The notes under the pieces: generated by a model | What the model was told of the DNA's origin: nothing | The model's database searches: none | What the model saw: the letters and a program-made list of their open reading frames with translations, nothing else | Assembly: GCA_036630325.1 (NCBI GenBank) | Contig: CP142729.1 | Location: forward strand, 496,001-560,000 | Origin: Vairimorpha necatrix | Taxonomy: Eukaryota | Reading direction: 5' to 3' | DNA: 64,000 nucleotides | Part shown: in pieces, positions 1-64,000 of the stretch | Layout: every line of letters begins with the position of its first letter | Numbering within the stretch: position 1 is the stretch's first letter | Position numbers and translations under genes: made by a program

Positions 1-240
1 ACAACCCTTAGCAATAGATGATGTATTAAAAACCATCAACAAGCAGATATAGATCAAAAACTTGCAATACAAGAGTTAAAATTAAAACACCGCATATTTA
101 ATTTGTTATTTTTTAAAAAATTATTAAAAAAGAAATTTTTAAAAAATTTATAAAAAAAAAAATTTACAACAATATGCAAAATTATTTTAATGGACTATTT
201 TAACCTTGACTTAAGAACTTAAAATACGTTAAAGAAAGTT

Positions 241-1734
241 TTAATTTAATTTCTCTATCTTTTCTTTGAGTTTTAAAAACGCCATAGAAATGTTCTCCCA
301 TGTGTCACTGACTGAACTCGATAGCATTTCTTGATATTTTACTATTTCTTCAAATAATAATACCAGATCAATCTTATTTTCATCACTAGCATTGATAGAT
401 CTTGAAATATCGTGTAAAAATTTGTATAATTTTTCATTGATATAATGATTGTTTACATGGTTCTCAAATTCCATCATTAAACATACTTTTATCATAAAAG
501 TAATATCATTGTCCATAGAAGTTATATAATTGATGATATTATTTAAGTTTTGGTCTATATTCATCCCCTGAATAAATAAAATAGCTTTATCTAAAATACT
601 TATATCATTTTTCAGAATATCCATCTCGCCTTTTCTTATTAAATTAGAAGAAGTACAAATGACTTCAAAACATATGTGAATTGCCGAATCTGCGTTTTCA
701 TATATGCTTTTCATAATCTTTATGAGCGAATAGTTCCTCTCGATATACCTCATAAATAAGTTAACTTCATTTATATTGTTTTTATTTTTATTTATGAAAT
801 TTACTAATCTCTTAAAATCGTTAAATATTTTTCTGTTTAAAACTCTCTTTTTAATCGTAACATCATAACTATCGATTGATTCTAAATTTTGTGAAAAAAT
901 AATAGTATTTTTATTATTAGCATATTTTATAGTTGCTTTTTCAGAATCAATAATAAATGTATGATTTTTAAGATCCATATCACTAAAGTTATGCTTTTTA
1001 GATATTACTTTTCTTGGATATTGTGAATTTGCGTAGATTTCATTGAGATCAAAAAAATCGAAAATTTTTAGTATATGAGTAAGAAAACGGCCCTTGTCTT
1101 TTCTTTTTAAATTTTTATATTTTAAATGAGCAATAAAGTCTTTCTCAAATTCAAGATCTAATATATTGATTTCAACAAAATGATATATTGTATTTATCTC
1201 ATAAACGAAATAATAAACTAATGGACAGGTTGTTTTTAATTTTGCGACATAATTAACACAATTCGGATTTTCTATAATATGACTAATGAAATTATCTATA
1301 GGACTATTGTCCTCAATAATAGCATCATAAAAAAAGGTGTTCTCATCATTTTTAATTTCTAGATTGTATTCTTTTAATTTTTTTATAATTATTCTATGGT
1401 TCTTTGAAGTATTAATAGTAAATACTAATACATTATACTTTTGATTAATTTTTTTTTGCTTAAAATACTTTTCGATGCATATTTCTATTATTTTATCAAA
1501 TTGATCAGACATTAAAAATGAAAAGATTTTTTTAGATGATTTGTGAGTCGAGGAAATTTCAGACTCGATTGCGCAAATATCAATGTAATGTTTCTCGTAT
1601 TCACTGTTCATTGAATCATAAGTGAAAAAATTTTCGCTTGTTAATTGATTTTTTACTACAGTTTCAAGTTTGTAATTTAAATATCCCGTTGCTTTTACTA
1701 ATAAAATAAATGAGAAGTTTTTTATAGATATCAT
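241..1734 (-). CDS. Orphan family A protein (497 aa), signal-peptide-like N-terminus
   Basis: Long ORF in very AT-rich DNA with GCCCTA directly before the ATG and a hydrophobic N-terminus. Collinear similarity to 27503..28999: FFDLNEIYANSQY/FYDFNEIYGIPQF, FNDFKRLVNFI/FEDLKRLVLFM, VSDTWENI/VQDTWEDI. Confidence 0.9.
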   Translation of the reverse strand: MISIKNFSFILLVKATGYLNYKLETVVKNQLTSENFFTYDSMNSEYEKHYIDICAIESEISSTHKSSKKIFSFLMSDQFDKIIEICIEKYFKQKKINQKYNVLVFTINTSKNHRIIIKKLKEYNLEIKNDENTFFYDAIIEDNSPIDNFISHIIENPNCVNYVAKLKTTCPLVYYFVYEINTIYHFVEINILDLEFEKDFIAHLKYKNLKRKDKGRFLTHILKIFDFFDLNEIYANSQYPRKVISKKHNFSDMDLKNHTFIIDSEKATIKYANNKNTIIFSQNLESIDSYDVTIKKRVLNRKIFNDFKRLVNFINKNKNNINEVNLFMRYIERNYSLIKIMKSIYENADSAIHICFEVICTSSNLIRKGEMDILKNDISILDKAILFIQGMNIDQNLNNIINYITSMDNDITFMIKVCLMMEFENHVNNHYINEKLYKFLHDISRSINASDENKIDLVLLFEEIVKYQEMLSSSVSDTWENISMAFLKLKEKIEKLN

Positions 1735-2219
1735 TAGGGCTAAAATTTTCGGGTATTTATATTCTTTTCAAATTAAATCAATGTAGTTCTTATTAAAAAA
1801 CTTTACATATGGCAGATGGTATATTTTTTATAAACAGACACATATGTCTAAAAAACAAATTTATGTCAAAAAACTCCGATGTCAAATTTCAAGTTTTTGA
1901 TTTTTTTGATTTTTGTAAAATGCAAAAAATATAAAGTAAAACGTAATAATGCGATAATTTTCATATATTTGTATATAACTTTCGATTTTCAAATTTTTGG
2001 TAACGTCCTTGAGAACAGAGATGTTATAGCAATAAAAAGCAATTTTATAAAAAATTTTAATTAATATATTATTAATAATTATGTTACATAATTCAGTTCA
2101 AACATATTCAATTGTAAGATTTTTTAGCACTACTGAACATTTCGTTATGAGTGTTAAACATATTTAATAATCAATTATTTCGAATATAAACAAATTTAAA
2201 AGGGATCTTGTTACCAGGT

Positions 2220-2252
2220 GTGTTTCATCCGAGAAAAATACGGATGAAACAC
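2220..2252. repeat. Perfect 12-bp inverted repeat (hairpin) with 9-nt spacer
   Basis: GTGTTTCATCCG-agaaaaata-CGGATGAAACAC read directly. Confidence 0.85.
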
Positions 2253-3614
2253 GATAATGATCTGAAGGAAAAATTATTTAAAAAAAAAAGAATATTAAAT
2301 ATAAATAGATCTTTTTCAAATATAAGCCAGCTTGTTTAACCGGCTTTCGTTATGTTGGGATTATCATTTTTAATGTCAGTGTTAATTTTGTTTTTCATTA
2401 ATATTATATGATTTATTAATAACCTATGAAACTCTAACAAAAAAAAATAAATCTGAATTTTTTTATATTTAAAAAAGAATGATATAATTCTTTCAAAAAT
2501 TAATAGACAAAATAGAACATCATATCAGATTTGCTAATTTACTCATATAAATTGATTATTATGTATTACATTAGAGGTATTTGCATGTAAGTATGTTTAA
2601 AAAAATTTCAAAACAAAAATACATTTTAAATAAAAGTATGTATAATAAATTACATAAGGCTCAAAAAAGAATAAGTTTTGGCTACGTTTGTTACTGTTTA
2701 AGGATTGGTTATATTAAAAGTTGTATAATTAAACATTTGTATAACCGTACATATTATCGTAATAATCATTTTTGCATACACATACAAAAAAAATCAATAA
2801 TGTAAATTAAGATACTTATTTTATCTATACAATACTTATATATCTTTTTGTAAATCTGCAAAATAATATAAATTAGACTTGACCGAGTCTGAGATCGTTT
2901 ATTAATAATTTTTTAATAAAAACAAAATGTAAATAATAAATTTAAACCTTTCACCAAAAAATCACTTTTAAGTGTAAATTTCTATTATTACTACGTTACT
3001 TTTGAATATCAAGATTTCTTATAAGTTTCTCCTTCTTCGGTCCAATTCAAATAAGATAATAACCAGCTCTGTTTCAAAGTGTCCCTATAGATGTTAAGTA
3101 AACACATTACATTTTGTTTATGTCCTAAATTAGTACGTATTCTTCGATGCTTATTGATATATTACATATTTGAAAAATATTTTTTGAAAAAACTATATAT
3201 AAATTACAATAATCTCAAAAAATTTCATTTTAATTTGGTATAAAGTAATCGACTGTATAAATCATATTTTCAAAAGTTGACATAAATAAAATGAATTGTT
3301 TTCTTAGATTTTGATATCAAATAAAAATGAAAGAAAGTGTAAGTTAATATTGTTGAAAGATGCAAATAGCCATTGATTAAGCGTAAAAATTAAGAATTTA
3401 ATCATCTTATTAAGATAGGTATATAATTTACTATTTTTTACACTAGTGGTATTAAATAAGATTTTTTTCTTTCCTCTATTAATATATTATTAAAATATTA
3501 ATAATTGAGAAGAAAGAGAACTTTTCAAAATAAAATTATACATAGTAATAATACCTTATTTTATAAGCGTGTAATGTATTTATTTAGTAAAAATGTCTTA
3601 ATTTTTATTATTTA

Positions 3615-3728
3615 TCACAAGATACTCTCACTTCTCATCTGGCAGTTCCCGCAGTTCCTTCTAAAATCCACATATTGGACTCTCGGTTACATCTTCCTGA
3701 TCAGTATTAAGCCAATGTCTGATTGATA
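3615..3728 (-). repeat. Dispersed ~115-bp repeat, copy 1 (partner 24032..24147)
   Basis: The reverse complement shares ATACTGATCAGGAAG, GGAACTnCGGGAACTG and GTATCTTGTGA, in order, with 24032..24147. Confidence 0.75.
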
Positions 3729-4539
3729 TAGTTTGTTTTCATAAGTCATTTAAGTACTCTGTAGTATAATTCGTAATTTTTTATTTCATGAAAATAATTA
3801 TTTTTAGCATACAGATAGAGATGATTAAAAAAATATTAAAGAAGTAGGTCCCCTGTTGGTTAAGCAATTTTATGTGCCGAAACGGCATGTAGAGTGTATA
3901 AGATATAGTTTTTATGTATATATAGTAGACACATATGACATTGAAAACGTTGTAAGAGATATAACCAATTATACATAGTGCCCAATATTGAGTAGTTAAA
4001 ATAAATATTATATTTGAAAAATCCCAAATAAAAATTATTTAGAGCAAAAAAGATCATATTTTTGAAGTAAATCAATGAAACGATAGTTTCAGTAGAATTT
4101 ATTACGTTTTGCATAAATTTGCGTAGATATTATTAGATTATTAGTATTATTCTATTTATCTAATAAATAAAAAAATAGAATTAGATAGATATTTACAATT
4201 ATTTGTTAAATTTTAAAGTAAATTTATATTTAAACTATATTGTGAACATTTAGTGCGGAAAATTATATGTACTTAATATTGATGCAAATTTTTGTGTGAT
4301 TACTAAAACATGCAGGAAATTCAATTTTAGACCAGGTTTAAATGTTGAGTAAAGTAATATAAGAAAAAACAATATGATTTTTGTGGACAGAGAAATAACA
4401 AGAAATTTTTTATCACGAATGCCAAGTTTGAAGAGAAAAATGATATATGAGAAAATGGTAAAGAATTTTACTAACTTATGAAGATACTTCAAATGCATAT
4501 AAGTTTCAATATGAAATTAAGAGTATTGTAATTTTAAAA

Positions 4540-4870
4540 AAGTGGTTATTCTAAGTAGGCGTAGGAGTTGTTATAATAAAATAGAAATTGTATGCTATAA
4601 TATAGTTACTATAACAAGGCAATAAATATAAAAGGAATGTAAATTATAATTTGACATTAATTTGAGTATTTATTAGTAGTTATAAAAAAATCAAAACTTA
4701 GATCTTGAAAAACTATTTACTATGAGAGTGCTATTTAATACGCAAATATAAGGTCTAAGGATTGCGAGTGTTTTGACTAAAGAAATTTATTAGATAAACA
4801 GATGAATTTAGATTTTACATATATCGAATATAATAGTAGTTTTTTATAGCTTAATGACTATTTTAAACAC
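4540..4870 (+). mobile_element. Possible highly eroded Gypsy RNase H remnant
   Basis: Scattered translatable fragments (KVGVGVVI, FEYLL, DFTYIEY) in roughly the order of Gypsy RNase H motifs; no continuous frame. Confidence 0.25.
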
Positions 4871-7800
4871 ATACTTTTTCATACTGTTGAAAAGACTGCA
4901 TGGTCTGACTAAAAAAGTCTATAGTGGAGGATAATATATAAAATGATTATACGGTTGATTGTAAAAGCTACAGGGGAAATTCATAAAAATGTATGTATAG
5001 ACAAAAAAATAACATAATAACTAAAATATATGCTCGATTTTTTTGTAATTTTTAAATTTAAATTTTTTAAAGCTTCTAAATAAAGAGAGGGTGTTGTCGT
5101 TATAGCTAATAACAATGAGCTAATTAATTTTTATATTAGATTATAGTTCAGATCTTACCGAATTTTGCTAACACTAAAAGTTTGCATTAGTTTCACGCAA
5201 TGATTAGAATTCTTTAAATTGACAGGCAAAATTGAGAAAAAAAATAACAAATGAAACAATCTGATTTTTTTAAAATATTATTTAGGTAACTTAATGATAT
5301 ACAAATGAATAGAAACGATGCTCTTTAAAACATTTGCCAAGCTAATAAAGTGACAAAGTGAAGTATTTTTAAAGAAAATAGTCAAGTAGATGAAAATATT
5401 TAATATGAATGAAAAAAACTGTAGAACAAATTTACATATAAATAGTAAAGTAGAGAAGTATACAATTCTATAGATATTCGATGCTTTGTTTACTAAATCA
5501 ACAAAAAGAATATGCAAAAAAAATACTTAATCAAACATATATGAAGAGCCGTTCTTTTATATCACACATTGAATGATTACATATGCATAAAAAGAATAAT
5601 ATGGTATGATGATAATTATATGAGAGGCAATTACATAAAATGCATTTAGTAAAATATATACATTAAGATAACCATAATAAAGATATATTTCAAAATTTTA
5701 TAGATTTAAGATACGAGCAATAATAATACCTGACCATATAAAGTATACACACAATTAACTTTTATTTTGCAGCATATAATACCACGTATCCTTAACTATC
5801 TGTACTTATCGAACATAACTAAACTTAAGTCACAAAATTAGAAAGGCGGAATTAATAAATGAAAATTATGTTATCTGTCATGTTGGATGACAAAATACAA
5901 AAACCATCAAAAAAAGTAGAATTGATTGTTAAATGCCAGAAACTTACGTAAGAACAACAATCAATTTTATTCAACATAATATTCATAAAAATTTTTAGAT
6001 CGATACTATTAAAACTTTGAAACAGTTGTTTTTAAGGCAATAAATACATTGGTTAGATTACTGATAAAATTACTAGCACATAAAAACAAATATCTTAAAA
6101 TTTACGAAGAATCAGACAGAAGATAATTTTTTTGACCTAAATAAATTGCCAGAATTTAAGTCAACTCTGTGATGAAATTGAAAATATGTGACATAAAAAA
6201 GTACAAAGATAGAAAAGTTTAGTACTCTTGTCAATTTCTCTGTTTTTTCATTACGCTTTTGATAATAATATAGAATAACTTTTTGTAGTCAATCAAATCT
6301 GGGCATTTATATAATATTATAAAAAGGTTTTGATAGCTACAAATTCTATATTTAATATTACAAAGTTGTATCTAAAGAAAAAGTTGCTGAAGAAAACGAG
6401 AATTTAAAACATTCTTTCTATCTTTAAAAATAATTTTTGATAAAAATGCAATTCTGAATTAAAAAGGTTGTTTAAAAAGAGAGTTGTTTAGATAGAAAAA
6501 AATTATTAATATTGAGTGGTATGAATAAAAATAATAATTCATATAGTTAGATAAAAAGAAATAAAAACATGAACAACAGGTTATTTTTCTTGACATAACA
6601 TGTATAAAGGGTCCACGTGTACTTTTGAATTAGCTAGATATTGGAACTCTGGTCAAAATACATGTCTAAAAGGTCTTTATTTTTTAATTCATGTAAGAAT
6701 AAGTACCGAATGAAGTTCAAGCGTTATAATCAGATATTTTTATCATTAAAAATGTTAGACAATTATAATAATATAATCATAAACATAATTATAAAGGAGT
6801 CCCGTTAACCCTTCCTGTCTTAAATTCATTAAATAATTCTCTGTATGTAAATTATTTGTTTATGTTCATATGCACTTTTCTTTTGTCATTATTGATCCAA
6901 TAATTCAGCCTCCTCTTGGGTCTACAAAAATAACATGTTAAAAATGAGAGGGCGCAAATATCTATTCTTGAATTAATATGTATATGATATGTTAAAATTT
7001 TACTTTTGTAGGCTTTATAGTAAAAATTTTCAAATGCTGATATGTCTATATTAAATAACAAACCATATAGACTAAAAATTTAATTATAATCAGCATAGAA
7101 AAAAGAAATAATTTAAAGAAAATCTACATCAAAATGAGACAATATATATCAAAGGCGTTATTACAATATCAGTTAAATACTTGTTTTAAGTCTCAAAAAA
7201 AATTGAAATAAAAACAAAAAAATTAAAACTAATAATTTTATTTCTAATTGATGTGTATCATCTAACAAAGGAGCAAAATTACTATATTTTATTTCTAACA
7301 GTCAACTTAGTTTAAAATGTTATTATGATAAGATATTTTTATGTACATGAAATAAAAACTTGAACTTTTATCAACAAATTAGATGAATATTTGCACACAT
7401 TCATATATAGAAATCAAATGTTATACTTTAAGATAAATCTAACTGCTACATGAGATAGGTGGGTTTTATTTTTTTGTTTAGAAAATGTATAGAAGCATAA
7501 CTAAGAAACTTTGAAAATAAATTTATACTTGGATCTGTTTTACTCGGTAAAAATAAATAATAAAGTACAAATTTTGAAATCAGAGAAAAAAAGATTATTA
7601 ACCTAAATATAAAAAATTATAATTTAAAGATCCAACAATCTAATGATTAAAAATCATCTTTAAAGTGTTCTTGGGCTGGGCTATGCAAAAAAACAATAAT
7701 AGAACATATGGTAACAGGAATAAATGAAATTTACAATTTATATTAAGTGGTATAATAAACGATATCAGTCCAATTAAGCCGTACTAATAATGTATATGTA

Positions 7801-10800
7801 AACTTATAAAAGATAAACAACGACATAAACAAGAACTAATATATGTAAATAGCAAATGAAACATAAATTTAAATAATTTAACTAGTGTAAGCTTAACTAG
7901 TTATTTCTAGTTTAACAAGGATAAGGGTTGCGTTAGCGTCTCCCGCTTGTAGGTAGCTTTTAGTTATAGTCGATTCTACATCGGCTTATCCTCTTCTTCG
8001 GTAGTTAAGTAAATACGTTCTAGCTTCTTTTTAGAGTGATCCTCTTGATGTTCTACCTTCTTGGTATTTGAAGTCTGTGGTATATATTTGTGAAAATAGT
8101 CACTATACCATCCCAACTGATTACGTAGGGAATTATTTCTGTTTTAAAACCATATATTAGGCCAGTTAGTTCGGCAAGAACATCATAATTTCCAAAATTA
8201 CCATTTTTCTACTAGCTCTATTCTTTTTAAGAGACCCCATTTATAATAACTCTGATTAAGTTTTTCTTTTTATCTACTACGATAATATTCGGTGTAAATT
8301 GAGTTAATAAATAGAAGAAAAAATATCCTAAAAACAAAAAAAGCTTTAATTTGTAAAGAAAAATTACTAGTAAAATCGGAGTTAAAGGTTTTTATTAAGA
8401 TAGATTTGCTACATCTTATTATTAAAGATATAATGTATTATTTTGCAATTAGTGAATCTATTGCACAAAATACAAAAAAAAGTTTCATACGAGATGACAA
8501 TTTAATAGAAATTAGAAGAAAGAACTGCGAATCTGTTTTTATGAACAATTCAACAAAATATTAACATGCCAAAGTTTCTCTTGAACTTATTTGGGGTACT
8601 ATAAATTATACCAGTAAATAATCGGCTATAATTACAAGTAAACCAACCAAAAAAAATTTATATAAAAGGTTTAGCTCGATTCTAAAAAAATTTTAGATCT
8701 ATCAGCATAATATTACATTATAATAACTGTGAAATACTGATGCCTACACCTAGGACCAGTTGTGTACTACTATATACGGTTTTCATGGCTTGTTATTTTA
8801 TTGATTTGTTATTGTACATAAAGTTTTCTGGATAGCAGTAAAATGAACTTTAAGTTCACTCAAATATTCTGTCGAAGGCGCATTTTAAAAATTTACCATG
8901 AATATGTTTCTTTTTTATTTCTTTTCAATATATCATTAACAGACGGTCTTTTATCTTTTTAAGAAAGAGTCATGATTTTATTTTGTTAGCATTATTCAAC
9001 TCTTGGTACATGAGATTAACATAAATTCTAAGGCGATAAAATATTATTTTGTTATTCAAAAATATGATTTGCAATACGATAGATATTACAGAAATTATTT
9101 TCAAATCTCTTAATATTATTTAAAAATGACATCCGTCTCTTAACAATAAGAATTATAAAATAAGCACTGATAAAGATAAGTATAGCAAAGTCCATAATAA
9201 ATATGATACCAATTTTAAAATAAATTAACAAGCATAAGTGCAAATAGATCTCAATAACGTAAGATGAATAAGAGGCAATCGTATAAATTTTATATTAAAA
9301 TTATGCTAAAATAACATATTGAACCTAAGAAACGGATAAATTGGCCCTTTTAAATAGCTAAAAAACTGGACAATTATAAATCCTGTATTGAATATCATAG
9401 GTTGATATAAATGGGTCTTTCTAATAGTAAGTTTTTATACTTTTTTCAGTTATTGTAGATGTTATAAAAAACCAACGTTTCAAAATTAAAAAACGTAATC
9501 AAAGGTAAAGTTTTGTTAAATAAAATCTAATTAATAACACAGGAAAAAAGATATATGGGTGGGTTCAAACTAATCAGAATACTATTTTTATGTTGTTTAC
9601 AATTTATATAATCGTCTCAAATTTAATTTAGTTATAGTAAATAGATGGTTAAGCAATGAACTAAACTTTGTATTGATGAATTAAAATAAAAATGTAATTA
9701 TTGTATTTAAGTATATTACTGTAATAAAAGGATTTTGTAAGTTGTCTTTTATAATAAAAATCATAGAAACTATTTCCTATACATTTAGTCAAATAAAAAA
9801 CGGTTAACCAGCGATTCGTTGCTGTATCATAAATAAAACTCAACTTTCAGGTTATTGTTTAATTTGACAATAAACAGACGATTTTACTGGATTACTCAAA
9901 CTTAAAGTATTAAGTTCTTGACCTTTTTTATTTGTATAAATAATAATCTAATTTTTTATGAAGATTTGCCTTTTTGACATTTATATCTATACTATTAATC
10001 CATGTAAATAAACCTTGCATAACTTGTTGATCATATTTTTGATTAAAAATATGATTTACAATATTTAAATCATTTTCGGTCAAATCTCTCTCACGAAAAA
10101 GATTGCAATTAATATTAGTAGATGATTCAGTTTAGCGTCATTAAAATTTATTATTTTAATAAAAACGATTAATTTTTCATATAATAAAGAAATATATAAA
10201 AATACAAACTTAGAAATAATTTTTTCATTTCTCAATTTAAGTTTAAGTGGAATTTTAGAACGATCTAATTTATTATTTTATTTTAAAATAATTATCAACT
10301 GTGAACAAATTTTTTGTATCATAGATTCATAGCATAGGTCTTATTTTTGTTAATTAATAGTTGAAAACAATATATTAAACTTTTAAATAACGTATTGACC
10401 AAATTGTTCCTTTGAAATTAGAAATCTCTTTGCAAGGTATAAATTTATCGAGTATATTTTTATGTCTATTGTCGATGGTTTAAAATATTGTGTACGAGAC
10501 CTTTTCCAATGTTATGATAATTTATCAGACAGTGTTATAAAGTTGTTAAAAGTCAACAATAACTATTTTATGATATGATAAGCGCAGTTATTTTGTTCGT
10601 TTACACTGAAAATATCAATATTGCACAATATTTCCACAATAACTATGTATACGTTTTCGGAACAAAAAATTTTCTCATAAAAAAGAAAAAATAACATGGC
10701 CGCCAAAAAAAATTAAAGTTATATATTAGCATAAGATTCTAAGTTCTGAAAGCTGAATCCAAGCGTTTATTATATTAAATACTTGTTTTACTTACGTTTT

Positions 10801-13800
10801 TAAATGTTATATTGCTGATTGTTATTTTCATAAGGAATTTAAAACAATTAAATTTCATCATATACTTAGAATATTTTGACAAACATCATAACAGTAAAAC
10901 TTTACTGCGTCATTTTTTTAAATTTTACTAACGGCCCTTATTTTGTAACTTTATACACAATTTCGACATTAAAAACTATTGAAGTTTTATTATATAATTA
11001 TGTAAAAAAACCAATTAATGTACATAAAATTAATATTTTATGGTATATCTAATATTACTTATGAAATAGAACTTTTTTTGCGATATTTAATATAAATATC
11101 AACTTTATGTATCAAAACTATACCTTTAACACGTTTAAAATGTAAAAGCATAATGAATATGCTATTCAATAAATTATATTATGATATGTATATATTATGT
11201 AATATTGTTTAGAATAAGAATTCAAGATAATATAAAGTTTCGTTAATTTTATACGGGTTTCATTTTTAACGCGTTATATAGATAGACAGATTATAAATAT
11301 TAGGACATAAACTCTACTATAATATATATATATATTAAAGCAACATTCTAAGTGCCGATTAATTAAACAATAAATACAATAAAAAATGCACTGTTTGTTA
11401 AATTTCATTTTATAATTTTACACTTAAATAGTTTTTTGTACGTATTTACTTACTTATATTATTTAATCGAAGCCTTTTTATTACCTAAGAAGATATTTTA
11501 CAGATAAATATAAATAATTTAAACAATAAAGGTTTTCAGCTACATTGTATTTTCCTTATATTTTTAAAAAAAAATTTTATTCAATATATTTATCAAGAGA
11601 ATAATTTCGTTGTCATTATAAAATATTTACAAACAAATGCTTCTTATTACTTATTATAATATACATAAGTAAATTGTAAAGTCTACAAATAAGAGATTTT
11701 ATTTGAATTTTTTTCTTTTCAAAAAAGAGATTCCATGTTTACTTATGCTATCTTTGATTTATTAAAATTCATAAAAAATATTTTATTTTAAAATGTACGT
11801 CATTTTATATTCTCTAAATACCTATAAAATGTAATAAAATGTTTTATTAAACTCAAATAATGATTTTATTGCACCTATTTTTATGTCATTTGCGTAGATT
11901 CCTATGCAAATAGACAATTTTAACTTGTTTTTTAGTTATAAATTGCATGATGAATTAAAAAAATTGCATTCAATGATCAGGTATAATGGCATGCAAAAAT
12001 TGAGTATTTTGCTTTTAAAAAACAATAACATTTATGCATATTAATTTGCCCATTTATTTGCACAAGTTCGAGTATTTATGAACAAATCTTTAGCTATAAA
12101 GATACTGACCTTATGTTATATAAAAAATAAATATATGGTAACAAGTATTTACAATTTTATTAAAGATTTTTAATTTTAACCTAAATAAAGGAGTATTTGG
12201 ATGTTTGATACATTCAAACATTGAATTATTATCGTGTCACAAAACATAATTTATGGTGTAAAATTGTTATATTAAAAAATAGCAGGTTAAATTTTAAGAC
12301 TATAATATATGATTCATGATTATAAACAATATGTATGCATAAAGACACTATTTATTTGATTTTTAAAATAAATAGTTTGTTACCATTATTATAACAATAA
12401 TCAGTGGTATAAGTATTATAGAAAAGGCCTCAAATAGTACAACTACTAATTTTGAATAAAATATTTAAATTTTATACTATTACAAATTGAATTTTATGTA
12501 ATAAAAAAGCTTAAAGTATGAGTTAAAAGTTTCTCAGTACTAATAACATTCTAATAAATTTTTTAGATTTATTTATTATAAATTAAATCAAGAAATGTTG
12601 TATTTAAAAGAAAATTCCGTTTGAAAAAAGCATTATATGCTTAGATATGCATTCTAATCATCTTCCTATGCAAATTTATTGATGACAGTTGATATTGTAC
12701 ATTAAGTTTCTTAAAACAAGATTAAAGAAATAAGAATTTGTTTTGTAATTCCAAAATTAAATAATATTTAAAAATAATAGTATATCAAGATTGCTATTTG
12801 TTTTACTAATTCATTCTTTGTGGTTATTTGCATATAAATCTAAATTTAAAACCTTGTTATTAATAGACAATCTCTTTTTTAATCTCAAAGTCAGCCTTCA
12901 ATTTAAACAGACTAAACCTCTAGTTTTATTGAATGATTAACAATAAATGATTGTGCATTATAACTCTGATACTGTGAAAAAATGGAGAACATATTTTTAC
13001 TATTACGGCTAATTGATACACACGTCTTCATTTGTTTTTTGATTTTCGCAAATACAGAGTTAATAACTTCTTTTACAATTTGATCAATAGTATAATAAAG
13101 GGAGTCTCTTAGTAAATTAAAATAAACTGTTTTCTATGATAATTGTTTCCGCACAAATAAAGGCTTTGTCTTTAGATCTCACCTTTAATAACGACGATTC
13201 TTTATTTTCATATATTTTCTAATATTAAAGTATCTGTTTAAGCTAAAAATAAAAACGAATTTAAGTATTGATCTTATATTATTACTTTACGGCGGATCTT
13301 ATGATTGAAATGTAAGGATACAAACAAACCACTTTATTTTTGAGTTCTTTTTTTCCTGGTTGCTTTTTAAGAAGATTTTATAATTTACGACTGCTGAGAT
13401 ATTTCATAATTGCTCATCACAAAATTTCTACTTTATCAAGTAAAAAACAGTTAAAATCTTATTATTAGCCCATGTTAAGTATTTTTAGACTTTTTAAGAC
13501 TATTATGTTTGTTATAACTTCATGTGAAAATATTCTAAAATGAAAGAATGTAATAAATCTAGAAATTTGGAAAAAATCCCTTAGAATACAGAAAACCATT
13601 TTTTAAACATCAAATAGACTATAATTCAAAAAAAAATTGTAGGAAGCGACGAAACAGACATTTTTATAAAATGTACAGATATATTATTATTTATCCGAAT
13701 CAGTTTATTTTTTTTCTAGAATATATAAAAATATTACCTATATTAATTAAAAATTGCTACAAAATATCAGAAAACCGAAATTTTTTTAAAAAATCAGTTA

Positions 13801-14244
13801 TGACCATAATACCATAATATAAAAAAAATATGTAGGGTTAAGTAATTAAAATATTTTAAAACAAAATTGTGATATAATAATATTTATCGAGATAATTAGA
13901 ATATATTGTACTTTTTTTGATAATTGAAAATAAACAACAATCATCTATGAGTTTTTATAAAGGCGAATTTGTAAATACTAGTATCAAGCCTAACAGACGA
14001 AATGGGCGTACAAAATTTATACGGGATTATAAAAATTAGTGGTATTAAGTAGTCACAAAATATTAACAAAAGGTTAAGATTTATTATCTATTGTAACTTC
14101 GAAAATTCTTGATTTATATAAATATCAATATCGTTGCAATCTATTATTATTAAAAATTTTAATAGTGGATAATACATAAGTTTTAGCAAGCAAAGAAAAC
14201 TTTTTTAGATGTATATACTATCAATTGTTCTGAAGACTGTCATC

Positions 14245-14635
14245 GGGGTTTCCGGGGACTAAGATCCAACTCAAAAGTTGAATTTTACACTTTTTAAATT
14301 GGAATTTTTATACTAGTTTAAGAGATCCACCCATAGATAAGATTCACCCCATAGAAAATAGTAAAAAATATTATATAAAAAACCCCTTTGATATAATACC
14401 CTTTAATTTTCCTTGTAATCTGCAGCTCGAAAGCAGCCATACTTATCTTGCCATTGTTTTCACGCAAAATTTGTAAAACTTCTAATTTTTAATTTAACGT
14501 GTAAAATTTTTTTTCATGTCGGTAAAGTTTCAAAATATTTAAAAGAAATTTTATTTTTTTTTTATTATAAAATATCCACCCCATAGATAAGATCCATGGT
14601 CTTTTCTATGGGTGGATCTTTACTTCGGAAACCCG
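14245..14635. mobile_element. MITE-like non-autonomous element (~390 bp)
   Basis: Imperfect TIRs: left GGGTTTCCGGGGACTAAGATCCA versus reverse complement of right end GGGTTTCCGAAGTAAAGATCCA. Internal repeats of AGATCCACCC(C)ATAGA near 14323, 14340, 14572 and inverted near 14605. No ORF; no TSD recognised. Confidence 0.7.
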
Positions 14636-15887
14636 GTAATAATTTTTATGAAAGCAAAATAAAGATAAAGAAACTAACAGAAAGAATCTGTAGGACGTTT
14701 AAACACATTTCAATTAGAAAAATTGAATAAAACTAAAAATAAGATTTACATTTATAAGTTCGCTTTTTGCGTTATACAAGAAACATTACTCCATCTAGCC
14801 AAAAAATTTACAATTATATCTATAAAAATTAAAATAAAGCCCTGAGTTCAACAATATTTTTCAAAGTTATATGTTTTAATTTTACTCTTTCGTTATCACT
14901 AGAGTTTCTGCTTGATTGAAAAATAGCATCAGTACAGGCCAGACTAAAGACATTAGACCATTAAACATGATCATAAAATATTATTTAAAATCATAAAAAT
15001 GAACTGACCCATCTATATTTGACAATGCCTGTTTGTACTATATTCTAAAAAATGTTAAATTTTAATTTATACAATTTGGTAAGGGCTGATATACAGCAGT
15101 TCTCAGATTAAACCGGAGATCAGAAAACACTATTTATAAACATTTATTTTTTTGTTTAACAATTCTGTTTTTAGGTAAATGTACAATTTTCCCGCCGAGG
15201 AGCATAAATTATAATCATGCCCATGAGAGCTTAAAATACAAAATAACAATTAAGTAACAACCCTATTCGCAAGCTTTTGTCGCCCAACAGTCTATATAAT
15301 TGATTTGAGGGTTGAATGTTTCAAAATTTTTTGCATTCATTAGAATCAATTCTTATTTATTCCTATTGAAAGGATGAATTTAATACTTTTTTGTTTAATT
15401 GTTTGTTTGTAAACAAACAAATACGAATGTGATATTTAGTAAATCGGACATAAGAGCAAATAATAAATAAAATTTGGTCTTTTAAAAATTTAAAAATTTT
15501 TTACAGTTTTTATCAAATTTACATCTATTATTGCTTGCACTAAGATTTTTAAATATTGATTATAATAACCATGTTATTACTTGTAAAGTTGATACTATTA
15601 CAATTATTATAGGTACAACATCATTTATGTTATTTTGTATTAGTTTTTTGTTTAAAATATATTTTATTATATTATAAGTTTTCGTGTAGATTTTATTGTA
15701 CGAACATTAAATTTTGAACTTATTATATCAATGATAATATTAATTAATCTGTAATAAACTTTGATCATTTGAAGTGTTGTTTTTTGCGTTACTACATATC
15801 ATTGTCTATGTAAGTAATATACATATATATTTAGTTGATATCAATTTTTTAATCTCCAAGATTTTAAGTTTTTTTTGTAAAAACCCC

Positions 15888-16481
15888 ATGTGGTTTAAAA
15901 TTTTATTTTTTGTAATAACAATAACTGCCAATAGGGAATTCATGTTATTTTCAATAAAAAACGGGGATGTTTCCACGGTATTTATTGGAATTAATAATAC
16001 AGAAGAAGTTTTTGGATGTGAATTGTACAAATTATTTGTTTATAATATAGATTCAAATACATCGCACCACAGAAAAGATTCCGAAGATTTTCCTTTTCAA
16101 ATAGTTGTATTTGAAAAAAGTAAATATGATGTAGAGCTTCTTACATATTTAGAAAAGGCTTTTCCAACGGATATTCCAGATAAAATGAATTTTATTAGAT
16201 GTAAAATGTTTCTAAAAGCAAGAATTGAACTAAAATCTTGTAAAATTTTTTTTATAGCTAATGTAGTTTCTTCGTATAAAAGTAATAAAAAGCTAATTTA
16301 CAATACAGATGTAAATTATTTAGATAATAACATTCATTTGCATTACATAGAATTTCATCTCAATAATGAGAACTATGATGAATTAAAAAAAATAATGCCG
16401 GATCATTCATATATTTTTATTTTGATTAACAAACAAGATCGAGAAGAAGTCGTTGAAAATGACATAAAAATGAAGGCATAA
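15888..16481 (+). CDS. Orphan family B protein (197 aa), signal-peptide-like N-terminus
   Basis: Start re-assigned from GTG 15774 to ATG 15888, which follows AAACCCC and opens MWFKILFFVITITA. Distant similarity to 24455..25465. Confidence 0.8.
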   Translation: MWFKILFFVITITANREFMLFSIKNGDVSTVFIGINNTEEVFGCELYKLFVYNIDSNTSHHRKDSEDFPFQIVVFEKSKYDVELLTYLEKAFPTDIPDKMNFIRCKMFLKARIELKSCKIFFIANVVSSYKSNKKLIYNTDVNYLDNNIHLHYIEFHLNNENYDELKKIMPDHSYIFILINKQDREEVVENDIKMKA

Positions 16482-18048
16482 TAATTACTTAATAAAATTT
16501 TGCGAAACAAAATAATTTTGAAATGAAAGTAGAAGATAAATATATAATAAAGATTTAATCCATACGGGAAAATATTGTAAAATAAGAAAAGAAAATTTTG
16601 CATTACAAAGAAAGACATGTGATTTAATCTAAAAACGATTAATGTTGTAACTTTAGTACAAAATTGATAAGCGGCTATGTATAACACAAATTCAATTTCC
16701 TTTCGTATAAGCTATCCTTTCTTAAAAAAATAAAAATATTTGAAATATTTAGCTTATTATTAAAAAAAACTTTTAAAATAGTTTGTAGAAAAGACAGATT
16801 TTTTTTTATTACATTTATGACTACTAATTTTTTTTAATGCAAAACATACAACTGTTTATGTGATGTTATGGACTACATCACAACAATGGATGTCATAATA
16901 TCATCTGTCGAATATTTCATATCGTAAATAAATTAACAAACAAAAGAATATTGCAGAAACATAATTATAAATGTAAAAGCATGAATTTTTATTAAAATTG
17001 CTGAACAGTATTCTAATATTAAAAATAAAATATATAAAGAAGTTTGCCTTGAAGTGTATGGAATATCAGAGAAGTCGAAACACCATCATTAAAATTATTA
17101 ATATTTACAATATTTTAGAAAGCTATTTTAAATATAGCACAGTCCCGTTTATAAAGTATTTACTTGATTTGCATAAGTAATTTTCTCCTTTGAAATTTTT
17201 CCTCACAAATATAATTGTTTTAAAAAATTAGAAACTAAAAGGTAAACCAATCAAGCTTGTTTGTTTTCAAAATAAGAAATCTTAAGCTATAAATTGATAT
17301 GCAACATTATAGCAAATATTGATTTTTTTGTCTTACATAATTTCTTAAATAATTAATATTCAGTATTTAATCATTTAGCTTATTTTAACATAAAAATACA
17401 ACTTCAAATAATATAAACATAATTATTTAGTCGTACTTTTTTTACTATTTTTTTTATATCTATTAAACTATTTGTATAATTTTTTATATTTTTACATGAA
17501 TACTATATAATTGTTCGATGCTTTGGTTGTAACGTTCTTGACAAGAAATACAACATTGAAATATGACCCTCAATTAGCTTTTAGACTTCATAAATACGAT
17601 CGTGTTTTTAATATTTATTTACATTTTTTAACAAAAATAAAAAGAAAAATTTTTTAAAAAATTCAAGAAATAAATTTAATAATATATTTTAGATACTTAT
17701 TATTTTAAGCAACATGCAATGCAAAATTATTTAAGTAAAAAAGCCCTTATACCTAAATAATTGTATTTCAAATAATAAATAAAATAAAATAATTTTAATT
17801 TTTGGCAATATTTAGCATTGAACCAACAAGAAATTTTTATAGAAAAATTTATAATCAGTATTAAAAATGTACTTTAAAATTTAACATGTATTATTTATCA
17901 GAAGTTAATAAAAAAGGAGTTATAGATTTAACCATAATTAACAACAGAAAGAGATCCATTAAGAACTAATTAAAAGGCATTTATACCATCCTAAAATAAT
18001 ATAGAATGTCTACTTGTAGTGAACGATGTATTAATAGAAATAGAGGGC

Positions 18049-19775
18049 GGGTACCCGTAAATTCGCCTACAGGCGAATTTACGGTTTTTCGCCAAAAGTT
18101 CAAAAATGGTTGTTTTTCGCCAAAAATTTTGCCCATAAAATTTTTCCTTTTTTCGCCGAAAATCTACCCTTAAAAAAATGAACGACAACTTTGAAATTTT
18201 TAAAGGTCAACGTGGGGGGCAAAATCTTATCTATGAAGATCAGATATACACTTTAGACTACAATAAGGACGGCACTAGGCGATGGAGGTGCCGTAATAGG
18301 TCTTGTAGAGGTGCCATTACAATGAATGAACAAAACGAAATCGTTTAAAAAGTTATTCATTCACATGAACCAGTACCTGAGAAATGCATGTTTAAAAGAA
18401 CTTTTAAAAAAATAAAAGAACAAGTTGCTACAAGTAATGAAAACTCATTAGAAATAATAAAAAAACAACTCCCAGTATTGTCAACCAGCTTAGATATTAC
18501 TAAAATGCCTTCCATAGAATATTTAAGAGATACAATCAAACGAACAAGAAATTCAAGACTCGGATTTATAACTGGTTGCATTATGGATATACCCGAAGTC
18601 TTGCAAGTAGATTCTAAAAAAATCGTTTTCTTAGGTTTGATAGTGGTATGCAGGATAATGATAGATTTATAATATTTTTTTCAAAATTCAAAAAAAGTAG
18701 GATTGAAAAAATAGACACGTTCGTCGTCTATGGAACGTTTAAATCTTCTTTTCAAGTATTTTACCAAATTGTCGTCTTTCATGGACATATATTTGGCAAA
18801 AGTTTTCCATACATTTATATTCTACTCAAGGGAAAAAGTGAAAGGTCATATTCTAGAGCCTTCGATAAATGCAAGGAATTAGTTACTATGAATGTTGAAA
18901 ACTTTGTGACTGATTTTGAGAGAGGATTGGTCAATGCATTACGAATATCTTTCCCTGAAGCAAACTTTAATGGATGCTTGTTTCATCTTGGGCAGGCAGC
19001 CTATAAAAGAGTCGGGGCAATGGAAGACATAGAAAAGTTTAAAAATGATTCTAACTATAATCTAGTATTCAAAAGGATTCTTAGATTAGCTTTTGTGCCA
19101 AGACGAGATGTTCCGGGTTTTATGAAGATATTAAGAAATTTATACAAGATAATTCAATTACAACCACAGCTAACTTTCAGTTGTACTTTGAAAATAATTA
19201 TTTAGTTTCCCATGTAACAAGAGAAGATAATGGTGGGAGAGCTGTCGACAATATAAATTTTTGGAATGTATTTGATAGTTTAAAAAATGAAATTTCTCGA
19301 ACTTCTAACAATGCAGAAAGCTGGAATAGAATCATCAACAAGAGAATGGAGACAAGAAATACAAATATTGCTCTTTTTATTTCAAGAATACCCGATTGTG
19401 AAGAAATGGATATATATAATCTAAAACGTTATAAAAAAGAATTATTTGAAGCTAAAAAAACCAAAAAAGCGGAGGAAAAAATTAGAATAATCGTTAAAAA
19501 TTATAAACATTATTCTCGTGAAGAGTACATGAATGCTTTACTGCAACACGTGAATTTCAAATGCGAATAAGTTAATTCAATGAACCTATTTTTATTATAA
19601 ATGCTTTTTTTATAACCAATAAATTTTAATTAAAATTATAATAAAGCTTTTCAAATCTTTTATTTCTTTCTTAATACCAATAAATTTTTTTTGTATTTTT
19701 TGGCGAAAAAACGAGCAAATTTTAATTTTTGGCAATAGCCCGTAAATTCGCCTACAGGCGATTTTACGGTTACCG
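18049..19775 (+). mobile_element. Mutator-like (MULE) DNA transposon, full length, inactivated
   Basis: TIRs GGGTACCCGTAAATTCGCC.../...GGCGATTTTACGGTTACCG, perfect 9-bp TSD ATAGAGGGC (18040-18048 and 19776-19784), and internal transposase remnants. Confidence 0.95.
18178..19570 (+). pseudogene. MULE transposase with N-terminal FLYWCH-type zinc finger, disrupted
   Basis: ATG 18178 follows ACCCTTAAAAAA. WRCRNRSCRG...HSH finger is interrupted by TAA at 18346. MULE motifs YGTFKS (normally DGTF), VTDFERGLVNAL, GCLFHLGQA and RTSNNAESWN. Two frameshifts near 18620-18660 and 19130-19190. Confidence 0.9.
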
Positions 19776-20682
19776 ATAGAGGGCTTACTAAAAATATGAT
19801 ATTGCAGTCTAGTATAAAAACTACATAAAGTTTATATTTGAAAACTTTCATATCTAAATAAACATAAAAAAATTTTACAACTCAAATTGTTTACACTCAT
19901 AAGTGGTTATACAAGATTTGGTATAGCGAACAGACAAATATGAAAAAAAGGTTTTAACTATTTTTTACGTAATTAAGTGCAAGCCTATTGTAATTCGTCA
20001 TAAAGTTGTAGACTGCGCATTATGCTAAAATTAGAAAGCATATGTTATAGTTTAAAACCACAAAGACGTAGATAAACATTGCATTTAAAAAAGTACAGTA
20101 TGTTTTTAATCTAATCCTTATTTTAAACTGAAATCAAACGGCTGTTATTATCAGTAAATGTAAAATTTGAGCCCAAGTCATTTCCATATACGGCGGGCTT
20201 ACGACTTATAACATTATAAAAAAATCTTTAGGTTTGTATTTATTCCACATGACCATCTAGTCAAAATTTATGTAAAGAAATATGGTCATTATGGAGAAAA
20301 TCATCTTTCTATTAGTTACAACATTTTTTAAAATTGTATGTTTTTATATTCTGTTTAATCCAGAATATAAAACAAAGGAAAATATCTTTGCAACTATAAT
20401 CACAAAAAATAAAATCGGAGTATTTTGTTTCGTTCTTTATTTAACTTTGAATTGTGCTTAAAATGGGATTAATTACCAGTTTTCTGTATGTCAATATTGT
20501 TTAGCCGAATTAGAACCTTCTTTGGTATTATTTTTAGTTTAAAATGAAATGGTCAACGTAAAATAGATAAAATTTTTATTTTGAAAAAAAGTTTATTTCA
20601 CATCGTGTCAAATATTTTTACAAAGTCATAAGATTTAACAAATCAAAATATTTATTTATATTTAAATCTATCAATTTAAATA

Positions 20683-20815
20683 ATGTCACACGACGATATC
20701 TCTGTGATTCGTACGTTAAAGCAAGACTCTGCGTCTCAAACCCTTGGCTGTCATGTCAAATACGGCCAAATCTTCGGCGGAATCAATTACGTCATCTCGA
20801 CAAACAAAGGCCGAT
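20683..20815 (+). repeat. Dispersed ~125-bp GC-richer repeat, copy 1 (partner 29037..29168)
   Basis: Shared ordered blocks ATGTCACACGAC, AAGACT, GGCTGTCATGTC, TACGGCC, CAATT, CATCTC(C)GACAA. Confidence 0.75.
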
Positions 20816-21199
20816 TCATAAAGTGTATGGTGTAAATTATAATATCTAAAACCATTGAGTTGCTCAAAAAAATAGCATTCGCTTTTAAATTATATACGGA
20901 CATCAATTGTAAATAAAGCATTAAAAACATACTTTAGCTTTCGCTGTGAAAAAGAAGTACAACTATCAATAAGGATTTCAAGAAACATATTGTATAAACA
21001 TGAAGACAGACGGAAGTCATCGTTTACAAATAATAATATCAGAAACTGTTTCTTACTAAAATAACATATAATCTCATTAAAGAAAAATCTGAAGTATATT
21101 TATGGAATTTTATGATTTATTTAACGCTATATTTCGCATTTATAATTAATAAATAATAAAAAAAAGTAAAGCCAGCAGATCATACACAAATGGAACGTA

Positions 21200-22661
21200 T
21201 TTATTTACAAATTTGTCGTTTTGAAGTGTCGAGAATGCACAAAAAATATTATCCCACGTGTTTTGCGCCCATTTTGTTTAAATTTCTTTATATCTTATTG
21301 TTTCCTCAAATAGTTTTACCAAATCAATTTAACCAGAATTTTTCTAGATCAATCAATATTGATATGTCTCTTATTGTTTTTAAAAGAAATATATAAGAAT
21401 AATTATTGCTGTTTACAAAATTTTTAATTCCATAATTAAACATATTTTGATCATATTAGTAATATTATCATCTTCATAACTTTATTTCAATAAAACCTTT
21501 CGATATTTCGTTTTGTATTTTTTTTTCTTACCTGTAATCCATAATACGCCTTTATAGAAGTTATTGATATTGCTTGTCAAAAGTTTTTAATTGATTTACA
21601 TATAATATGAGATGATTTACGAATTCCTCTGTAAAATATAAAAATTGCAGACTCTTTGTTGTTATATATACGTTCCAGAATTTTGGTTAGTGAGTAATTA
21701 CTCTTTATTAATTTATATAATAAAGTAATTTCTTTATTGTTATTTCGATAGGTAATACTGAAATTTACAAATCTTACAAAATCATCAAATTTTTTTTTGT
21801 TTACATTTTTTTTTCCTATCTTTGAACTTCTGTACTTTTTTATCACAAAAAACGCAATAGTATCTGATCCATTTTTATAAAATATAATGTCTTTTTAAAA
21901 TTAAAAGTGAAATAATGATTATCATGATCTAATTTATTAAGAATGTACTATTTAGATTTTTTTTTATGATCTTGTGAAATCTCATATAATTCATTAAGGT
22001 CATAAAAATTATAATTCTGTAGGATAATTCCGAGAGCACGCTCATCAAATTACTAAGTGTAAATCGTTTTTCTAATTGTCTTGTGAAAATTCTCTCTAGA
22101 TCTAATTCCAGTAAGTTGATTTCAACAAAATAATAAATTTCTTTTATTTCAAACCCAAAGTTGTAAACGTAGGAAGATTTGTCCTCAAGAGATTGACATT
22201 TTCACTTCTATTTTTCTAAATTTAAAAAACTAAATGGTTCAAATTTTTTAAATTATTAATTTATAGTAAAAACCTCTATCTTCATTTTTATTTTCTGTAT
22301 TATACTCTTATAAATTATTGATAATTGTATTTTAATCATTTGAAAGATGATTTTCATAAACTACACACTAGGATAATCGTTTGATTTCTTATCTTCGGAA
22401 GGCATTTTTTGCGCTTTTCTGTAATAGTCTTAAGTCCTTCAGTCGTCATGAATATGATTTATATCCTTTTCTGTTTATCGAGGAGCATGTCAAATATAAT
22501 ATCATTATGTTTAATATAATCTGATTTGTAAGATTTGTTTGTATCATATGTAAAATATTTTTTCTTTGTCATGTATTTATTTATAATAATTTAAGTTTAA
22601 GTTTCAAAGGATATGTAGTTTTTACAAATAAAATACAAATGAAAAATTTTGCAACTATCAT
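21200..22661 (-). pseudogene. Family A pseudogene (3' boundary approximate)
   Basis: ATG 22661 gives MIVAKFFICILFVKTTYPL (compare MISIKNFSFILLVKATGYL). Internal KKFDDFVRFVNF...NYSLTKILERIYNNKESAIFIF and terminal QNTWDNIF match family A. Many stops and frameshifts; CCC motif eroded. Confidence 0.85.
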
Positions 22662-24031
22662 TAAGATAATAATTTCTAAAAATACATATAATACAAAGAA
22701 TTTTGTTAAATCTAAAACATCCTTAATAATTATCAACAACAAAAAGTATAGGTAATAGTTTACTAAAGTTGATTGAATCAAAATGTTTTTTCATTAATAA
22801 AAGGTTCTTTTGCCTTTCCAAAGTGTATCTGACAGAAAAAAAATAACGCATACAGTTAGGATTTGAAGCTGTGTTTGTAACTAGTTAACAAAATATAACG
22901 AAATAAATAATCCAGTTAATCTCATCACATAGGAGTTAATTTATTTAGAATACTATAAAACGTTGATTTAAATTCTAAACCGAAAATATCGATTTGTAAT
23001 CAAAATAAACTGAAAAAAACATAAAATATATGATATTAGACGCTTTAATAGCACAAATTATGGTTTTTTTGATTTTTTGAACATTGATTTATGAAAAATG
23101 TTAGACGAAGTGATAAATCATGTAAGTATCAGGAAATCTTTATTAAGAAAATAATTATTATTTTGAATGTTAAGATTAAACACGACATCGAATAATTTGG
23201 TGAAAAATGTATTTTTTATACACAAAATGGACGGATTGAATTGCATTTAGTCACAAAAATGGATTAGAAAATTACCTCATACGTCTTTTATGTTGGGAAA
23301 TATAAGAACAAATACAATTTACTCAGAAAGAGCTTTTATTTAATCTCGATATATTTTAGATAAAATCTATGCGAAAATTTAAATCTTAAACTAGTTATTA
23401 TACGGGTATTTGTAATGGCCTTTATTAATGAATGTAAAACATCATTCATTAATCAGCTAGTTTATATTATTTTCTCATACCAAATGTCAATCATTTGTTT
23501 GTTTACAAACAACTAGCTATTTAAAATTTTTAAAACAGCCCCAAACACAGGGGGATAAGCATTTAAAATAATAAAAACCATAATACTTCAAATTATAGTT
23601 ACAAAAAAAAACCAACAATCTCATTAGGACTTTAGTCGCTTGTTGTACGTCAGTATAATAAAACAGCATTATTTATCATTTTATTCTAAGCGCTTACAAG
23701 CAATCTAATAAACAAGTTTTCAATAAATAATTCGGTCTTAGATTATAACATTCAAGATAAACACCAAGCAAGGTAGATATATGGTTATACTTATATTTTT
23801 TACTTATCATACCTCTTTCTACCCTGAATTTTTTTAATTAAATTTACAAAAATACGATCTTAAAACGATATTTGCTTTTTTTTTGTAATACCGCTGTTTT
23901 ACATGTACATCACAGTGGTTTGTGCACTTTTTGCGAAATTATGTTATTCCCAGTATCTAAATATTTAATATACAACGAACTGAAGTCTATAACAAAAAAG
24001 AGTCCTTTAAAAGACTTTAGAAAGCTTAACT

Positions 24032-24147
24032 ATGTCAGTCGGACATGGTCTTGATACTGATCAGGAAGGAGGTTTTGAGAATACAATGCGTGGGTTTCTG
24101 ATGGAACTCCGGGAACTGTCAAAAGATTTTGTAAGCGTATCTTGTGA
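24032..24147 (+). repeat. Dispersed ~115-bp repeat, copy 2 (partner 3615..3728)
   Basis: Same ordered blocks as the reverse complement of 3615..3728. Confidence 0.75.
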
Positions 24148-24454
24148 AAAGTAATTAGTGAGTAAGATATTATATTATACCAAAAAAAAGTATTTTAATT
24201 AAACATTTTTTTATAAATTCATTGGCATTCAATATATGTATAATTCTCAAACTTTAATGTTAAAAACAAGATTTTTCTTCTTTTGTAAATAATTTGTTGA
24301 GTCTTTAGTTGACTTATATAAAAACACTCGTCTTTCGTAATCTTAAAATTCAACAAATGAAAATTAATTCAGACATATTGTGATAGTAGTTTATATTAAA
24401 AGATTTATTAATTGAATCTTAAAAATACAAAAAATAGAAGTATTCCTAAAATGA

Positions 24455-25465
24455 CTAGGTCGTATAAAAAAAAAACTTTCCATCTTTTATCTTCTTCGGT
24501 CTTTTATTACTATTATCGTCATTGTCAGCCCTCTCCTTATCAGTCAAATGCTCCTCTTTATTTTTGATGTTATATTCATTAACATCCAAGTCACGTACTG
24601 ATTTATCGCCTGTACTCGTGCCATTTAGTTTTTCGATATAGTTTCCTTCTTTAATAGAAATAACTGAACTTCTGACTAATATAGATTCATTATGTTTTTC
24701 ATTTTTATCTTTTTCGACGTCCATTGCATTTAAATTATCAAAATCTTGTTCGTTTTTATCGAGTTCACAAATTTTTTTATAAAGAACTGTAACATCAGTT
24801 TCTTTAGAACTATGCTTTAATGAAAATTTTTCATTAAAATTTGAATCGTTCGTGGTATCGATATTCGAAATAACTTTGTCTTCTTTCAGTTTAACAAATG
24901 ATGGTAGAATCAATATGTTTTTTTTATATAATAAAGGAATAAATAAAGATGCATTATCAGATAAGTAATTATAAAATTTGCACCATTGTAGATCATACAT
25001 GCTTCGTGATCTTGTAAAATGTAATTTTTCACTTGTCGAATATTTATCAACTGTCAGCAAATTATTTGTATGCATTTTGCCGATGAAATAACACTTTTCA
25101 GTATCTAGTTTTATTTCTGCCATTAGTATTATTTTACTATCTAAAAATTCTTTTACCAAATTTGAATCTTCTTTGTTAGATATTTTATGAGATTCCAAAA
25201 AATGTTCGAGCACTTCTTTGTCCAATGAAGAAAGAAATCTGAAATAATATGGCCCAATATAGTTAGATGTTTCAGATATAATGTTATACGAGGTTATCGA
25301 GGAATCTGGATTTGCTTCATCTACTATCTCGCTGATTATATAAGTTGCTGGAAAATTTTCATCATTTAAAGCTATATAAACCTCTCCGTTTTCTTTGCCA
25401 ATAGGAATGACAAACATATTAGTAGAACATTTTATTATGAATACTATAAAAAATAAAACTATCAT
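24455..25465 (-). CDS. Orphan family B protein (336 aa), signal-peptide-like N-terminus, charged tail with KRPKKIK
   Basis: TACCCC directly before the ATG; MIVLFFIVFIIKCS hydrophobic leader. FLDSKIILMAEIKLDTEKCYFI resembles FIRCKMFLKARIELKSCKIFFI of 15888..16481. Confidence 0.88.
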   Translation of the reverse strand: MIVLFFIVFIIKCSTNMFVIPIGKENGEVYIALNDENFPATYIISEIVDEANPDSSITSYNIISETSNYIGPYYFRFLSSLDKEVLEHFLESHKISNKEDSNLVKEFLDSKIILMAEIKLDTEKCYFIGKMHTNNLLTVDKYSTSEKLHFTRSRSMYDLQWCKFYNYLSDNASLFIPLLYKKNILILPSFVKLKEDKVISNIDTTNDSNFNEKFSLKHSSKETDVTVLYKKICELDKNEQDFDNLNAMDVEKDKNEKHNESILVRSSVISIKEGNYIEKLNGTSTGDKSVRDLDVNEYNIKNKEEHLTDKERADNDDNSNKRPKKIKDGKFFFYTT

Positions 25466-26340
25466 GGGGTATTAGAAAATAATTTTTTATAGTAAAATTT
25501 AAATTAATTTTATAAATTAAAATTTAACTACAAAATATTTAAAAAGACTATAATTTTATAATATTTTTTTAATTACGAAAACGATAACATATTTATATTA
25601 TGAAAGATTTTTAATTTAATATGAAATTAGACGTCTTGTTTTTTATTTAGAAAAAAATTATAAAACTGTAGGTTTTCGAGAATTTGAAATTTACAAACGA
25701 CAATTTTTAATCTATTTTTTAAAAAAATTTGACGTTATAAAAACGAGTTTTCGAAATAATAAAAATATGAAATTAGATCATTCTAAGTTAATTATATTTA
25801 TGTAAGATGTTTCCTTAAACAATCATCATGTTTTTATGTTTCTGTAAATTAAAAAAATCATGTTTTTATATATTTTATTGATTATTCGAGATCAAATGTA
25901 AACATGACTCTGCCATTATATTTATTATGATAAATTAAGCAACATTTTTATAATGATTATTTTTATAATTTTTAAAAGCAAACTGCTAAAACTAAATTCA
26001 TTATAATGTCGAAGAAAGAGTACTATTAATCCTCGCATTTTAGAGTGGTAATTTTTATTTTTGCACCCAAAGTCGCAATTCAAGAAGGAACAAGAAATGG
26101 ACAGAAAAGCTGACCATTTTTAGTATTAAGAATGAAAATTATCCCCTTTATATGCAAATTATGAATTTAAATTCGTTTTCCTACTAAACCATACTTAAAG
26201 ATCATATTTGATCTAATTTATAATTTCCGTTTCACGCTACATAAACATTCGAAAAATAAAATATGTGTTTAATTGTCCCTCCCTAAAGTATCAATAATTT
26301 AAACCATTCTTGTTTAATAGTGCATTTTTTTTATTTTATA

Positions 26341-26843
26341 ATAGTGTATGCTGTCCCGTTTTGAAAATGGGATTTAAATGTTTTGCAAAAAAAAATGTAC
26401 CTCTAACCTCTAGTATGATTATTTTTTTTTAGATTTCCATTTTAGGAAGAGCTGATTTCAAAATGAGATGGTATGATTTTAGAAACACTTTTTGAGTAAC
26501 ATTTAAAGAGTAAAATGAAGTTAAAAATACTTTTGAATCTTAATGAGATTATTTTGAGGACCATTAAAGCTCTACTTTGGCACTTATTGTTCAAAATCTT
26601 TATTGAAAAAATATTTTTGCGATTTTTTGTGGAAGGGCTTGAAAATTCACAAAAACGATTCTGACGATATTTTTGTAATAAGTTTAAAACAGAAAACAAG
26701 GTTTCTTATATTGTAGTTTACGCAATCATAATTACATAATTGATTTATAATTTCACATTTTATTTCAAATTGAAAAAGCTGACTTTAGCCAAGATATTTT
26801 AAAAAAGAAAAAGAGGGGTGAAAAATAAAGTCTATTTGTATGA
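26341..26843 (-). mobile_element. Degenerate non-autonomous Helitron copy
   Basis: On the + strand GTATGCTGTCCCGTTTTGAAAATGGGAT, AAAAACGATTCTGAC and AAAAAGAGGGGTGAAAAA match the 50070..51626 units; termini mutated. Confidence 0.75.
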
Positions 26844-27502
26844 AATAGTCAACATTTACTGTTATAAAAAAAGATTAACTAGATCTATTATTTATTGTTT
26901 TTTTGTCCTTTCGGAAGAAAAGATAAAAAAGGAAAATTGTGGGTTCTCAAAAAATACCATAACAATGTAAATAATAAAAAAGTCAAACGTTGTTATAGTA
27001 TACGATTAAAATATTGTTAAATACTTTGCGCGATTTTTACATGCAAAATTTTCATTAATTTAATAATAGAAGTCAAAAAATGATTTTTTTTTTCTCGTTT
27101 TTTTATATAGGAAAGATATATAGATTAATGTTATAACTTTTCTGCAAAAAATTTATGCAGCGTAATCCTTTTCGAGTGAACTTTTTATAATAATTCTTAC
27201 TGCATTTTGGTAAATGTAAAAAACACAGCAAGAAGCAAGCATTTTACTTGATTTTTATAATATTTTTTAACATGTTCATTAGCTATGAATTTGTGCGTAT
27301 ATTATGACATTGAATTGTATTTAAATTCATTTTTCTTTTAAATAAAACAAACAAATGATCTAAAAAACATATTATATAAAAAGCGATGTAATTATAGGCA
27401 ATATTTATTTCATCTTTTATTCAAAATTTATTTATGATTTTGAGAAAAAATTAATATACGATAAAACAAGTTACCTTATATAATTTTAAAATTATTGCCC
27501 CA

Positions 27503-28999
27503 ATGATGGTTTTGAATATCTTCTTAATTGTTTTCTTAGCAAACGCTACCGAAAATTTGTCAAATAAACTACTCAATATTGTAAATAAAATGAAATTAAA
27601 TAAACAATATGACGAATTCGACATTTTAAAAACTTATGAAATAGATTATATTTCCTATAATGATACAAACTTAGATATAGATAAAATTGAATTAAACAAT
27701 AATGTGACACAAACAGAAATTATCATAAGCAATTATGAAGATACTATTGATGAATGTATAGAAATGTTATACAACAATAAAAATGTAAAACAAGGCCATA
27801 GAATACTCATTTATGACAAAAATCAATATAATTTTGATAATTATAAAAGGCTTATTGATAATTTAAAAGAATACAATTTACAGAATAAGTTACAGAAAAA
27901 TACTATTTACTACGAAACGTTCGCTGAAAAAAATAGTCTGATATATGATTGCATTTTTAATGACATTCAAGATATTAATTATTTGAAAAACAATCGCCCT
28001 TACTTTTATTATTTATTCTATCAATGTAATGGAATTTATTATTTCTTTAATATAAATATTAGAGAACTTGAACCTCAAATTATTTTTAAAAAACATCTAG
28101 AAAATCATTTTAGAGTCAAGAATTATGATGTACGACTTTTAACATATTTTTTAAATCATTCTGATTTTTATGATTTTAACGAAATTTACGGAATTCCTCA
28201 ATTTATGAAAAAAGAAACACTCGAAAAAAATGATATAGATAAACCAGAACTTATAGACAGTTTTTCTCTTCATTATGAAGAAGATGTTATAATATATAAA
28301 CATCAATCAAATACTACTGTATTTCTACATACGAAAGAAATAAAAAAAAATACCAATGATGCATCTAAAAAAATAGTTATTAGTAAAATTCAGTTTGAAG
28401 ATCTAAAAAGATTAGTGCTTTTTATGGATACAAATAGAAAAAATGTTGATGAAATCAACATGTTATATAAAATAATAATTAAAAATTATCCAATAGAAAA
28501 AATATTTGAAAATATTTATAGAAATAAAGATACCGCGATTTATATTTTTGTGAATGAATTTCGTGCCTCTTCGTTGTTAATGAGTAAGGATGAATTTAAC
28601 ATTCTTGTTTCAAATACGAATGTTTTTGACAAAACTATTATATCAATTTCAGGAATGAAAAAAGATATAGAAAAAAAAGTAAAGAATTTTATTCAATTTA
28701 TAACATACGAAAATAACTATAGTACTTATATGATAAAAATAATTATTATTTTAGCATTTGAACAAATAATTAACGAAAATAAAATAGCATTAGATATATT
28801 TAAAACGATAAAAAATATTGTAAATATCATCAACGAAAATAATAAAAAAAATCTATATAAAGAAAACATTGATTTGGTTTATATTTTTGATGAAATTTTG
28901 AGGTATAAAGAAACTATTACTCAATCTGTTCAGGATACGTGGGAGGATATTTTTAACGAATTTTTGGCGTTTGAAGTGAAAAAAGAAAAAAACAATTAA
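27503..28999 (+). CDS. Orphan family A protein (498 aa), signal-peptide-like N-terminus
   Basis: GCCCCA before the ATG; leader MMVLNIFLIVFLANA; full-length similarity to 241..1734. Confidence 0.9.
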   Translation: MMVLNIFLIVFLANATENLSNKLLNIVNKMKLNKQYDEFDILKTYEIDYISYNDTNLDIDKIELNNNVTQTEIIISNYEDTIDECIEMLYNNKNVKQGHRILIYDKNQYNFDNYKRLIDNLKEYNLQNKLQKNTIYYETFAEKNSLIYDCIFNDIQDINYLKNNRPYFYYLFYQCNGIYYFFNINIRELEPQIIFKKHLENHFRVKNYDVRLLTYFLNHSDFYDFNEIYGIPQFMKKETLEKNDIDKPELIDSFSLHYEEDVIIYKHQSNTTVFLHTKEIKKNTNDASKKIVISKIQFEDLKRLVLFMDTNRKNVDEINMLYKIIIKNYPIEKIFENIYRNKDTAIYIFVNEFRASSLLMSKDEFNILVSNTNVFDKTIISISGMKKDIEKKVKNFIQFITYENNYSTYMIKIIIILAFEQIINENKIALDIFKTIKNIVNIINENNKKNLYKENIDLVYIFDEILRYKETITQSVQDTWEDIFNEFLAFEVKKEKNN

Positions 29000-29036
29000 C
29001 TATACTTTCATGATATTATTTTTACACAAACATAGT

Positions 29037-29168
29037 ATGTCACACGACATCCTTAATAACCCCATGCACTGAAGTAAGACTTCTAGACTTTGACCCGGGC
29101 TGTCATGTCTCAATTACGGCCGAGACATGAAAGCAGACAATTGCATCTCCGACAACAAACAAATGGCG
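29037..29168 (+). repeat. Dispersed ~125-bp GC-richer repeat, copy 2, with 9-bp stem
   Basis: Matches 20683..20815; contains TCATGTCTC-N10-GAGACATGA (29103-29130). Confidence 0.75.
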
Positions 29169-30218
29169 AAAAAAGAAATTTCTATTCTGATATATAAGGT
29201 CTTAATATGGAAAGCTATATAAGAGATTAGCTTTCTCTCCAATAAATTCTAAGTTTGATATTTATTAAAAATAAAACATAAAATGATGGATTTGTAGCGC
29301 TAAGCCGAAGTTTATAAACCAGAAGAGTCAATAAAAATCATACAAATATCAATTATTTAAACAGCCGAGCGTTTAGGGTTGCAGCTCGTACCACATATTA
29401 TTTTATTAAATTCTAAAATAAGCCTAAAATATGTATATAAAATACATTAAGAATATTTCTATACCAAATTAAGTATTAGAACGATTGTCTATGATGTCAA
29501 AATCGCTCATAATGCATTCTCGATTAGATATTTGTGGGGCATTTATAGTATAAAATAATCTATTTAATATAGAAGAATTATCAAACTTATCAGATCGATT
29601 AAACACTGATTTATGCAAAGATGATAAGCCTAAGTATATCTTTATGAAATAAAAATATAATTATCAGAAAGCATGAAAACGATACGAACAACATCATAAT
29701 AGATGAAAGGGTTGTATACGTCGTTATCTCATACTTACAGATTTCAACTCATTTTAACTATTTATTTTTATGTTTTATACTGAGGATTTGCCTGCAAAAA
29801 AATGAAGCTTAAAAACTATGCATAATAGCTAAATACCCTCTGAATAAATTTTAATCAGTTTGTGAATTATCTTAAAGCTTTTTCACATCGTTAGAAATGC
29901 AAAGAAATTTACTACCATTTACTCCTTAGAAACAACGTTCTAAATACAATAACTATTTTATTTCCGTCAGTAGTGTTTCATCTAATCAGAGTTTAAATTT
30001 TTGAATTTGTTATATATAACTTTATCACAACATGTTTAGTTATATATATAATCCACACTTCTGTAATCAATAAATAAATTAAAGCGTTAGTAAGCAATAC
30101 ACTTAGTTCTTTAAAAAAAATACTTTAAATTGCTTTAGAATAATTTATATTATATTTTCTGTCGTTTATAAAATTATAAAAAAAATATAAAAATAAAGAA
30201 GAAAGCAAAATTTTTTTT

Positions 30219-32657
30219 TGTAATGAAATAAGGTATATTTTTTTTTCATTATTGGGGTTAGAAAATATAAGAATATATAACATCCCCCCTCCAAGACGGT
30301 TAGTCTCCTACGTCATCATCAACCCTAAGCAGATCTTTAAGTCATAGTGCCTCTTCTTAACTAACGTCCATTCATTAATTTTACTACATAAGAATCTTCG
30401 GACACACAATCCTAATCGTCCCAATATCCAAAAACCTACCTTTTTTATACTTATTAGACCCCCTTAAATTTTCACTCTTCGCAACTCGCACTCTCTGTCC
30501 TTCGACGAACTTGTCTCTATATCTCTTTTAAAATCGACTACTATAATCTCCTTCTGGTCCACTTCTTAGAATTACATTGCCCGTATTATCTTTAACTGCC
30601 TCAAATGGTGTGCATCACAGACCTTCATGGTAACTATTATTATAAATCTCAAAGGCCTTCATAACTCTTTCTTCAAAGCTATTTTTGGGATTCATTTTTA
30701 AAACAGATTCTCTCAACGTACCAATAACTCTTTCAACTCTCCCATTGCTTTTATGTGATTCAATACTGGTCTTTCTGTGAGTTATATCCAACTTTCTGCA
30801 TAACTCTCGAAATTCCTTATTTGCAAATTCTCTTCCATTGTCCGATATGTTTTTTTCTGGTCTTTTATCATTTCTACACAAATTTTCTATAAATCCAGTT
30901 ATCGAGCTAGCACGCTTTTCTTTCAACACGCAACCCCATGAGACTCTCGTATGGTAATCAATGACTACTAAAACGAATTTCCCTAAATCTATATAATCGA
31001 TTAAATCTATTGCCACCTTTTTAGGTATCTACTTGTCGCAATAAAATCGCATCCTCCTGATTTTTTCCTATTGTATTTTTGGCATTTTCACATTTTTTTA
31101 TCATCATCTTTATATCTTCTTTAATTCCTGGCCAATAATAGTCAAACTTCATAGCATAATAGACACTTCCTAGTCCTCTGTGGGCCTGTTCTTCGTGGTA
31201 CCTCTTCATTAACTCTAACCTATCACCTATTGCAGGTATTTCCGCTCTACGACCAGAATAAAAATTCTAGTACTCCTTGTCTTCGACTTTCTCAACATGC
31301 TTTAACCATTTTCCCGCTATCTGTTTCTCAGTTCTTTGTCTAATCACTTCTCTCTTTGGTTCATTTACCTTATGAATTCTGCTCAATGCATCAGCAACAA
31401 CCATCTGATCGGGTTGCCTGTACTCGATTTCAAAATCAAACTCTTGGATCATCTCTATCCACCTGTTAATCCTATATTATTAAAAAATGGCTGTCTTCTT
31501 ATTTCTGCTAAAGCCTTATGATCAGTTTCAACCTTAAACTTTCTTCCTCTCAATTCATACTCAAACTTTTTTATGCCCCAATATACAGCGTACATCTCTT
31601 TCTCGCTAATTCCGTATCTAGTTTCAGTCGGAGTAAATTTCTTTGATGCCCATTGTACCGACACCCATTCCTCTTTTTCATTTTTCTGCATAAGTACAGC
31701 TCCCATACCAATATTACTCGCATCCGTTTTTAATAAAAATTCTTTCTCGCAATTAGAATCCTCAATTTCCCTAAATTCTTAAGCACTTTTTTCATATTCT
31801 CAAATTCAATATCCAACTCCTCAGTCCAATTCCAACTTTTGTTTTTCCCTCTTAAGCAATCTGTCATGTGTATCGTTTTCTCTGTCTAGTTCTTTATAAA
31901 TCAATGAACCAACCACTTAATCCTATAAATCTTTTTGTCCGTACCATTTTGCGGCTTCGGGAACTCTATTGTTTAGTTTATTTTCATATCAGATGGCATC
32001 ATATCTTGCCCATTCAATCTTGTCGTCTCATAATTTCTCTTCTTAATATATTTTATCTCTCTAGTTCGTTCCCGTGGTATTTATGGTCTATCTTCTATTG
32101 TTTCCTTTGCCTTATGCTGCCGTATTTCTAGAATATCTTCCATCGCTGCTGCTACTGTCCTCTTGATATATATTCTCACATTATTATTTATTCCTTTCCT
32201 ATCTGTATCTATATTAACATCTATTACTTTTATGTACTAATCATTTAAAAAACATCTCATAGACCTCACATACTGTCTGCCATGCTCTTTTTTCTTATAT
32301 ATATTTCTTTAGTTAACTTCTTTGTGACTTCTTCAATCATTCTAAATCTCTCTTCTCCATCTTCATAATCTTTATCAATCTCTTTTAGATGTGTTCCTAT
32401 TATGTCATGATTATGTTTTAAATTTATATTCCAAACCATAAAATTTTTCAGCTCATTGCTTCTCTTTTTGAAAAAATTTTCTTAAAATCATCATCGTGTC
32501 AACCCTCAATTATTTTGATCTCATACATAATAATCTCATATTCTTGCAATAATTTTCTGGCCTCTTGAACACGGCCAACACTTGTTAACTCGGATTTGGT
32601 ATCGCCACATGTGTATATATCCATTATTAGGGGTTGGAAATATAAGAATATAAAATA
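30219..32657 (-). mobile_element. Older Ty3/Gypsy LTR retrotransposon, internally deleted and degenerate, with ~50-65-bp LTRs
   Basis: Fragments of RNase H (KTDASNIGMGAVL, SEKEMYAV, ETDHKAL, VADALSR) followed by integrase (HEEQAHRG, AIDLI, SDNGREF, SNGRVER). Short direct repeats at 30219-30282 and ~32610-32657, PPT GGAGGGGGA next to the former, TGGCGATACC PBS-like site next to the latter. Protease and most of RT not found. Outer boundaries approximate. Confidence 0.85.
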
Positions 32658-33639
32658 TTTGATCTACAAATTAAAAAGTTTTTGGATCTTCTTTAGGAGG
32701 CAAAATTTTTAATTAATTACCCTATTTTAAATTTTAAAAAAATGTAAGCATCACAAAATAAAAAGTTCTAAGGTAAACTGAATAACACATGTTAACAAAT
32801 CATTTAAATTTTTTTATATACATCATAAAAAAACCATCTATCCATCTAGTATTATACTATATTTTAAAAAAAATTTGATTGATTTTTTGACCCTCTTTTC
32901 GTGTTATTTGTAACAAAATAACATAATATAAGCACTTATTATATTACAATGATATCTTATATAAGTTTTAAGAGCTTTTTGAAAATCATAAGTTGAAGAT
33001 CATGTGTTAATAGATTCTTATTTGGAATGTTGTTTTAAAAATTAGTTATAAAATATCGATTAAATCGATTTATAGAAAATATAGTTCTTTACATAGAAAA
33101 TTACAAAAAAACATTTAACTATAACATTTCGTATTATAAATGTCAAATATTTTACTTAAGAACATATAGAAGGTAGCTCACTAAATTTTATTGAATGATT
33201 TGAAACAAACACTGCATCCAACGTTCGCTTAGGAAATAATTTTTAAAGTTTCTTAAAATTATGATCTCTCACTTTTACATTTTAATTCTACTTCAAAAAT
33301 AAGTTACAAAAAAAATGAAAAAACAAATCAAGTTAATCTTGTTTCGAAAACAAGAAAGCATATTTTAGTTTTATATCTAAAAAAAAATTATTTTATTTTT
33401 TATCCCTAAAACTCAAAAAATGAAGGTAAATAATGTGTTGTCTTATATATATAAATATTCGTTAAATGTTCTTAATGTCTCAGACAATTTTATACCAGTC
33501 CCACTATTTAGACATTTCTTATAATCATTAGTTTCCTTAAAAGGAATTTTTTAAATTCTTTCTTTAGAAACGTAAACAAAAAAAAATGAAAAACAAAATT
33601 ATAAAAAGGAACTTAACAAAGTAAGAATATTTAATGAAT

Positions 33640-35070
33640 GTTATTGCCCGGAGCAATGGCCAGAAAATGCTGACTTGAGAAGGATACTAAAAAGATTTTA
33701 AAAGAAGATCAGTAGTATTTCCATGAAATTTGTATGTTAAAAGCTTTTTAATATTTGAGGTATGAAAGAAAAATTAATTACATTCGATAGACAAAAAGTT
33801 TGGAAAATTTAAAGGCTGGTCTTTTTTAACTAGGTTGGTGGAAAAACAGAAAGAGAAGCTTTTGGGGTAAAGCAAAATAATTTCTTCTTTTTGGGATGTA
33901 ATTAATGGTATCACAGAGCTCCCGCTGAGATTAAAAGTAGGCCTATATGGATCATTAAGATTGTTTGTTACCACAAACAACACTTCAAAATTTTCCCACG
34001 TCTTAAATTGGCTTCCTGGACGGGACAGATTGTTTACATTACTGCAAACAAAACTCTACGACTAAGCCCATAAAATATAAGAGAATTTTGAATGCTGCGG
34101 TATTTTTCAATATAGAAATCTAGTAACTAGACAAGTTATTAGATCAATCGTTTCAAAAAATCAAAGAGAAAGATATATTACTAGCTTTTTTTGCTCTCCG
34201 ACTATATCACGAACACAATGAAGCTTTATAATGGTTATTAATTTGTAGATTTTTTTAAAAAATAATTTGGATGGTATCACTTTTGATGAAACATGTTATA
34301 GTCAGGAATGCCTTTAAAACATTGTTTAGAACGTATGGTTCATATTTTATACTTCACATGATTACGACAGAGAATTATTAAATCAAGTACTCTTCGATTT
34401 TGTCAAAAATATGAAATAAGACATGTGAAGGGGATAGCTAGATGTCAATGGATATAGAGACAGATAGAACGATGTAATCAAACAATAGAGTGGATGATTG
34501 CATCTACCTTGAGAACAAAAAAAATTTAGGCAATTGACCGAGGTACAAAAAAAAGTTTCTGGTCTATTAATAATTAAAGACACTCTACTACGAGACAACC
34601 CCCATTCTCTCTAATGTTTGTTAGACTCATTAGGGTCATAATGGATGAGTCTAGAATTACTGGCATTCTGAATTAAATATAGCAAAAATCATGAACAACA
34701 ATAAGATGAAGAAAGGTTATCCGATGTTCTAGATGCAAATACTAATGAAGATATTGCTTAACTATATGCTTTCTATAACACAAACCTACTTAAAAAATAT
34801 TTTTTCATGGAGTAGCTAGAAACATAATAAATTATTACAAATAGAATGATACAAAGAAGTAAATCTAGAAATGATTTCTTAGAGTATAAAATAGGATAAA
34901 TGGTTCTTAAAAGACCTTAATTGGACAACAACATTAATACCAGAAGACATTCTCTTTGAACATTTAGATGCAGAAATCTATGTTATTAACAGACATAATA
35001 CAATTTATTAAGTAAAATTATGCAGAGAAGATGGAATTAAAATCATATTAAAAAAAAAAACTAAGAGATC
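33640..35070 (+). pseudogene. Eroded retroviral-type DDE integrase/transposase (Ginger or KRBA2/SCAND3-like)
   Basis: Ordered fragments across frames: LPGRDRLFTLLQTKL, RQVIRSIVSKNQRERYI, LFRTYG, FCQKYEIRHVKG, IERCNQTI, RHSTTR..PFSLMF. No RT or RNase H seen upstream. Boundaries approximate. Confidence 0.6.
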
Positions 35071-35128
35071 CAAGGTTGCTAGGTGATGAATAAAGTACTA
35101 AAAAAATCATTTACTTTATTATTATATT

Positions 35129-35198
35129 TGTCGAATGTTCCTTTATTTACGAATTGCATGGGGGTGAAAATATATAATATTTATAGAAGGATACGACA
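35129..35198 (-). repeat. 3' LTR (70 bp)
   Basis: Identical by eye to 38605..38674; abuts the PPT. Confidence 0.95.
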
Positions 35199-35211
35199 CC
35201 TCTCCCCCCCT
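35199..35211 (-). other. Polypurine tract AGGGGGGGAGAGG overlapping the pol stop codon
   Basis: 13 consecutive purines on the minus strand directly before the 3' LTR; TAG at 35212-35210. Confidence 0.9.
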
Positions 35212-38200
35212 AAATTGAAGTATCTGCTTTAACTCGTGTTTTGTTAAGCCTGTATACTTTTCCATTCTTTTTTACCACATAGGCATCGGGTAAAATTATT
35301 TCTGTGATCACGTATCCATCTTCCCAATTGCACTTGAACTTCCCGCTTTTGGTCTCACGATATATTAAAACTTTATCGCCCACGTTTAGCTTTTTCGCCA
35401 CCTCTACTTTCCCTTTCACGATTGCTTTTTTGTACTTTTCGAAGTTTTCATCGCGCTTACTCTTCGTTTCCTCCGCTGAGAATGTCACTTCTTCCTTGTC
35501 TAGCGCTTTGTCTACAGACAGCATCGGCAATTTATTCTCCCTTAACATGAACGGCGATGTTCCTATGCTCCGATTATAAGACAGGTTGAGGCATCTCGTG
35601 GCTTCTGGAAGCTTGTTCTTCCAGCTTACCCTTCCGAAATCTGTAATTTTATTTAGTATCTTCATTAACGTCTGATTCGCTCTTTCTACTGCGCCTACAG
35701 TTTCGTGATGTTCTGGTGAACTGTATTGCCAGTCAATACCGTTCTTTTCGGCCAGGTCTTTGATGTCAGAATTTATAAATTCTAGCCCGTTGTCAGTCAA
35801 GATTCTTTCTGGAATGCCGTGTTTCTCGATAATCAATTGCTGGATTAATCCCATTATTTTCGACCCTGTTTTATAGTTAATAACAGCCGTCTCGACCCAT
35901 TTAGAGTAGTGGTCAATAGCAATGAATATGAAGCTGTTTTGACCCGAAGTGTCGCATATGCGTCCTATGAGATCTATCACCCATATTTGGTTCGGCCTTT
36001 CTGATCGTATAACTTTGTTTTTTTGTGTTTCGTAATGGGTATCCCGATTTCAAGCACGTTTTACACTTTTCTACGTGTTCCTTGATGTCCTTATGCATTC
36101 CTGCCCATTTGTACCTCTGTGAAATCATGAAGCTCATCGTACTAGCGCTAGCATGTCCAACGTCTAGATGGTAGGATTCTAAGATCTTCTGTCTGTCTTC
36201 ATCGCTTGGTCCTGTAGCTTCGATGATATTTATATCTTTCTCTGTCGGGGTTTGTCTGCTTAACCCGTCTGCTCCATTAACCTCTCCTTTTATGTAGGTT
36301 GATTGAAATGCATACTCCTGCAACTTCATTGCCCACCTCAGCAATCTACTGGTAGGGTTCTTAGCTTCCCATAGATAAGTCAGCGCTTTGTGGTCCGTCT
36401 TCAATATGAACTCTCTACCCAGGAGGTAGTGTCTATAGTTCTCGATGCCTTTTACAACGGCCAAGAGTTCTTTGTCTGTTGTAGAGTAGTTCTTATGGGC
36501 TTTCTCTAAACTTTTGCTGAATGCACTTACGAAGTGCTCCTTCCCATCATCTCCAATCTGTGAGAGGATCGCGCCTATTCCCTGCTCTGACGCATCCGTA
36601 GTCAGTATAAACGGTTTCCTGAGATTAATCTTGTATCTTATTGTCTCTTCTGTGAGAAGTCTCTTTAGATCTTCGAATGCCCGTTTCTCCTTTTTGCTGA
36701 GAGAAATACTCTTAACACTTCGCTTTGACTCTCCTTTAAACAGTTCGTAGAGAGGGGCTGCTATCGCTGATAAGTTACGGATGAACTCCCTACAGTAATT
36801 TATGAGCCCAAGAAACGACCGTAGTTGAGCAATATTCGTCGGCTCCTTATACTCGTTTATGGCTTTGACCTTCTCTGGGTCCGGTTTGATCGTCTTGTTT
36901 GTTACTATATTCCCTAGAATTTTAATTTCTTCTTTGAAGAAGTGGCACTTCTTCCTGTTAAGTGCGATTCCTGCTGCCTTAAGCTTACCCAATACGATTT
37001 CCAAGTGCTCACGGTGTTCCTGTGATTTTTAGAATAGATAATAATGTCATCCAAGTATGGTATGACGAATTTTCTGTTTTCTTTCACAAAAATCTTATCC
37101 ATAGTTCTCTGAAAAGTAGCAGGGGCATTACATAGCCCAAACGGCATCCTGTTAAATTCATAATGTCCTCCTCTCCAGCTGAATGCTGTCTTCTCCTTGT
37201 CTACTTCTTCAAGGGCTATCTGATAATATCCCGACGTAGCATCTAATGTCGAAAAGATAGTAGCGTCAGCTAGATCGTCGAGAATTTCATCAATTCGTGG
37301 GAGGGGGTATTTATCTTTGACTGTTATCTTGTTGAGCTCTCTGTAATCTATACAGAGCCTGATCGACCCATCAGGTTTCGTTACCGGAACAACTCTACTG
37401 TTCCAGGGGCTCCTACTATTTCTTATTACGCCCAACTGCAAGTTCTTCTTGATCTGTTGTGTGATTTCCTCTTCAAAGTGCAGAGGGATCTTTCCATTTT
37501 TCTGGTAAATTGCCTTCGCTACTGTTGTCTCGATTTGATGTTTCCCCATGTTACAAAGTGTAAGCTCTGAAATTTCAGTTTTGAACATGTCATGGTATTT
37601 CTCTTCGATTGAGATGTAATTGACTTTGTTAATCAGTGAGCCTTTCTTGACTGTATTGGCGAATTTTCTGATCAGTTGTTCCAGTAATATGGGGTTCGTT
37701 CGTATAGCGTCAACTCCTAAGATTATGTAGTCCGGTGTCCGTTCTGTGACGTAAGGGCTGAAAGTAATTGAAGTGTTTTCCGTCCTAAAATTGATATTTA
37801 GACATCTTCCTGTAATCTCCAATTGTGTCCCTGATGCTGCTCGTATGATCGTTGAAGATCTGGTAAATCTGATATTTGTCCCTTCGAGGACTCTTGCGGG
37901 TATCAGGGAGACATCAGCTCCGGTATCAATTAATGCTCGATGTCGTTTACGATTGAATTCTACGTTTATGTAGCAAGGATTAGTGAAACAGCTGTTGATC
38001 TTGTAGTTTTCTATGGTGTAGGGTATATTTCCCTTCTTCGATGGTCCGACCTTCAAAGTCCTGTTATCTAGTGTCTCGTCCGTATTAGTCGTGTTACTTT
38101 TCATAGGGAATGCTATCCAAGAAACTTCCTCTGTGCGCCTCAGGAATTCACTCCAATCTTGGCATTGTCTAGCAAAATTATAAAGAATTGATTTGAGGAC

Positions 38201-38635
38201 TGAAGGAGACTTCTTGATTACTATGAGGCTGACTGCTTTGTACTCCATTGTTTGTTGCTCTATAAGGGAGTTTCCTTTCCTGCAGAAGTCTATGAAAGCC
38301 TCTAGGTTGCCAAATTGTTGCGGTTTAACAAACTCGTCTAGAGTGGCCAGAGTTTTCTGTGAACTGTAAAATCTCAATTTTAGACTCTTAGTAACCTCTG
38401 CCAGATCAAGTTCGGACACCCGTTCAAATGCCATTGCTATCCATGAGAGAGCTGGCCCCCGTAGACCCAGGCAGATAAGTCTGGCGGTCTGATCTTCTGT
38501 CAGTCCCATAACCCTCGCCGTGAACGTTGTGTCACGCAACCATGTATTTATATCCTCTTCCTTCTTTCCACTGAAGCAGCCAACAGTTTTTATCGCTGTC
38601 GCCATGTCGAATGTTCCTTTATTTACGAATTGCAT
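35210..38635 (-). pseudogene. gag-pol polyprotein (1,141 aa if repaired) with two compensating frameshifts
   Basis: ALIDTGAD (protease), RMPFGLCNAPATFQ and YLDD (RT), TTDASEQG and TDHKAL (RNase H), HLDVGH..CKTC, IDLIG, TDNGLEF, VERAN (integrase). The span of 3,426 nt is an exact multiple of 3. A 1-nt loss near 37020 and a 1-nt gain in the T run near 36018-36024; either may be a sequencing error. Confidence 0.9.
38594..38604 (-). other. Primer binding site TGGCGACAGCG (inside the gag frame)
   Basis: TGG immediately follows the 5' LTR end, complementary to tRNA CCA. The next base implies a G discriminator (Ser is a candidate, unverified). Confidence 0.7.
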
Positions 38636-38674
38636 GGGGGTGAAAATATATAATATTTATAGAAGGATACGACA
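38605..38674 (-). repeat. 5' LTR (70 bp) containing TATAAA, CCCCC-ATG and AATAAA
   Basis: Minus strand TGTCGTATCCTTCTATAAATATTATATATTTTCACCCCCATGCAATTCGTAAATAAAGGAACATTCGACA. Confidence 0.95.
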
Positions 38675-39004
38675 ATATTTTTTTTTTTTATTATCCCTTC
38701 AAAATTATTCCCCTCAAAAATTCGAGACCAAATTTCTAGTTCATCGTAAACGACCATTTATTTGTACTATTTTTTCGATTGATCCCTCGCTATAGATTTT
38801 TTTACCTCTGGCTATCGTTTCGAACTGTGACAATAAATAAAAAAATTTTAAAAATGTTTTCGCTGTTGATTTCATACTTACTATTATATTTATTCTTTTA
38901 AATATCAAATTTATTTTAAATTCTTTTTTTTTTCGAATTAGAAAATCATAATAAACAAACGATAAATAATAGTTTATTTCGTTAATTTTTTTCTTTAGTT
39001 TAGA

Positions 39005-39266
39005 AATTTGTAGCACAGCTCGTCCCAGTATCGCTAATGGGATTTAGCTCTTTATAGACAATAGTTTCTGTGCACTTGTTTTCGTATTTCAACTTCAAAA
39101 TGTTAGCTATGATGTACTTAAACTACACCACTTCTTCACAACCGCCATATTTGATTGTGCGCTTACAGCTCTAGCCACTTCTTCCTGTCCTGCATCCTAT
39201 TTATTTTATCCTCGTCATCGTTCCCAAGAGATGGACTTGGGGGTCTTCTTTAGCACAATAAACTAG
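39005..39266 (-). mobile_element. Tc1/mariner transposase remnant, copy 1
   Basis: KRTIKYGGCEEVV (compare Tc1 TVKHGGGSVMVW) and ELNPI..YWDEL (compare DLNPIENLW); nucleotide similarity to 40687..40941. Confidence 0.7.
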
Positions 39267-40002
39267 AAGTTTTCTGAAAAATAACAAACTTTATATGTTA
39301 TTTTACAATGTTTGATGTAAACTGTTTTTTCTTTAACAGTCTGCGAAGAATTTTTACTAAAAATTTGTTTATTAGATAAACATAACCTTCTAAGCAAGAT
39401 TTTCTATTATGTTTATGGGGTTAAAAATGTGATATTATACCTTCGAAAACATAATCAGAATAAAGGAAAGAATATCTAGATTATGCTGCTCTCTGCTTTC
39501 AGGGAAATCTGAGGACCACTGGAGAGCTGTCAGTTGACTTTGAAATTCAACCAATAAATTCTCAGATGAAAATGCCTTTTTATACTCAAAAATATTATAG
39601 TTATTTTGTGCGTTTTTATTTTTCAATTACAATGTTTATTCTTTTAATTTTTTTAGAAATGAAAATCATATATAATAAATCCCAAAACATAGACAAAATT
39701 AATTTGCGTTAAAATTTCCAAGTTGATTCAGTAGTGATTTTAAATCATTTTATGAGAAAATATCTTACAACAATTATGTTATTTCAATCGGCATATTGAA
39801 CATACCGAAGCTTACATCCAAATGAGATCAATAAAGAAGGCTAAAGAGTATCCCATTTGAACATGGTAGAGATTCTCCGAAACAAATCTGTAACTAAGAA
39901 CATAGTAGAGGTAGATAAAGATGGTGTGTACAGATAAAGTGCGTGGTAATGGGGTTAAACGGAAAAAATAAACCAAACAATAGCTTCGATAAAAAATTCA
40001 TG

Positions 40003-40015
40003 TATATTTATATAC

Positions 40016-40062
<47 letters not shown>
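40003..40062. repeat. (TA)n microsatellite
   Basis: Long TA dinucleotide run with a few interruptions at its start. Confidence 0.95.
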
Positions 40063-40067
<5 letters not shown>

Positions 40068-40392
40068 TAAAAGTTGATAGAGGATATTCACTTTTATATA
40101 GGAGATCCAAAATATTTCTGACATTTTTATGTTTGACAAGAAGGGGGAATAAATTTTAAAAGTTAAAGTTGTATAACCAATTAGGAGCGATACTAAGGTC
40201 GAGAATAAAAAACTAAGAAAAGTTACCTTTTTGCAAATAAAATGGGACCATCACACTAATCTCGCACAAGAATAGTTCCTGTGGTATTAATTACCACATT
40301 ATTTGTTTTTATTTATTTTTCCCTCCGGATGATTTTTCTAGAAAATATTTTGCTACAAATATTTTCTTTTTACTTTACCCCAATTTTTAAAG

Positions 40393-40941
40393 ATGAGAAG
40401 AACTGGAAACAAAGACAGATATAGTGACATCGGGAAGGCCTCTCATACCTTACCCCCTAACATGAGGAACCAGACTAGCCCACGGGGGAAATACAATAAA
40501 CACAATTTAAATAAAAATATACTTAATAACATTGCAGAAGGAGCATCATCGAATACTACTTACAAACAGGCCTCCTTTCTGGTGTTAACACTACAGTTCC
40601 TTTGTAATGTATATGACAGGTGGTGACAGAGTATCACAGAAAGTACATCAAATCTGAAAATATAATTCTAGCTACAAACATAGCCATAGTCTATTGTGTT
40701 ATGAAAATCTAAAGTTCATCTCTTTAGAAAGACAACGAGTATAAGATCAAAGGATGCAGGAGAGGAAGAAGTGTCTGGAGCTGTAAGCGCACTATTAAAA
40801 ATAGTGACTTTTACAGAAGTAATGTATTTGGATGAGAATGAAGCTGAAAACTTGGAGTTGAAAACTAAAACAATTTCATTTTATTTATATTTTTGGAGAT
40901 CTGAATCCCATGAGCAATACGGGGACAAGCTGTACTACAAA
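40393..40941 (+). mobile_element. Tc1/mariner transposase remnant, copy 2
   Basis: AGGATGCAGGAnAGGAAGAAGTGnCTnGAGCTGTAAGCGCAC shared with copy 1; DLNP..EQY.DKL motif; upstream GRP fragment reminiscent of the Tc1 DNA-binding region. 5' boundary uncertain. Confidence 0.65.
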
Positions 40942-43329
40942 TATATGGATTAAGCAAAAATTAACTCAATAAAACATCTGTTTTGATATGTAAGTTATAA
41001 TCATTGTTATTTGGAAATTTTACTAAAATTTAACTAACATTTAATAGACTTAGATATCTTTAAAATCTCTTTTTTCACAAATAGTACAAACGACGTACTT
41101 TAGCGTATATTGTCAGATTATTATGGATCGTATATAACAATCGTCGTGTATTTGGCTTATTTCGAGTTTTTTGGGAAATTTAATAGTTCCTAATTTGATA
41201 AATATAAAAAATTTATACACATGGGTTTCTAATTTCTATATCTACTTCTTTTTTGCTCTTTGTTTTTACGCTTGGCATTATAATTACTTTGACATGTTTT
41301 TTTTGTTATACTATAGTAAATCTAATCAGATCTAAATGTAGACTATAATTTTAGTACTTATATTAGGTACAACCTTTAGGCAGAAAAATAAACATTGTAT
41401 TTGGAATATTTATACTATTTAGGTGTAAAAGCTATACATTTAGCTGTCTTTGTTTTTTTTTCTTTAAATACTTGCCTCATAATCTTCTCTATTTTAGAAG
41501 TGGGAATTTTGAAGTTTTTTTATTTTATATATTTATTTTTTTTAATACAATAACAAAATCAAAAATATTTATTTAATTGACAAAAAATAGTTTTTAATCA
41601 CAAGTAAACTGATAATATACTAATATACTTGCATTATTTTCTTAATGCCAGATAAAGAATTCTGTATGGAACATAGAACTAGGTGTCTAAAGGTACATTT
41701 AAAAATTGCAGCAACTGCATAGATGGCCACGTGGTTATAAAAAAAACAATAAGTTAATTTAACTTTATATAAATTATATTTATTGAACTAATAGTAAATT
41801 TTTTTGTCTCTTGTAAAACCCGAAAACATATTTTACATACCTTAATGTTTCTAAGGCGAATAATGCAACGTCCATTTCTGATCATTTTAAACATATGTAA
41901 TTTACAAAAATATGATTTTTACATATATTTTAAATATCCATTTTCAATTTAAATTAAAATCTTGTATTTGATATTGAATAAACTATTTGTATGAGTTTAA
42001 GTATAAAAAACATCTAATGGAAAGAATGTTCATAATGAGTTCTCGTTCGTCCAATGATATTGATAATTTTATGCCAAAATTACTAGAATGCTTTAATTTG
42101 TAGTCATGTTGCAAAAATATAACATTTTGTTACAATTTATAAAAAGTTTAGTAGAATATCACAGAAAACCGCTCTGATTATAAAGTTAAATTTAATTAGC
42201 TTAAATTTTTAAAAAGATACAATTTTGTAATAATATAATTGTTTCATTTTTTGATTTAATTGCAATCAGCTTGTGAGAGACATCCTCCAAAATTTTGTAA
42301 ATTTACTATAAATTTTAATCTCAAACACTAGATGCATAAATTAACTATCAGCAACAATGTTTACGCTTGATATAGTTTCCATGAAGCAACTTTTGTAGAG
42401 TTGAATCCAGCAGCCCACAGAATCCTGAAAGATAGCGTCAACGAAATTTCAAATCTATCAAGTATGCTCTTTTTTTGCACCTCAAGTAAAATATCTGAAT
42501 TGGTTCTTATTTTCATATTATATAGTGTGACGCACATAAAGTAACTCCTGATTCTTATTTATCCCATCTCTAGAGTAATAGATAAGTTAATCATCCTAAT
42601 TTTTTTGTCTCGAGACACTACTACAGTATACTATTTTATTTAAAGGTTACTTGTAATTCTTTTTGAATGCATGTAACAGTTGTTTGAAATGAAACAAAAT
42701 GGTTCTGACTTATGAACTAGATTCCCTTTGGATCAGCAGAATAATTTCGATTGTTCGATACAAGATTCGCTTCTTTAAATATAATACTATTTAATATTAT
42801 TGTATTAAGGAAATTAATTACGAATGAAATTTTTGGGAGAGTTAAGATATTAATCTTTATAATGATACAAGAAACTACGCACATAGAGAGTTATCGTTCT
42901 TTGAAATTTATTTAAAGCAAAGTAATTTATGTATATTAAATTCCTCAGTATCGCGAGGCGCCACTTTTTATATATCTTTTTATGTTAATAGAAATTTAAA
43001 TAATCGAAAATTGGGCTCTTCTTTGCTCTATAACCAAATATATAAAATTGAGAACTTTCTCACATTAATTTCCTATTTTTCCATTCAAATTTTCGTAACT
43101 GAAACGTATACTTAAAACTAAACTATTGGCACATAAAGAAAAAATAACCTGAGTTTTTTTATCAAATCAAGCTGTTTTTTCTAAATTTATACATATAGAA
43201 AACTTTAGCCGTATATTAATAGAAAAATCCGCAAAAAAACTAAAAATACAACGTAGAACTTCAACCTTAACATAAATTACTCACGTAAATTCATATTTAT
43301 GTTTATACTTGATATCTAATCAAGATTGA

Positions 43330-43854
43330 TCATTCATATATATAAAAGAATTTTATTTAATTTTTTACCCCTCTTTTTTGTGACTTTGAAATTTCTAAAC
43401 GATATGTTTTGAGCTTATTGTTTTAAAATAATAACAAATATAGATTTAATGTTTCAATTTGATAATTGTAGGTGCGTATACGACATGTTAATACTTTTAC
43501 ATTTTTATTATTATTTTTGTTAAACTCAGTTCCAAAATATCGTCAGAATCGTTTTTTAGAATTTATTTTACCCTTCCGCGAAAAATTGTAAAAACATTTA
43601 ACCAATGATGATTTTAAAAATAAAGGTCAAAAATTGAGCTTAGAAGTTCCCAAAAATATTTCAATATGACTCATAAATGTTTCTAACTTAACTTTACTCC
43701 TTATATGTTACTAAAAAGTATTTTTGAACACGATGTCTTTATCCAATCAAATTCAATCATCCCAAAATGGAAACTTACCAAATTCACCGAGGAGCGACAT
43801 ATTATAAAACAAAACATTCAAATCCCGTTTTCAAAACGGGAAACCATACGCTAG
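43330..43854 (+). mobile_element. Non-autonomous Helitron (525 bp)
   Basis: 5' TC, subterminal palindrome TCCCGTTTT-C-AAAACGGGA, 3' CTAG; inserted between A (43329) and T (43855) without TSD. Confidence 0.9.
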
Positions 43855-44451
43855 TTTTGAATAAATAAACATTTGCAATGAATAAAAGTAAAAAATTTTC
43901 ACGAATTACTCTTAATTTTAATACTATAAAGAAATGCAGACTTTATAACAATTTCTAAAAACTTTACTATAACAAAAATTGTACTAATGAATAATTTAAC
44001 ATTTACGATGATAAAGACATCGCAAGACGTTGAGTTAAAACATTTAAAGCGTGATTAGAATGATATTAAAATAAACAAGATGATAAGTAATCCTAATGAT
44101 GAACGAGATGAATATTTAGGTTTTAACCAGAGACATGACTGCAGATCAATTTACAATATACTCTTGCTTTATTATCTAAGGTAAGTATCTATTTCCAGAC
44201 ATCTGTTCACTTTTCATAAATTTTTTCCTTAATAGTTGTATTTGTAAAAATCAGATTTTAAATATGATATTTTCATATCAATAAGTACTATTCATTAATC
44301 AAAAGTGATGTTTTATAAATTAATGTTTAGATTCCAGATAATTTTAATCAATTAAATTTTAATTCTAAAATGACAATTGTCTAGCAACAAAAAATACTGA
44401 TTATGTTAGGTTTATAACGCTAAATAATTATCTTACATTTTTTACCCTTTA

Positions 44452-45417
44452 ATGTTATATTACACATTTTTTGTAATTTGTTGCGAAATTAAAAATCATA
44501 CCAACGGAGGGGACCAAGTGATGGGCACATCATTGACAAACAAGCAGGATGTCTCAAAATTTATTAGAAGCTCAAGTTATTGTAATCTTCCATTTAAGAA
44601 GAGAAAATTTAATTTATTTGCATACGACACCCCAAATTCGCCAATGATCCAAGGAGAAAAAGTAGATAATCAGTTGATAGAATATTTTCCCATATGTAAA
44701 AACTATACAAATAAAGAATCGACCTTAAAAAAGAATAATGTCAAGACCAAAAATAAATCCGCAAAGTGTAACATCAAAGTAAAACATTCTATCGCGGAAA
44801 AATATACAGATTTTAAATTATTGACAAAAAAATTAAAAGATCAGGTTTTAATATGGGATTTGGAGGATGAAAAAATAATGATCAAACGAAGTGACACCTA
44901 CTATTTTAATTGTTCAAAGAAGCTTAAAAGGTTTAGATTGGGTAAAAACATGATATATAGAAAATTTTGGCTCTTTAATATAGCTTTAAATTCGCAATTT
45001 AATAAAATAGAATCATACATATCAAATAATTTCAAAGATGTAGACTCCGATGATCCTTTGTGGGATAGCTTATTTTTTTTTACATATAGTTTTGAATATA
45101 TAAAACGATTATTGCCAAAAAACCTTTGTTATAAATTTGATAGTCACAAGATTTTACATATTTACGATGTTTTACCTAAAAGATTAGAAATTTTAAAGAA
45201 TGAATATTTTTTAGTTAAAAATTTTAGAATATTTAGAATATTTGTGCAAAAAAAATATATCCAGAACCTAGCCCTCAATGAAGTCAAAGAAACGACTAAT
45301 GTATTTAACAATTTTTTAAAAAAACTGTATTTTTTTCTCCGTAAATTGGATACAATAAAAAAATATAGTAAAATCGTCATTGAAAATTTAAAAGAAATTA
45401 TGGCGGAAAATAAATAA
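44452..45417 (+). CDS. Orphan basic protein (321 aa), short hydrophobic leader and NLS-like PFKKRK
   Basis: ACCCTTTTA before the ATG; long ORF; AATAAA overlapping the stop. Confidence 0.85.
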   Translation: MLYYTFFVICCEIKNHTNGGDQVMGTSLTNKQDVSKFIRSSSYCNLPFKKRKFNLFAYDTPNSPMIQGEKVDNQLIEYFPICKNYTNKESTLKKNNVKTKNKSAKCNIKVKHSIAEKYTDFKLLTKKLKDQVLIWDLEDEKIMIKRSDTYYFNCSKKLKRFRLGKNMIYRKFWLFNIALNSQFNKIESYISNNFKDVDSDDPLWDSLFFFTYSFEYIKRLLPKNLCYKFDSHKILHIYDVLPKRLEILKNEYFLVKNFRIFRIFVQKKYIQNLALNEVKETTNVFNNFLKKLYFFLRKLDTIKKYSKIVIENLKEIMAENK

Positions 45418-47382
45418 ATATTCTTATATTGCAATAAAGGGGATTTTAAATAGCTCCAATATGTTCTACGCGGCCTTATTAGTTTTAAAAACCATTATTT
45501 TAACAAAAAGATCACAGATAAAAAATTTTGATGTCTATATTATATGGGAAAAAAACTACATAAAATTTTAAAAGCGTAGTCTTGTATTAAATTTTTGTTG
45601 TATTACATCTTTAGAGTGTAAAAAAAATTAGTCAAAAAATCAAAGAGTTTACTAATTTAAATTTTTTTATATATAACATTTTTAGAAGAAAAAGGATAGG
45701 AATATTCTAAAACTCTAGAATTAAATCCGTATTCATCATATGATATTTATATTCTAATATTTAAAATCAATACTCAAAAAAAAAATTGTAGGCATTTTAG
45801 TGAAATAAAAAATAAGATAAATAATAACAGGATCGATGAATTCTTATATCTTAGTCGTACAATAATTTTTTAAAAAAATTATCTTCTAAAATCTTCAAAA
45901 TGTGTAATCAAAAAATAGAAATGAAGTTTGGGAATAGCCAAATTAATAAAAACAAACAAAGATGAATCATGGTCTTTTATTATATTTCGAAGTAAAATCT
46001 TAACGAACTGCAGTTTACAATCTTAACTAATTATAATCAAATTATCAAAAGAAATAAGCAATTTTGTACTTGTACTTTATATATTTATACATATGATACA
46101 AATATTAAAGCCTAATTGTGTATACACTTTTTTTAGACGATGCCAATTCCTCTAAAAAGTACAACTGAGGTAGATTTTTCTTATAAATCTCAAATATTTC
46201 AATTAATTGTTGTATAAATAGCTAGTACTTAACATATCCTCGAGCGACTACTTAACAAGTATTTTATATTATTTTTTCATAATAAAAATCAATTTACTAT
46301 GAATGTATTGTTACACTTAAAAATTCCTTGCGTGGAATATCATATATGTGTATTTAACACTAAAAAAAATTGCAATGGTTTTATATAGAATAATACCTTT
46401 AAAGGCAATTATTTTTTAAAATATGCACAAATACCCAATAAAATCACATTTAGACGTTGAAGATACAAGAAAAATTTCTTTTTTTATATTTATATTACTA
46501 TAATACATCGTATTATATCCTAAATTTATATTAAAAGGCGATTTTGAAAGGTAATATTTTATTTATTATTCGGAGTATAGATATTTACCTGCAAAATCAT
46601 GCCTATGTACAAAACTGAAGACATTTTTCATCGTAAAACTTGGGTTAGAAAAAAGTCGATTTAAATCCTTTATGATTTTAATGTATATTTCAATATTTTA
46701 CAACTCTTTAAAAACACAAATATACTACAAAATTTATAAAACGTGTTTTGAATGAAAAATATTTGATTATGGAAATTTTTAATATTATCATATACAACGT
46801 GTATACTTCAATTAAATTTATTACTACAGCATTAAATAGAAAATATTTTGGAGAATCTACTTTTTTGTATCTGTAAAAAGATACAAATCGACCTTTAGAC
46901 TTTACGGGCAATATTTTCACATTGTATAAATGATACGATTGGAAGCAAAAGAAAAACAAAAAATTTATATTTATTACTAGCAAACAAATTTAGAAAGTCG
47001 AATCAGTAAGCCTATGAAATAATATTTGGCCGAAATCAAATTTAATATAGCATGTAAGATAGCTGTAAATGTTTTTTGAAGTCAAATTTTAAAGTAATAA
47101 TAAGCAATACTCATAAGGTATTAGAAAAAAAACATAAGTTTTGGTAGTAGTTTCAAGTTTTTATGTTGTATGTTAAGCATAAACTGTCGATTTAATTATA
47201 TTCGACAACTAATCCATAATAATTTTTTGCTGTAACAATGTTTTCCTTATCAAATTTTTAAGTCCTAGATTTAATTATTTTAGTCAAAATGTAAATTTCT
47301 CTTTTTTTGATATTTTTGCATTTTTATATAAATAAAATAGACATTTTATATATTAATATAAAGTCGACCCAATTTAATATTT

Positions 47383-47880
47383 TTATTTATTTTTAGCTGT
47401 GTCATCCCATGTTTTATTGTATTTCTTTTTATACGAATATCGATGATAGTTAATTTCTCGTTGAATTGCATCTTTTAGAACAAAAACCTCTTTTTTATAA
47501 TCCTTTATAGTATCATCTATTTTTTGCTTAAATAACTTCTGTTCATCTATTGTATTATATAAACTGTCGTGTTCTTTGTCATTAAAGGACCTAAGTATAA
47601 TTAAGCAAGCATTTGTAAATATTTTATACATTTCTTTTAATTTTTGACTAATTTCATTGTATCTTTCTTTATATAATTTTTTGTATTCGCTTTCTATGTC
47701 TTCAATGTTAGGAATTATAAAATACCTAATACAGACGATGGATTTATTATGTATTACATCGCAAAAATTTAGTAAATTTTCTTCCCGATTCTCTTTCTTA
47801 TCAGTAAAAATAGAATTAAACATCTTCTTTAGATAATCAGCTTTGATTACAATCAGAGATAAACTTATAAAAATCAACAT
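47383..47880 (-). CDS. Orphan small protein (165 aa), signal-peptide-like leader, helical or coiled-coil character
   Basis: ACCCTTTTTA before the ATG; MLIFISLSLIVIKA leader; AATAAA at the stop. Confidence 0.8.
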   Translation of the reverse strand: MLIFISLSLIVIKADYLKKMFNSIFTDKKENREENLLNFCDVIHNKSIVCIRYFIIPNIEDIESEYKKLYKERYNEISQKLKEMYKIFTNACLIILRSFNDKEHDSLYNTIDEQKLFKQKIDDTIKDYKKEVFVLKDAIQREINYHRYSYKKKYNKTWDDTAKNK

Positions 47881-50069
47881 TAAAAAGGGTATAAATTAAT
47901 TTTTTTATGAATTCTTCATTTAGCTTATGTGTATAAATATTTTAATTATCAATAACATTATTTAAATAAGGTATTTACAATTTCCAATACTTAGCAATTT
48001 TTTCTCCAAAATCTTATTTAAAGGTTTTTTGGTTGGCTTAAAGTGACATTAAATCTAATATCATAAGAATTTAACTCATTAATAGTTAATTTAAAGAAAT
48101 TATATTTTTTCGTTGAGCATCAGCTTAAATATTTTAAATAATTATTCTATTATTAATTTATAAATATAGTAAAAACAAACTGAATGTGTTCTTTTACTTA
48201 ATTGTTTTGACAAATTATGTCATTAACATTTTTTTCTACATTTTTAGTGAAATGAAAATTTGACATCAAATATGCGAAAATGGCGCAAAGTTGACTCACC
48301 ACAATAAACTATATCTCTATATAACAAATGGTAAATAATTGTTAAATTTGTATTTAAAACTATATATAAATTGGTTTCTTTGTTTTTTTAAATTATACGT
48401 TTAAAAGTTCCAAATAATTGTAAATTAATGCTTTTTACATTTTTTATCTTCTTACAAAAATTATATCTTAGTCTTATTATATTGATTTATAATTTCTTCC
48501 ATTACTTTTTATTTATTAACTACAATAAAATAAATGAAGTTTTTAGTTATTTTTGATTCATAATCCTATACTCCTTATATTATTATTATTATTATAAAGT
48601 ATGTATTTTGTCGAAAAAAAATGTATGTGTTTAGTTTAATGCGATATAATTTCAATGTTCTACATAACAAATGCTTATAATTTAAACCATAACTAAAAAA
48701 TACGAGAATCTTAAGATGATATTTAATTACAACAATGCAGCAAAAAAATAACATAAATTTGAATTATTTGCAAAATAACCAAGATTTTGTACCTAATCTT
48801 TAATGATTTATGTTAATTCTATATCATTAAAAAAATGCAGGAATTATCATAAAAATATTTGTTTTTGTATGGATACAAATGGGTAGAAACTAGAATTTTA
48901 AATCATAAATCAACTAAAAAAAATTAAAAAAAGTGTCTGAATGTTTTTTACTTTAAACGAAAAAGGTGATTGTATTTATGCCCCTACTTGATGTAGTAAG
49001 TTGTATGAAATTATTCAACTTTTAGAGTAAAATAAATTTTCTGCAAATATTGTTTACCGTATTGGTTTAGTTATAACTCAAATTTATCATTTTTGTTCAA
49101 ATTCTATAATCATTTGTTACAAATAAATTTTAAATATGCTAAATTTTCATTAGTTTGTATGAGTTTTCAAATTCTTAGAACAATATACAAAAGTACAAAA
49201 GCAAAAACTATTTTTAAACATTCATTCATATGTTCCAGATATAGCCCTTATCCAACATAATTATGAAAGAACCAACTTTAGCTATTTTTTATATAAAATA
49301 TGCTTCTCTGGCTTTTATTCAAAAAAAAAAATAACTGATTCAATAATGCAATATAATTCGTATTTCTAACAAATTTTATTTTTCAATTGATATAATACAT
49401 GATAATTAATTGGTTGAGTTAATTGTTTGCTTTATAGTTTTTTTTTGTGTATTAAATTATCGTAGTCAAGTATTAGTTTTTAATAGTAAAGCCATATTTT
49501 TACTCCTGTATTTTTGATAGTAATAATTTAATCTAAATCACTCATATATTACTAGAAAATAATGACTCTTAAATACCAGTTCATTCTAATAGGCATTTTG
49601 CTTAAATCTTGTAATTTTTATTATACTTTTTGGTTTTTACCTCTTTTTAAATACATAGTAAAAATAATGAAACATAAAAACTTAGGTTACTTAGAAGAAA
49701 TAGGAAATAAAAAATTAGTTTTAAGTTTCTGTACGTAATTTTACAGAATGTTTATATTTAATTGCCGTCAGTTGTTTTCAGATGTGTTACGGTAAAACTT
49801 TATAATGTTTTTGTAATAATAATAATGATTCAAAGTTTCATGATCAAACATGTGTTCTTTCAAATACTTTTCATATACACCACAGAAGTACTCTTATAGG
49901 CCGTTAATGTTTTTTTTTAATGTTTGATTTCTTTTAGACACGGGGTGATAATACTTTTCGAAAATAATTATGTTCACAATTCTTAATTCATAATACCAAG
50001 ATCTCCTTATAGGAAATATTTTTTTAAAGAATGAGGTCTGACTCTGTCTTTGATTTATTTTATAGTAAA

Positions 50070-51626
50070 CTAGCGTATGCTTTCCCGTTTTGAAAACGGG
50101 ATCTAAAAGTTTAGTTTGATAATATGTCTTTCATCCTCAAATTTTGTAAAGTTTCCATTTTGGATGATTACATTTGACAGAGTTTAGACATGATTTTCAA
50201 GAATACTTTTTAGTAACATATAAGGAGTAGTGTTGCTTTAAAACATTTAATAATCTCAATAGATAATTTTGAAAACTTCTTAAGCTCAGTTTTTGACACT
50301 TACATTAATTTCTTCTTCGTTATTTGTTTTTAAAATTTTTCCTGGAAGGGTTAAATAAATTCTAACAAACGATTCTGACAATATTTTGGAACTGAGTTTA
50401 ACAAAAATAATAATCAAAATTAAAATGTATTAACACATAGTATACATACTTACAATAATCATATCGAAACATTAGATATAAATTTGATATTTTTAATGCA
50501 CAATAAAGGGAAAATAAATAGTTTAAAAATTTCAAAGTCACAAAAAAGAGGGGTAAAAAATTAAATAAAATTCTTTTATATATATGATGACTAGCGTATG
50601 CTTTCCCGTTTTGAAAACGGGATTTATTTATTTTGTTGTGGCATTTACTTCCTCCTTTGTTTTTTTTGATCTTCCATTTTTATTTTGAATAAGAAAAGGA
50701 AAAAGCATAATTTTTAAAAATACTTTTTAGTAACATATAAGGAGTAAAGTTGAGCTAAAACATTTAATAATTATAATGAGATAATTTTGGAAACTTCTTA
50801 GCTCATTTTTGACACTTATATTCAAAATCTTCATTTGTCACTTGTTTTTACAATTTTTCGTAGAAGGGTTAAATAAATTCTAAAAAACGATTCTGACAAT
50901 ATTTTGAAATCGAGTTTCACAAAAATAATAATCAAAATTAAAATGTATTAACACATAGTATACATACTTACAATAATCATATCGAAACATTAGATATAAA
51001 TTTGATATTTTTAATGCACAATAAAGGGAAAATAAATAGTTTAAAAATTTCAAAGTCACAAAAAAGAGGGGTAAAAAATTAAATAAAATTCTTTTATATA
51101 TATGATGACTAGCGTATGCTTTCCCGTTTTGAAAACGGGATTTATTTATTTTGTTGTGGCATTTACTTCCTCCTTTGTTTTTTTTGATCTTCCATTTTTA
51201 TTTTGAATAAGAAAAGGAAAAAGCATAATTTTTAAAAATACTTTTTAGTAACATATAAGGAGTAAAGTTGAGCTAAAACATTTAATAATTATAATGAGAT
51301 AATTTTGGAAACTTCTTAGCTCATTTTTGACACTTATATTCAAAATCTTCATTTGTCACTTGTTTTTACAATTTTTCGTAGAAGGGTTAAATAAATTCTA
51401 AAAAACGATTCTGACAATATTTTGAAATCGAGTTTCACAAAAATAATAATCAAAATTAAAATGTATTAACACAAAGTATACACACTTACAATAATCATAT
51501 CGAAACATTAGATATAAATTTGATATTTTTAATACACAAATAGGGTAAAATAAGAAGTTTAGATTTTACAAAATTACAAAAAAGAGGGGTAAAAAATTAA
51601 ATAAAAGTTTTTTATATATATGATGA
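50070..51626 (-). mobile_element. Head-to-tail array of three non-autonomous Helitrons (50070-50590, 50591-51108, 51109-51626)
   Basis: On the minus strand each unit runs TCATCATATATATAAAA...TCCCGTTTTCAAAACGGGAAAGCATACGCTAG. CTAG|TC junctions have no spacer, and the array is flanked by A and T. Confidence 0.92.
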
Positions 51627-53956
51627 TACATTTATAACATATTAGCTTAGAAATATACTTTCCTCATACAATTGATATGAACTGTTTTAAAGTCGTAGTT
51701 TTAGATATATTTTTTAAGCGTTGCCATAATTTTGTTTTTCTAAAAAACCTTTATCTAAGTACATATCTATATTTAATGGTTTATTTACAAGATTCGAGTT
51801 TTTTTATATATTTATGTTAAATATAGTACATTAAAAAATCAACACTTATGATATCTCCCCGGATTTTAATTAGCGTTTTTATTTTTTAAGAGTTGAAAGT
51901 AACCATGTATGTAATATTTAATTATAATTAAAGAAATTATTTGAATACCAATTTAAAATCTATTTTCAAATATAGTATTATTTATTTTATAAAGTCAAGA
52001 TTTCTAAATTTTTGTCTCTATGTTAATGACAAAAAAGAAGTCAGTTGTAACTGACACATATGTTCAGATTGCAATGATTAAGATCATCCAGAGTTATATT
52101 ATTAAATCTGAGGCAAGGCAGCTTTAAAAGACTGTAGTAAGGCGAATAATTGAGTTTGTCATCGATAGTGTACATAAACACTGCAACGATAAGTTAGTAA
52201 AAGCTATTGATGAACTTTTATAATTACGTCATATGATTTATTGTATTACCTGATCTAGGTTTTATGATGCTTTTTTTTGTGCTAAAATAATACAGTAAAC
52301 ATTTTTTTATTAATATTACTAAAAGAAATTTTTCTAGTAAATGCTAACACTATATTATAATTTCTTAACCAAGGGCTATATACTATTTATAAAGTTTTCA
52401 TTATACGGTTTAAAACATTTAAAAATATAGTTAGTTCAAAACAATAGAATCTCTTTTCTCTAGATGTTAGTATTAAAAAAATTAAATGGACAATAAACAC
52501 AATGGAATTACAAAATAAATATTTCCTCTGTAACGAATTTGTATTAACATATAATGATTTCAACCACTATACTTTTTGAAAAAAATCATCATTCAAATGC
52601 AATTGGTCTTGCTACTACTTTAAACAAAAATTCTTAAAAAAACAATATACAAGTGAATACTATGTTGTTCGATATTTGCTATATACCCATAATCTTATTT
52701 ATACATGTATTTATACTAATAAATAATTTACACTCTATACCAATATGAATCTTTATATTTTATTTACATATTTATAGATTCATGGTCAATTTAGAACCCT
52801 AATTCGTAAATTGATCATTATTTTGGTTTTTTTATCGCTTACTATATCATCAAAAATAAAGGTATGCTTGTTCGCACCCATTATCTTTAAGGAATCATTT
52901 TCGAAATCTCTACTCTTTTGTGGTCCGAAAGATGGTGCTAAGTTCACCTAGCGGGCACCAATGAATATACAATTAAACTTGGTCAGTAACTATACCCCCT
53001 CAGATTAGCACGTAAAGTATAATTTTTGTTTTGTATCCATAAATTTGCTGAGTTTATTTTATGAGGGCTGTACACGGGTTTTTTATAATTTGTTACTCCG
53101 TGTCATTCCTGTGAAAACTATTCATACAGTAAGATTTCGATTTTATGCTTCAAAATGATAATTTAATTGTAGCTTTACGGGTCATTTAAATATTATAATA
53201 TAGGACATGTAATTATAAGTGCCATCTTGATGGTCTTAACATACAAAATTTTTTATTCGAATTGGATCACCTTCTGGTCTTTAGAAACGCATAATACAAT
53301 TTAACTAATATTTTGTTTTTTTTTGTTGGTTTTTGAAAGTCTTTATTGGTCATTTATAACACACAAAGTGTACGTGTCGAGATTTTATGTTCAGTTCTAA
53401 TATAATGTCTATAGTCTGTGAAATTTTTGATCAATTATAGTATTAACTGCAAATACAATGCTTAAAGTAATAAGTAAGCTAATTATTTATCTATACATCT
53501 TCAAAAATGATGATTAATTATGAAGCATATAATTTAGATCCAGAGTTCTTGCTTGAAAAAAAAAATTTAAATAAAATTTGTTATTATATTCACTATATTA
53601 GTTCTAGTTTCATAAAATTTAAGATAACAAAGGACGAAAATTTAAAACAAAATAATAACGAAAAGTCTTTTATTTATTCTTCGCATTCCCTTTTTTTGTT
53701 TAGTATTAACAAAATAACATGATTACTGTTACGTAGAAGTAGAACAGTGACAATTCAATATACAAAAAAATTGAATGAATAATATTTACCATTGTTGTAG
53801 TTTATATGATATTATGTCGACCATTTTAATAATTAATTTACAAACAAATTACAAGACCTGCTCTCGAAATTTAAAGATATGTCAGTAAAATTTCTTTTTA
53901 TAAATTTAAAAATCTGTTTTTTTTTGTTGGAAGTACTGAAAGAAATTAAAGAGTTA

Positions 53957-55345
53957 TTATGATATATTGTATATCCTATTTAATTCATTGTACAATTTTA
54001 TTGTATATTTAGTTCTAGATGATAAATTAAATAAGTAACCTCTTAAACAACCTATTATTTTAACAATTTTTACATGTAAATTATAATCTAAAGACTTATT
54101 TATACTCATCTGTTGTTTCAAACTTTCAAAAATTTCAATTATCGGTATATAATTGAAAACAGAAAATATTCCAATATTGTAGTTATGAATTTTTATCCTA
54201 TACTTATTTGAGATCTTTTTATTTGGGGCTATTTTTTTTTTCATGTCATAAACTGTTAAAAAAAATTCAAAAATCCTTATAAATTCCAAAATCAAATTTC
54301 CTATATCGAAATTTATTCGCAATGCAATTATTTCATTTTTAATTCTGGGCAATTGTCGTTTCTTTAAGTAATATAAATAACTTTGTGATATTTTACTAAT
54401 TTGTATATAAAGCTCAAAAACATGTTCGTGTGATTTCATACTTTTTATATTAGTTGTAATTTTTTCATAACCAGTGATTATTATTTTTTTTTTCTGATCA
54501 ATAAAATTTTCTATTTTATTTTTACATTCTGATAATTGATTTCTCAAATGTCTGAAATCCAATGATTGATCATAATTTGAATCTTGTGATAATTGACTAT
54601 ATTCTCTAAAATTCTCCGGCCTTTGTAAATTTTCGTCGTTCGTAACTATAAACGAATTTAATTCTAAAGCTATATTCTCTATATCAATATTTTTTTCTAT
54701 ATCATCATTGCAAAAATATATTTCCATTTCATCTTTCAAAGTTTTATTACTATCGCAAGAATACTTTGTCTCTATTTCCCCTGTATTTATATCAATAAAT
54801 TTCTCCAATTCATTATTGCAAATGAACGACACTGTTTCGTTTCTTGCATAATTAGAACCTTCGAAATAAGAAGTAGGCTCTATTTGCAGTGTTTCTGTCT
54901 CATTTCGACTGGCTTTATTTATTGAGTTATAATTTATAATTCCATCGTCTTTTGATTTTGTATTATCAAAACAATAAGTCGACGAAAATTGCACTGTGTC
55001 TGTCGAAATATTTTCCTCGGCGTCATTATTAGCGATACAGGCCGTTATAGCATCTTTCAAAAAATTGTAATTATAACATTCATCAACTATGTTATATACA
55101 TTAGTATTAGCATTCATCTTGTTAGTGGGTTCGGTGTTATAAAATAGATCACCAGTAAGAGTGGGTTCTATAGAATTATAATGAGTAAATTGATTTTCAA
55201 GTTCATCATATGATCTGAATAGAGTTAAATCATGAATATACGTTGTATTTAAAGAATTAGTAGTCACATGATCACAAGAAATGTGTCCTAGATATTCTTT
55301 CCAACCTAATTGTGCGCAAAATGCAAAATCAAAAGTAAAAATCAT
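53957..55345 (-). CDS. Orphan family C protein (462 aa), acidic Asn-rich N-half and basic helical C-domain
   Basis: Start re-assigned from TTG 55381 to ATG 55345 (TTCCTTAAA-ATG). MIFTFDFAFCAQ aligns with MIFNLDFIFSSQ of the paralogue at 63886. Confidence 0.85.
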   Translation of the reverse strand: MIFTFDFAFCAQLGWKEYLGHISCDHVTTNSLNTTYIHDLTLFRSYDELENQFTHYNSIEPTLTGDLFYNTEPTNKMNANTNVYNIVDECYNYNFLKDAITACIANNDAEENISTDTVQFSSTYCFDNTKSKDDGIINYNSINKASRNETETLQIEPTSYFEGSNYARNETVSFICNNELEKFIDINTGEIETKYSCDSNKTLKDEMEIYFCNDDIEKNIDIENIALELNSFIVTNDENLQRPENFREYSQLSQDSNYDQSLDFRHLRNQLSECKNKIENFIDQKKKIIITGYEKITTNIKSMKSHEHVFELYIQISKISQSYLYYLKKRQLPRIKNEIIALRINFDIGNLILEFIRIFEFFLTVYDMKKKIAPNKKISNKYRIKIHNYNIGIFSVFNYIPIIEIFESLKQQMSINKSLDYNLHVKIVKIIGCLRGYLFNLSSRTKYTIKLYNELNRIYNIS

Positions 55346-58300
55346 TTTAAGGAATAAATAAATTAAATAGTTTAATAACAATTACATTATTGAAATTCTA
55401 TTTTTGCATTGATCATACACGAAATATCCTACGGCTTAATCTTTTGTAGAAGGCGCTCTTTTTTATTCAAGCAACTTCTCACTTATTGAATAGTTCAATG
55501 TGCAACCTATGGCTTTCCGCCATCGTCTTATCTTGCTATGACAAAATAAAAAAAGATAGAACTTTAATATAAATTGCTAAGCGTTAACATCGAAGGACTG
55601 ATACAATATATCTCTATTTTTGAAAGATAGCATTATTTTATAGATCAAATCAAGTCAAATTCAATCAAGTTCGGTTATATGTGTATATTTTGAGATAGCT
55701 ACGTTTGTTATTATAATTGAAAAAAACGGTAAAACTATCATAATTTATTTCTTTTGGTTACAATTTGCTATAAGTGAAGAAGATGACATATGATACTACA
55801 ATAAAAAATGCATGATAAATTATTTTGATTTTTTGTTGCAAAGTAAAAAAAAAGTAATTATTTTCTACATTAAACATTGACTTGTTTAAGATTTTAGATC
55901 GCTAATATAATAAAATATATGAAATTGGCTTTATTGTCTAAATTTGTATATGTAACCGACCGATTAGTACATATTCTTGAGTACATCATCCACTAAGGTT
56001 ATAATAGAACATTCCAAGGGTTCCATTGTAAAACTTCAAGAATTACGATTAATACCAGTAGATACTACATGAAGGTTCGTAAAAGACGAAGTGTTGACAC
56101 TCAGATACAATTACCATGGTAACATAAAATCTTGAAACCTAATTTTTCTTTCGGTAAAAGGTTAATGGGTATATATTTCGACACTTGAAATTTTAATTTT
56201 GATATTTCAATATAATAATATACATAATTTCATGTGAATGTCGTATCTTTGGTCTATTTACATCTTTCTATAGAAATTAATTACCCAAAGCTGAATGTAA
56301 TAAAAAAAATTATAGGTGAGTATATTAAAATTACTAATGCATAAAAATTCACATTTACATAGTTGCTTAAAATTAAATCTAAAGAGTTGTCTTTGACATT
56401 TTAAAATCTAAAAAATCTTTAATGTGTAAGAAATAAAAGTTTATAGATCAATTACATGTTTTCATAAAACGCATACCATTTATAGTCGGATTTGTATATT
56501 TTTCTATTGCCCGTACAACACTTTTAAGGTGCCTAGTTTACTATAGAAGTTAAAATTGACTTTTATTTATAAATTAATATGGAAACCATAGTTTGGGGAG
56601 GAAAGAGAAACAAAATGCTAATAAAATATATAATTGTGGTAATATGACCACATAACATCTCTATTCAAATCGGATGTAATTTACAATTTTTAATTATTTT
56701 CCCTCCTTCTTATTTTAAAATATTTAATAAATCCCAAACAAAAAGAAATGGAGTCCAAGGAGAAGCACTCAAATAAACATTTTAACAATAAGAATTATAA
56801 AAGCCTGCCAGCGACAGACGGGCAAACGTATAGTTTTTTAGAGTATTACTTTAGAACAAGCCGCATCCCTGTGCAGAACGCCAATAATAAATTATAAGGG
56901 TGTATTATTGTCTTGATTTATCCGCAAAAATATATGACTTTTTACTAAGCAGCACATTTTTTAAGCAACATAATTCTGTGGTACATTCCGGCAAACCAAA
57001 TATACAGTTTTATTAACTTTGCATTATCCTATTTGACACACCTTATGTTTTTTGTATCTGTAACAGGGTTATGAAATGATCATTCTTTATTTGTTTTCCT
57101 TTTGGTTGTCTAGTGGTAAAATATAAATCTTCAAAAGTCCAAGTAGTTTAAACAAAAGATTTCCGTCTTATGATATTATCTCCCGTAGTAGATTGTCTCA
57201 AATCGAGTGATTTATCCCTATACAAAATATTAGACAAAAGCATCCGCAAGAAATAGACTTTGTATCACATTATCGATATTTGGTTATTCATGATTACATC
57301 AATTTTATTTTACTGTTTATATAACAATTGCAGGTGTATGTTTTTATTATTTATAGCGCACAAATGTATATCTAGAATTGGAAAAAGTATTTTTTTTTGT
57401 TTTAAAAAATCTTAAGAGTTTCTTCCGTAAGTAAAAAATTTTGAACAAACTCTCCGTCATATTTTTTTTTAATTTACAAATAATACAATCTCCCTTTTGT
57501 ATATAAGAATAGTTTAAACTTATTTTCATTAAATTGAATTTGTATATATAGAAACTATCTTTGGAGAAGTCGTTTGTGATCAAAGTTCTTCAACGACCAG
57601 AAAATTGCTAACATCTAAAGCAGAACATATTTAGAGAGTTGTACTGAATAGGGTTGGTTTTCTTTTCTCACAATTTTAAAAATGCATTTATGACATAATC
57701 ACGTTTAATGTTCAATGTAAATCCAAATAAAATTTCGAAATTAGACTTCTTGTTAGCCTTGTTTTTTAGATCCAGACCATACTTTAAATTGAGATAACTA
57801 TTCTTCTATAGATAGTAACACCCGTTGCAGTGTTGGCAGTTATAATTATATTAAATTGGTTTTAAAGTAAGTTTATATGAGCTTTTAACGTTCATTTGCT
57901 GATTTTGTATCAAATTGAATGACTTTTCGAATATACGTGTTATTGAACATTCTATCTAGAAAATATTTTTCTAAATATTTTTGAAAAAAAAAAATTCCAT
58001 TTTTTGCTCCATATTTAGGTCGTGCATATATTTCAAAGATGCACCAAGTTCTTTAAAAACGAACTGCAATGAACTCAACCCTCGTGTTGCTTGTTTCAAA
58101 TATTATTGAAATCTTGTATGGTACATAAAACGATGGTCCCTTTAATATGAAATGCAGTACTGACTTTAACTTTAATTATATGACGTTTAGCATACACCAT
58201 TGGCTTACTTATTACTATAAATGGTGAAAGACTTAGTCTTAAGGAAGCTACATATTAGTATTCCTTTCCAGAAAAATCTATAAATTTTAACATGCCTTTT

Positions 58301-61300
58301 TATGATAATCTGCTTGACTTTTATTGCTTCTTAAAAGTATTCTTATTTTCCGCCCTGAGTCTCAATTATTTTCCTCTTAGCGTTTATTAATATTTTCAGA
58401 TGCATTTTTTTTGTCAAAAATAAAGCTTCATTTCAGAAAATCCATCTTCACGGATTTCAAAAAAAATTTACATAATCAGTTATATCTTCTAAGAATTTTA
58501 CATTAAGTTCTTTTTGACATTCCCTATAGAAATTATCACCTGTAACACCATTAAAATTTATAAATTTAATTTATGTACGCAACTTGTTTTTTTTGTAACC
58601 TTTTTTTGCATAAAAATCTAGTTTATAAGTAAAAGTATTATATTTCCTTGAATTTTTCTTGGCTATTTAAATTGTATTACTTTTAGTATAAGTCATGGTT
58701 ACATTTGCTGTTTACTATCCAAGAAGTTAGACAACGCGTTTTAGGAAACTTATAAAACAAAAAAAAATATTATCCGGGTAATATATCTGACGAGCTAGAC
58801 AACGGTATCTGACAGTTATTACTCAAAGCATAACAACAAAAAATTATAAAAAATAATCTAACAACGGTAGAAATCTATTAAAAAATGTCATTTAAATAAA
58901 CTTGATAAGTATTAGATATTATTGTTTAAATGATAAGTTTAAAATGGTCGTTACTTATTATGGTATATTATTTGCATATAACAATTTCCACACAAAGAAT
59001 CAATAGAATTCATTATTTTATGTACTGCTTGGTAATTTTAATGACAACTCGTGGCACTTTATTGTAAAAAGTTGTAAAATAACAGAGGATTTACTATAAA
59101 TTCCCCTTTACCAATGGAAAAAAGAATCTAAATTATAGCCTTGACTTTCGTAATCTGAATAAAATTTATAGAAATCAAAAAACAACTCAAAAACAAGTCG
59201 TAATAAACCTATACATTGTACTAAAATAATGTTTTTCAAGAACAATAATTCAATTTTACTTCAGACGCTTTCATAACCAAGATCTCTACTTTATATATAC
59301 GTTTGAATTTAATATAAAGTGAGTTTTCGATCAATCTAGATATAACGATTTATTTAAAAAGAATTAAAATGTCGTAAATAAAAACATTCGTAATTCATAT
59401 ATTTATCTACTGATCAAATTGTACTTTTGTAAGCATTATACTGTAGTTTCAAATTGGTGTTGTTTATAACTTAGAGATTTATGAAACACATGGGAAAAAT
59501 TTTATTCTGGTGTCTATAAAATCAACAAACTGATATTTAAGGCTTTAATGTATATTTTATTAGGATTATTTTTAATATAGCAAAAAAAAATTTAAATCAC
59601 TTTAAATGTGTGTAATTTTGCTTAATAGAATATGATATAACTAAAATCTATTTTACACATTCAACATCCCTTAACTCAAATTTAGAAACCATTATTAAAA
59701 AAAATTTTATTGCCTACGATAAGAATAATTAACCAATCATATTCTTGCAAATGAGAGAAAGGGGCTTATAAAATATTGAGATTGCGACAACAACAAATAA
59801 TACAGCACGCACAAAAAAGACGAAAAATACTATTAATACCTAGATATAGAACTCGATGCGGCTATACAAGTGAACATTGTTTTGGAAAGAATTTAAAATA
59901 GCTATGTATATAAATTTAAGGAAAACTTTACTAGAACCTTACTAACTATTAGGAGGATAAAGCGAACGCTGCGAGGAAAGTAATTTGTCATTTTATTAAG
60001 AAAAATGCAGCAACTTACTAGAATAATGATCTGATCAAGAGAAGCTCCTGGCATTATCAAAAATGAAGATTACTAAATGTTAATCACAATGTTACAAGAA
60101 ACAAAAGAGAGATACGATTGGATATTTAAAAAACTACAAGCCTCATATCGAATGATTATAAACAAAATAACAACAGTACTAAAAGCGCTTTGAAATGAAA
60201 TTGCAAGTAAAATTAATATCATTTACACAAAAAAAAAACAATGCAGTAATAAAAAGAACTTACAGTGCAATAAATTATAAAATTTTTGAAATAGCTATTA
60301 TAAAAAATAGAGAACTTTTTGGTTGATTGTTGATACGAGACATTTATGGAAATATCTTCTGTACACAATTTATGTTAAACCGCCTACTAATTTTTAATTT
60401 ATTCTTTCATAGAAAAGGTTACGACAATTGGCACTTAAATTAGCAGAGCGCCAGTTTTAATTGATGCCATAAGACCACCAAATCATTGTATAGATTTTAG
60501 TAAAGCAATTATGTATGTAACGCGTAACATTGATTCACATCAGTTAACAGATAAAAACACTAATGATATGTGCGAAAAGTATTGTAAAATAATCGGACAT
60601 GAATCGTCAAATAGTCTAGATACATGATTTTACAATCACATAAATGGAAAATTATGTTCACAACAAAGCCGAATTGGTAAGCAGTTGTAAAAATTTTTAC
60701 GTTTTGACTTCCAAATCTTAAAAATAAGAACGGAATAATATTTTAGTAAAAACTTGCCCGGCTCAAAAAATCAACCTTCTGGATGCTCTCTGACAACAGT
60801 AAAACGATTAAATATAAATAGCAATTATTTATTTTTTAAAATGGAAAAAAAATTTTTTAAGAAGCAAAAATGGTGCTGTAAATGGCGGCAATCGAAGGAT
60901 TGATTATTAGTGAACGTTAAATCCGGAAAGGTCTTTTCAGGCATGTAACAGAGCACACAACTCAATTAAAAATTAGGGATCGAAATATTACATATCATAG
61001 AATTTTGTATCTTAAGCCAACACTAAATTAGGACCTCGGTAAAAAAATATCATATAGATATTGATCGGCAAATTACTAAAATTATCAAATAATACAAAGT
61101 AGGAGAATGACTGTCGTCATAAAGCTACCTTTGTAAGTTTTTTTTGTAGTACAAAATTCGATTGGAACTTCGGCATATATTTAAGAGATGGCGTTTAATC
61201 CGCCTTTGCATGATTTTTACTATTTATTAAAATAAATCAAAGTGATTTAATTAATGCTCTTGATTGAAGGAAAAACTTAAAAAATTCTAATGTAAAAAAC

Positions 61301-62716
61301 GATATGATCGATATTTACTCTATCATGCATTGTCACATATTTGCCTCAGTACTAAATAAATAAAAAATATTGTTTACTCAGTCTTCTTTATTGTTTAAGA
61401 TAATTTAACAAATTACTGCATAGACATGTAGATTTTAATCACATAGTTTTGAGCAATTTATTCTTAGTGTTTTGCTATAAATTGTACATAAAAAAACCTA
61501 TAATCCCCCATTTTCACTTTTATTGTATTTTATATATCCGTTTATTTTCAAAAAACAAACTTTATCTCGCTCCTTTGTGCCAGTCACAACAAACTCCGGA
61601 ATGACAAGTTCTAGGCCTGATAAGTGACAGTGACGTTTGCTATTTTTTAACAACTGCTTTTTGTTGTTGCAATAGTCGCTTAACATGTTGCCAGCAAAAA
61701 AAAATTACAGTACAGAGAGATTGATTGCCTTTTTTGTTGACTAAATGCTATGATTGAAATTCTTCTCACCATGCAAAGAAGGGTTGATGACTCTATGGGA
61801 AAAATTAAATCTAGAATATATTCTTGTGGTTTTTAGCAACAAAAAAGAATTTATAACGTCTACAAATATAGATAGAGGACTTTATCGGATATGGCTCATG
61901 TCGTGTATATTATATATATAAGGTCTCCCATATTGGTATATAGTAGCATAGTTTGGCTGTAGACTGAAAATTATCATAGAGACTAAAAAAACCTACACAA
62001 TTTAAACGCATTTTTTTGTGTATTATCTTGATGGTTTTGTTTATATACTGATTTGTTTTTATCATAGAGAAGACATATTAAATCATTATATGCAAAATTT
62101 TTTTTTTGCAAAGAGGATGGTTAATACAATAACAAACAAAATCTTTCTAAAATATATCAAGAATTTACAGTGAATTGTTTTTTCTATATGACTCAAAATT
62201 AAGCTATATAATTTTGTGTATGTTTAATTTTTAATGTAGGTTCTGGCAATTTATAATAAGAAAACTATTCTAAGTAATACTATTATTTACAATAATAATA
62301 ATAGATGTGCTATTTATTTCATACATTCACTACTTTAGAATACAAAAAATAACAATATTTTTATACACTCAAATTATTGCACATTAAAATAAATAAGTTC
62401 ATAGATCAAAAATGAAGAATCGTATGAATATTTTACAGATAATACTATGATTGATATTTAATCCTTAAACATAAGCTTTACATATGGGTTAGTCAAATTT
62501 ATACAATTGTATAAATTACAAAGCAAATATAAATAATGCAGTAAGTACGTACATATTGCTTGCTGGTAAATAAGTAAATAAGTCAAAATTAAGATTATTA
62601 AATAAAAAAATATAATAAGTATTTATAAAATTCAATCGTCAATAATAATTACCATAAAATATGCCCTGTTAAATGTGAAGCTTATTATATCGCCAATACA
62701 AATAAAATAGTAGTTT

Positions 62717-63886
62717 TCATGTATTATATAGATGATTTAACTTTTCGTAAGTTTTTATAACATGGGATGATCTTGATGATAATTTGATTAAATTTCTTTT
62801 TATCGATCTTAAAATTACATCTAGCTTCTTATGCACAGCAATATCTAAATCTACACAAAAATTCAATACATAATTCATTTTTTTATATGTTTCGATTATT
62901 GGTATATGAATAAATAAAGAAAATATTTCCATATTATAATTATGAATCTGAATTCTATACTCATTTGGTATCATATATGTTGGTGGTATATTTTTTTTCA
63001 TATCATAAATTGTCAATAACAATTCAAAAATTTTTATAAACTCCAATAATGTGTTTTGAATTATAGGAGGTACGCACAATATATTAATTTCAGACTTAAT
63101 TTTAGGCAATAGTTGGATATTTAAGTAATACAAATAATTTCGTTTTATTCTACCAATTTCTCTATAATAACAACTTGCCTGTATATCGCTATATGTATTT
63201 ATTATATCTTTTGTATTTTTTATTTTTTCTGGACTTAATTTATTTTTTATTTTTTCTTTATAGTTATTTATTTAAATTTCACATTCGGACAAAACATTCA
63301 TTAAATATGTAAAATCCAATGGTTGATTAGAAGTCGACTTTGGGTAAAAATTTTTAAATTCGACTCCAGTTTTTATTGTTTTAGACGCTCTCGTGCATGT
63401 ATTTAACAACTTATTAAACTTCGGTTTTTTGGTATTTATCTTAATATTCTGGTCATCATTATTACTAGTACACGCCAGTATTTCACCAGTCGAAAAATTT
63501 GAATTAATAAAACGAGAATTTGATCTGTTATTAGTTTCGTCAGATTCAGTATTTTGCTTGACAATGTTATTAAAATTTTCGGACACAGTTTCATCAACTA
63601 AAGAACTAAAATTATTGACGTCATCATTCAGATCAGAAACATTTATGTTAGTAATATAATTGCTAGAGCCTCTTGCGTTGCTATTAAAATTGGATGCAGG
63701 ATTTATGTTCATAGAAGTATTGTAATAAATATGTTTTTCAAGTTCCTCATATGGCTTAAATCCAAATGGATCTAGAGAATTGATAATAGATATGTAATTA
63801 TAATTTCTGATTTTGCGTTTTTCCATTCCTTCGTTTTTACTATGATTTGATTGGCTAGAAAATATAAAATCCAAGTTAAAGATCAT
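62717..63886 (-). pseudogene. Family C paralogue with one in-frame premature TAA (63274-63272)
   Basis: The two listed ORFs share a frame and the intervening codons are open. The stop aligns to Lys in the paralogue (CEI*IN vs CKNKIE). AACCCATAAT precedes the ATG. EFIKIFELLLTIYDMKK matches EFIRIFEFFLTVYDMKK. Confidence 0.85.
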
Positions 63887-64000
63887 ATTATGGGTTACTA
63901 ATCATATTATTAAAAACTTGCTTTTTAGTAAATTTCAGAAAAAAAATGTTTTTTACAAATCAGTAAGTTCAAAATTAGTTCTACAGCATATTATAACTAT

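Follow-up and report, generated by a model that had tools for sequence, protein, structure and literature searches.

Ty3 of S. cerevisiae, the type member of the Metaviridae, is an element of ~5.4 kb with 340-bp LTRs, GAG3 and POL3 frames that are joined by a programmed frameshift, and an NC zinc knuckle; its 5-bp target-site duplication (TSD) has a counterpart in the element described here, as its short tRNA-type primer-binding site (PBS) may have. Tf1 and Tf2 of Schizosaccharomyces pombe are Ty3/gypsy elements that encode Gag, protease (PR), reverse transcriptase (RT), and integrase (IN) in a single ORF. Tf1 is ~4.9 kb long, with LTRs of ~350 bp and a chromodomain, and is self-primed from its own transcript. 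Ty1 of S. cerevisiae (Pseudoviridae) starts Gag inside the 5´ LTR, has its PBS inside the gag ORF, and has no zinc knuckle, but it is a Copia element with the order PR-IN-RT, an LTR of ~334 bp, and a length of ~5.9 kb. The Bombyx mori element mag has LTRs of 77 bp. Among microsporidia, the single-polyprotein Ty3/gypsy elements reportedly include the Nbr elements of Nosema bombycis, which are said to come from work by Xu et al. in 2006.

Vairimorpha necatrix, a microsporidian that parasitizes insects, is the host of the 3.5-kb element at 35129..38674 (3546 nt, minus strand), which lies in a 64-kb window, by which we mean the whole stretch of DNA that was analyzed. Very probably, this element is a young, now defective copy of a V. 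necatrix Ty3/gypsy (Metaviridae) family that belongs to the microsporidian single-polyprotein (Gag-PR-RT-RNaseH-IN) clade and would replicate as proposed below. Two intact relatives are central to the comparison: P0123, an 1141-aa V. necatrix protein that starts MQFVNKGTFDMATAIK and belongs to a cluster of 10 sequences, and L001, from another contig, with 1153 aa. In both, gag and pol are fused in one ORF. Ty3 provides the best solved match for RT-RNase H and for Gag-Pol and shares the order PR-RT-RH-IN; unlike Ty3, the intact relatives use one frame, and the family has 70-bp LTRs and no knuckle. The single ORF is shared with Tf1 and Tf2, whereas the putative PBS of the window copy begins with TGG, as a tRNA-type site does, and a chromodomain was not found. 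With Ty1 the family has in common a probable Gag start within the LTR, a putative PBS in gag, and the lack of a knuckle, but it differs in domain order, LTR, and size.

Short LTRs with inverted termini and AATAAA are also a feature of the Mag group, for which 70 bp is nevertheless well under the clade means (of the 11 clades in Table 1 of Benachenhou 2013, PMC3601003, Mag C has the shortest training LTRs, with a mean of 174 bp). Parisot et al. (2014; PMC4202319) described microsporidian Ty3/gypsy groups with gag and pol in a single ORF, and these elements resemble the V. necatrix family in host group, in their single gag-pol ORF, and in a length of ~3.6 kb. Supplementary File S1 of that paper contains Anncaliia algerae Consensus_retroA and retroB, of ~3.6 kb. 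In retroA, judged by eye, a purine tract adjoins the 3´ LTR as it does in our element. However, retroA has CCHC knuckles in Gag where the V. necatrix family has none, and the LTRs of retroA and retroB are, again by eye, ~169 and ~215 bp, compared with 70 bp. The original prediction left open whether the element had been described before; single-ORF microsporidian Ty3/gypsy elements of ~3.6 kb are already in print. The compact design is an extreme of what related microsporidian elements show, with an unusually short LTR.

Element ends and LTR length among relatives

The element is bounded by two 70-nt direct repeats that are identical at 70/70 positions, the 3´ LTR at 35129..35198 and the 5´ LTR at 38605..38674 (both on the minus strand). 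The repeats have TG..CA ends with 5-nt inverted termini (TGTCG/CGACA), and directly outside them lies ATATT (plus strand), at 35124..35128 beside the 3´ LTR and at 38675..38679 beside the 5´ LTR. The number of chance matches expected for a 70-mer in the window is 0, and the chance of the ATATT 5-mer at a given site is ~0.007. No third copy of the 70-mer, as part of another element or as a solo LTR, was found in the 64-kb window with up to three mismatches allowed. The PBS-like sequence TGGCGACAGCGA directly follows the 5´ LTR (38593..38604, minus strand), within codons 11-14 (M-A-T-A). At the opposite end, the polypurine tract (PPT) AGGGGGGGAGAGG, with 13 purines (35199..35211, minus strand), adjoins the 3´ LTR and shares 2 nt with the TAG stop codon of the polyprotein frame (35210..35212, minus strand); the distance from stop to LTR is 11 nt. 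The repeats with their TG..CA ends, the ATATT duplication, the PBS-like site, the PPT, and the 11-nt spacing had all been noted before, and each was found as described. Direct repeats, TG..CA ends, a TSD in the range of 4-6 bp, and a PPT are features of Ty3/gypsy LTR retrotransposons, and all are present at this locus.

Both priming sites have counterparts in relatives. TGGCG of the PBS-like site is invariant in five of five aligned elements, the PBS-like site of L002 is that of the window copy, with 14 nt of the window site region also found there, and purine tracts adjoin the LTR likewise in L001, L002, and L003. A search of the 64-kb window for a tRNA gene or an Rfam match gave none. A yeast tRNA-Ser with a similar 3´ end offers a lead only for the primer of TGGCGACAGCGA.

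In the established replication scheme, a single template gives rise to the two LTRs of a new insertion, and the identical 70-bp LTRs together with the TSD thus indicate that the element integrated with LTRs of this length. It is conceivable, but to us only barely so, that the 70-bp repeat is instead the remnant, specific to the window copy, of a longer, normal LTR that suffered a deletion. LTRs are indeed longer in more distant relatives that share the TGTCGTA start (~118 bp in L003 and 176 bp in L002), and the LTR length of the V. necatrix family was read in the window copy, the only one inspected as DNA, the other copies being known from their LTR-encoded N-termini. Yet the two LTRs differ neither in length nor in sequence and have the TSD at their outer edges, where a deletion after insertion would hit one LTR only, and the intact sister L001 has identical 75-bp LTRs, the same layout, and the same module order, with a single ORF whose start ATG is within the LTR and which ends 9 nt short of the 3´ LTR. 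No matching duplication flanks L001 (GACTT/AGATT) or L002 (CAAAT/GTTAT), and these small assembled contigs do not prove clean insertions.

In a tree built by a quick method from 25 rows, in which 10 of the 22 inner branches are unresolved and LTR lengths are available for 5 rows, P0123 and L001 are sisters (SH-aLRT 100). The pair falls inside a microsporidian clade of 20 rows (SH-aLRT 99), among them Nosema granulosis, Pseudoloma, Enteropsectra, Pancytospora, and Nematocida, apart from four outgroup rows and L072; the rows exclude the consensus sequences of Parisot 2014. L072, which has an LTR of at least 268 bp, was considered as a relative but left out of the LTR-length trend because it was placed with the outgroups on a long branch. 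Judged by these comparisons, the micro-LTR is a trait of the lineage and not a deletion in the window copy, in agreement with the earlier view of the short LTR as a lineage property.

Coding span and its interruptions

The coding span (38635..35210) takes up 3426 of the 3546 nt (96.6%), and the Pfam matches along it, found in three window ORFs, come in the order PR, RVT_1, RT_RNaseH, Integrase_H2C2, and rve; PR-RT-RH-IN is also the order in P0123. All domains are on the minus strand. The aspartic protease, with LIDTGADVS, is located at 37700..37969 (gag-asp_proteas, E=3.6e-08; RVP, E=1.4e-06), and RT, with YLDD present, at 36909..37381 (RVT_1, E=7.9e-27). RNase H and the tether follow at 36312..36698 (RT_RNaseH and RT_RNaseH_2, E=7.3e-37 and 1.7e-30), the H2C2 zinc-binding domain of integrase at 36045..36203 (PF17921, E=1.2e-13), and the integrase catalytic core at 35711..36001 (rve, E=2.2e-10 in the window ORF and 1.5e-13 in intact P0123). 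Among solved structures, Ty3 Gag-Pol (7q5b, E=1.2e-107) and Ty3 RT (4ol8, E=2.8e-90) match best, ahead of a caulimovirus-type polyprotein and foamy-virus Pol. With these domains and Ty3 as the best solved match, the initial identification of a Ty3/gypsy LTR retrotransposon with almost no non-coding DNA holds. Two other classes were ruled out, Ty1/copia (Pseudoviridae) by the position of integrase downstream of RT, and chromoviruses by the lack of a chromodomain among the Pfam matches at E≤1 on P0123.

The single open frame and the autonomy that had been implied for the element do not stand, however, although the extent of the gag-PR-RT-RH-IN span and its domain order do. The span is broken into three frames (frame 1, 38656-36917; frame 3, 37028-35916; frame 1, 36049-35213). 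Relative to the intact relatives, one base is missing near 37021/37022, in a first frameshift site (37019..37024, minus strand) that shifts frame 1 to frame 3 and splits RT just past YLDD, and one base is added in an A7 run (36018..36024, minus strand) that shifts frame 3 back to frame 1. As a consequence, ~1 kb comprising the end of RT, RNase H, and the start of IN is out of frame. The window copy cannot produce RNase H or integrase in frame, and the two single-base indels make it defective and not autonomous; it would be mobile only with proteins supplied by intact copies. Programmed frameshifting was rejected as an explanation because P0123 and L001 are open across both sites and the first site is inside RT.

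The window copy is ~99% identical to P0123, which aligns with it in three pieces (frames 1, 3, and 1, with identities of 94%, 97%, and 99.6%); by our own count, ~11 residues differ outside the shifted junctions. Could the two frameshifts be errors in the assembly consensus, such that the copy is really intact and autonomous? The near identity to an intact copy, the identical LTRs, the fact that the two shifts (-1 and +1) cancel, and the location of one of them in a run of seven A residues, where indel errors typically arise, would fit this explanation. We nevertheless consider it improbable. No long homopolymer is present at the first site, and the published V. necatrix assembly was built with hifiasm from HiFi reads (mean QV 34) and polished (PMC10759460), so if the window is from that assembly, two errors within 1 kb would be unexpected. 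In addition, the V. necatrix copies P0001 and P0124 are visibly degraded, and copy decay is thus common in this genome. Since copies are 99% identical and one is intact, the alignments suggest recent activity of the family in a genome of which half is repeats.

Gag extends over 38036..38635 (minus strand), with its first 10 codons inside the 5´ LTR. An AlphaFold model of Gag has a pLDDT of 88.1, and 8 of the top 10 matches in a fold search with it are PNMA2, Arc, dArc, or Ty1 capsid domains; the Ty3 capsid (6r24) compares with the model at TM 0.48/0.57. The best E value in this search was 1.3e-3, with no match at E≤0.001, and the Pfam PNMA match is weak (E=0.0072) and below the cut-off. The predicted two-lobed structure is consistent with a retroelement capsid fold. 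A nucleocapsid zinc knuckle is frequent in Ty3/gypsy Gag, though not universal. A CHHC knuckle is present in Gag of 26 of the 28 relatives, P0123 and L001 being the only ones without a knuckle motif upstream of PR.

LTR contents and the start of Gag

Read in the sense orientation, the 5´ LTR contains TGTCGTA at positions 1-7, TATAAATA at 14-21, CCCCC at 35-39, ATG at 40-42, AATAAA at 52-57, and CGACA at 66-70. The TATA box starts 26 nt upstream of the ATG, CCCCC immediately precedes this ATG, which is in frame, and AATAAA is translated as Asn-Lys in the frame of the 5´ copy. A second in-frame ATG (38603..38605, minus strand) has as its A the final base of the 5´ LTR. In the window, CCC is found no more than 15 nt upstream of the ATG in seven of eight host ORFs, compared with 3.6% of all 15-nt windows (P=5.5e-10). 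This layout has been described for microsporidia, in which 5´ UTRs are shorter than 7 nt, a CCC-like motif is located directly upstream of start codons, and AAUAAA is in use (Peyretaillade 2009; PMC2803860).

Given the TATA box, the CCC before an in-frame ATG, and the reading of AATAAA as Asn-Lys, Gag probably starts inside the LTR. In the intact relatives P0123 and L001, the in-LTR ATG opens the full polyprotein, and an N-terminal extension upstream of the conserved M-A-T is present in 18 of 27 aligned relatives (counted by eye). It is possible, though we think it unlikely, that transcription starts downstream of the in-LTR ATG and that Gag begins at the ATG spanning the LTR boundary. The 31 LTR bases before the boundary ATG would then be a leader, conserved for nucleic-acid signals only (AATAAA, the integrase end, and the PBS). 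In many eukaryotes, an ATG 26 nt from the TATA box would lie at or upstream of the transcription start site, which would lead to translation from the boundary ATG; moreover, the conserved NK is AATAAA, the conserved D-M-A-T is the LTR end plus the PBS, and in 8 of 27 database proteins the annotated start is M-A-T. On the other hand, CCCCC directly precedes the in-LTR ATG, as in host genes, and the upstream ATG is in frame and open in the window copy, L001, L002, and L003 as well as in the 18 of 27 aligned relatives. The boundary Met is replaced by Leu in L003 and P0003, and there the upstream ATG is thus needed.

With Gag starting in the LTR, we suggest the following scheme for the family. By analogy with host promoters, RNA polymerase II would initiate in the 5´ LTR under the direction of the TATA box and the CCC core-promoter motif of microsporidia, only a few bases upstream of the ATG at LTR position 40. 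One 1141-aa polyprotein would be made from this ATG, the in-frame ATG at the LTR boundary being the alternative start. A tRNA would anneal to TGGCGACAGCGA in codons 11-14 and prime a minus-strand strong-stop DNA of ~30 nt. AATAAA at LTR 52-57 would be translated as Asn-Lys in the 5´ LTR, whereas in the 3´ LTR it would act as the poly(A) signal, leaving an R of ~30 nt and a U5 close to nothing. Plus-strand synthesis would begin at the PPT that overlaps the stop codon, and integrase would join the TG..CA ends and generate a 5-bp duplication such as the ATATT present here. The 70-bp LTR holds only those modules that are conserved in published LTR profiles, namely inverted termini, TATA, and AATAAA. 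It very probably derives from loss of the upstream U3 that relatives still carry, in a lineage from whose Gag the zinc knuckle was also lost. None of these results alters how LTR retrotransposition is known to work. An LTR of 70 bp that still has a putative promoter, start codon, and poly(A) signal would represent a natural minimal LTR, and its shortness, together with the loss of the knuckle, speaks to how far replication signals can be packed into coding sequence.

A further claim is more doubtful, and we offer it only tentatively: the V. necatrix family and L001 might be the smallest coding-competent LTR retrotransposons yet seen, at ~3.55-3.59 kb with LTRs of 70-75 bp and no knuckle. On this equally tentative account, all that would remain of the LTR is the integrase ends, a TATA box, the CCC initiator of the host, the start codon of Gag, and a poly(A) signal that doubles as codons; no less speculatively, R would be ~30 nt and U5 almost absent, with the PBS and PPT lying within the ORF or right next to it. 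If this is true and intact copies are active, these elements would set a practical lower limit on LTR content, and a lineage of microsporidian elements would systematically escape LTR finders whose minimum is 100 bp.

Annotation and host genome

The default minimum LTR of LTRharvest is 100, as had been stated (PMC2253517, Table 1), and a structure-based LTR finder with a threshold of 100 bp or above would overlook the family as a full-length element. A lower LTR threshold should recover more such microsporidian elements. The expectation that the element had been missed is borne out in part. Proteins of the V. necatrix family are already in public databases as 'endonuclease' and 'reverse transcriptase', and only the LTR structure of the family seems undescribed. 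We found no LTR lengths for V. necatrix or Nosema elements in the literature, and the supplementary tables of Parisot 2014 may give lengths. The main text of the V. necatrix genome paper contains 0 occurrences of 'LTR' (PMC10759460), and De Albuquerque 2020 is likewise without an occurrence.

The original prediction also proposed that the element was miniaturized alongside the compact gene signals of its host. The presence of CCC before the ATG both in the LTR and in seven of eight host ORFs agrees with this, but the V. necatrix genome is not compact overall, at 15 Mb and 20.8% coding (PMC10759460). The host assignment agrees with window ORF 27503-28999, which has a database match at 100% identity and a 48% paralogue, VNE69_04041, in V. 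necatrix.

The G+C content of the element is 41.6%, compared with 24.8% in the rest of the window, a difference for which we have no explanation. Recent horizontal transfer into the genome from a donor outside the microsporidia, such as the insect host, would fit this composition, and exchange of transposable elements between microsporidia and metazoans has been argued for (Parisot 2014; PMC4202319). We judge such an origin very improbable. The closest relatives are all either named microsporidian or on small contigs, the family is nested within the microsporidian clade, with the rows from arthropods, fish, nematodes, and plants falling outside it, and the LTR has the microsporidian CCC promoter layout.

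Structure and coding capacity of the window copy

The element at 35129..38674 on the minus strand proves to be a genuine Ty3/gypsy LTR retrotransposon carrying micro-LTRs, as its identical 70-nt repeats, target-site duplication (TSD) and domain order had led the original prediction to propose; the predicted coordinates and counts are all correct, the 3426 nt assigned to coding sequence corresponding exactly to 38635..35210. All coding capacity lies on the minus strand, so the repeat at 38605-38674 (minus) is the 5´ LTR and its 100% identical direct copy at 35129-35198 (minus) is the 3´ LTR. Each 70-nt LTR starts with TG, ends with CA and carries 5-nt inverted repeats at its termini, and ATATT, which is expected at a given site with a probability of ~0.007 from the base composition of the window, directly flanks both on the outer side. 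In the sense orientation, a PBS-like site, TGGCGACAGCGA, lies directly 3´ of the 5´ LTR, and a purine tract, AGGGGGGGAGAGG, directly 5´ of the 3´ LTR. The TAG stop codon overlaps this tract, leaving 11 nt to the 3´ LTR. The element totals 3546 bp (3406 bp internal) and has a G+C content of 41.6%, compared with 24.8% in the rest of the window. No third copy of the LTR was found within the 64-kb window at up to three mismatches, and shuffled sequences gave 0 matches.

The original prediction described a single gag-PR-RT-RH-IN span. In fact, the coding sequence falls into three pieces, in frame 1 (38656-36917), frame 3 (37028-35916) and again frame 1 (36049-35213), and each of two intact relatives aligns to it as three segments in the same succession of frames. 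Compared with these relatives, the window copy is one base short near 37021/37022, in RT just past YLDD, and has one extra base in an A7 run at 36018-36024, in the N-terminal part of integrase; the two single-base indels put ~1 kb out of frame. Since the frame stays open across both sites in the intact relatives, the shifts are most likely mutations and programmed frameshifting is ruled out. Errors in the consensus are a less likely source of the two shifts; the assembly was built from PacBio HiFi reads with hifiasm and then polished (PMC10759460). The window copy is thus defective.

An intact V. necatrix polyprotein of the same family, P0123 (1141 aa, annotated as an "endonuclease" and the representative of a 10-sequence cluster), is colinear along the entire coding span, and its N-terminus, MQFVNKGTFDMATAIK, corresponds to a start at the ATG within the LTR. 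By our count, it differs from the window copy at ~11 residues outside the two shifted junctions, with segment identities of 94%, 97% and 99.6%. The closest proteins to the window copy carry V. necatrix names, and two further family members from this species, P0001 and P0124, are gene models with clear signs of decay. From the 99% protein identity to P0123 and the identical LTRs, the window copy looks young, with the reservation that 0 differences over 70 positions bounds LTR divergence only to ~4% (rule of three). The V. necatrix genome is tetraploid, with 15 Mb per haplotype and a G+C content of 28.3%; repeats make up 50% of it and coding sequence 20.8%. Its description used RepeatModeler at default settings and annotated 109 genes as TEs, and never mentions "LTR" in the main text (PMC10759460).

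The Pfam matches follow the order aspartic protease, RVT_1, RT_RNaseH with RT_RNaseH_2, Integrase_H2C2 and rve, and no chromodomain is among the family's Pfam matches. Among solved structures, P0123 is matched best by the Ty3 Gag-Pol polyprotein (7q5b, E=1.2e-107) and by Ty3 RT/RNase H (4ol8, E=2.8e-90), with a caulimovirus-type polyprotein and foamy-virus Pol next. The first 200 residues match Pfam PNMA only below threshold (E=0.0072, 16.2 bits against a cut-off of 25). A confident AlphaFold model of this region, made with an alignment of 27 relatives, has ten helices and a mean pLDDT of 88.1. A fold search with the model gave 0 matches at E≤0.001; at the top were the PNMA2 capsid (E=1.3e-3, TM 0.45/0.48), the Arc and dArc capsid domains, the Ty1 CA-CTD and the Ty3 capsid (TM 0.48/0.57). 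We read the N-terminal region as a predicted two-lobed capsid domain.

LTR length among relatives

Bacterial and archaeal genome records were scanned for relatives, giving 78 loci on eukaryote-like contigs binned into MAGs. One of these, L001 (4011 bp, 58-69% protein identity), holds a complete 3590-bp element with an identical pair of 75-bp LTRs. Its single ORF of 1153 aa runs from an ATG inside the 5´ LTR to 9 nt short of the 3´ LTR, and a second ATG lies across the junction between this LTR and the PBS, TGGCGACGGCGAC. When aligned, the LTRs of the window copy and L001 correspond one module to the next, through TGTCGTA, an AT-rich TATA region, CCC-ATGCAA, AATAAA and GACA. In a more distant contig, L002 (46% identity), the LTRs measure 176 bp and begin as in the window copy, whose 14-nt PBS L002 shares; the last ~70 nt of its LTR keep the layout TATAAATA, CCC/GGG-ATGCAAG, AATAAA and ACA|TGG, and the extra length is upstream U3. 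In L003 (51% identity), the LTR is ~118 bp. There, positions 850-1060 show the end of pol, a PPT, a single ~118-bp LTR, a PBS and the start of gag, with Gag in a different frame from the rest, an arrangement that would represent two elements in tandem, a junction like that of a 1-LTR circle or a wrap-around in the assembly.

A quick maximum-likelihood tree built from 25 polyproteins, with 10 of its 22 inner branches unresolved, places P0123 and L001 as sisters (SH-aLRT 100) inside a clade of 20 rows made up of microsporidian-type elements (SH-aLRT 99). A 10-row subgroup holding both also includes L002 (SH-aLRT 91), and the locus L072 groups with the outgroups. Of 28 relatives, 26 carry a C-x2-H-x4-5-H-x4-C knuckle between capsid and protease; P0123 and L001 are the only two without it. 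Shortening of the LTRs and loss of the knuckle therefore mark the same small clade, and the micro-LTR is, as judged from the sequences compared, a lineage trait. Both LTRs of a new insertion are copies of one template, so the identical pair and the TSD indicate that the window copy integrated with 70-bp LTRs. No matching duplications were seen in the flanks of L001 and L002, which counts against an entirely clean picture.

A minimum LTR length of 100 bp is the default of LTR_FINDER. The same default for LTRharvest, also part of the original prediction, is borne out by its published parameters (PMC2253517, Table 1). In the clades profiled by Benachenhou et al. (2013, PMC3601003), mean LTR lengths range from 174 to 695 bp, and inverted termini, TATA and AATAAA are the conserved LTR modules. 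Ty3/gypsy elements have been known in microsporidia since 2006 (cited in PMC2474625), and groups of them that carry gag and pol as a single ORF have been described (Parisot et al., 2014, PMC4202319). By our count, retroA of Anncaliia algerae (3614 bp) has LTRs of ~169 bp and the retroB consensus LTRs of ~215 bp; unlike P0123 and L001, retroA has CCHC knuckles (Parisot et al., 2014, PMC4202319, Supplementary File S1). Many database relatives of 1130-1250 aa lie on contigs of just 3.4-3.9 kb, and a coding density above 90% thus seems normal in the clade. The kind of element and its compact single-ORF plan are already known, and the window family is the extreme short-LTR end of this microsporidian kind. 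What appears to be new is the degree, with LTRs of 70-75 bp and knuckle loss in one small clade, a combination for which we found no description in the papers searched.

Signals within the LTR and the start of Gag

The sense strand of the LTR contains TGTCGTA (1-7), TATAAATA (14-21), CCCCC (35-39), ATG (40-42), AATAAA (52-57) and CGACA (66-70). Among the eight non-TE ORFs of at least 150 aa in the window, seven have CCC within 15 nt 5´ of their ATG, with starts at 1734(-), 15888(+), 25465(-), 27503(+), 44452(+), 47880(-) and 63886(-), against 3.6% of all 15-nt windows (P=5.5e-10); this core-promoter signal of microsporidia could be used to fix gene starts in this gene-sparse region. Microsporidian 5´ UTRs are reported to be shorter than 7 nt, with a CCC-like motif directly 5´ of the start codon and an AAUAAA signal that is inefficiently recognised (Peyretaillade et al., 2009, PMC2803860). 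Together, the host and published layouts suggest that transcription probably starts immediately 5´ of the in-LTR ATG. If so, Gag would owe its first 10 residues to the LTR, AATAAA would also be read as Asn-Lys, and the PBS falls within codons 11-14.

Alternatively, translation may begin at the ATG bridging the LTR end and the PBS, the conserved residues reflecting only the poly(A) signal, the integrase end and the PBS. The TATA box begins just 26 nt 5´ of the first ATG, a point in favour of this later start. However, the upstream ATG is open and in frame in the window copy, L001, L002 and L003, and Leu replaces the boundary Met in L003 and in the database relative P0003. An N-terminal extension of the in-LTR kind is present in 18 of 27 aligned relatives, and the M-A-T that follows it is nearly invariant. 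In retroviruses, R may measure as little as ~15 nt. Under either start codon, R would be ~30 nt or less here and U5 nearly absent.

Coding sequence can also reach the other LTR. The L002 ORF crosses the purine tract and stops at a TAG no more than 8 nt into the 3´ LTR (L002:3840-3860), as checked on the DNA for L002 alone; by eye, similar G-E/D-V/M-S tails occur in 12 of the 19 relatives whose aligned sequence extends to the C-terminus (alignment columns 1401-1440).

Other features of the window

A second, heavily degraded Ty3/gypsy element lies ~2.5 kb upstream of the first (~30225-32672, minus), with integrase, H2C2 and RNase H fragments interrupted by stops. Its purine tract, GGAGGGGGGA (30283-30292), adjoins an LTR-like repeat of ~55-60 bp, found with 84% identity across 37 nt, and the 5´ LTR-like copy contains CCCC and an in-frame ATG and is itself followed by TGGCGATACC. 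This layout points to the same micro-LTR plan in a different, older family. Nowhere in the window is the G+C content higher than across the two retroelements (30000-40000; 33-42% vs ~24%). In another microsporidian, Ty3 elements are concentrated in G+C-rich, gene-poor putative centromeric regions (2026 paper, PMC13174016).

A 185-aa ORF at 18648-19205 (+) encodes a transposase domain of the MULE type (Pfam E=3.8e-12) and is probably a DNA transposon fragment. A 518-bp unit is present in three tandem copies (85-96% identical) at ~50053-51651, and a related single copy lies 23.7 kb from the array, at 26324-26847. The host ORF at 27503-28999 (+) encodes 498 aa without a Pfam domain and has a 100% identical entry in the protein collection. 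The one further relative there, the paralogue VNE69_04041 (P0122), is 48% identical and apparently on the same chromosome; the ORF may belong to a species-specific expanded family.

What the first reader, a model, noticed from the sequence alone, without database searches (positions are those of the whole stretch)
38594..38674. gag start codon lies inside the LTR in a host-type CCC-ATG context and the frame reads through the LTR end and PBS
Seen: the 70-bp LTR holds TATAAA (38661-38656), an AT tract, CCCCC-ATG (ATG 38635) and AATAAA (38623-38618). The frame continues without a stop across the LTR end and PBS (MQFVNKGTFD-MATA). A second in-frame ATG is formed by the LTR's last A plus the PBS TG. 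Known: microsporidian genes have very short 5' UTRs and CCC-like motifs near the start; LTR-internal gag starts have precedent (yeast Ty1). Inference: R would be a few tens of nt and coding, the 5' poly(A) signal must be bypassed, and each 3' or solo LTR donates a promoter plus ATG to flanking DNA.
Basis: partly seen in the sequence, partly recalled or inferred. Interest (0 to 1): 0.75.

Follow-up and report, generated by a model that had tools for sequence, protein, structure and literature searches.

The report
Retrotransposon gene starting inside its tiny LTR
A very compact jumping gene of a microsporidian parasite has 70-base terminal repeats that pack a host-style promoter, a start codon and a poly(A) signal, so its protein very likely begins inside the repeat and is read straight across the primer site; RNA ends have not been measured.

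Summary
A 3546-bp Ty3/gypsy LTR retrotransposon lies on the minus strand at 35129-38674. It has identical 70-bp LTRs, a 5-bp target duplication, a PBS and a PPT.

The first in-frame ATG (38635) lies in the 5' LTR. TATAAAT begins at -26 and CCCCC at -5 to -1. Three host ORFs in this window share that geometry, and it matches published Nosema promoter statistics. The frame reads AATAAA as Asn-Lys, crosses the LTR end, and reads the PBS as Met-Ala-Thr-Ala.

Comparative evidence supports the interpretation:
- Of 120 gag relatives with an N-terminus (22-38% identical), about 101 have a Met-started extension of 7-39 residues before a near-invariant D-M-A-[ST] motif. Chance expectation is 14-22%.
- The NK dipeptide is nine-fold enriched in these extensions.
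- Another Vairimorpha necatrix copy begins MQFVNKGAFDMATA.
- Published Anncaliia algerae consensus elements show the same layout.

Not tested: the transcription start, the poly(A) site and the primer tRNA. No RNA run, genome or tRNA gene was available.

Yeast Ty1 is a precedent, so this is a new variant of a known kind. The trait is probably general in microsporidian gypsy elements. This copy carries two pol frameshifts.

The parts
38605..38674 (-). 5' LTR, 70 bp, TGTCG...CGACA
   Evidence: Exact repeat of 35129-35198. The X1 contig joins the PPT to this end at 38674.
38675..38679 (-). Target-site duplication AATAT, upstream copy
   Evidence: Read. It matches 35124-35128.
38655..38661 (-). TATAAAT, TATA-box-like, beginning at -26 from ATG 38635
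   Evidence: Host ORFs at 1734, 25465 and 27503 have it at -27, -26 and -26.
38636..38640 (-). CCCCC, the microsporidian CCC-like motif, abutting the ATG
   Evidence: Seven of 9 host ORFs of 120 aa or more in the window have CCC at -9 to -3.
38633..38635 (-). First in-frame ATG of gag-pol, inside the LTR (LTR positions 40-42)
   Evidence: It is kept in the X1 and X2 contigs and in V. necatrix protein P0157.
38618..38623 (-). AATAAA poly(A)-signal hexamer, read in frame as Asn5-Lys6. It ends 13 nt before the LTR end.
   Evidence: The NK dipeptide is enriched 9-fold in relatives' extensions.
38603..38605 (-). Second in-frame ATG (Met11), formed by the LTR's terminal A plus the PBS TG
   Evidence: M11 and A12 are 90% or more conserved in alignment A1.
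38593..38604 (-). Primer-binding site TGGCGACAGCGA, translated as (M)ATA
   Evidence: The tRNA partner was not testable.
36914..38635 (-). gag-protease-RT reading frame (573 codons from ATG 38635)
   Evidence: Pfam RVT_1 and aspartyl protease families hit. There are 173 gag relatives.
35913..37028 (-). RT end, RNase H and integrase zinc-domain frame. It is shifted relative to the first frame (frame change near 37021).
   Evidence: An X1 copy has a one-base difference at 37021.
35210..36049 (-). Integrase core frame, shifted again (frame change near 36018, in an A run). Its stop TAG at 35212-35210 overlaps the PPT by one base.
   Evidence: An X1 copy has a one-base difference at 36018.
35199..35210 (-). 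Polypurine tract GGGGGGGAGAGG
35129..35198 (-). 3' LTR. Its ATG (35159) reads 26 codons into the flank before a stop.
35124..35128 (-). Target-site duplication AATAT, downstream copy

Best explanation
This is a compact LTR retrotransposon (3546 bp) of the microsporidian Ty3/gypsy clade. By protein hits the host is Vairimorpha necatrix or a close relative.

Its 70-bp LTR is divided roughly as follows:
- U3, about 36-39 nt: the att end, a TATA box, an AT tract and CCCCC.
- R, about 31-34 nt.
- Little or no U5.

Proposed mechanism:
1. Transcription starts within a few nucleotides upstream of ATG 38635, as in host genes, which have near-leaderless mRNAs.
2. The first AUG of the genomic RNA therefore lies in the LTR, and Gag-Pol translation starts there.
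3. The reading frame passes through the AAUAAA hexamer (Asn-Lys), then the integrase-recognised LTR end (Asp codon GAC plus A), then the PBS (Met-Ala-Thr-Ala).
4. It continues to a stop codon that overlaps the PPT. In intact copies 3426 of 3546 bp would be one ORF.
5. The AAUAAA 12 nt from the 5' end is bypassed. In the 3' LTR it directs cleavage near the LTR's terminal CA, perhaps helped by the AU-rich U3 RNA that is present only at the 3' end.
6. The junction AUG (Met11, context GACAUGG) may serve as a second or back-up start.

Shown: the anatomy, the host-like geometry, and conservation of the LTR ATG and of the extension.
Inferred: the TSS, the poly(A) site, bypass of the 5' signal, tRNA priming, and which AUG or AUGs are used.

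This particular copy has two frame changes in pol and cannot make RT, RNase H or integrase by itself.
For: (1) Anatomy.

(2) Host-type context.
- In this window, 7 of 9 host ORFs of 120 aa or more have CCC at -9 to -3.
- Three of 9 also have TATA[AT]A[AT] at -26 or -27. The LTR has CCCCC at -5 to -1 and TATA at -26.
- The composite motif occurs 7 times against 1.25 expected.
- In N. ceranae, TATA peaks near -27 and CCC lies within 15 bp of the ATG behind a T run (PMC2685015, passages).
- In E. cuniculi, 5' UTRs are 1-6 nt and a CCC-like motif lies immediately upstream of the start (PMC2803860, passages).
- 77% of V. necatrix genes have CCC or GGG within 30 bp (PMC10759460, passages).
- Relative to the second ATG these signals would sit at -56 and -35 to -31, outside the host windows.

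(3) Other copies.
- The LTR is identical in the X1 contig.
- The X2 contig, covering 38200-38644, keeps the ATG; its only change inside the LTR is at 38614 (it also differs at 38267 in gag).
- V. necatrix protein P0157 begins MQFVNKGAFDMATAIK.

(4) Family level. The search found 173 gag relatives, of which 150 are listed.
- 120 carry the junction motif within 50 residues.
- About 101 of those 120 have a Met-started extension, median 13 aa and range 7-39.
- 14 start at the junction Met. 5 are cut at contig ends (P0050 reclassified by eye).
- The chance of an in-frame ATG before a stop is 0.14-0.22.
- The residue before the junction Met is D in 85 of 105 extensions (N in 15).
- NK occurs in 46 of 105 extensions, in 38 of them 5-8 residues upstream. 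Its frequency is 0.0326 in extensions against 0.0036 in the next 200 residues.
- Family members come from Nosema granulosis, Conglomerata obtusa and V. necatrix.
- P0037 equals the translation of A. algerae Consensus_retroV (compared by eye).

(5) DNA of relatives. In the A. algerae consensus sequences (Parisot 2014, PMC4202319, Supplementary File S1, passages only) I saw 16 5' ends.
- At least 9 (retroA, B, M, U, W, V, L, T, _AA) have the polyprotein ATG inside the LTR or upstream of the PBS, behind CCC-, GGG- or AATAAA-type signals.
- TATA sits at -26 or -27 in 4 of them (U, W, M, F; counted by hand).

(6) Single ORF. Full-length relatives of 1088-1284 aa exist, and those of 1197 and 1215 aa sit on contigs of 3.7-3.9 kb. 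X1 copies differ by one base at both places where this copy changes frame.
Against: - No transcript 5' or 3' end has been seen. No RNA run was on offer (see Tried and rejected).
- The CCCCC abuts the ATG, so the leader would be 0-4 nt. In most eukaryotes an AUG that close to the cap is skipped.
- The first AUG has C at -3 and +4. The junction AUG has A at -3 and G at +4.
- 14 of 120 relatives start at the junction Met, so the extension can be dispensable.
- Protein N-termini in the library come from automatic gene callers that favour long ORFs. The null allows for that.
- The extension's residues (D, NK) may be conserved for DNA or RNA reasons rather than protein reasons. Its conservation shows an open frame, not a function for the peptide.
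- One X1 copy has a one-base deletion at 38456 within gag.
- The A. algerae observations were read by eye from passages, and LTR ends are verified by a 3' copy for only some of them.
Confidence: 0.68

Rival explanations
1. Transcription starts downstream of ATG 38635, for example 28-35 nt or more after the TATA box. Gag then starts at the junction ATG 38605 (Met11). The upstream ATG would lie in U3 and never be translated.
For: - Met11 and Ala12 are 90% or more conserved in alignment A1.
- 14 of 120 relatives begin exactly there.
- The GACAUGG context has A at -3 and G at +4.
- A TATA-to-TSS distance of about 30 nt would place the start at or just past the first ATG.
Against: - It does not explain why about 101 of 120 relatives keep an in-frame Met-started open extension, against 14-22% by chance.
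- It does not explain why AATAAA avoids the one frame that would give TAA.
- Host ORFs with the same TATA at -26 or -27 and CCC at -5 or -4 must start transcription upstream of their ATG.
- The conservation of Met11 follows automatically from an LTR ending in CA plus a PBS beginning TGG, so it is not evidence that Met11 is the start.
- R would shrink to fewer than 30 nt.
Confidence: 0.2
2. The in-frame LTR ATG is a chance feature of a dead copy. The element is a decaying relic and the open frame across the LTR has no significance.
For: - The copy has two frame changes in pol.
- Ten open codons plus an in-frame ATG are not improbable by themselves.
Against: - The LTRs are identical and the TSD is intact.
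- The same N-terminus occurs in other copies.
- The family-wide pattern holds.
- The same architecture appears in A. algerae consensus elements.
Confidence: 0.05
3. Both AUGs are used, through leaky scanning past a cap-proximal first AUG. This would give two Gag-Pol N-terminal isoforms. It is a sub-case of the best explanation.
For: - The predicted leader is very short.
- The first AUG has a weak context and the second a strong one.
- Relatives exist both with and without the extension.
Against: There are no data on microsporidian scanning rules for 0-4-nt leaders. Host genes with CCCC abutting the ATG evidently initiate at that ATG.
Confidence: 0.3

Closest known systems
Saccharomyces Ty1 (Ty1/copia, Pseudoviridae)
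   Same: The GAG ORF begins upstream of the PBS, so the PBS lies inside the GAG ORF (PMC4974528, passages). That the Ty1 start codon lies within the 5' LTR is recalled, not checked.
   Different: - Ty1 has a different superfamily domain order, PR-IN-RT, whereas this element is PR-RT-RH-IN.
- Ty1 has two ORFs with a frameshift, LTRs of about 330 bp, a 5' UTR of tens of nt, and a tRNA-iMet PBS (the last three recalled).
- Here the LTR is 70 bp and the predicted leader is only a few nt.
Saccharomyces Ty3 (Ty3/gypsy, Metaviridae)
   Same: Same superfamily by domain order and Pfam content. It also has TG..CA LTRs, a 5-bp TSD and a PPT.
   Different: The Ty3 PBS lies next to the 5' UTR and is not coding, and Ty3 has two ORFs, GAG3 and POL3 (PMC4974528, passages). 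In this element the PBS is coding and the family has a single polyprotein.
Microsporidia-specific Ty3/gypsy groups (Parisot et al. 2014, A. algerae and others; Nbr elements of Nosema bombycis, Xu et al. 2006)
   Same: - A single gag-pol polyprotein (PMC4202319, passages).
- gag homology to A. algerae retroV.
- The published consensus DNA shows the same layout, with the ATG inside the LTR.
   Different: - The main-text passages I searched do not mention that the ORF starts in the LTR. The terms 'start codon', 'initiation' and 'overlap' each occur 0 times.
- The .xls tables and PDF figures in the supplement could not be read.
- Xu 2006 is not in the library.
- This LTR (70 bp) is shorter than most of the A. 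algerae LTRs I saw (about 80-200 bp), though retroL appears to be about 49 bp.
TE start-codon signal noted by Panek et al. 2014
   Same: [quoted passage not shown]
   Different: They interpreted it as domestication of one TE. They did not describe it as LTR-internal or as a family-wide design.
Retroviruses with AAUAAA in R (e.g. HIV-1)
   Same: The poly(A) hexamer is present at both RNA ends, so the promoter-proximal copy must be ignored (recalled knowledge).
   Different: Here the hexamer would lie about 12 nt from the cap and inside the coding sequence. In some A. algerae relatives it instead sits just upstream of the ATG, in U3.

Membership tests
LTR retrotransposon, Ty3/gypsy (Metaviridae) | Direct terminal repeats ending TG...CA, flanked by a short target-site duplication | tested here: met
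   Identical 70-bp LTRs, TGTCG...CGACA, with a 5-bp TSD AATAT
LTR retrotransposon, Ty3/gypsy (Metaviridae) | Domain order protease, RT, RNase H, integrase | tested here: met
   Pfam gag-asp_proteas/RVP, RVT_1, RT_RNaseH, Integrase_H2C2 and rve, in that order
LTR retrotransposon, Ty3/gypsy (Metaviridae) | PBS next to the 5' LTR, complementary to the 3' end of a host tRNA | not testable with these tools
   TGGCGACAGCGA starts with TGG directly after the LTR. There is no tRNA gene in the window and no genome is held. Assignment to tRNA-Ser is only a recalled resemblance.
LTR retrotransposon, Ty3/gypsy (Metaviridae) | Polypurine tract abutting the 3' LTR | tested here: met
   GGGGGGGAGAGG at 35210-35199
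Microsporidian single-polyprotein gypsy clade | One uninterrupted gag-pol ORF | tested here: inconclusive
   This copy is split into three frames. X1 copies differ by one base at both frame changes. Relatives of 1088-1284 aa are single proteins, two of them (1197 and 1215 aa) on contigs of 3.7-3.9 kb.
Microsporidian single-polyprotein gypsy clade | gag homologous to elements of other microsporidia | tested here: met
   173 hits. Named members come from Nosema granulosis, Conglomerata obtusa and V. necatrix. P0037 matches A. algerae retroV.
Microsporidian host-type core promoter / start context | CCC-like motif within about 15 nt upstream of the ATG, behind an AT- or T-rich tract | tested here: met
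   CCCCC at -5 to -1 behind TTTT. Seven of 9 host ORFs in the window have it. Literature.
Microsporidian host-type core promoter / start context | TATA[AT]A[AT] beginning at about -27 from the ATG | tested here: met
   At -26. Host ORFs have it at -27, -26 and -26.
Microsporidian host-type core promoter / start context | Transcription start a few nt upstream of the ATG | not testable with these tools
   No RNA run was available.
Ty1/copia (works like it, not a member) | Domain order PR-IN-RT | tested here: not met
   Integrase is C-terminal to RT and RNase H.

The most novel reading that the evidence does not exclude
In the microsporidian Ty3/gypsy clade, the whole 5' cis-acting module has been folded into the Gag coding sequence. 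That module is R, the poly(A) hexamer, the integrase-recognised LTR end and the tRNA primer-binding site. The cause would be adaptation to hosts whose mRNAs have almost no leader.

Two consequences would follow. First, LTRs of only about 50-100 bp remain functional, which would be among the shortest known for autonomous elements. Second, the near-invariant Gag motif D-M-A-[S/T], and the recurrent N-K, are held constant by tRNA complementarity, integrase recognition and 3'-end formation rather than by protein function.
Probability: 0.5. Interest if true: 0.65.

Novelty: new variant of a known kind. Interest (0 to 1): 0.55.

Why it matters
1. It shows how far an autonomous LTR retrotransposon can be compacted. 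In intact copies 96.6% of the element would be one ORF. A 70-bp LTR would carry promoter, start codon, poly(A) signal and att site with overlapping roles.
2. It gives a clean example of protein residues fixed by nucleic-acid constraints (PBS, LTR end, AAUAAA).
3. Practically, LTR finders are usually run with a minimum LTR length of about 100 bp (recalled). They would miss this family, and gene callers annotate its pieces as host proteins such as "reverse transcriptase".
4. Every LTR copy carries a host-type promoter plus ATG. Solo LTRs could therefore create or drive transcripts in a gene-sparse parasite genome. That is untested.
5. The short R makes minimal requirements for strand transfer directly testable.

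Tried and rejected
- Whole-genome search: no genome is held for this window. I could not take a census of copies or solo LTRs, or scan for tRNAs.
- tRNA search in the window: 0 genes. The PBS complement occurs only at the PBS itself. The tRNA criterion stays open.
- Sequencing runs: no RNA holder is listed.
- Contigs of X1, X2, X3 and X5 were laid on the element. As contigs, they cannot show RNA ends.
  - They confirm the LTR boundary and show that other copies exist.
  - X3 and X5 (freshwater and bat-gut metagenomes) gave only 5 short pieces each. I draw no conclusion about habitat.
- Earlier findings of the scan: nothing by place or by sequence.
- Pattern scans for the LTR-end/PBS/gag signature found 1 hit in viral contigs and 13 in metagenome contigs. 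All are GC-rich (0.51-0.67) chance matches with no gag. No relatives' DNA came from those collections.
- DNA of relatives came only from passages of the Parisot 2014 supplement. Its .xls tables and PDF figures were unreadable, so LTR lengths or a structure figure there may bear on novelty.
- A literature search for a stated 'shortest LTR' gave nothing usable.
- A search for papers stating a microsporidian gag start within the LTR found none. Eight papers were listed, one was checked, and it had no such statement.
- Format errors were corrected and resent.
- The script timed out on a fuzzy regex. It was replaced by blastn.
- Programmed frameshifting as the cause of the two pol frame changes was rejected. 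Other copies differ there by single-base indels, and relatives are single ORFs.
Full report
**1. The observation**

- A 70-bp repeat at 38674-38605 recurs without mismatch at 35198-35129. None of 100 shuffles gives a match.
- Within the repeat lie TATAAAT (38661-38655), an AT tract, CCCCC (38640-38636), ATG (38635-38633) and AATAAA (38623-38618).
- The repeat begins TGTCG and ends CGACA.
- It is flanked on both outer sides by AATAT (38679-38675 and 35128-35124), a 5-bp target-site duplication.
- The 5' copy is followed at once by TGGCGACAGCGA, a primer-binding-site form. The 3' copy is preceded at once by GGGGGGGAGAGG, a polypurine tract.
- The frame is open from 38656 to 36914 and begins MQFVNKGTFDMATAIK.
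- The last A of the LTR plus the PBS TG makes the second in-frame ATG.

**2. What the element is**

Pfam finds aspartyl protease and RVT_1 in the first frame, the RT end plus RNase H plus the integrase zinc domain in a second, and the integrase core in a third. That is the Ty3/gypsy order.

The element is 3546 bp. From ATG 38635 to the stop TAG (35212-35210), whose G is the first G of the PPT, is 3426 bp.

The three frames are joined by two frame changes, near 37021 and near 36018 (in an A run). Contigs of run X1 differ from the window by one base at exactly these two places. Related polyproteins are single ORFs of 1088-1284 aa; those of 1197 and 1215 aa sit on contigs of only 3.7-3.9 kb. The family's intact form is therefore one ORF filling almost the whole element, and this copy is broken in pol.

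Near-identical proteins are annotated in Vairimorpha necatrix, so the window is from that species or a close relative. The composition agrees: GC is 0.21-0.29 outside the TE-bearing 30-40 kb stretch (where it reaches 0.42) and one 2-kb bin at 18-20 kb (0.30). So does the gene sparsity, with 11 ORFs of 150 aa or more in 64 kb.

**3. Is the ATG context host-like?**

Yes, by three lines of evidence.

First, the window's own host ORFs.
- There are nine ORFs of 120 aa or more that do not belong to the element.
- Seven have CCC at -9 to -3.
- Three (starts 1734, 25465, 27503) also have TATA[AT]A[AT] beginning at -27, -26 and -26, with CCC(C) at -5, -4 and -5.
- The LTR has TATAAAT at -26 and CCCCC at -5 to -1.

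Second, the composite motif. It occurs 7 times in the window against 1.25 +/- 1.16 (maximum 5) in 60 Markov simulations. The seven are:
- the three host ORF starts (four hits, because two ATGs are adjacent at 27503 and 27506);
- the two LTR copies;
- an LTR-like end of a second, decayed element.

Third, the literature.
- In Nosema ceranae the TATA motif peaks near -27. A C triplet behind a T run lies within 15 bp of the start (PMC2685015, passages).
- In Encephalitozoon cuniculi, RACE gave 5' UTRs of 1 and 6 nt, with the CCC-like motif immediately upstream. AAUAAA is the poly(A) signal but is recognised stochastically (PMC2803860, passages).
- In V. necatrix, 77% of genes with a functionally characterised product have CCC or GGG within 30 bp (PMC10759460, passages).

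Measured from the second ATG (38605), the same signals would lie at -56 and at -35 to -31, outside these windows.

**4. Is the LTR ATG kept in other copies and relatives?**

*Copies.*
- The X1 contig that runs PPT, LTR, PBS, gag has no difference in the LTR.
- The X2 contig covering 38200-38644 keeps the ATG; its only change inside the LTR is at 38614 (Thr8 to Ala), and it differs once more at 38267 in gag.
- A V. necatrix protein (P0157) begins MQFVNKGAFDMATAIK and carries the same Thr8-to-Ala change.

*Family.* A full HMMER search with Gag residues 1-220 found 173 relatives, of which 150 are listed. Identity to the query was 22-38% for most.
- 120 of the 150 carry the junction motif within their first 50 residues. 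The other 30 are N-terminally shorter fragments.
- Of the 120, about 101 have an extension that starts with Met (median 13 residues, range 7-39, mode 10-12).
- 14 start exactly at the junction Met. Five are cut at contig ends. One protein, P0050, was misfiled by my regex and I reclassified it by eye.
- Going upstream from an ATG in random DNA of 20-40% GC, an in-frame ATG is met before a stop in only 14-22% of trials.
- The residue before the junction Met is Asp in 85 of 105 extensions (Asn in 15).
- Met11 and Ala12 are 90% or more conserved in a 36-sequence alignment.
- NK occurs in 46 of 105 extensions, in 38 of them 5-8 residues upstream of the junction Met. The NK dipeptide frequency is 0.0326 in extensions against 0.0036 in the following 200 residues.

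In the window, NK is the AATAAA hexamer read in frame. Of the other two frames, one gives a TAA stop and the other gives x-I-K/N.

I read D-M-A-[S/T] as the LTR end (GAC A) plus the PBS (TGG CG. C..), and NK as the poly(A) hexamer. On this reading these residues are conserved by nucleic-acid function. The open, Met-started frame shows that the region is also coding.

Named members come from Nosema granulosis and Conglomerata obtusa.

**5. DNA of relatives**

My scans of viral and metagenome contigs found only GC-rich chance hits. Supplementary File S1 of Parisot et al. 2014 (PMC4202319) holds Anncaliia algerae consensus elements, and I read passages around 16 headers.
- Consensus_retroV translates to my hit P0037. 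It shows a GG.GG. motif, then ATG, an in-frame ..A ATA AA. (E-I-K), then GAC A|TGGCGTCACCGAC. This confirms my prediction that D-M-A-S is GAC ATG GCG TCA. Its LTR is about 105 nt.
- retroL shows TATATA, AATAAA, CCC-ATG and ..AACA|TGGCGTCA within about 49 nt.
- The element printed before retroT has an LTR of about 81 nt of the same TGTCG...CGAC type, with CCCC, ATG and AATAAA.
- retroU and retroW have LTRs verified by 3' copies, of about 177 and 200 nt. retroA, B and M have GTTGG...CCAACC LTRs. All five also open their polyprotein inside the LTR, with AATAAA just before or after the ATG.
- TATA sits at -26 or -27 in retroU, W, M and F by my hand count.

At least 9 of the 16 show the trait clearly. 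For the others, the LTR ends could not be fixed from the passages.

The design is therefore probably general in microsporidian gypsy elements. In some relatives the poly(A) hexamer sits in U3, just upstream of the ATG, and needs no bypass. In this element it sits in R.

**6. Mechanism**

- Shown: the anatomy, the host-type geometry, and conservation of the LTR ATG and of the open frame.
- Inferred: transcription starts 0-4 nt before ATG 38635, and R runs from there to near the LTR end.
- AATAAA ends 13 nt before the terminal CA. In relatives the NK position implies 10-19 nt. Cleavage would therefore fall at about the LTR end and U5 would be close to nil.
- Minus-strand strong-stop DNA would be only about 35 nt.
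- The cap-proximal AAUAAA is skipped. Weak or stochastic site recognition has been described for E. cuniculi. The AU-rich U3 RNA, which includes UAUAUA, is present only upstream of the 3' copy and might act as an efficiency element. That function is recalled from yeast and not tested here.
- The junction AUG, with A at -3 and G at +4, may be used as well.

I put 0.68 on the LTR AUG being in the mRNA and used, 0.2 on Met11 only, and 0.05 on a chance relic; the remaining 0.07 is left unassigned.

**7. Comparison with what is known, and novelty**

- Ty1 has its PBS inside GAG. The Ty3 PBS sits beside the 5' UTR (PMC4974528, passages). This element therefore works like Ty1 at its 5' end while belonging to the Ty3/gypsy superfamily.
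- Parisot 2014 notes the single polyprotein of microsporidian elements.
- Panek 2014 notes a GGG motif before one TE's start codon and reads it as domestication (PMC4072689, passages).
- In Parisot's main text, 'start codon', 'initiation' and 'overlap' do not occur.
- My full-text search for a statement of a microsporidian gag start within the LTR found none.
- Xu et al. 2006 and the unreadable supplement tables and figures might hold one.

I rate this a new variant of a known kind. It is of moderate interest to transposon and microsporidia specialists.

**8. The flank-donation claim**

The 3' LTR ATG (35159) reads 26 codons into the flank and stops. No solo LTR is in the window. The idea stands as logic only.

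Noticed in passing
window 30219-32240 (minus strand): A second, decayed Ty3/gypsy remnant. It has RNase H, integrase zinc-domain and integrase core Pfam hits in broken frames (30615-31778). These are followed by the PPT-like GGAGGGGGGA and an LTR-like TGTTATATATT...CCCCAATA-ATG (30282 to about 30219). No 5' partner was found in the window. Its LTR start resembles A. algerae retroL.
   Followed up: partly
window 38674 / 35205 (run X1): A 1320-nt X1 contig runs from the integrase end through PPT, one LTR and PBS into gag. The PPT has one G fewer than in the window. This could reflect tandem elements sharing an LTR, a one-LTR circle, or assembler collapse of a multi-copy family. These cannot be told apart from contigs.
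   Followed up: no
alignment A1, columns about 300-330: Many relatives carry a Cys/His knuckle-like motif (C..HG...H.T..C) between the capsid-like part and the protease. The window's Gag lacks it, and its gag-protease linker is shorter.
   Followed up: no
window 50053-51651 and 26324-26699: A tandem array of about 518-bp units (3 copies, 85-96% alike), with a related single unit 24 kb upstream. It contains a conserved TGCT.TCCCGTTTTGAAAA.GGGAT core.
   Followed up: no
A. algerae consensus retroU, retro_AA and retroW (PMC4202319 supplement): In these families the LTR is followed by a palindromic ..TTGAATTCAA.. stretch, not by a TGG-type PBS. This suggests a different priming mode in some microsporidian gypsy groups.
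   Followed up: no
window 36141-38410 (runs X3 and X5): Short contigs (78-197 nt), most with 0-6 differences from the element (one aligns over only 37 nt), occur in a freshwater and a bat-gut metagenome run. There are too few pieces (5 each) to draw a conclusion.
   Followed up: no
window 38456 (run X1): The X1 gag contig lacks one base here relative to the window, so that copy is frame-shifted within gag. The X2 contig agrees with the window.
   Followed up: no
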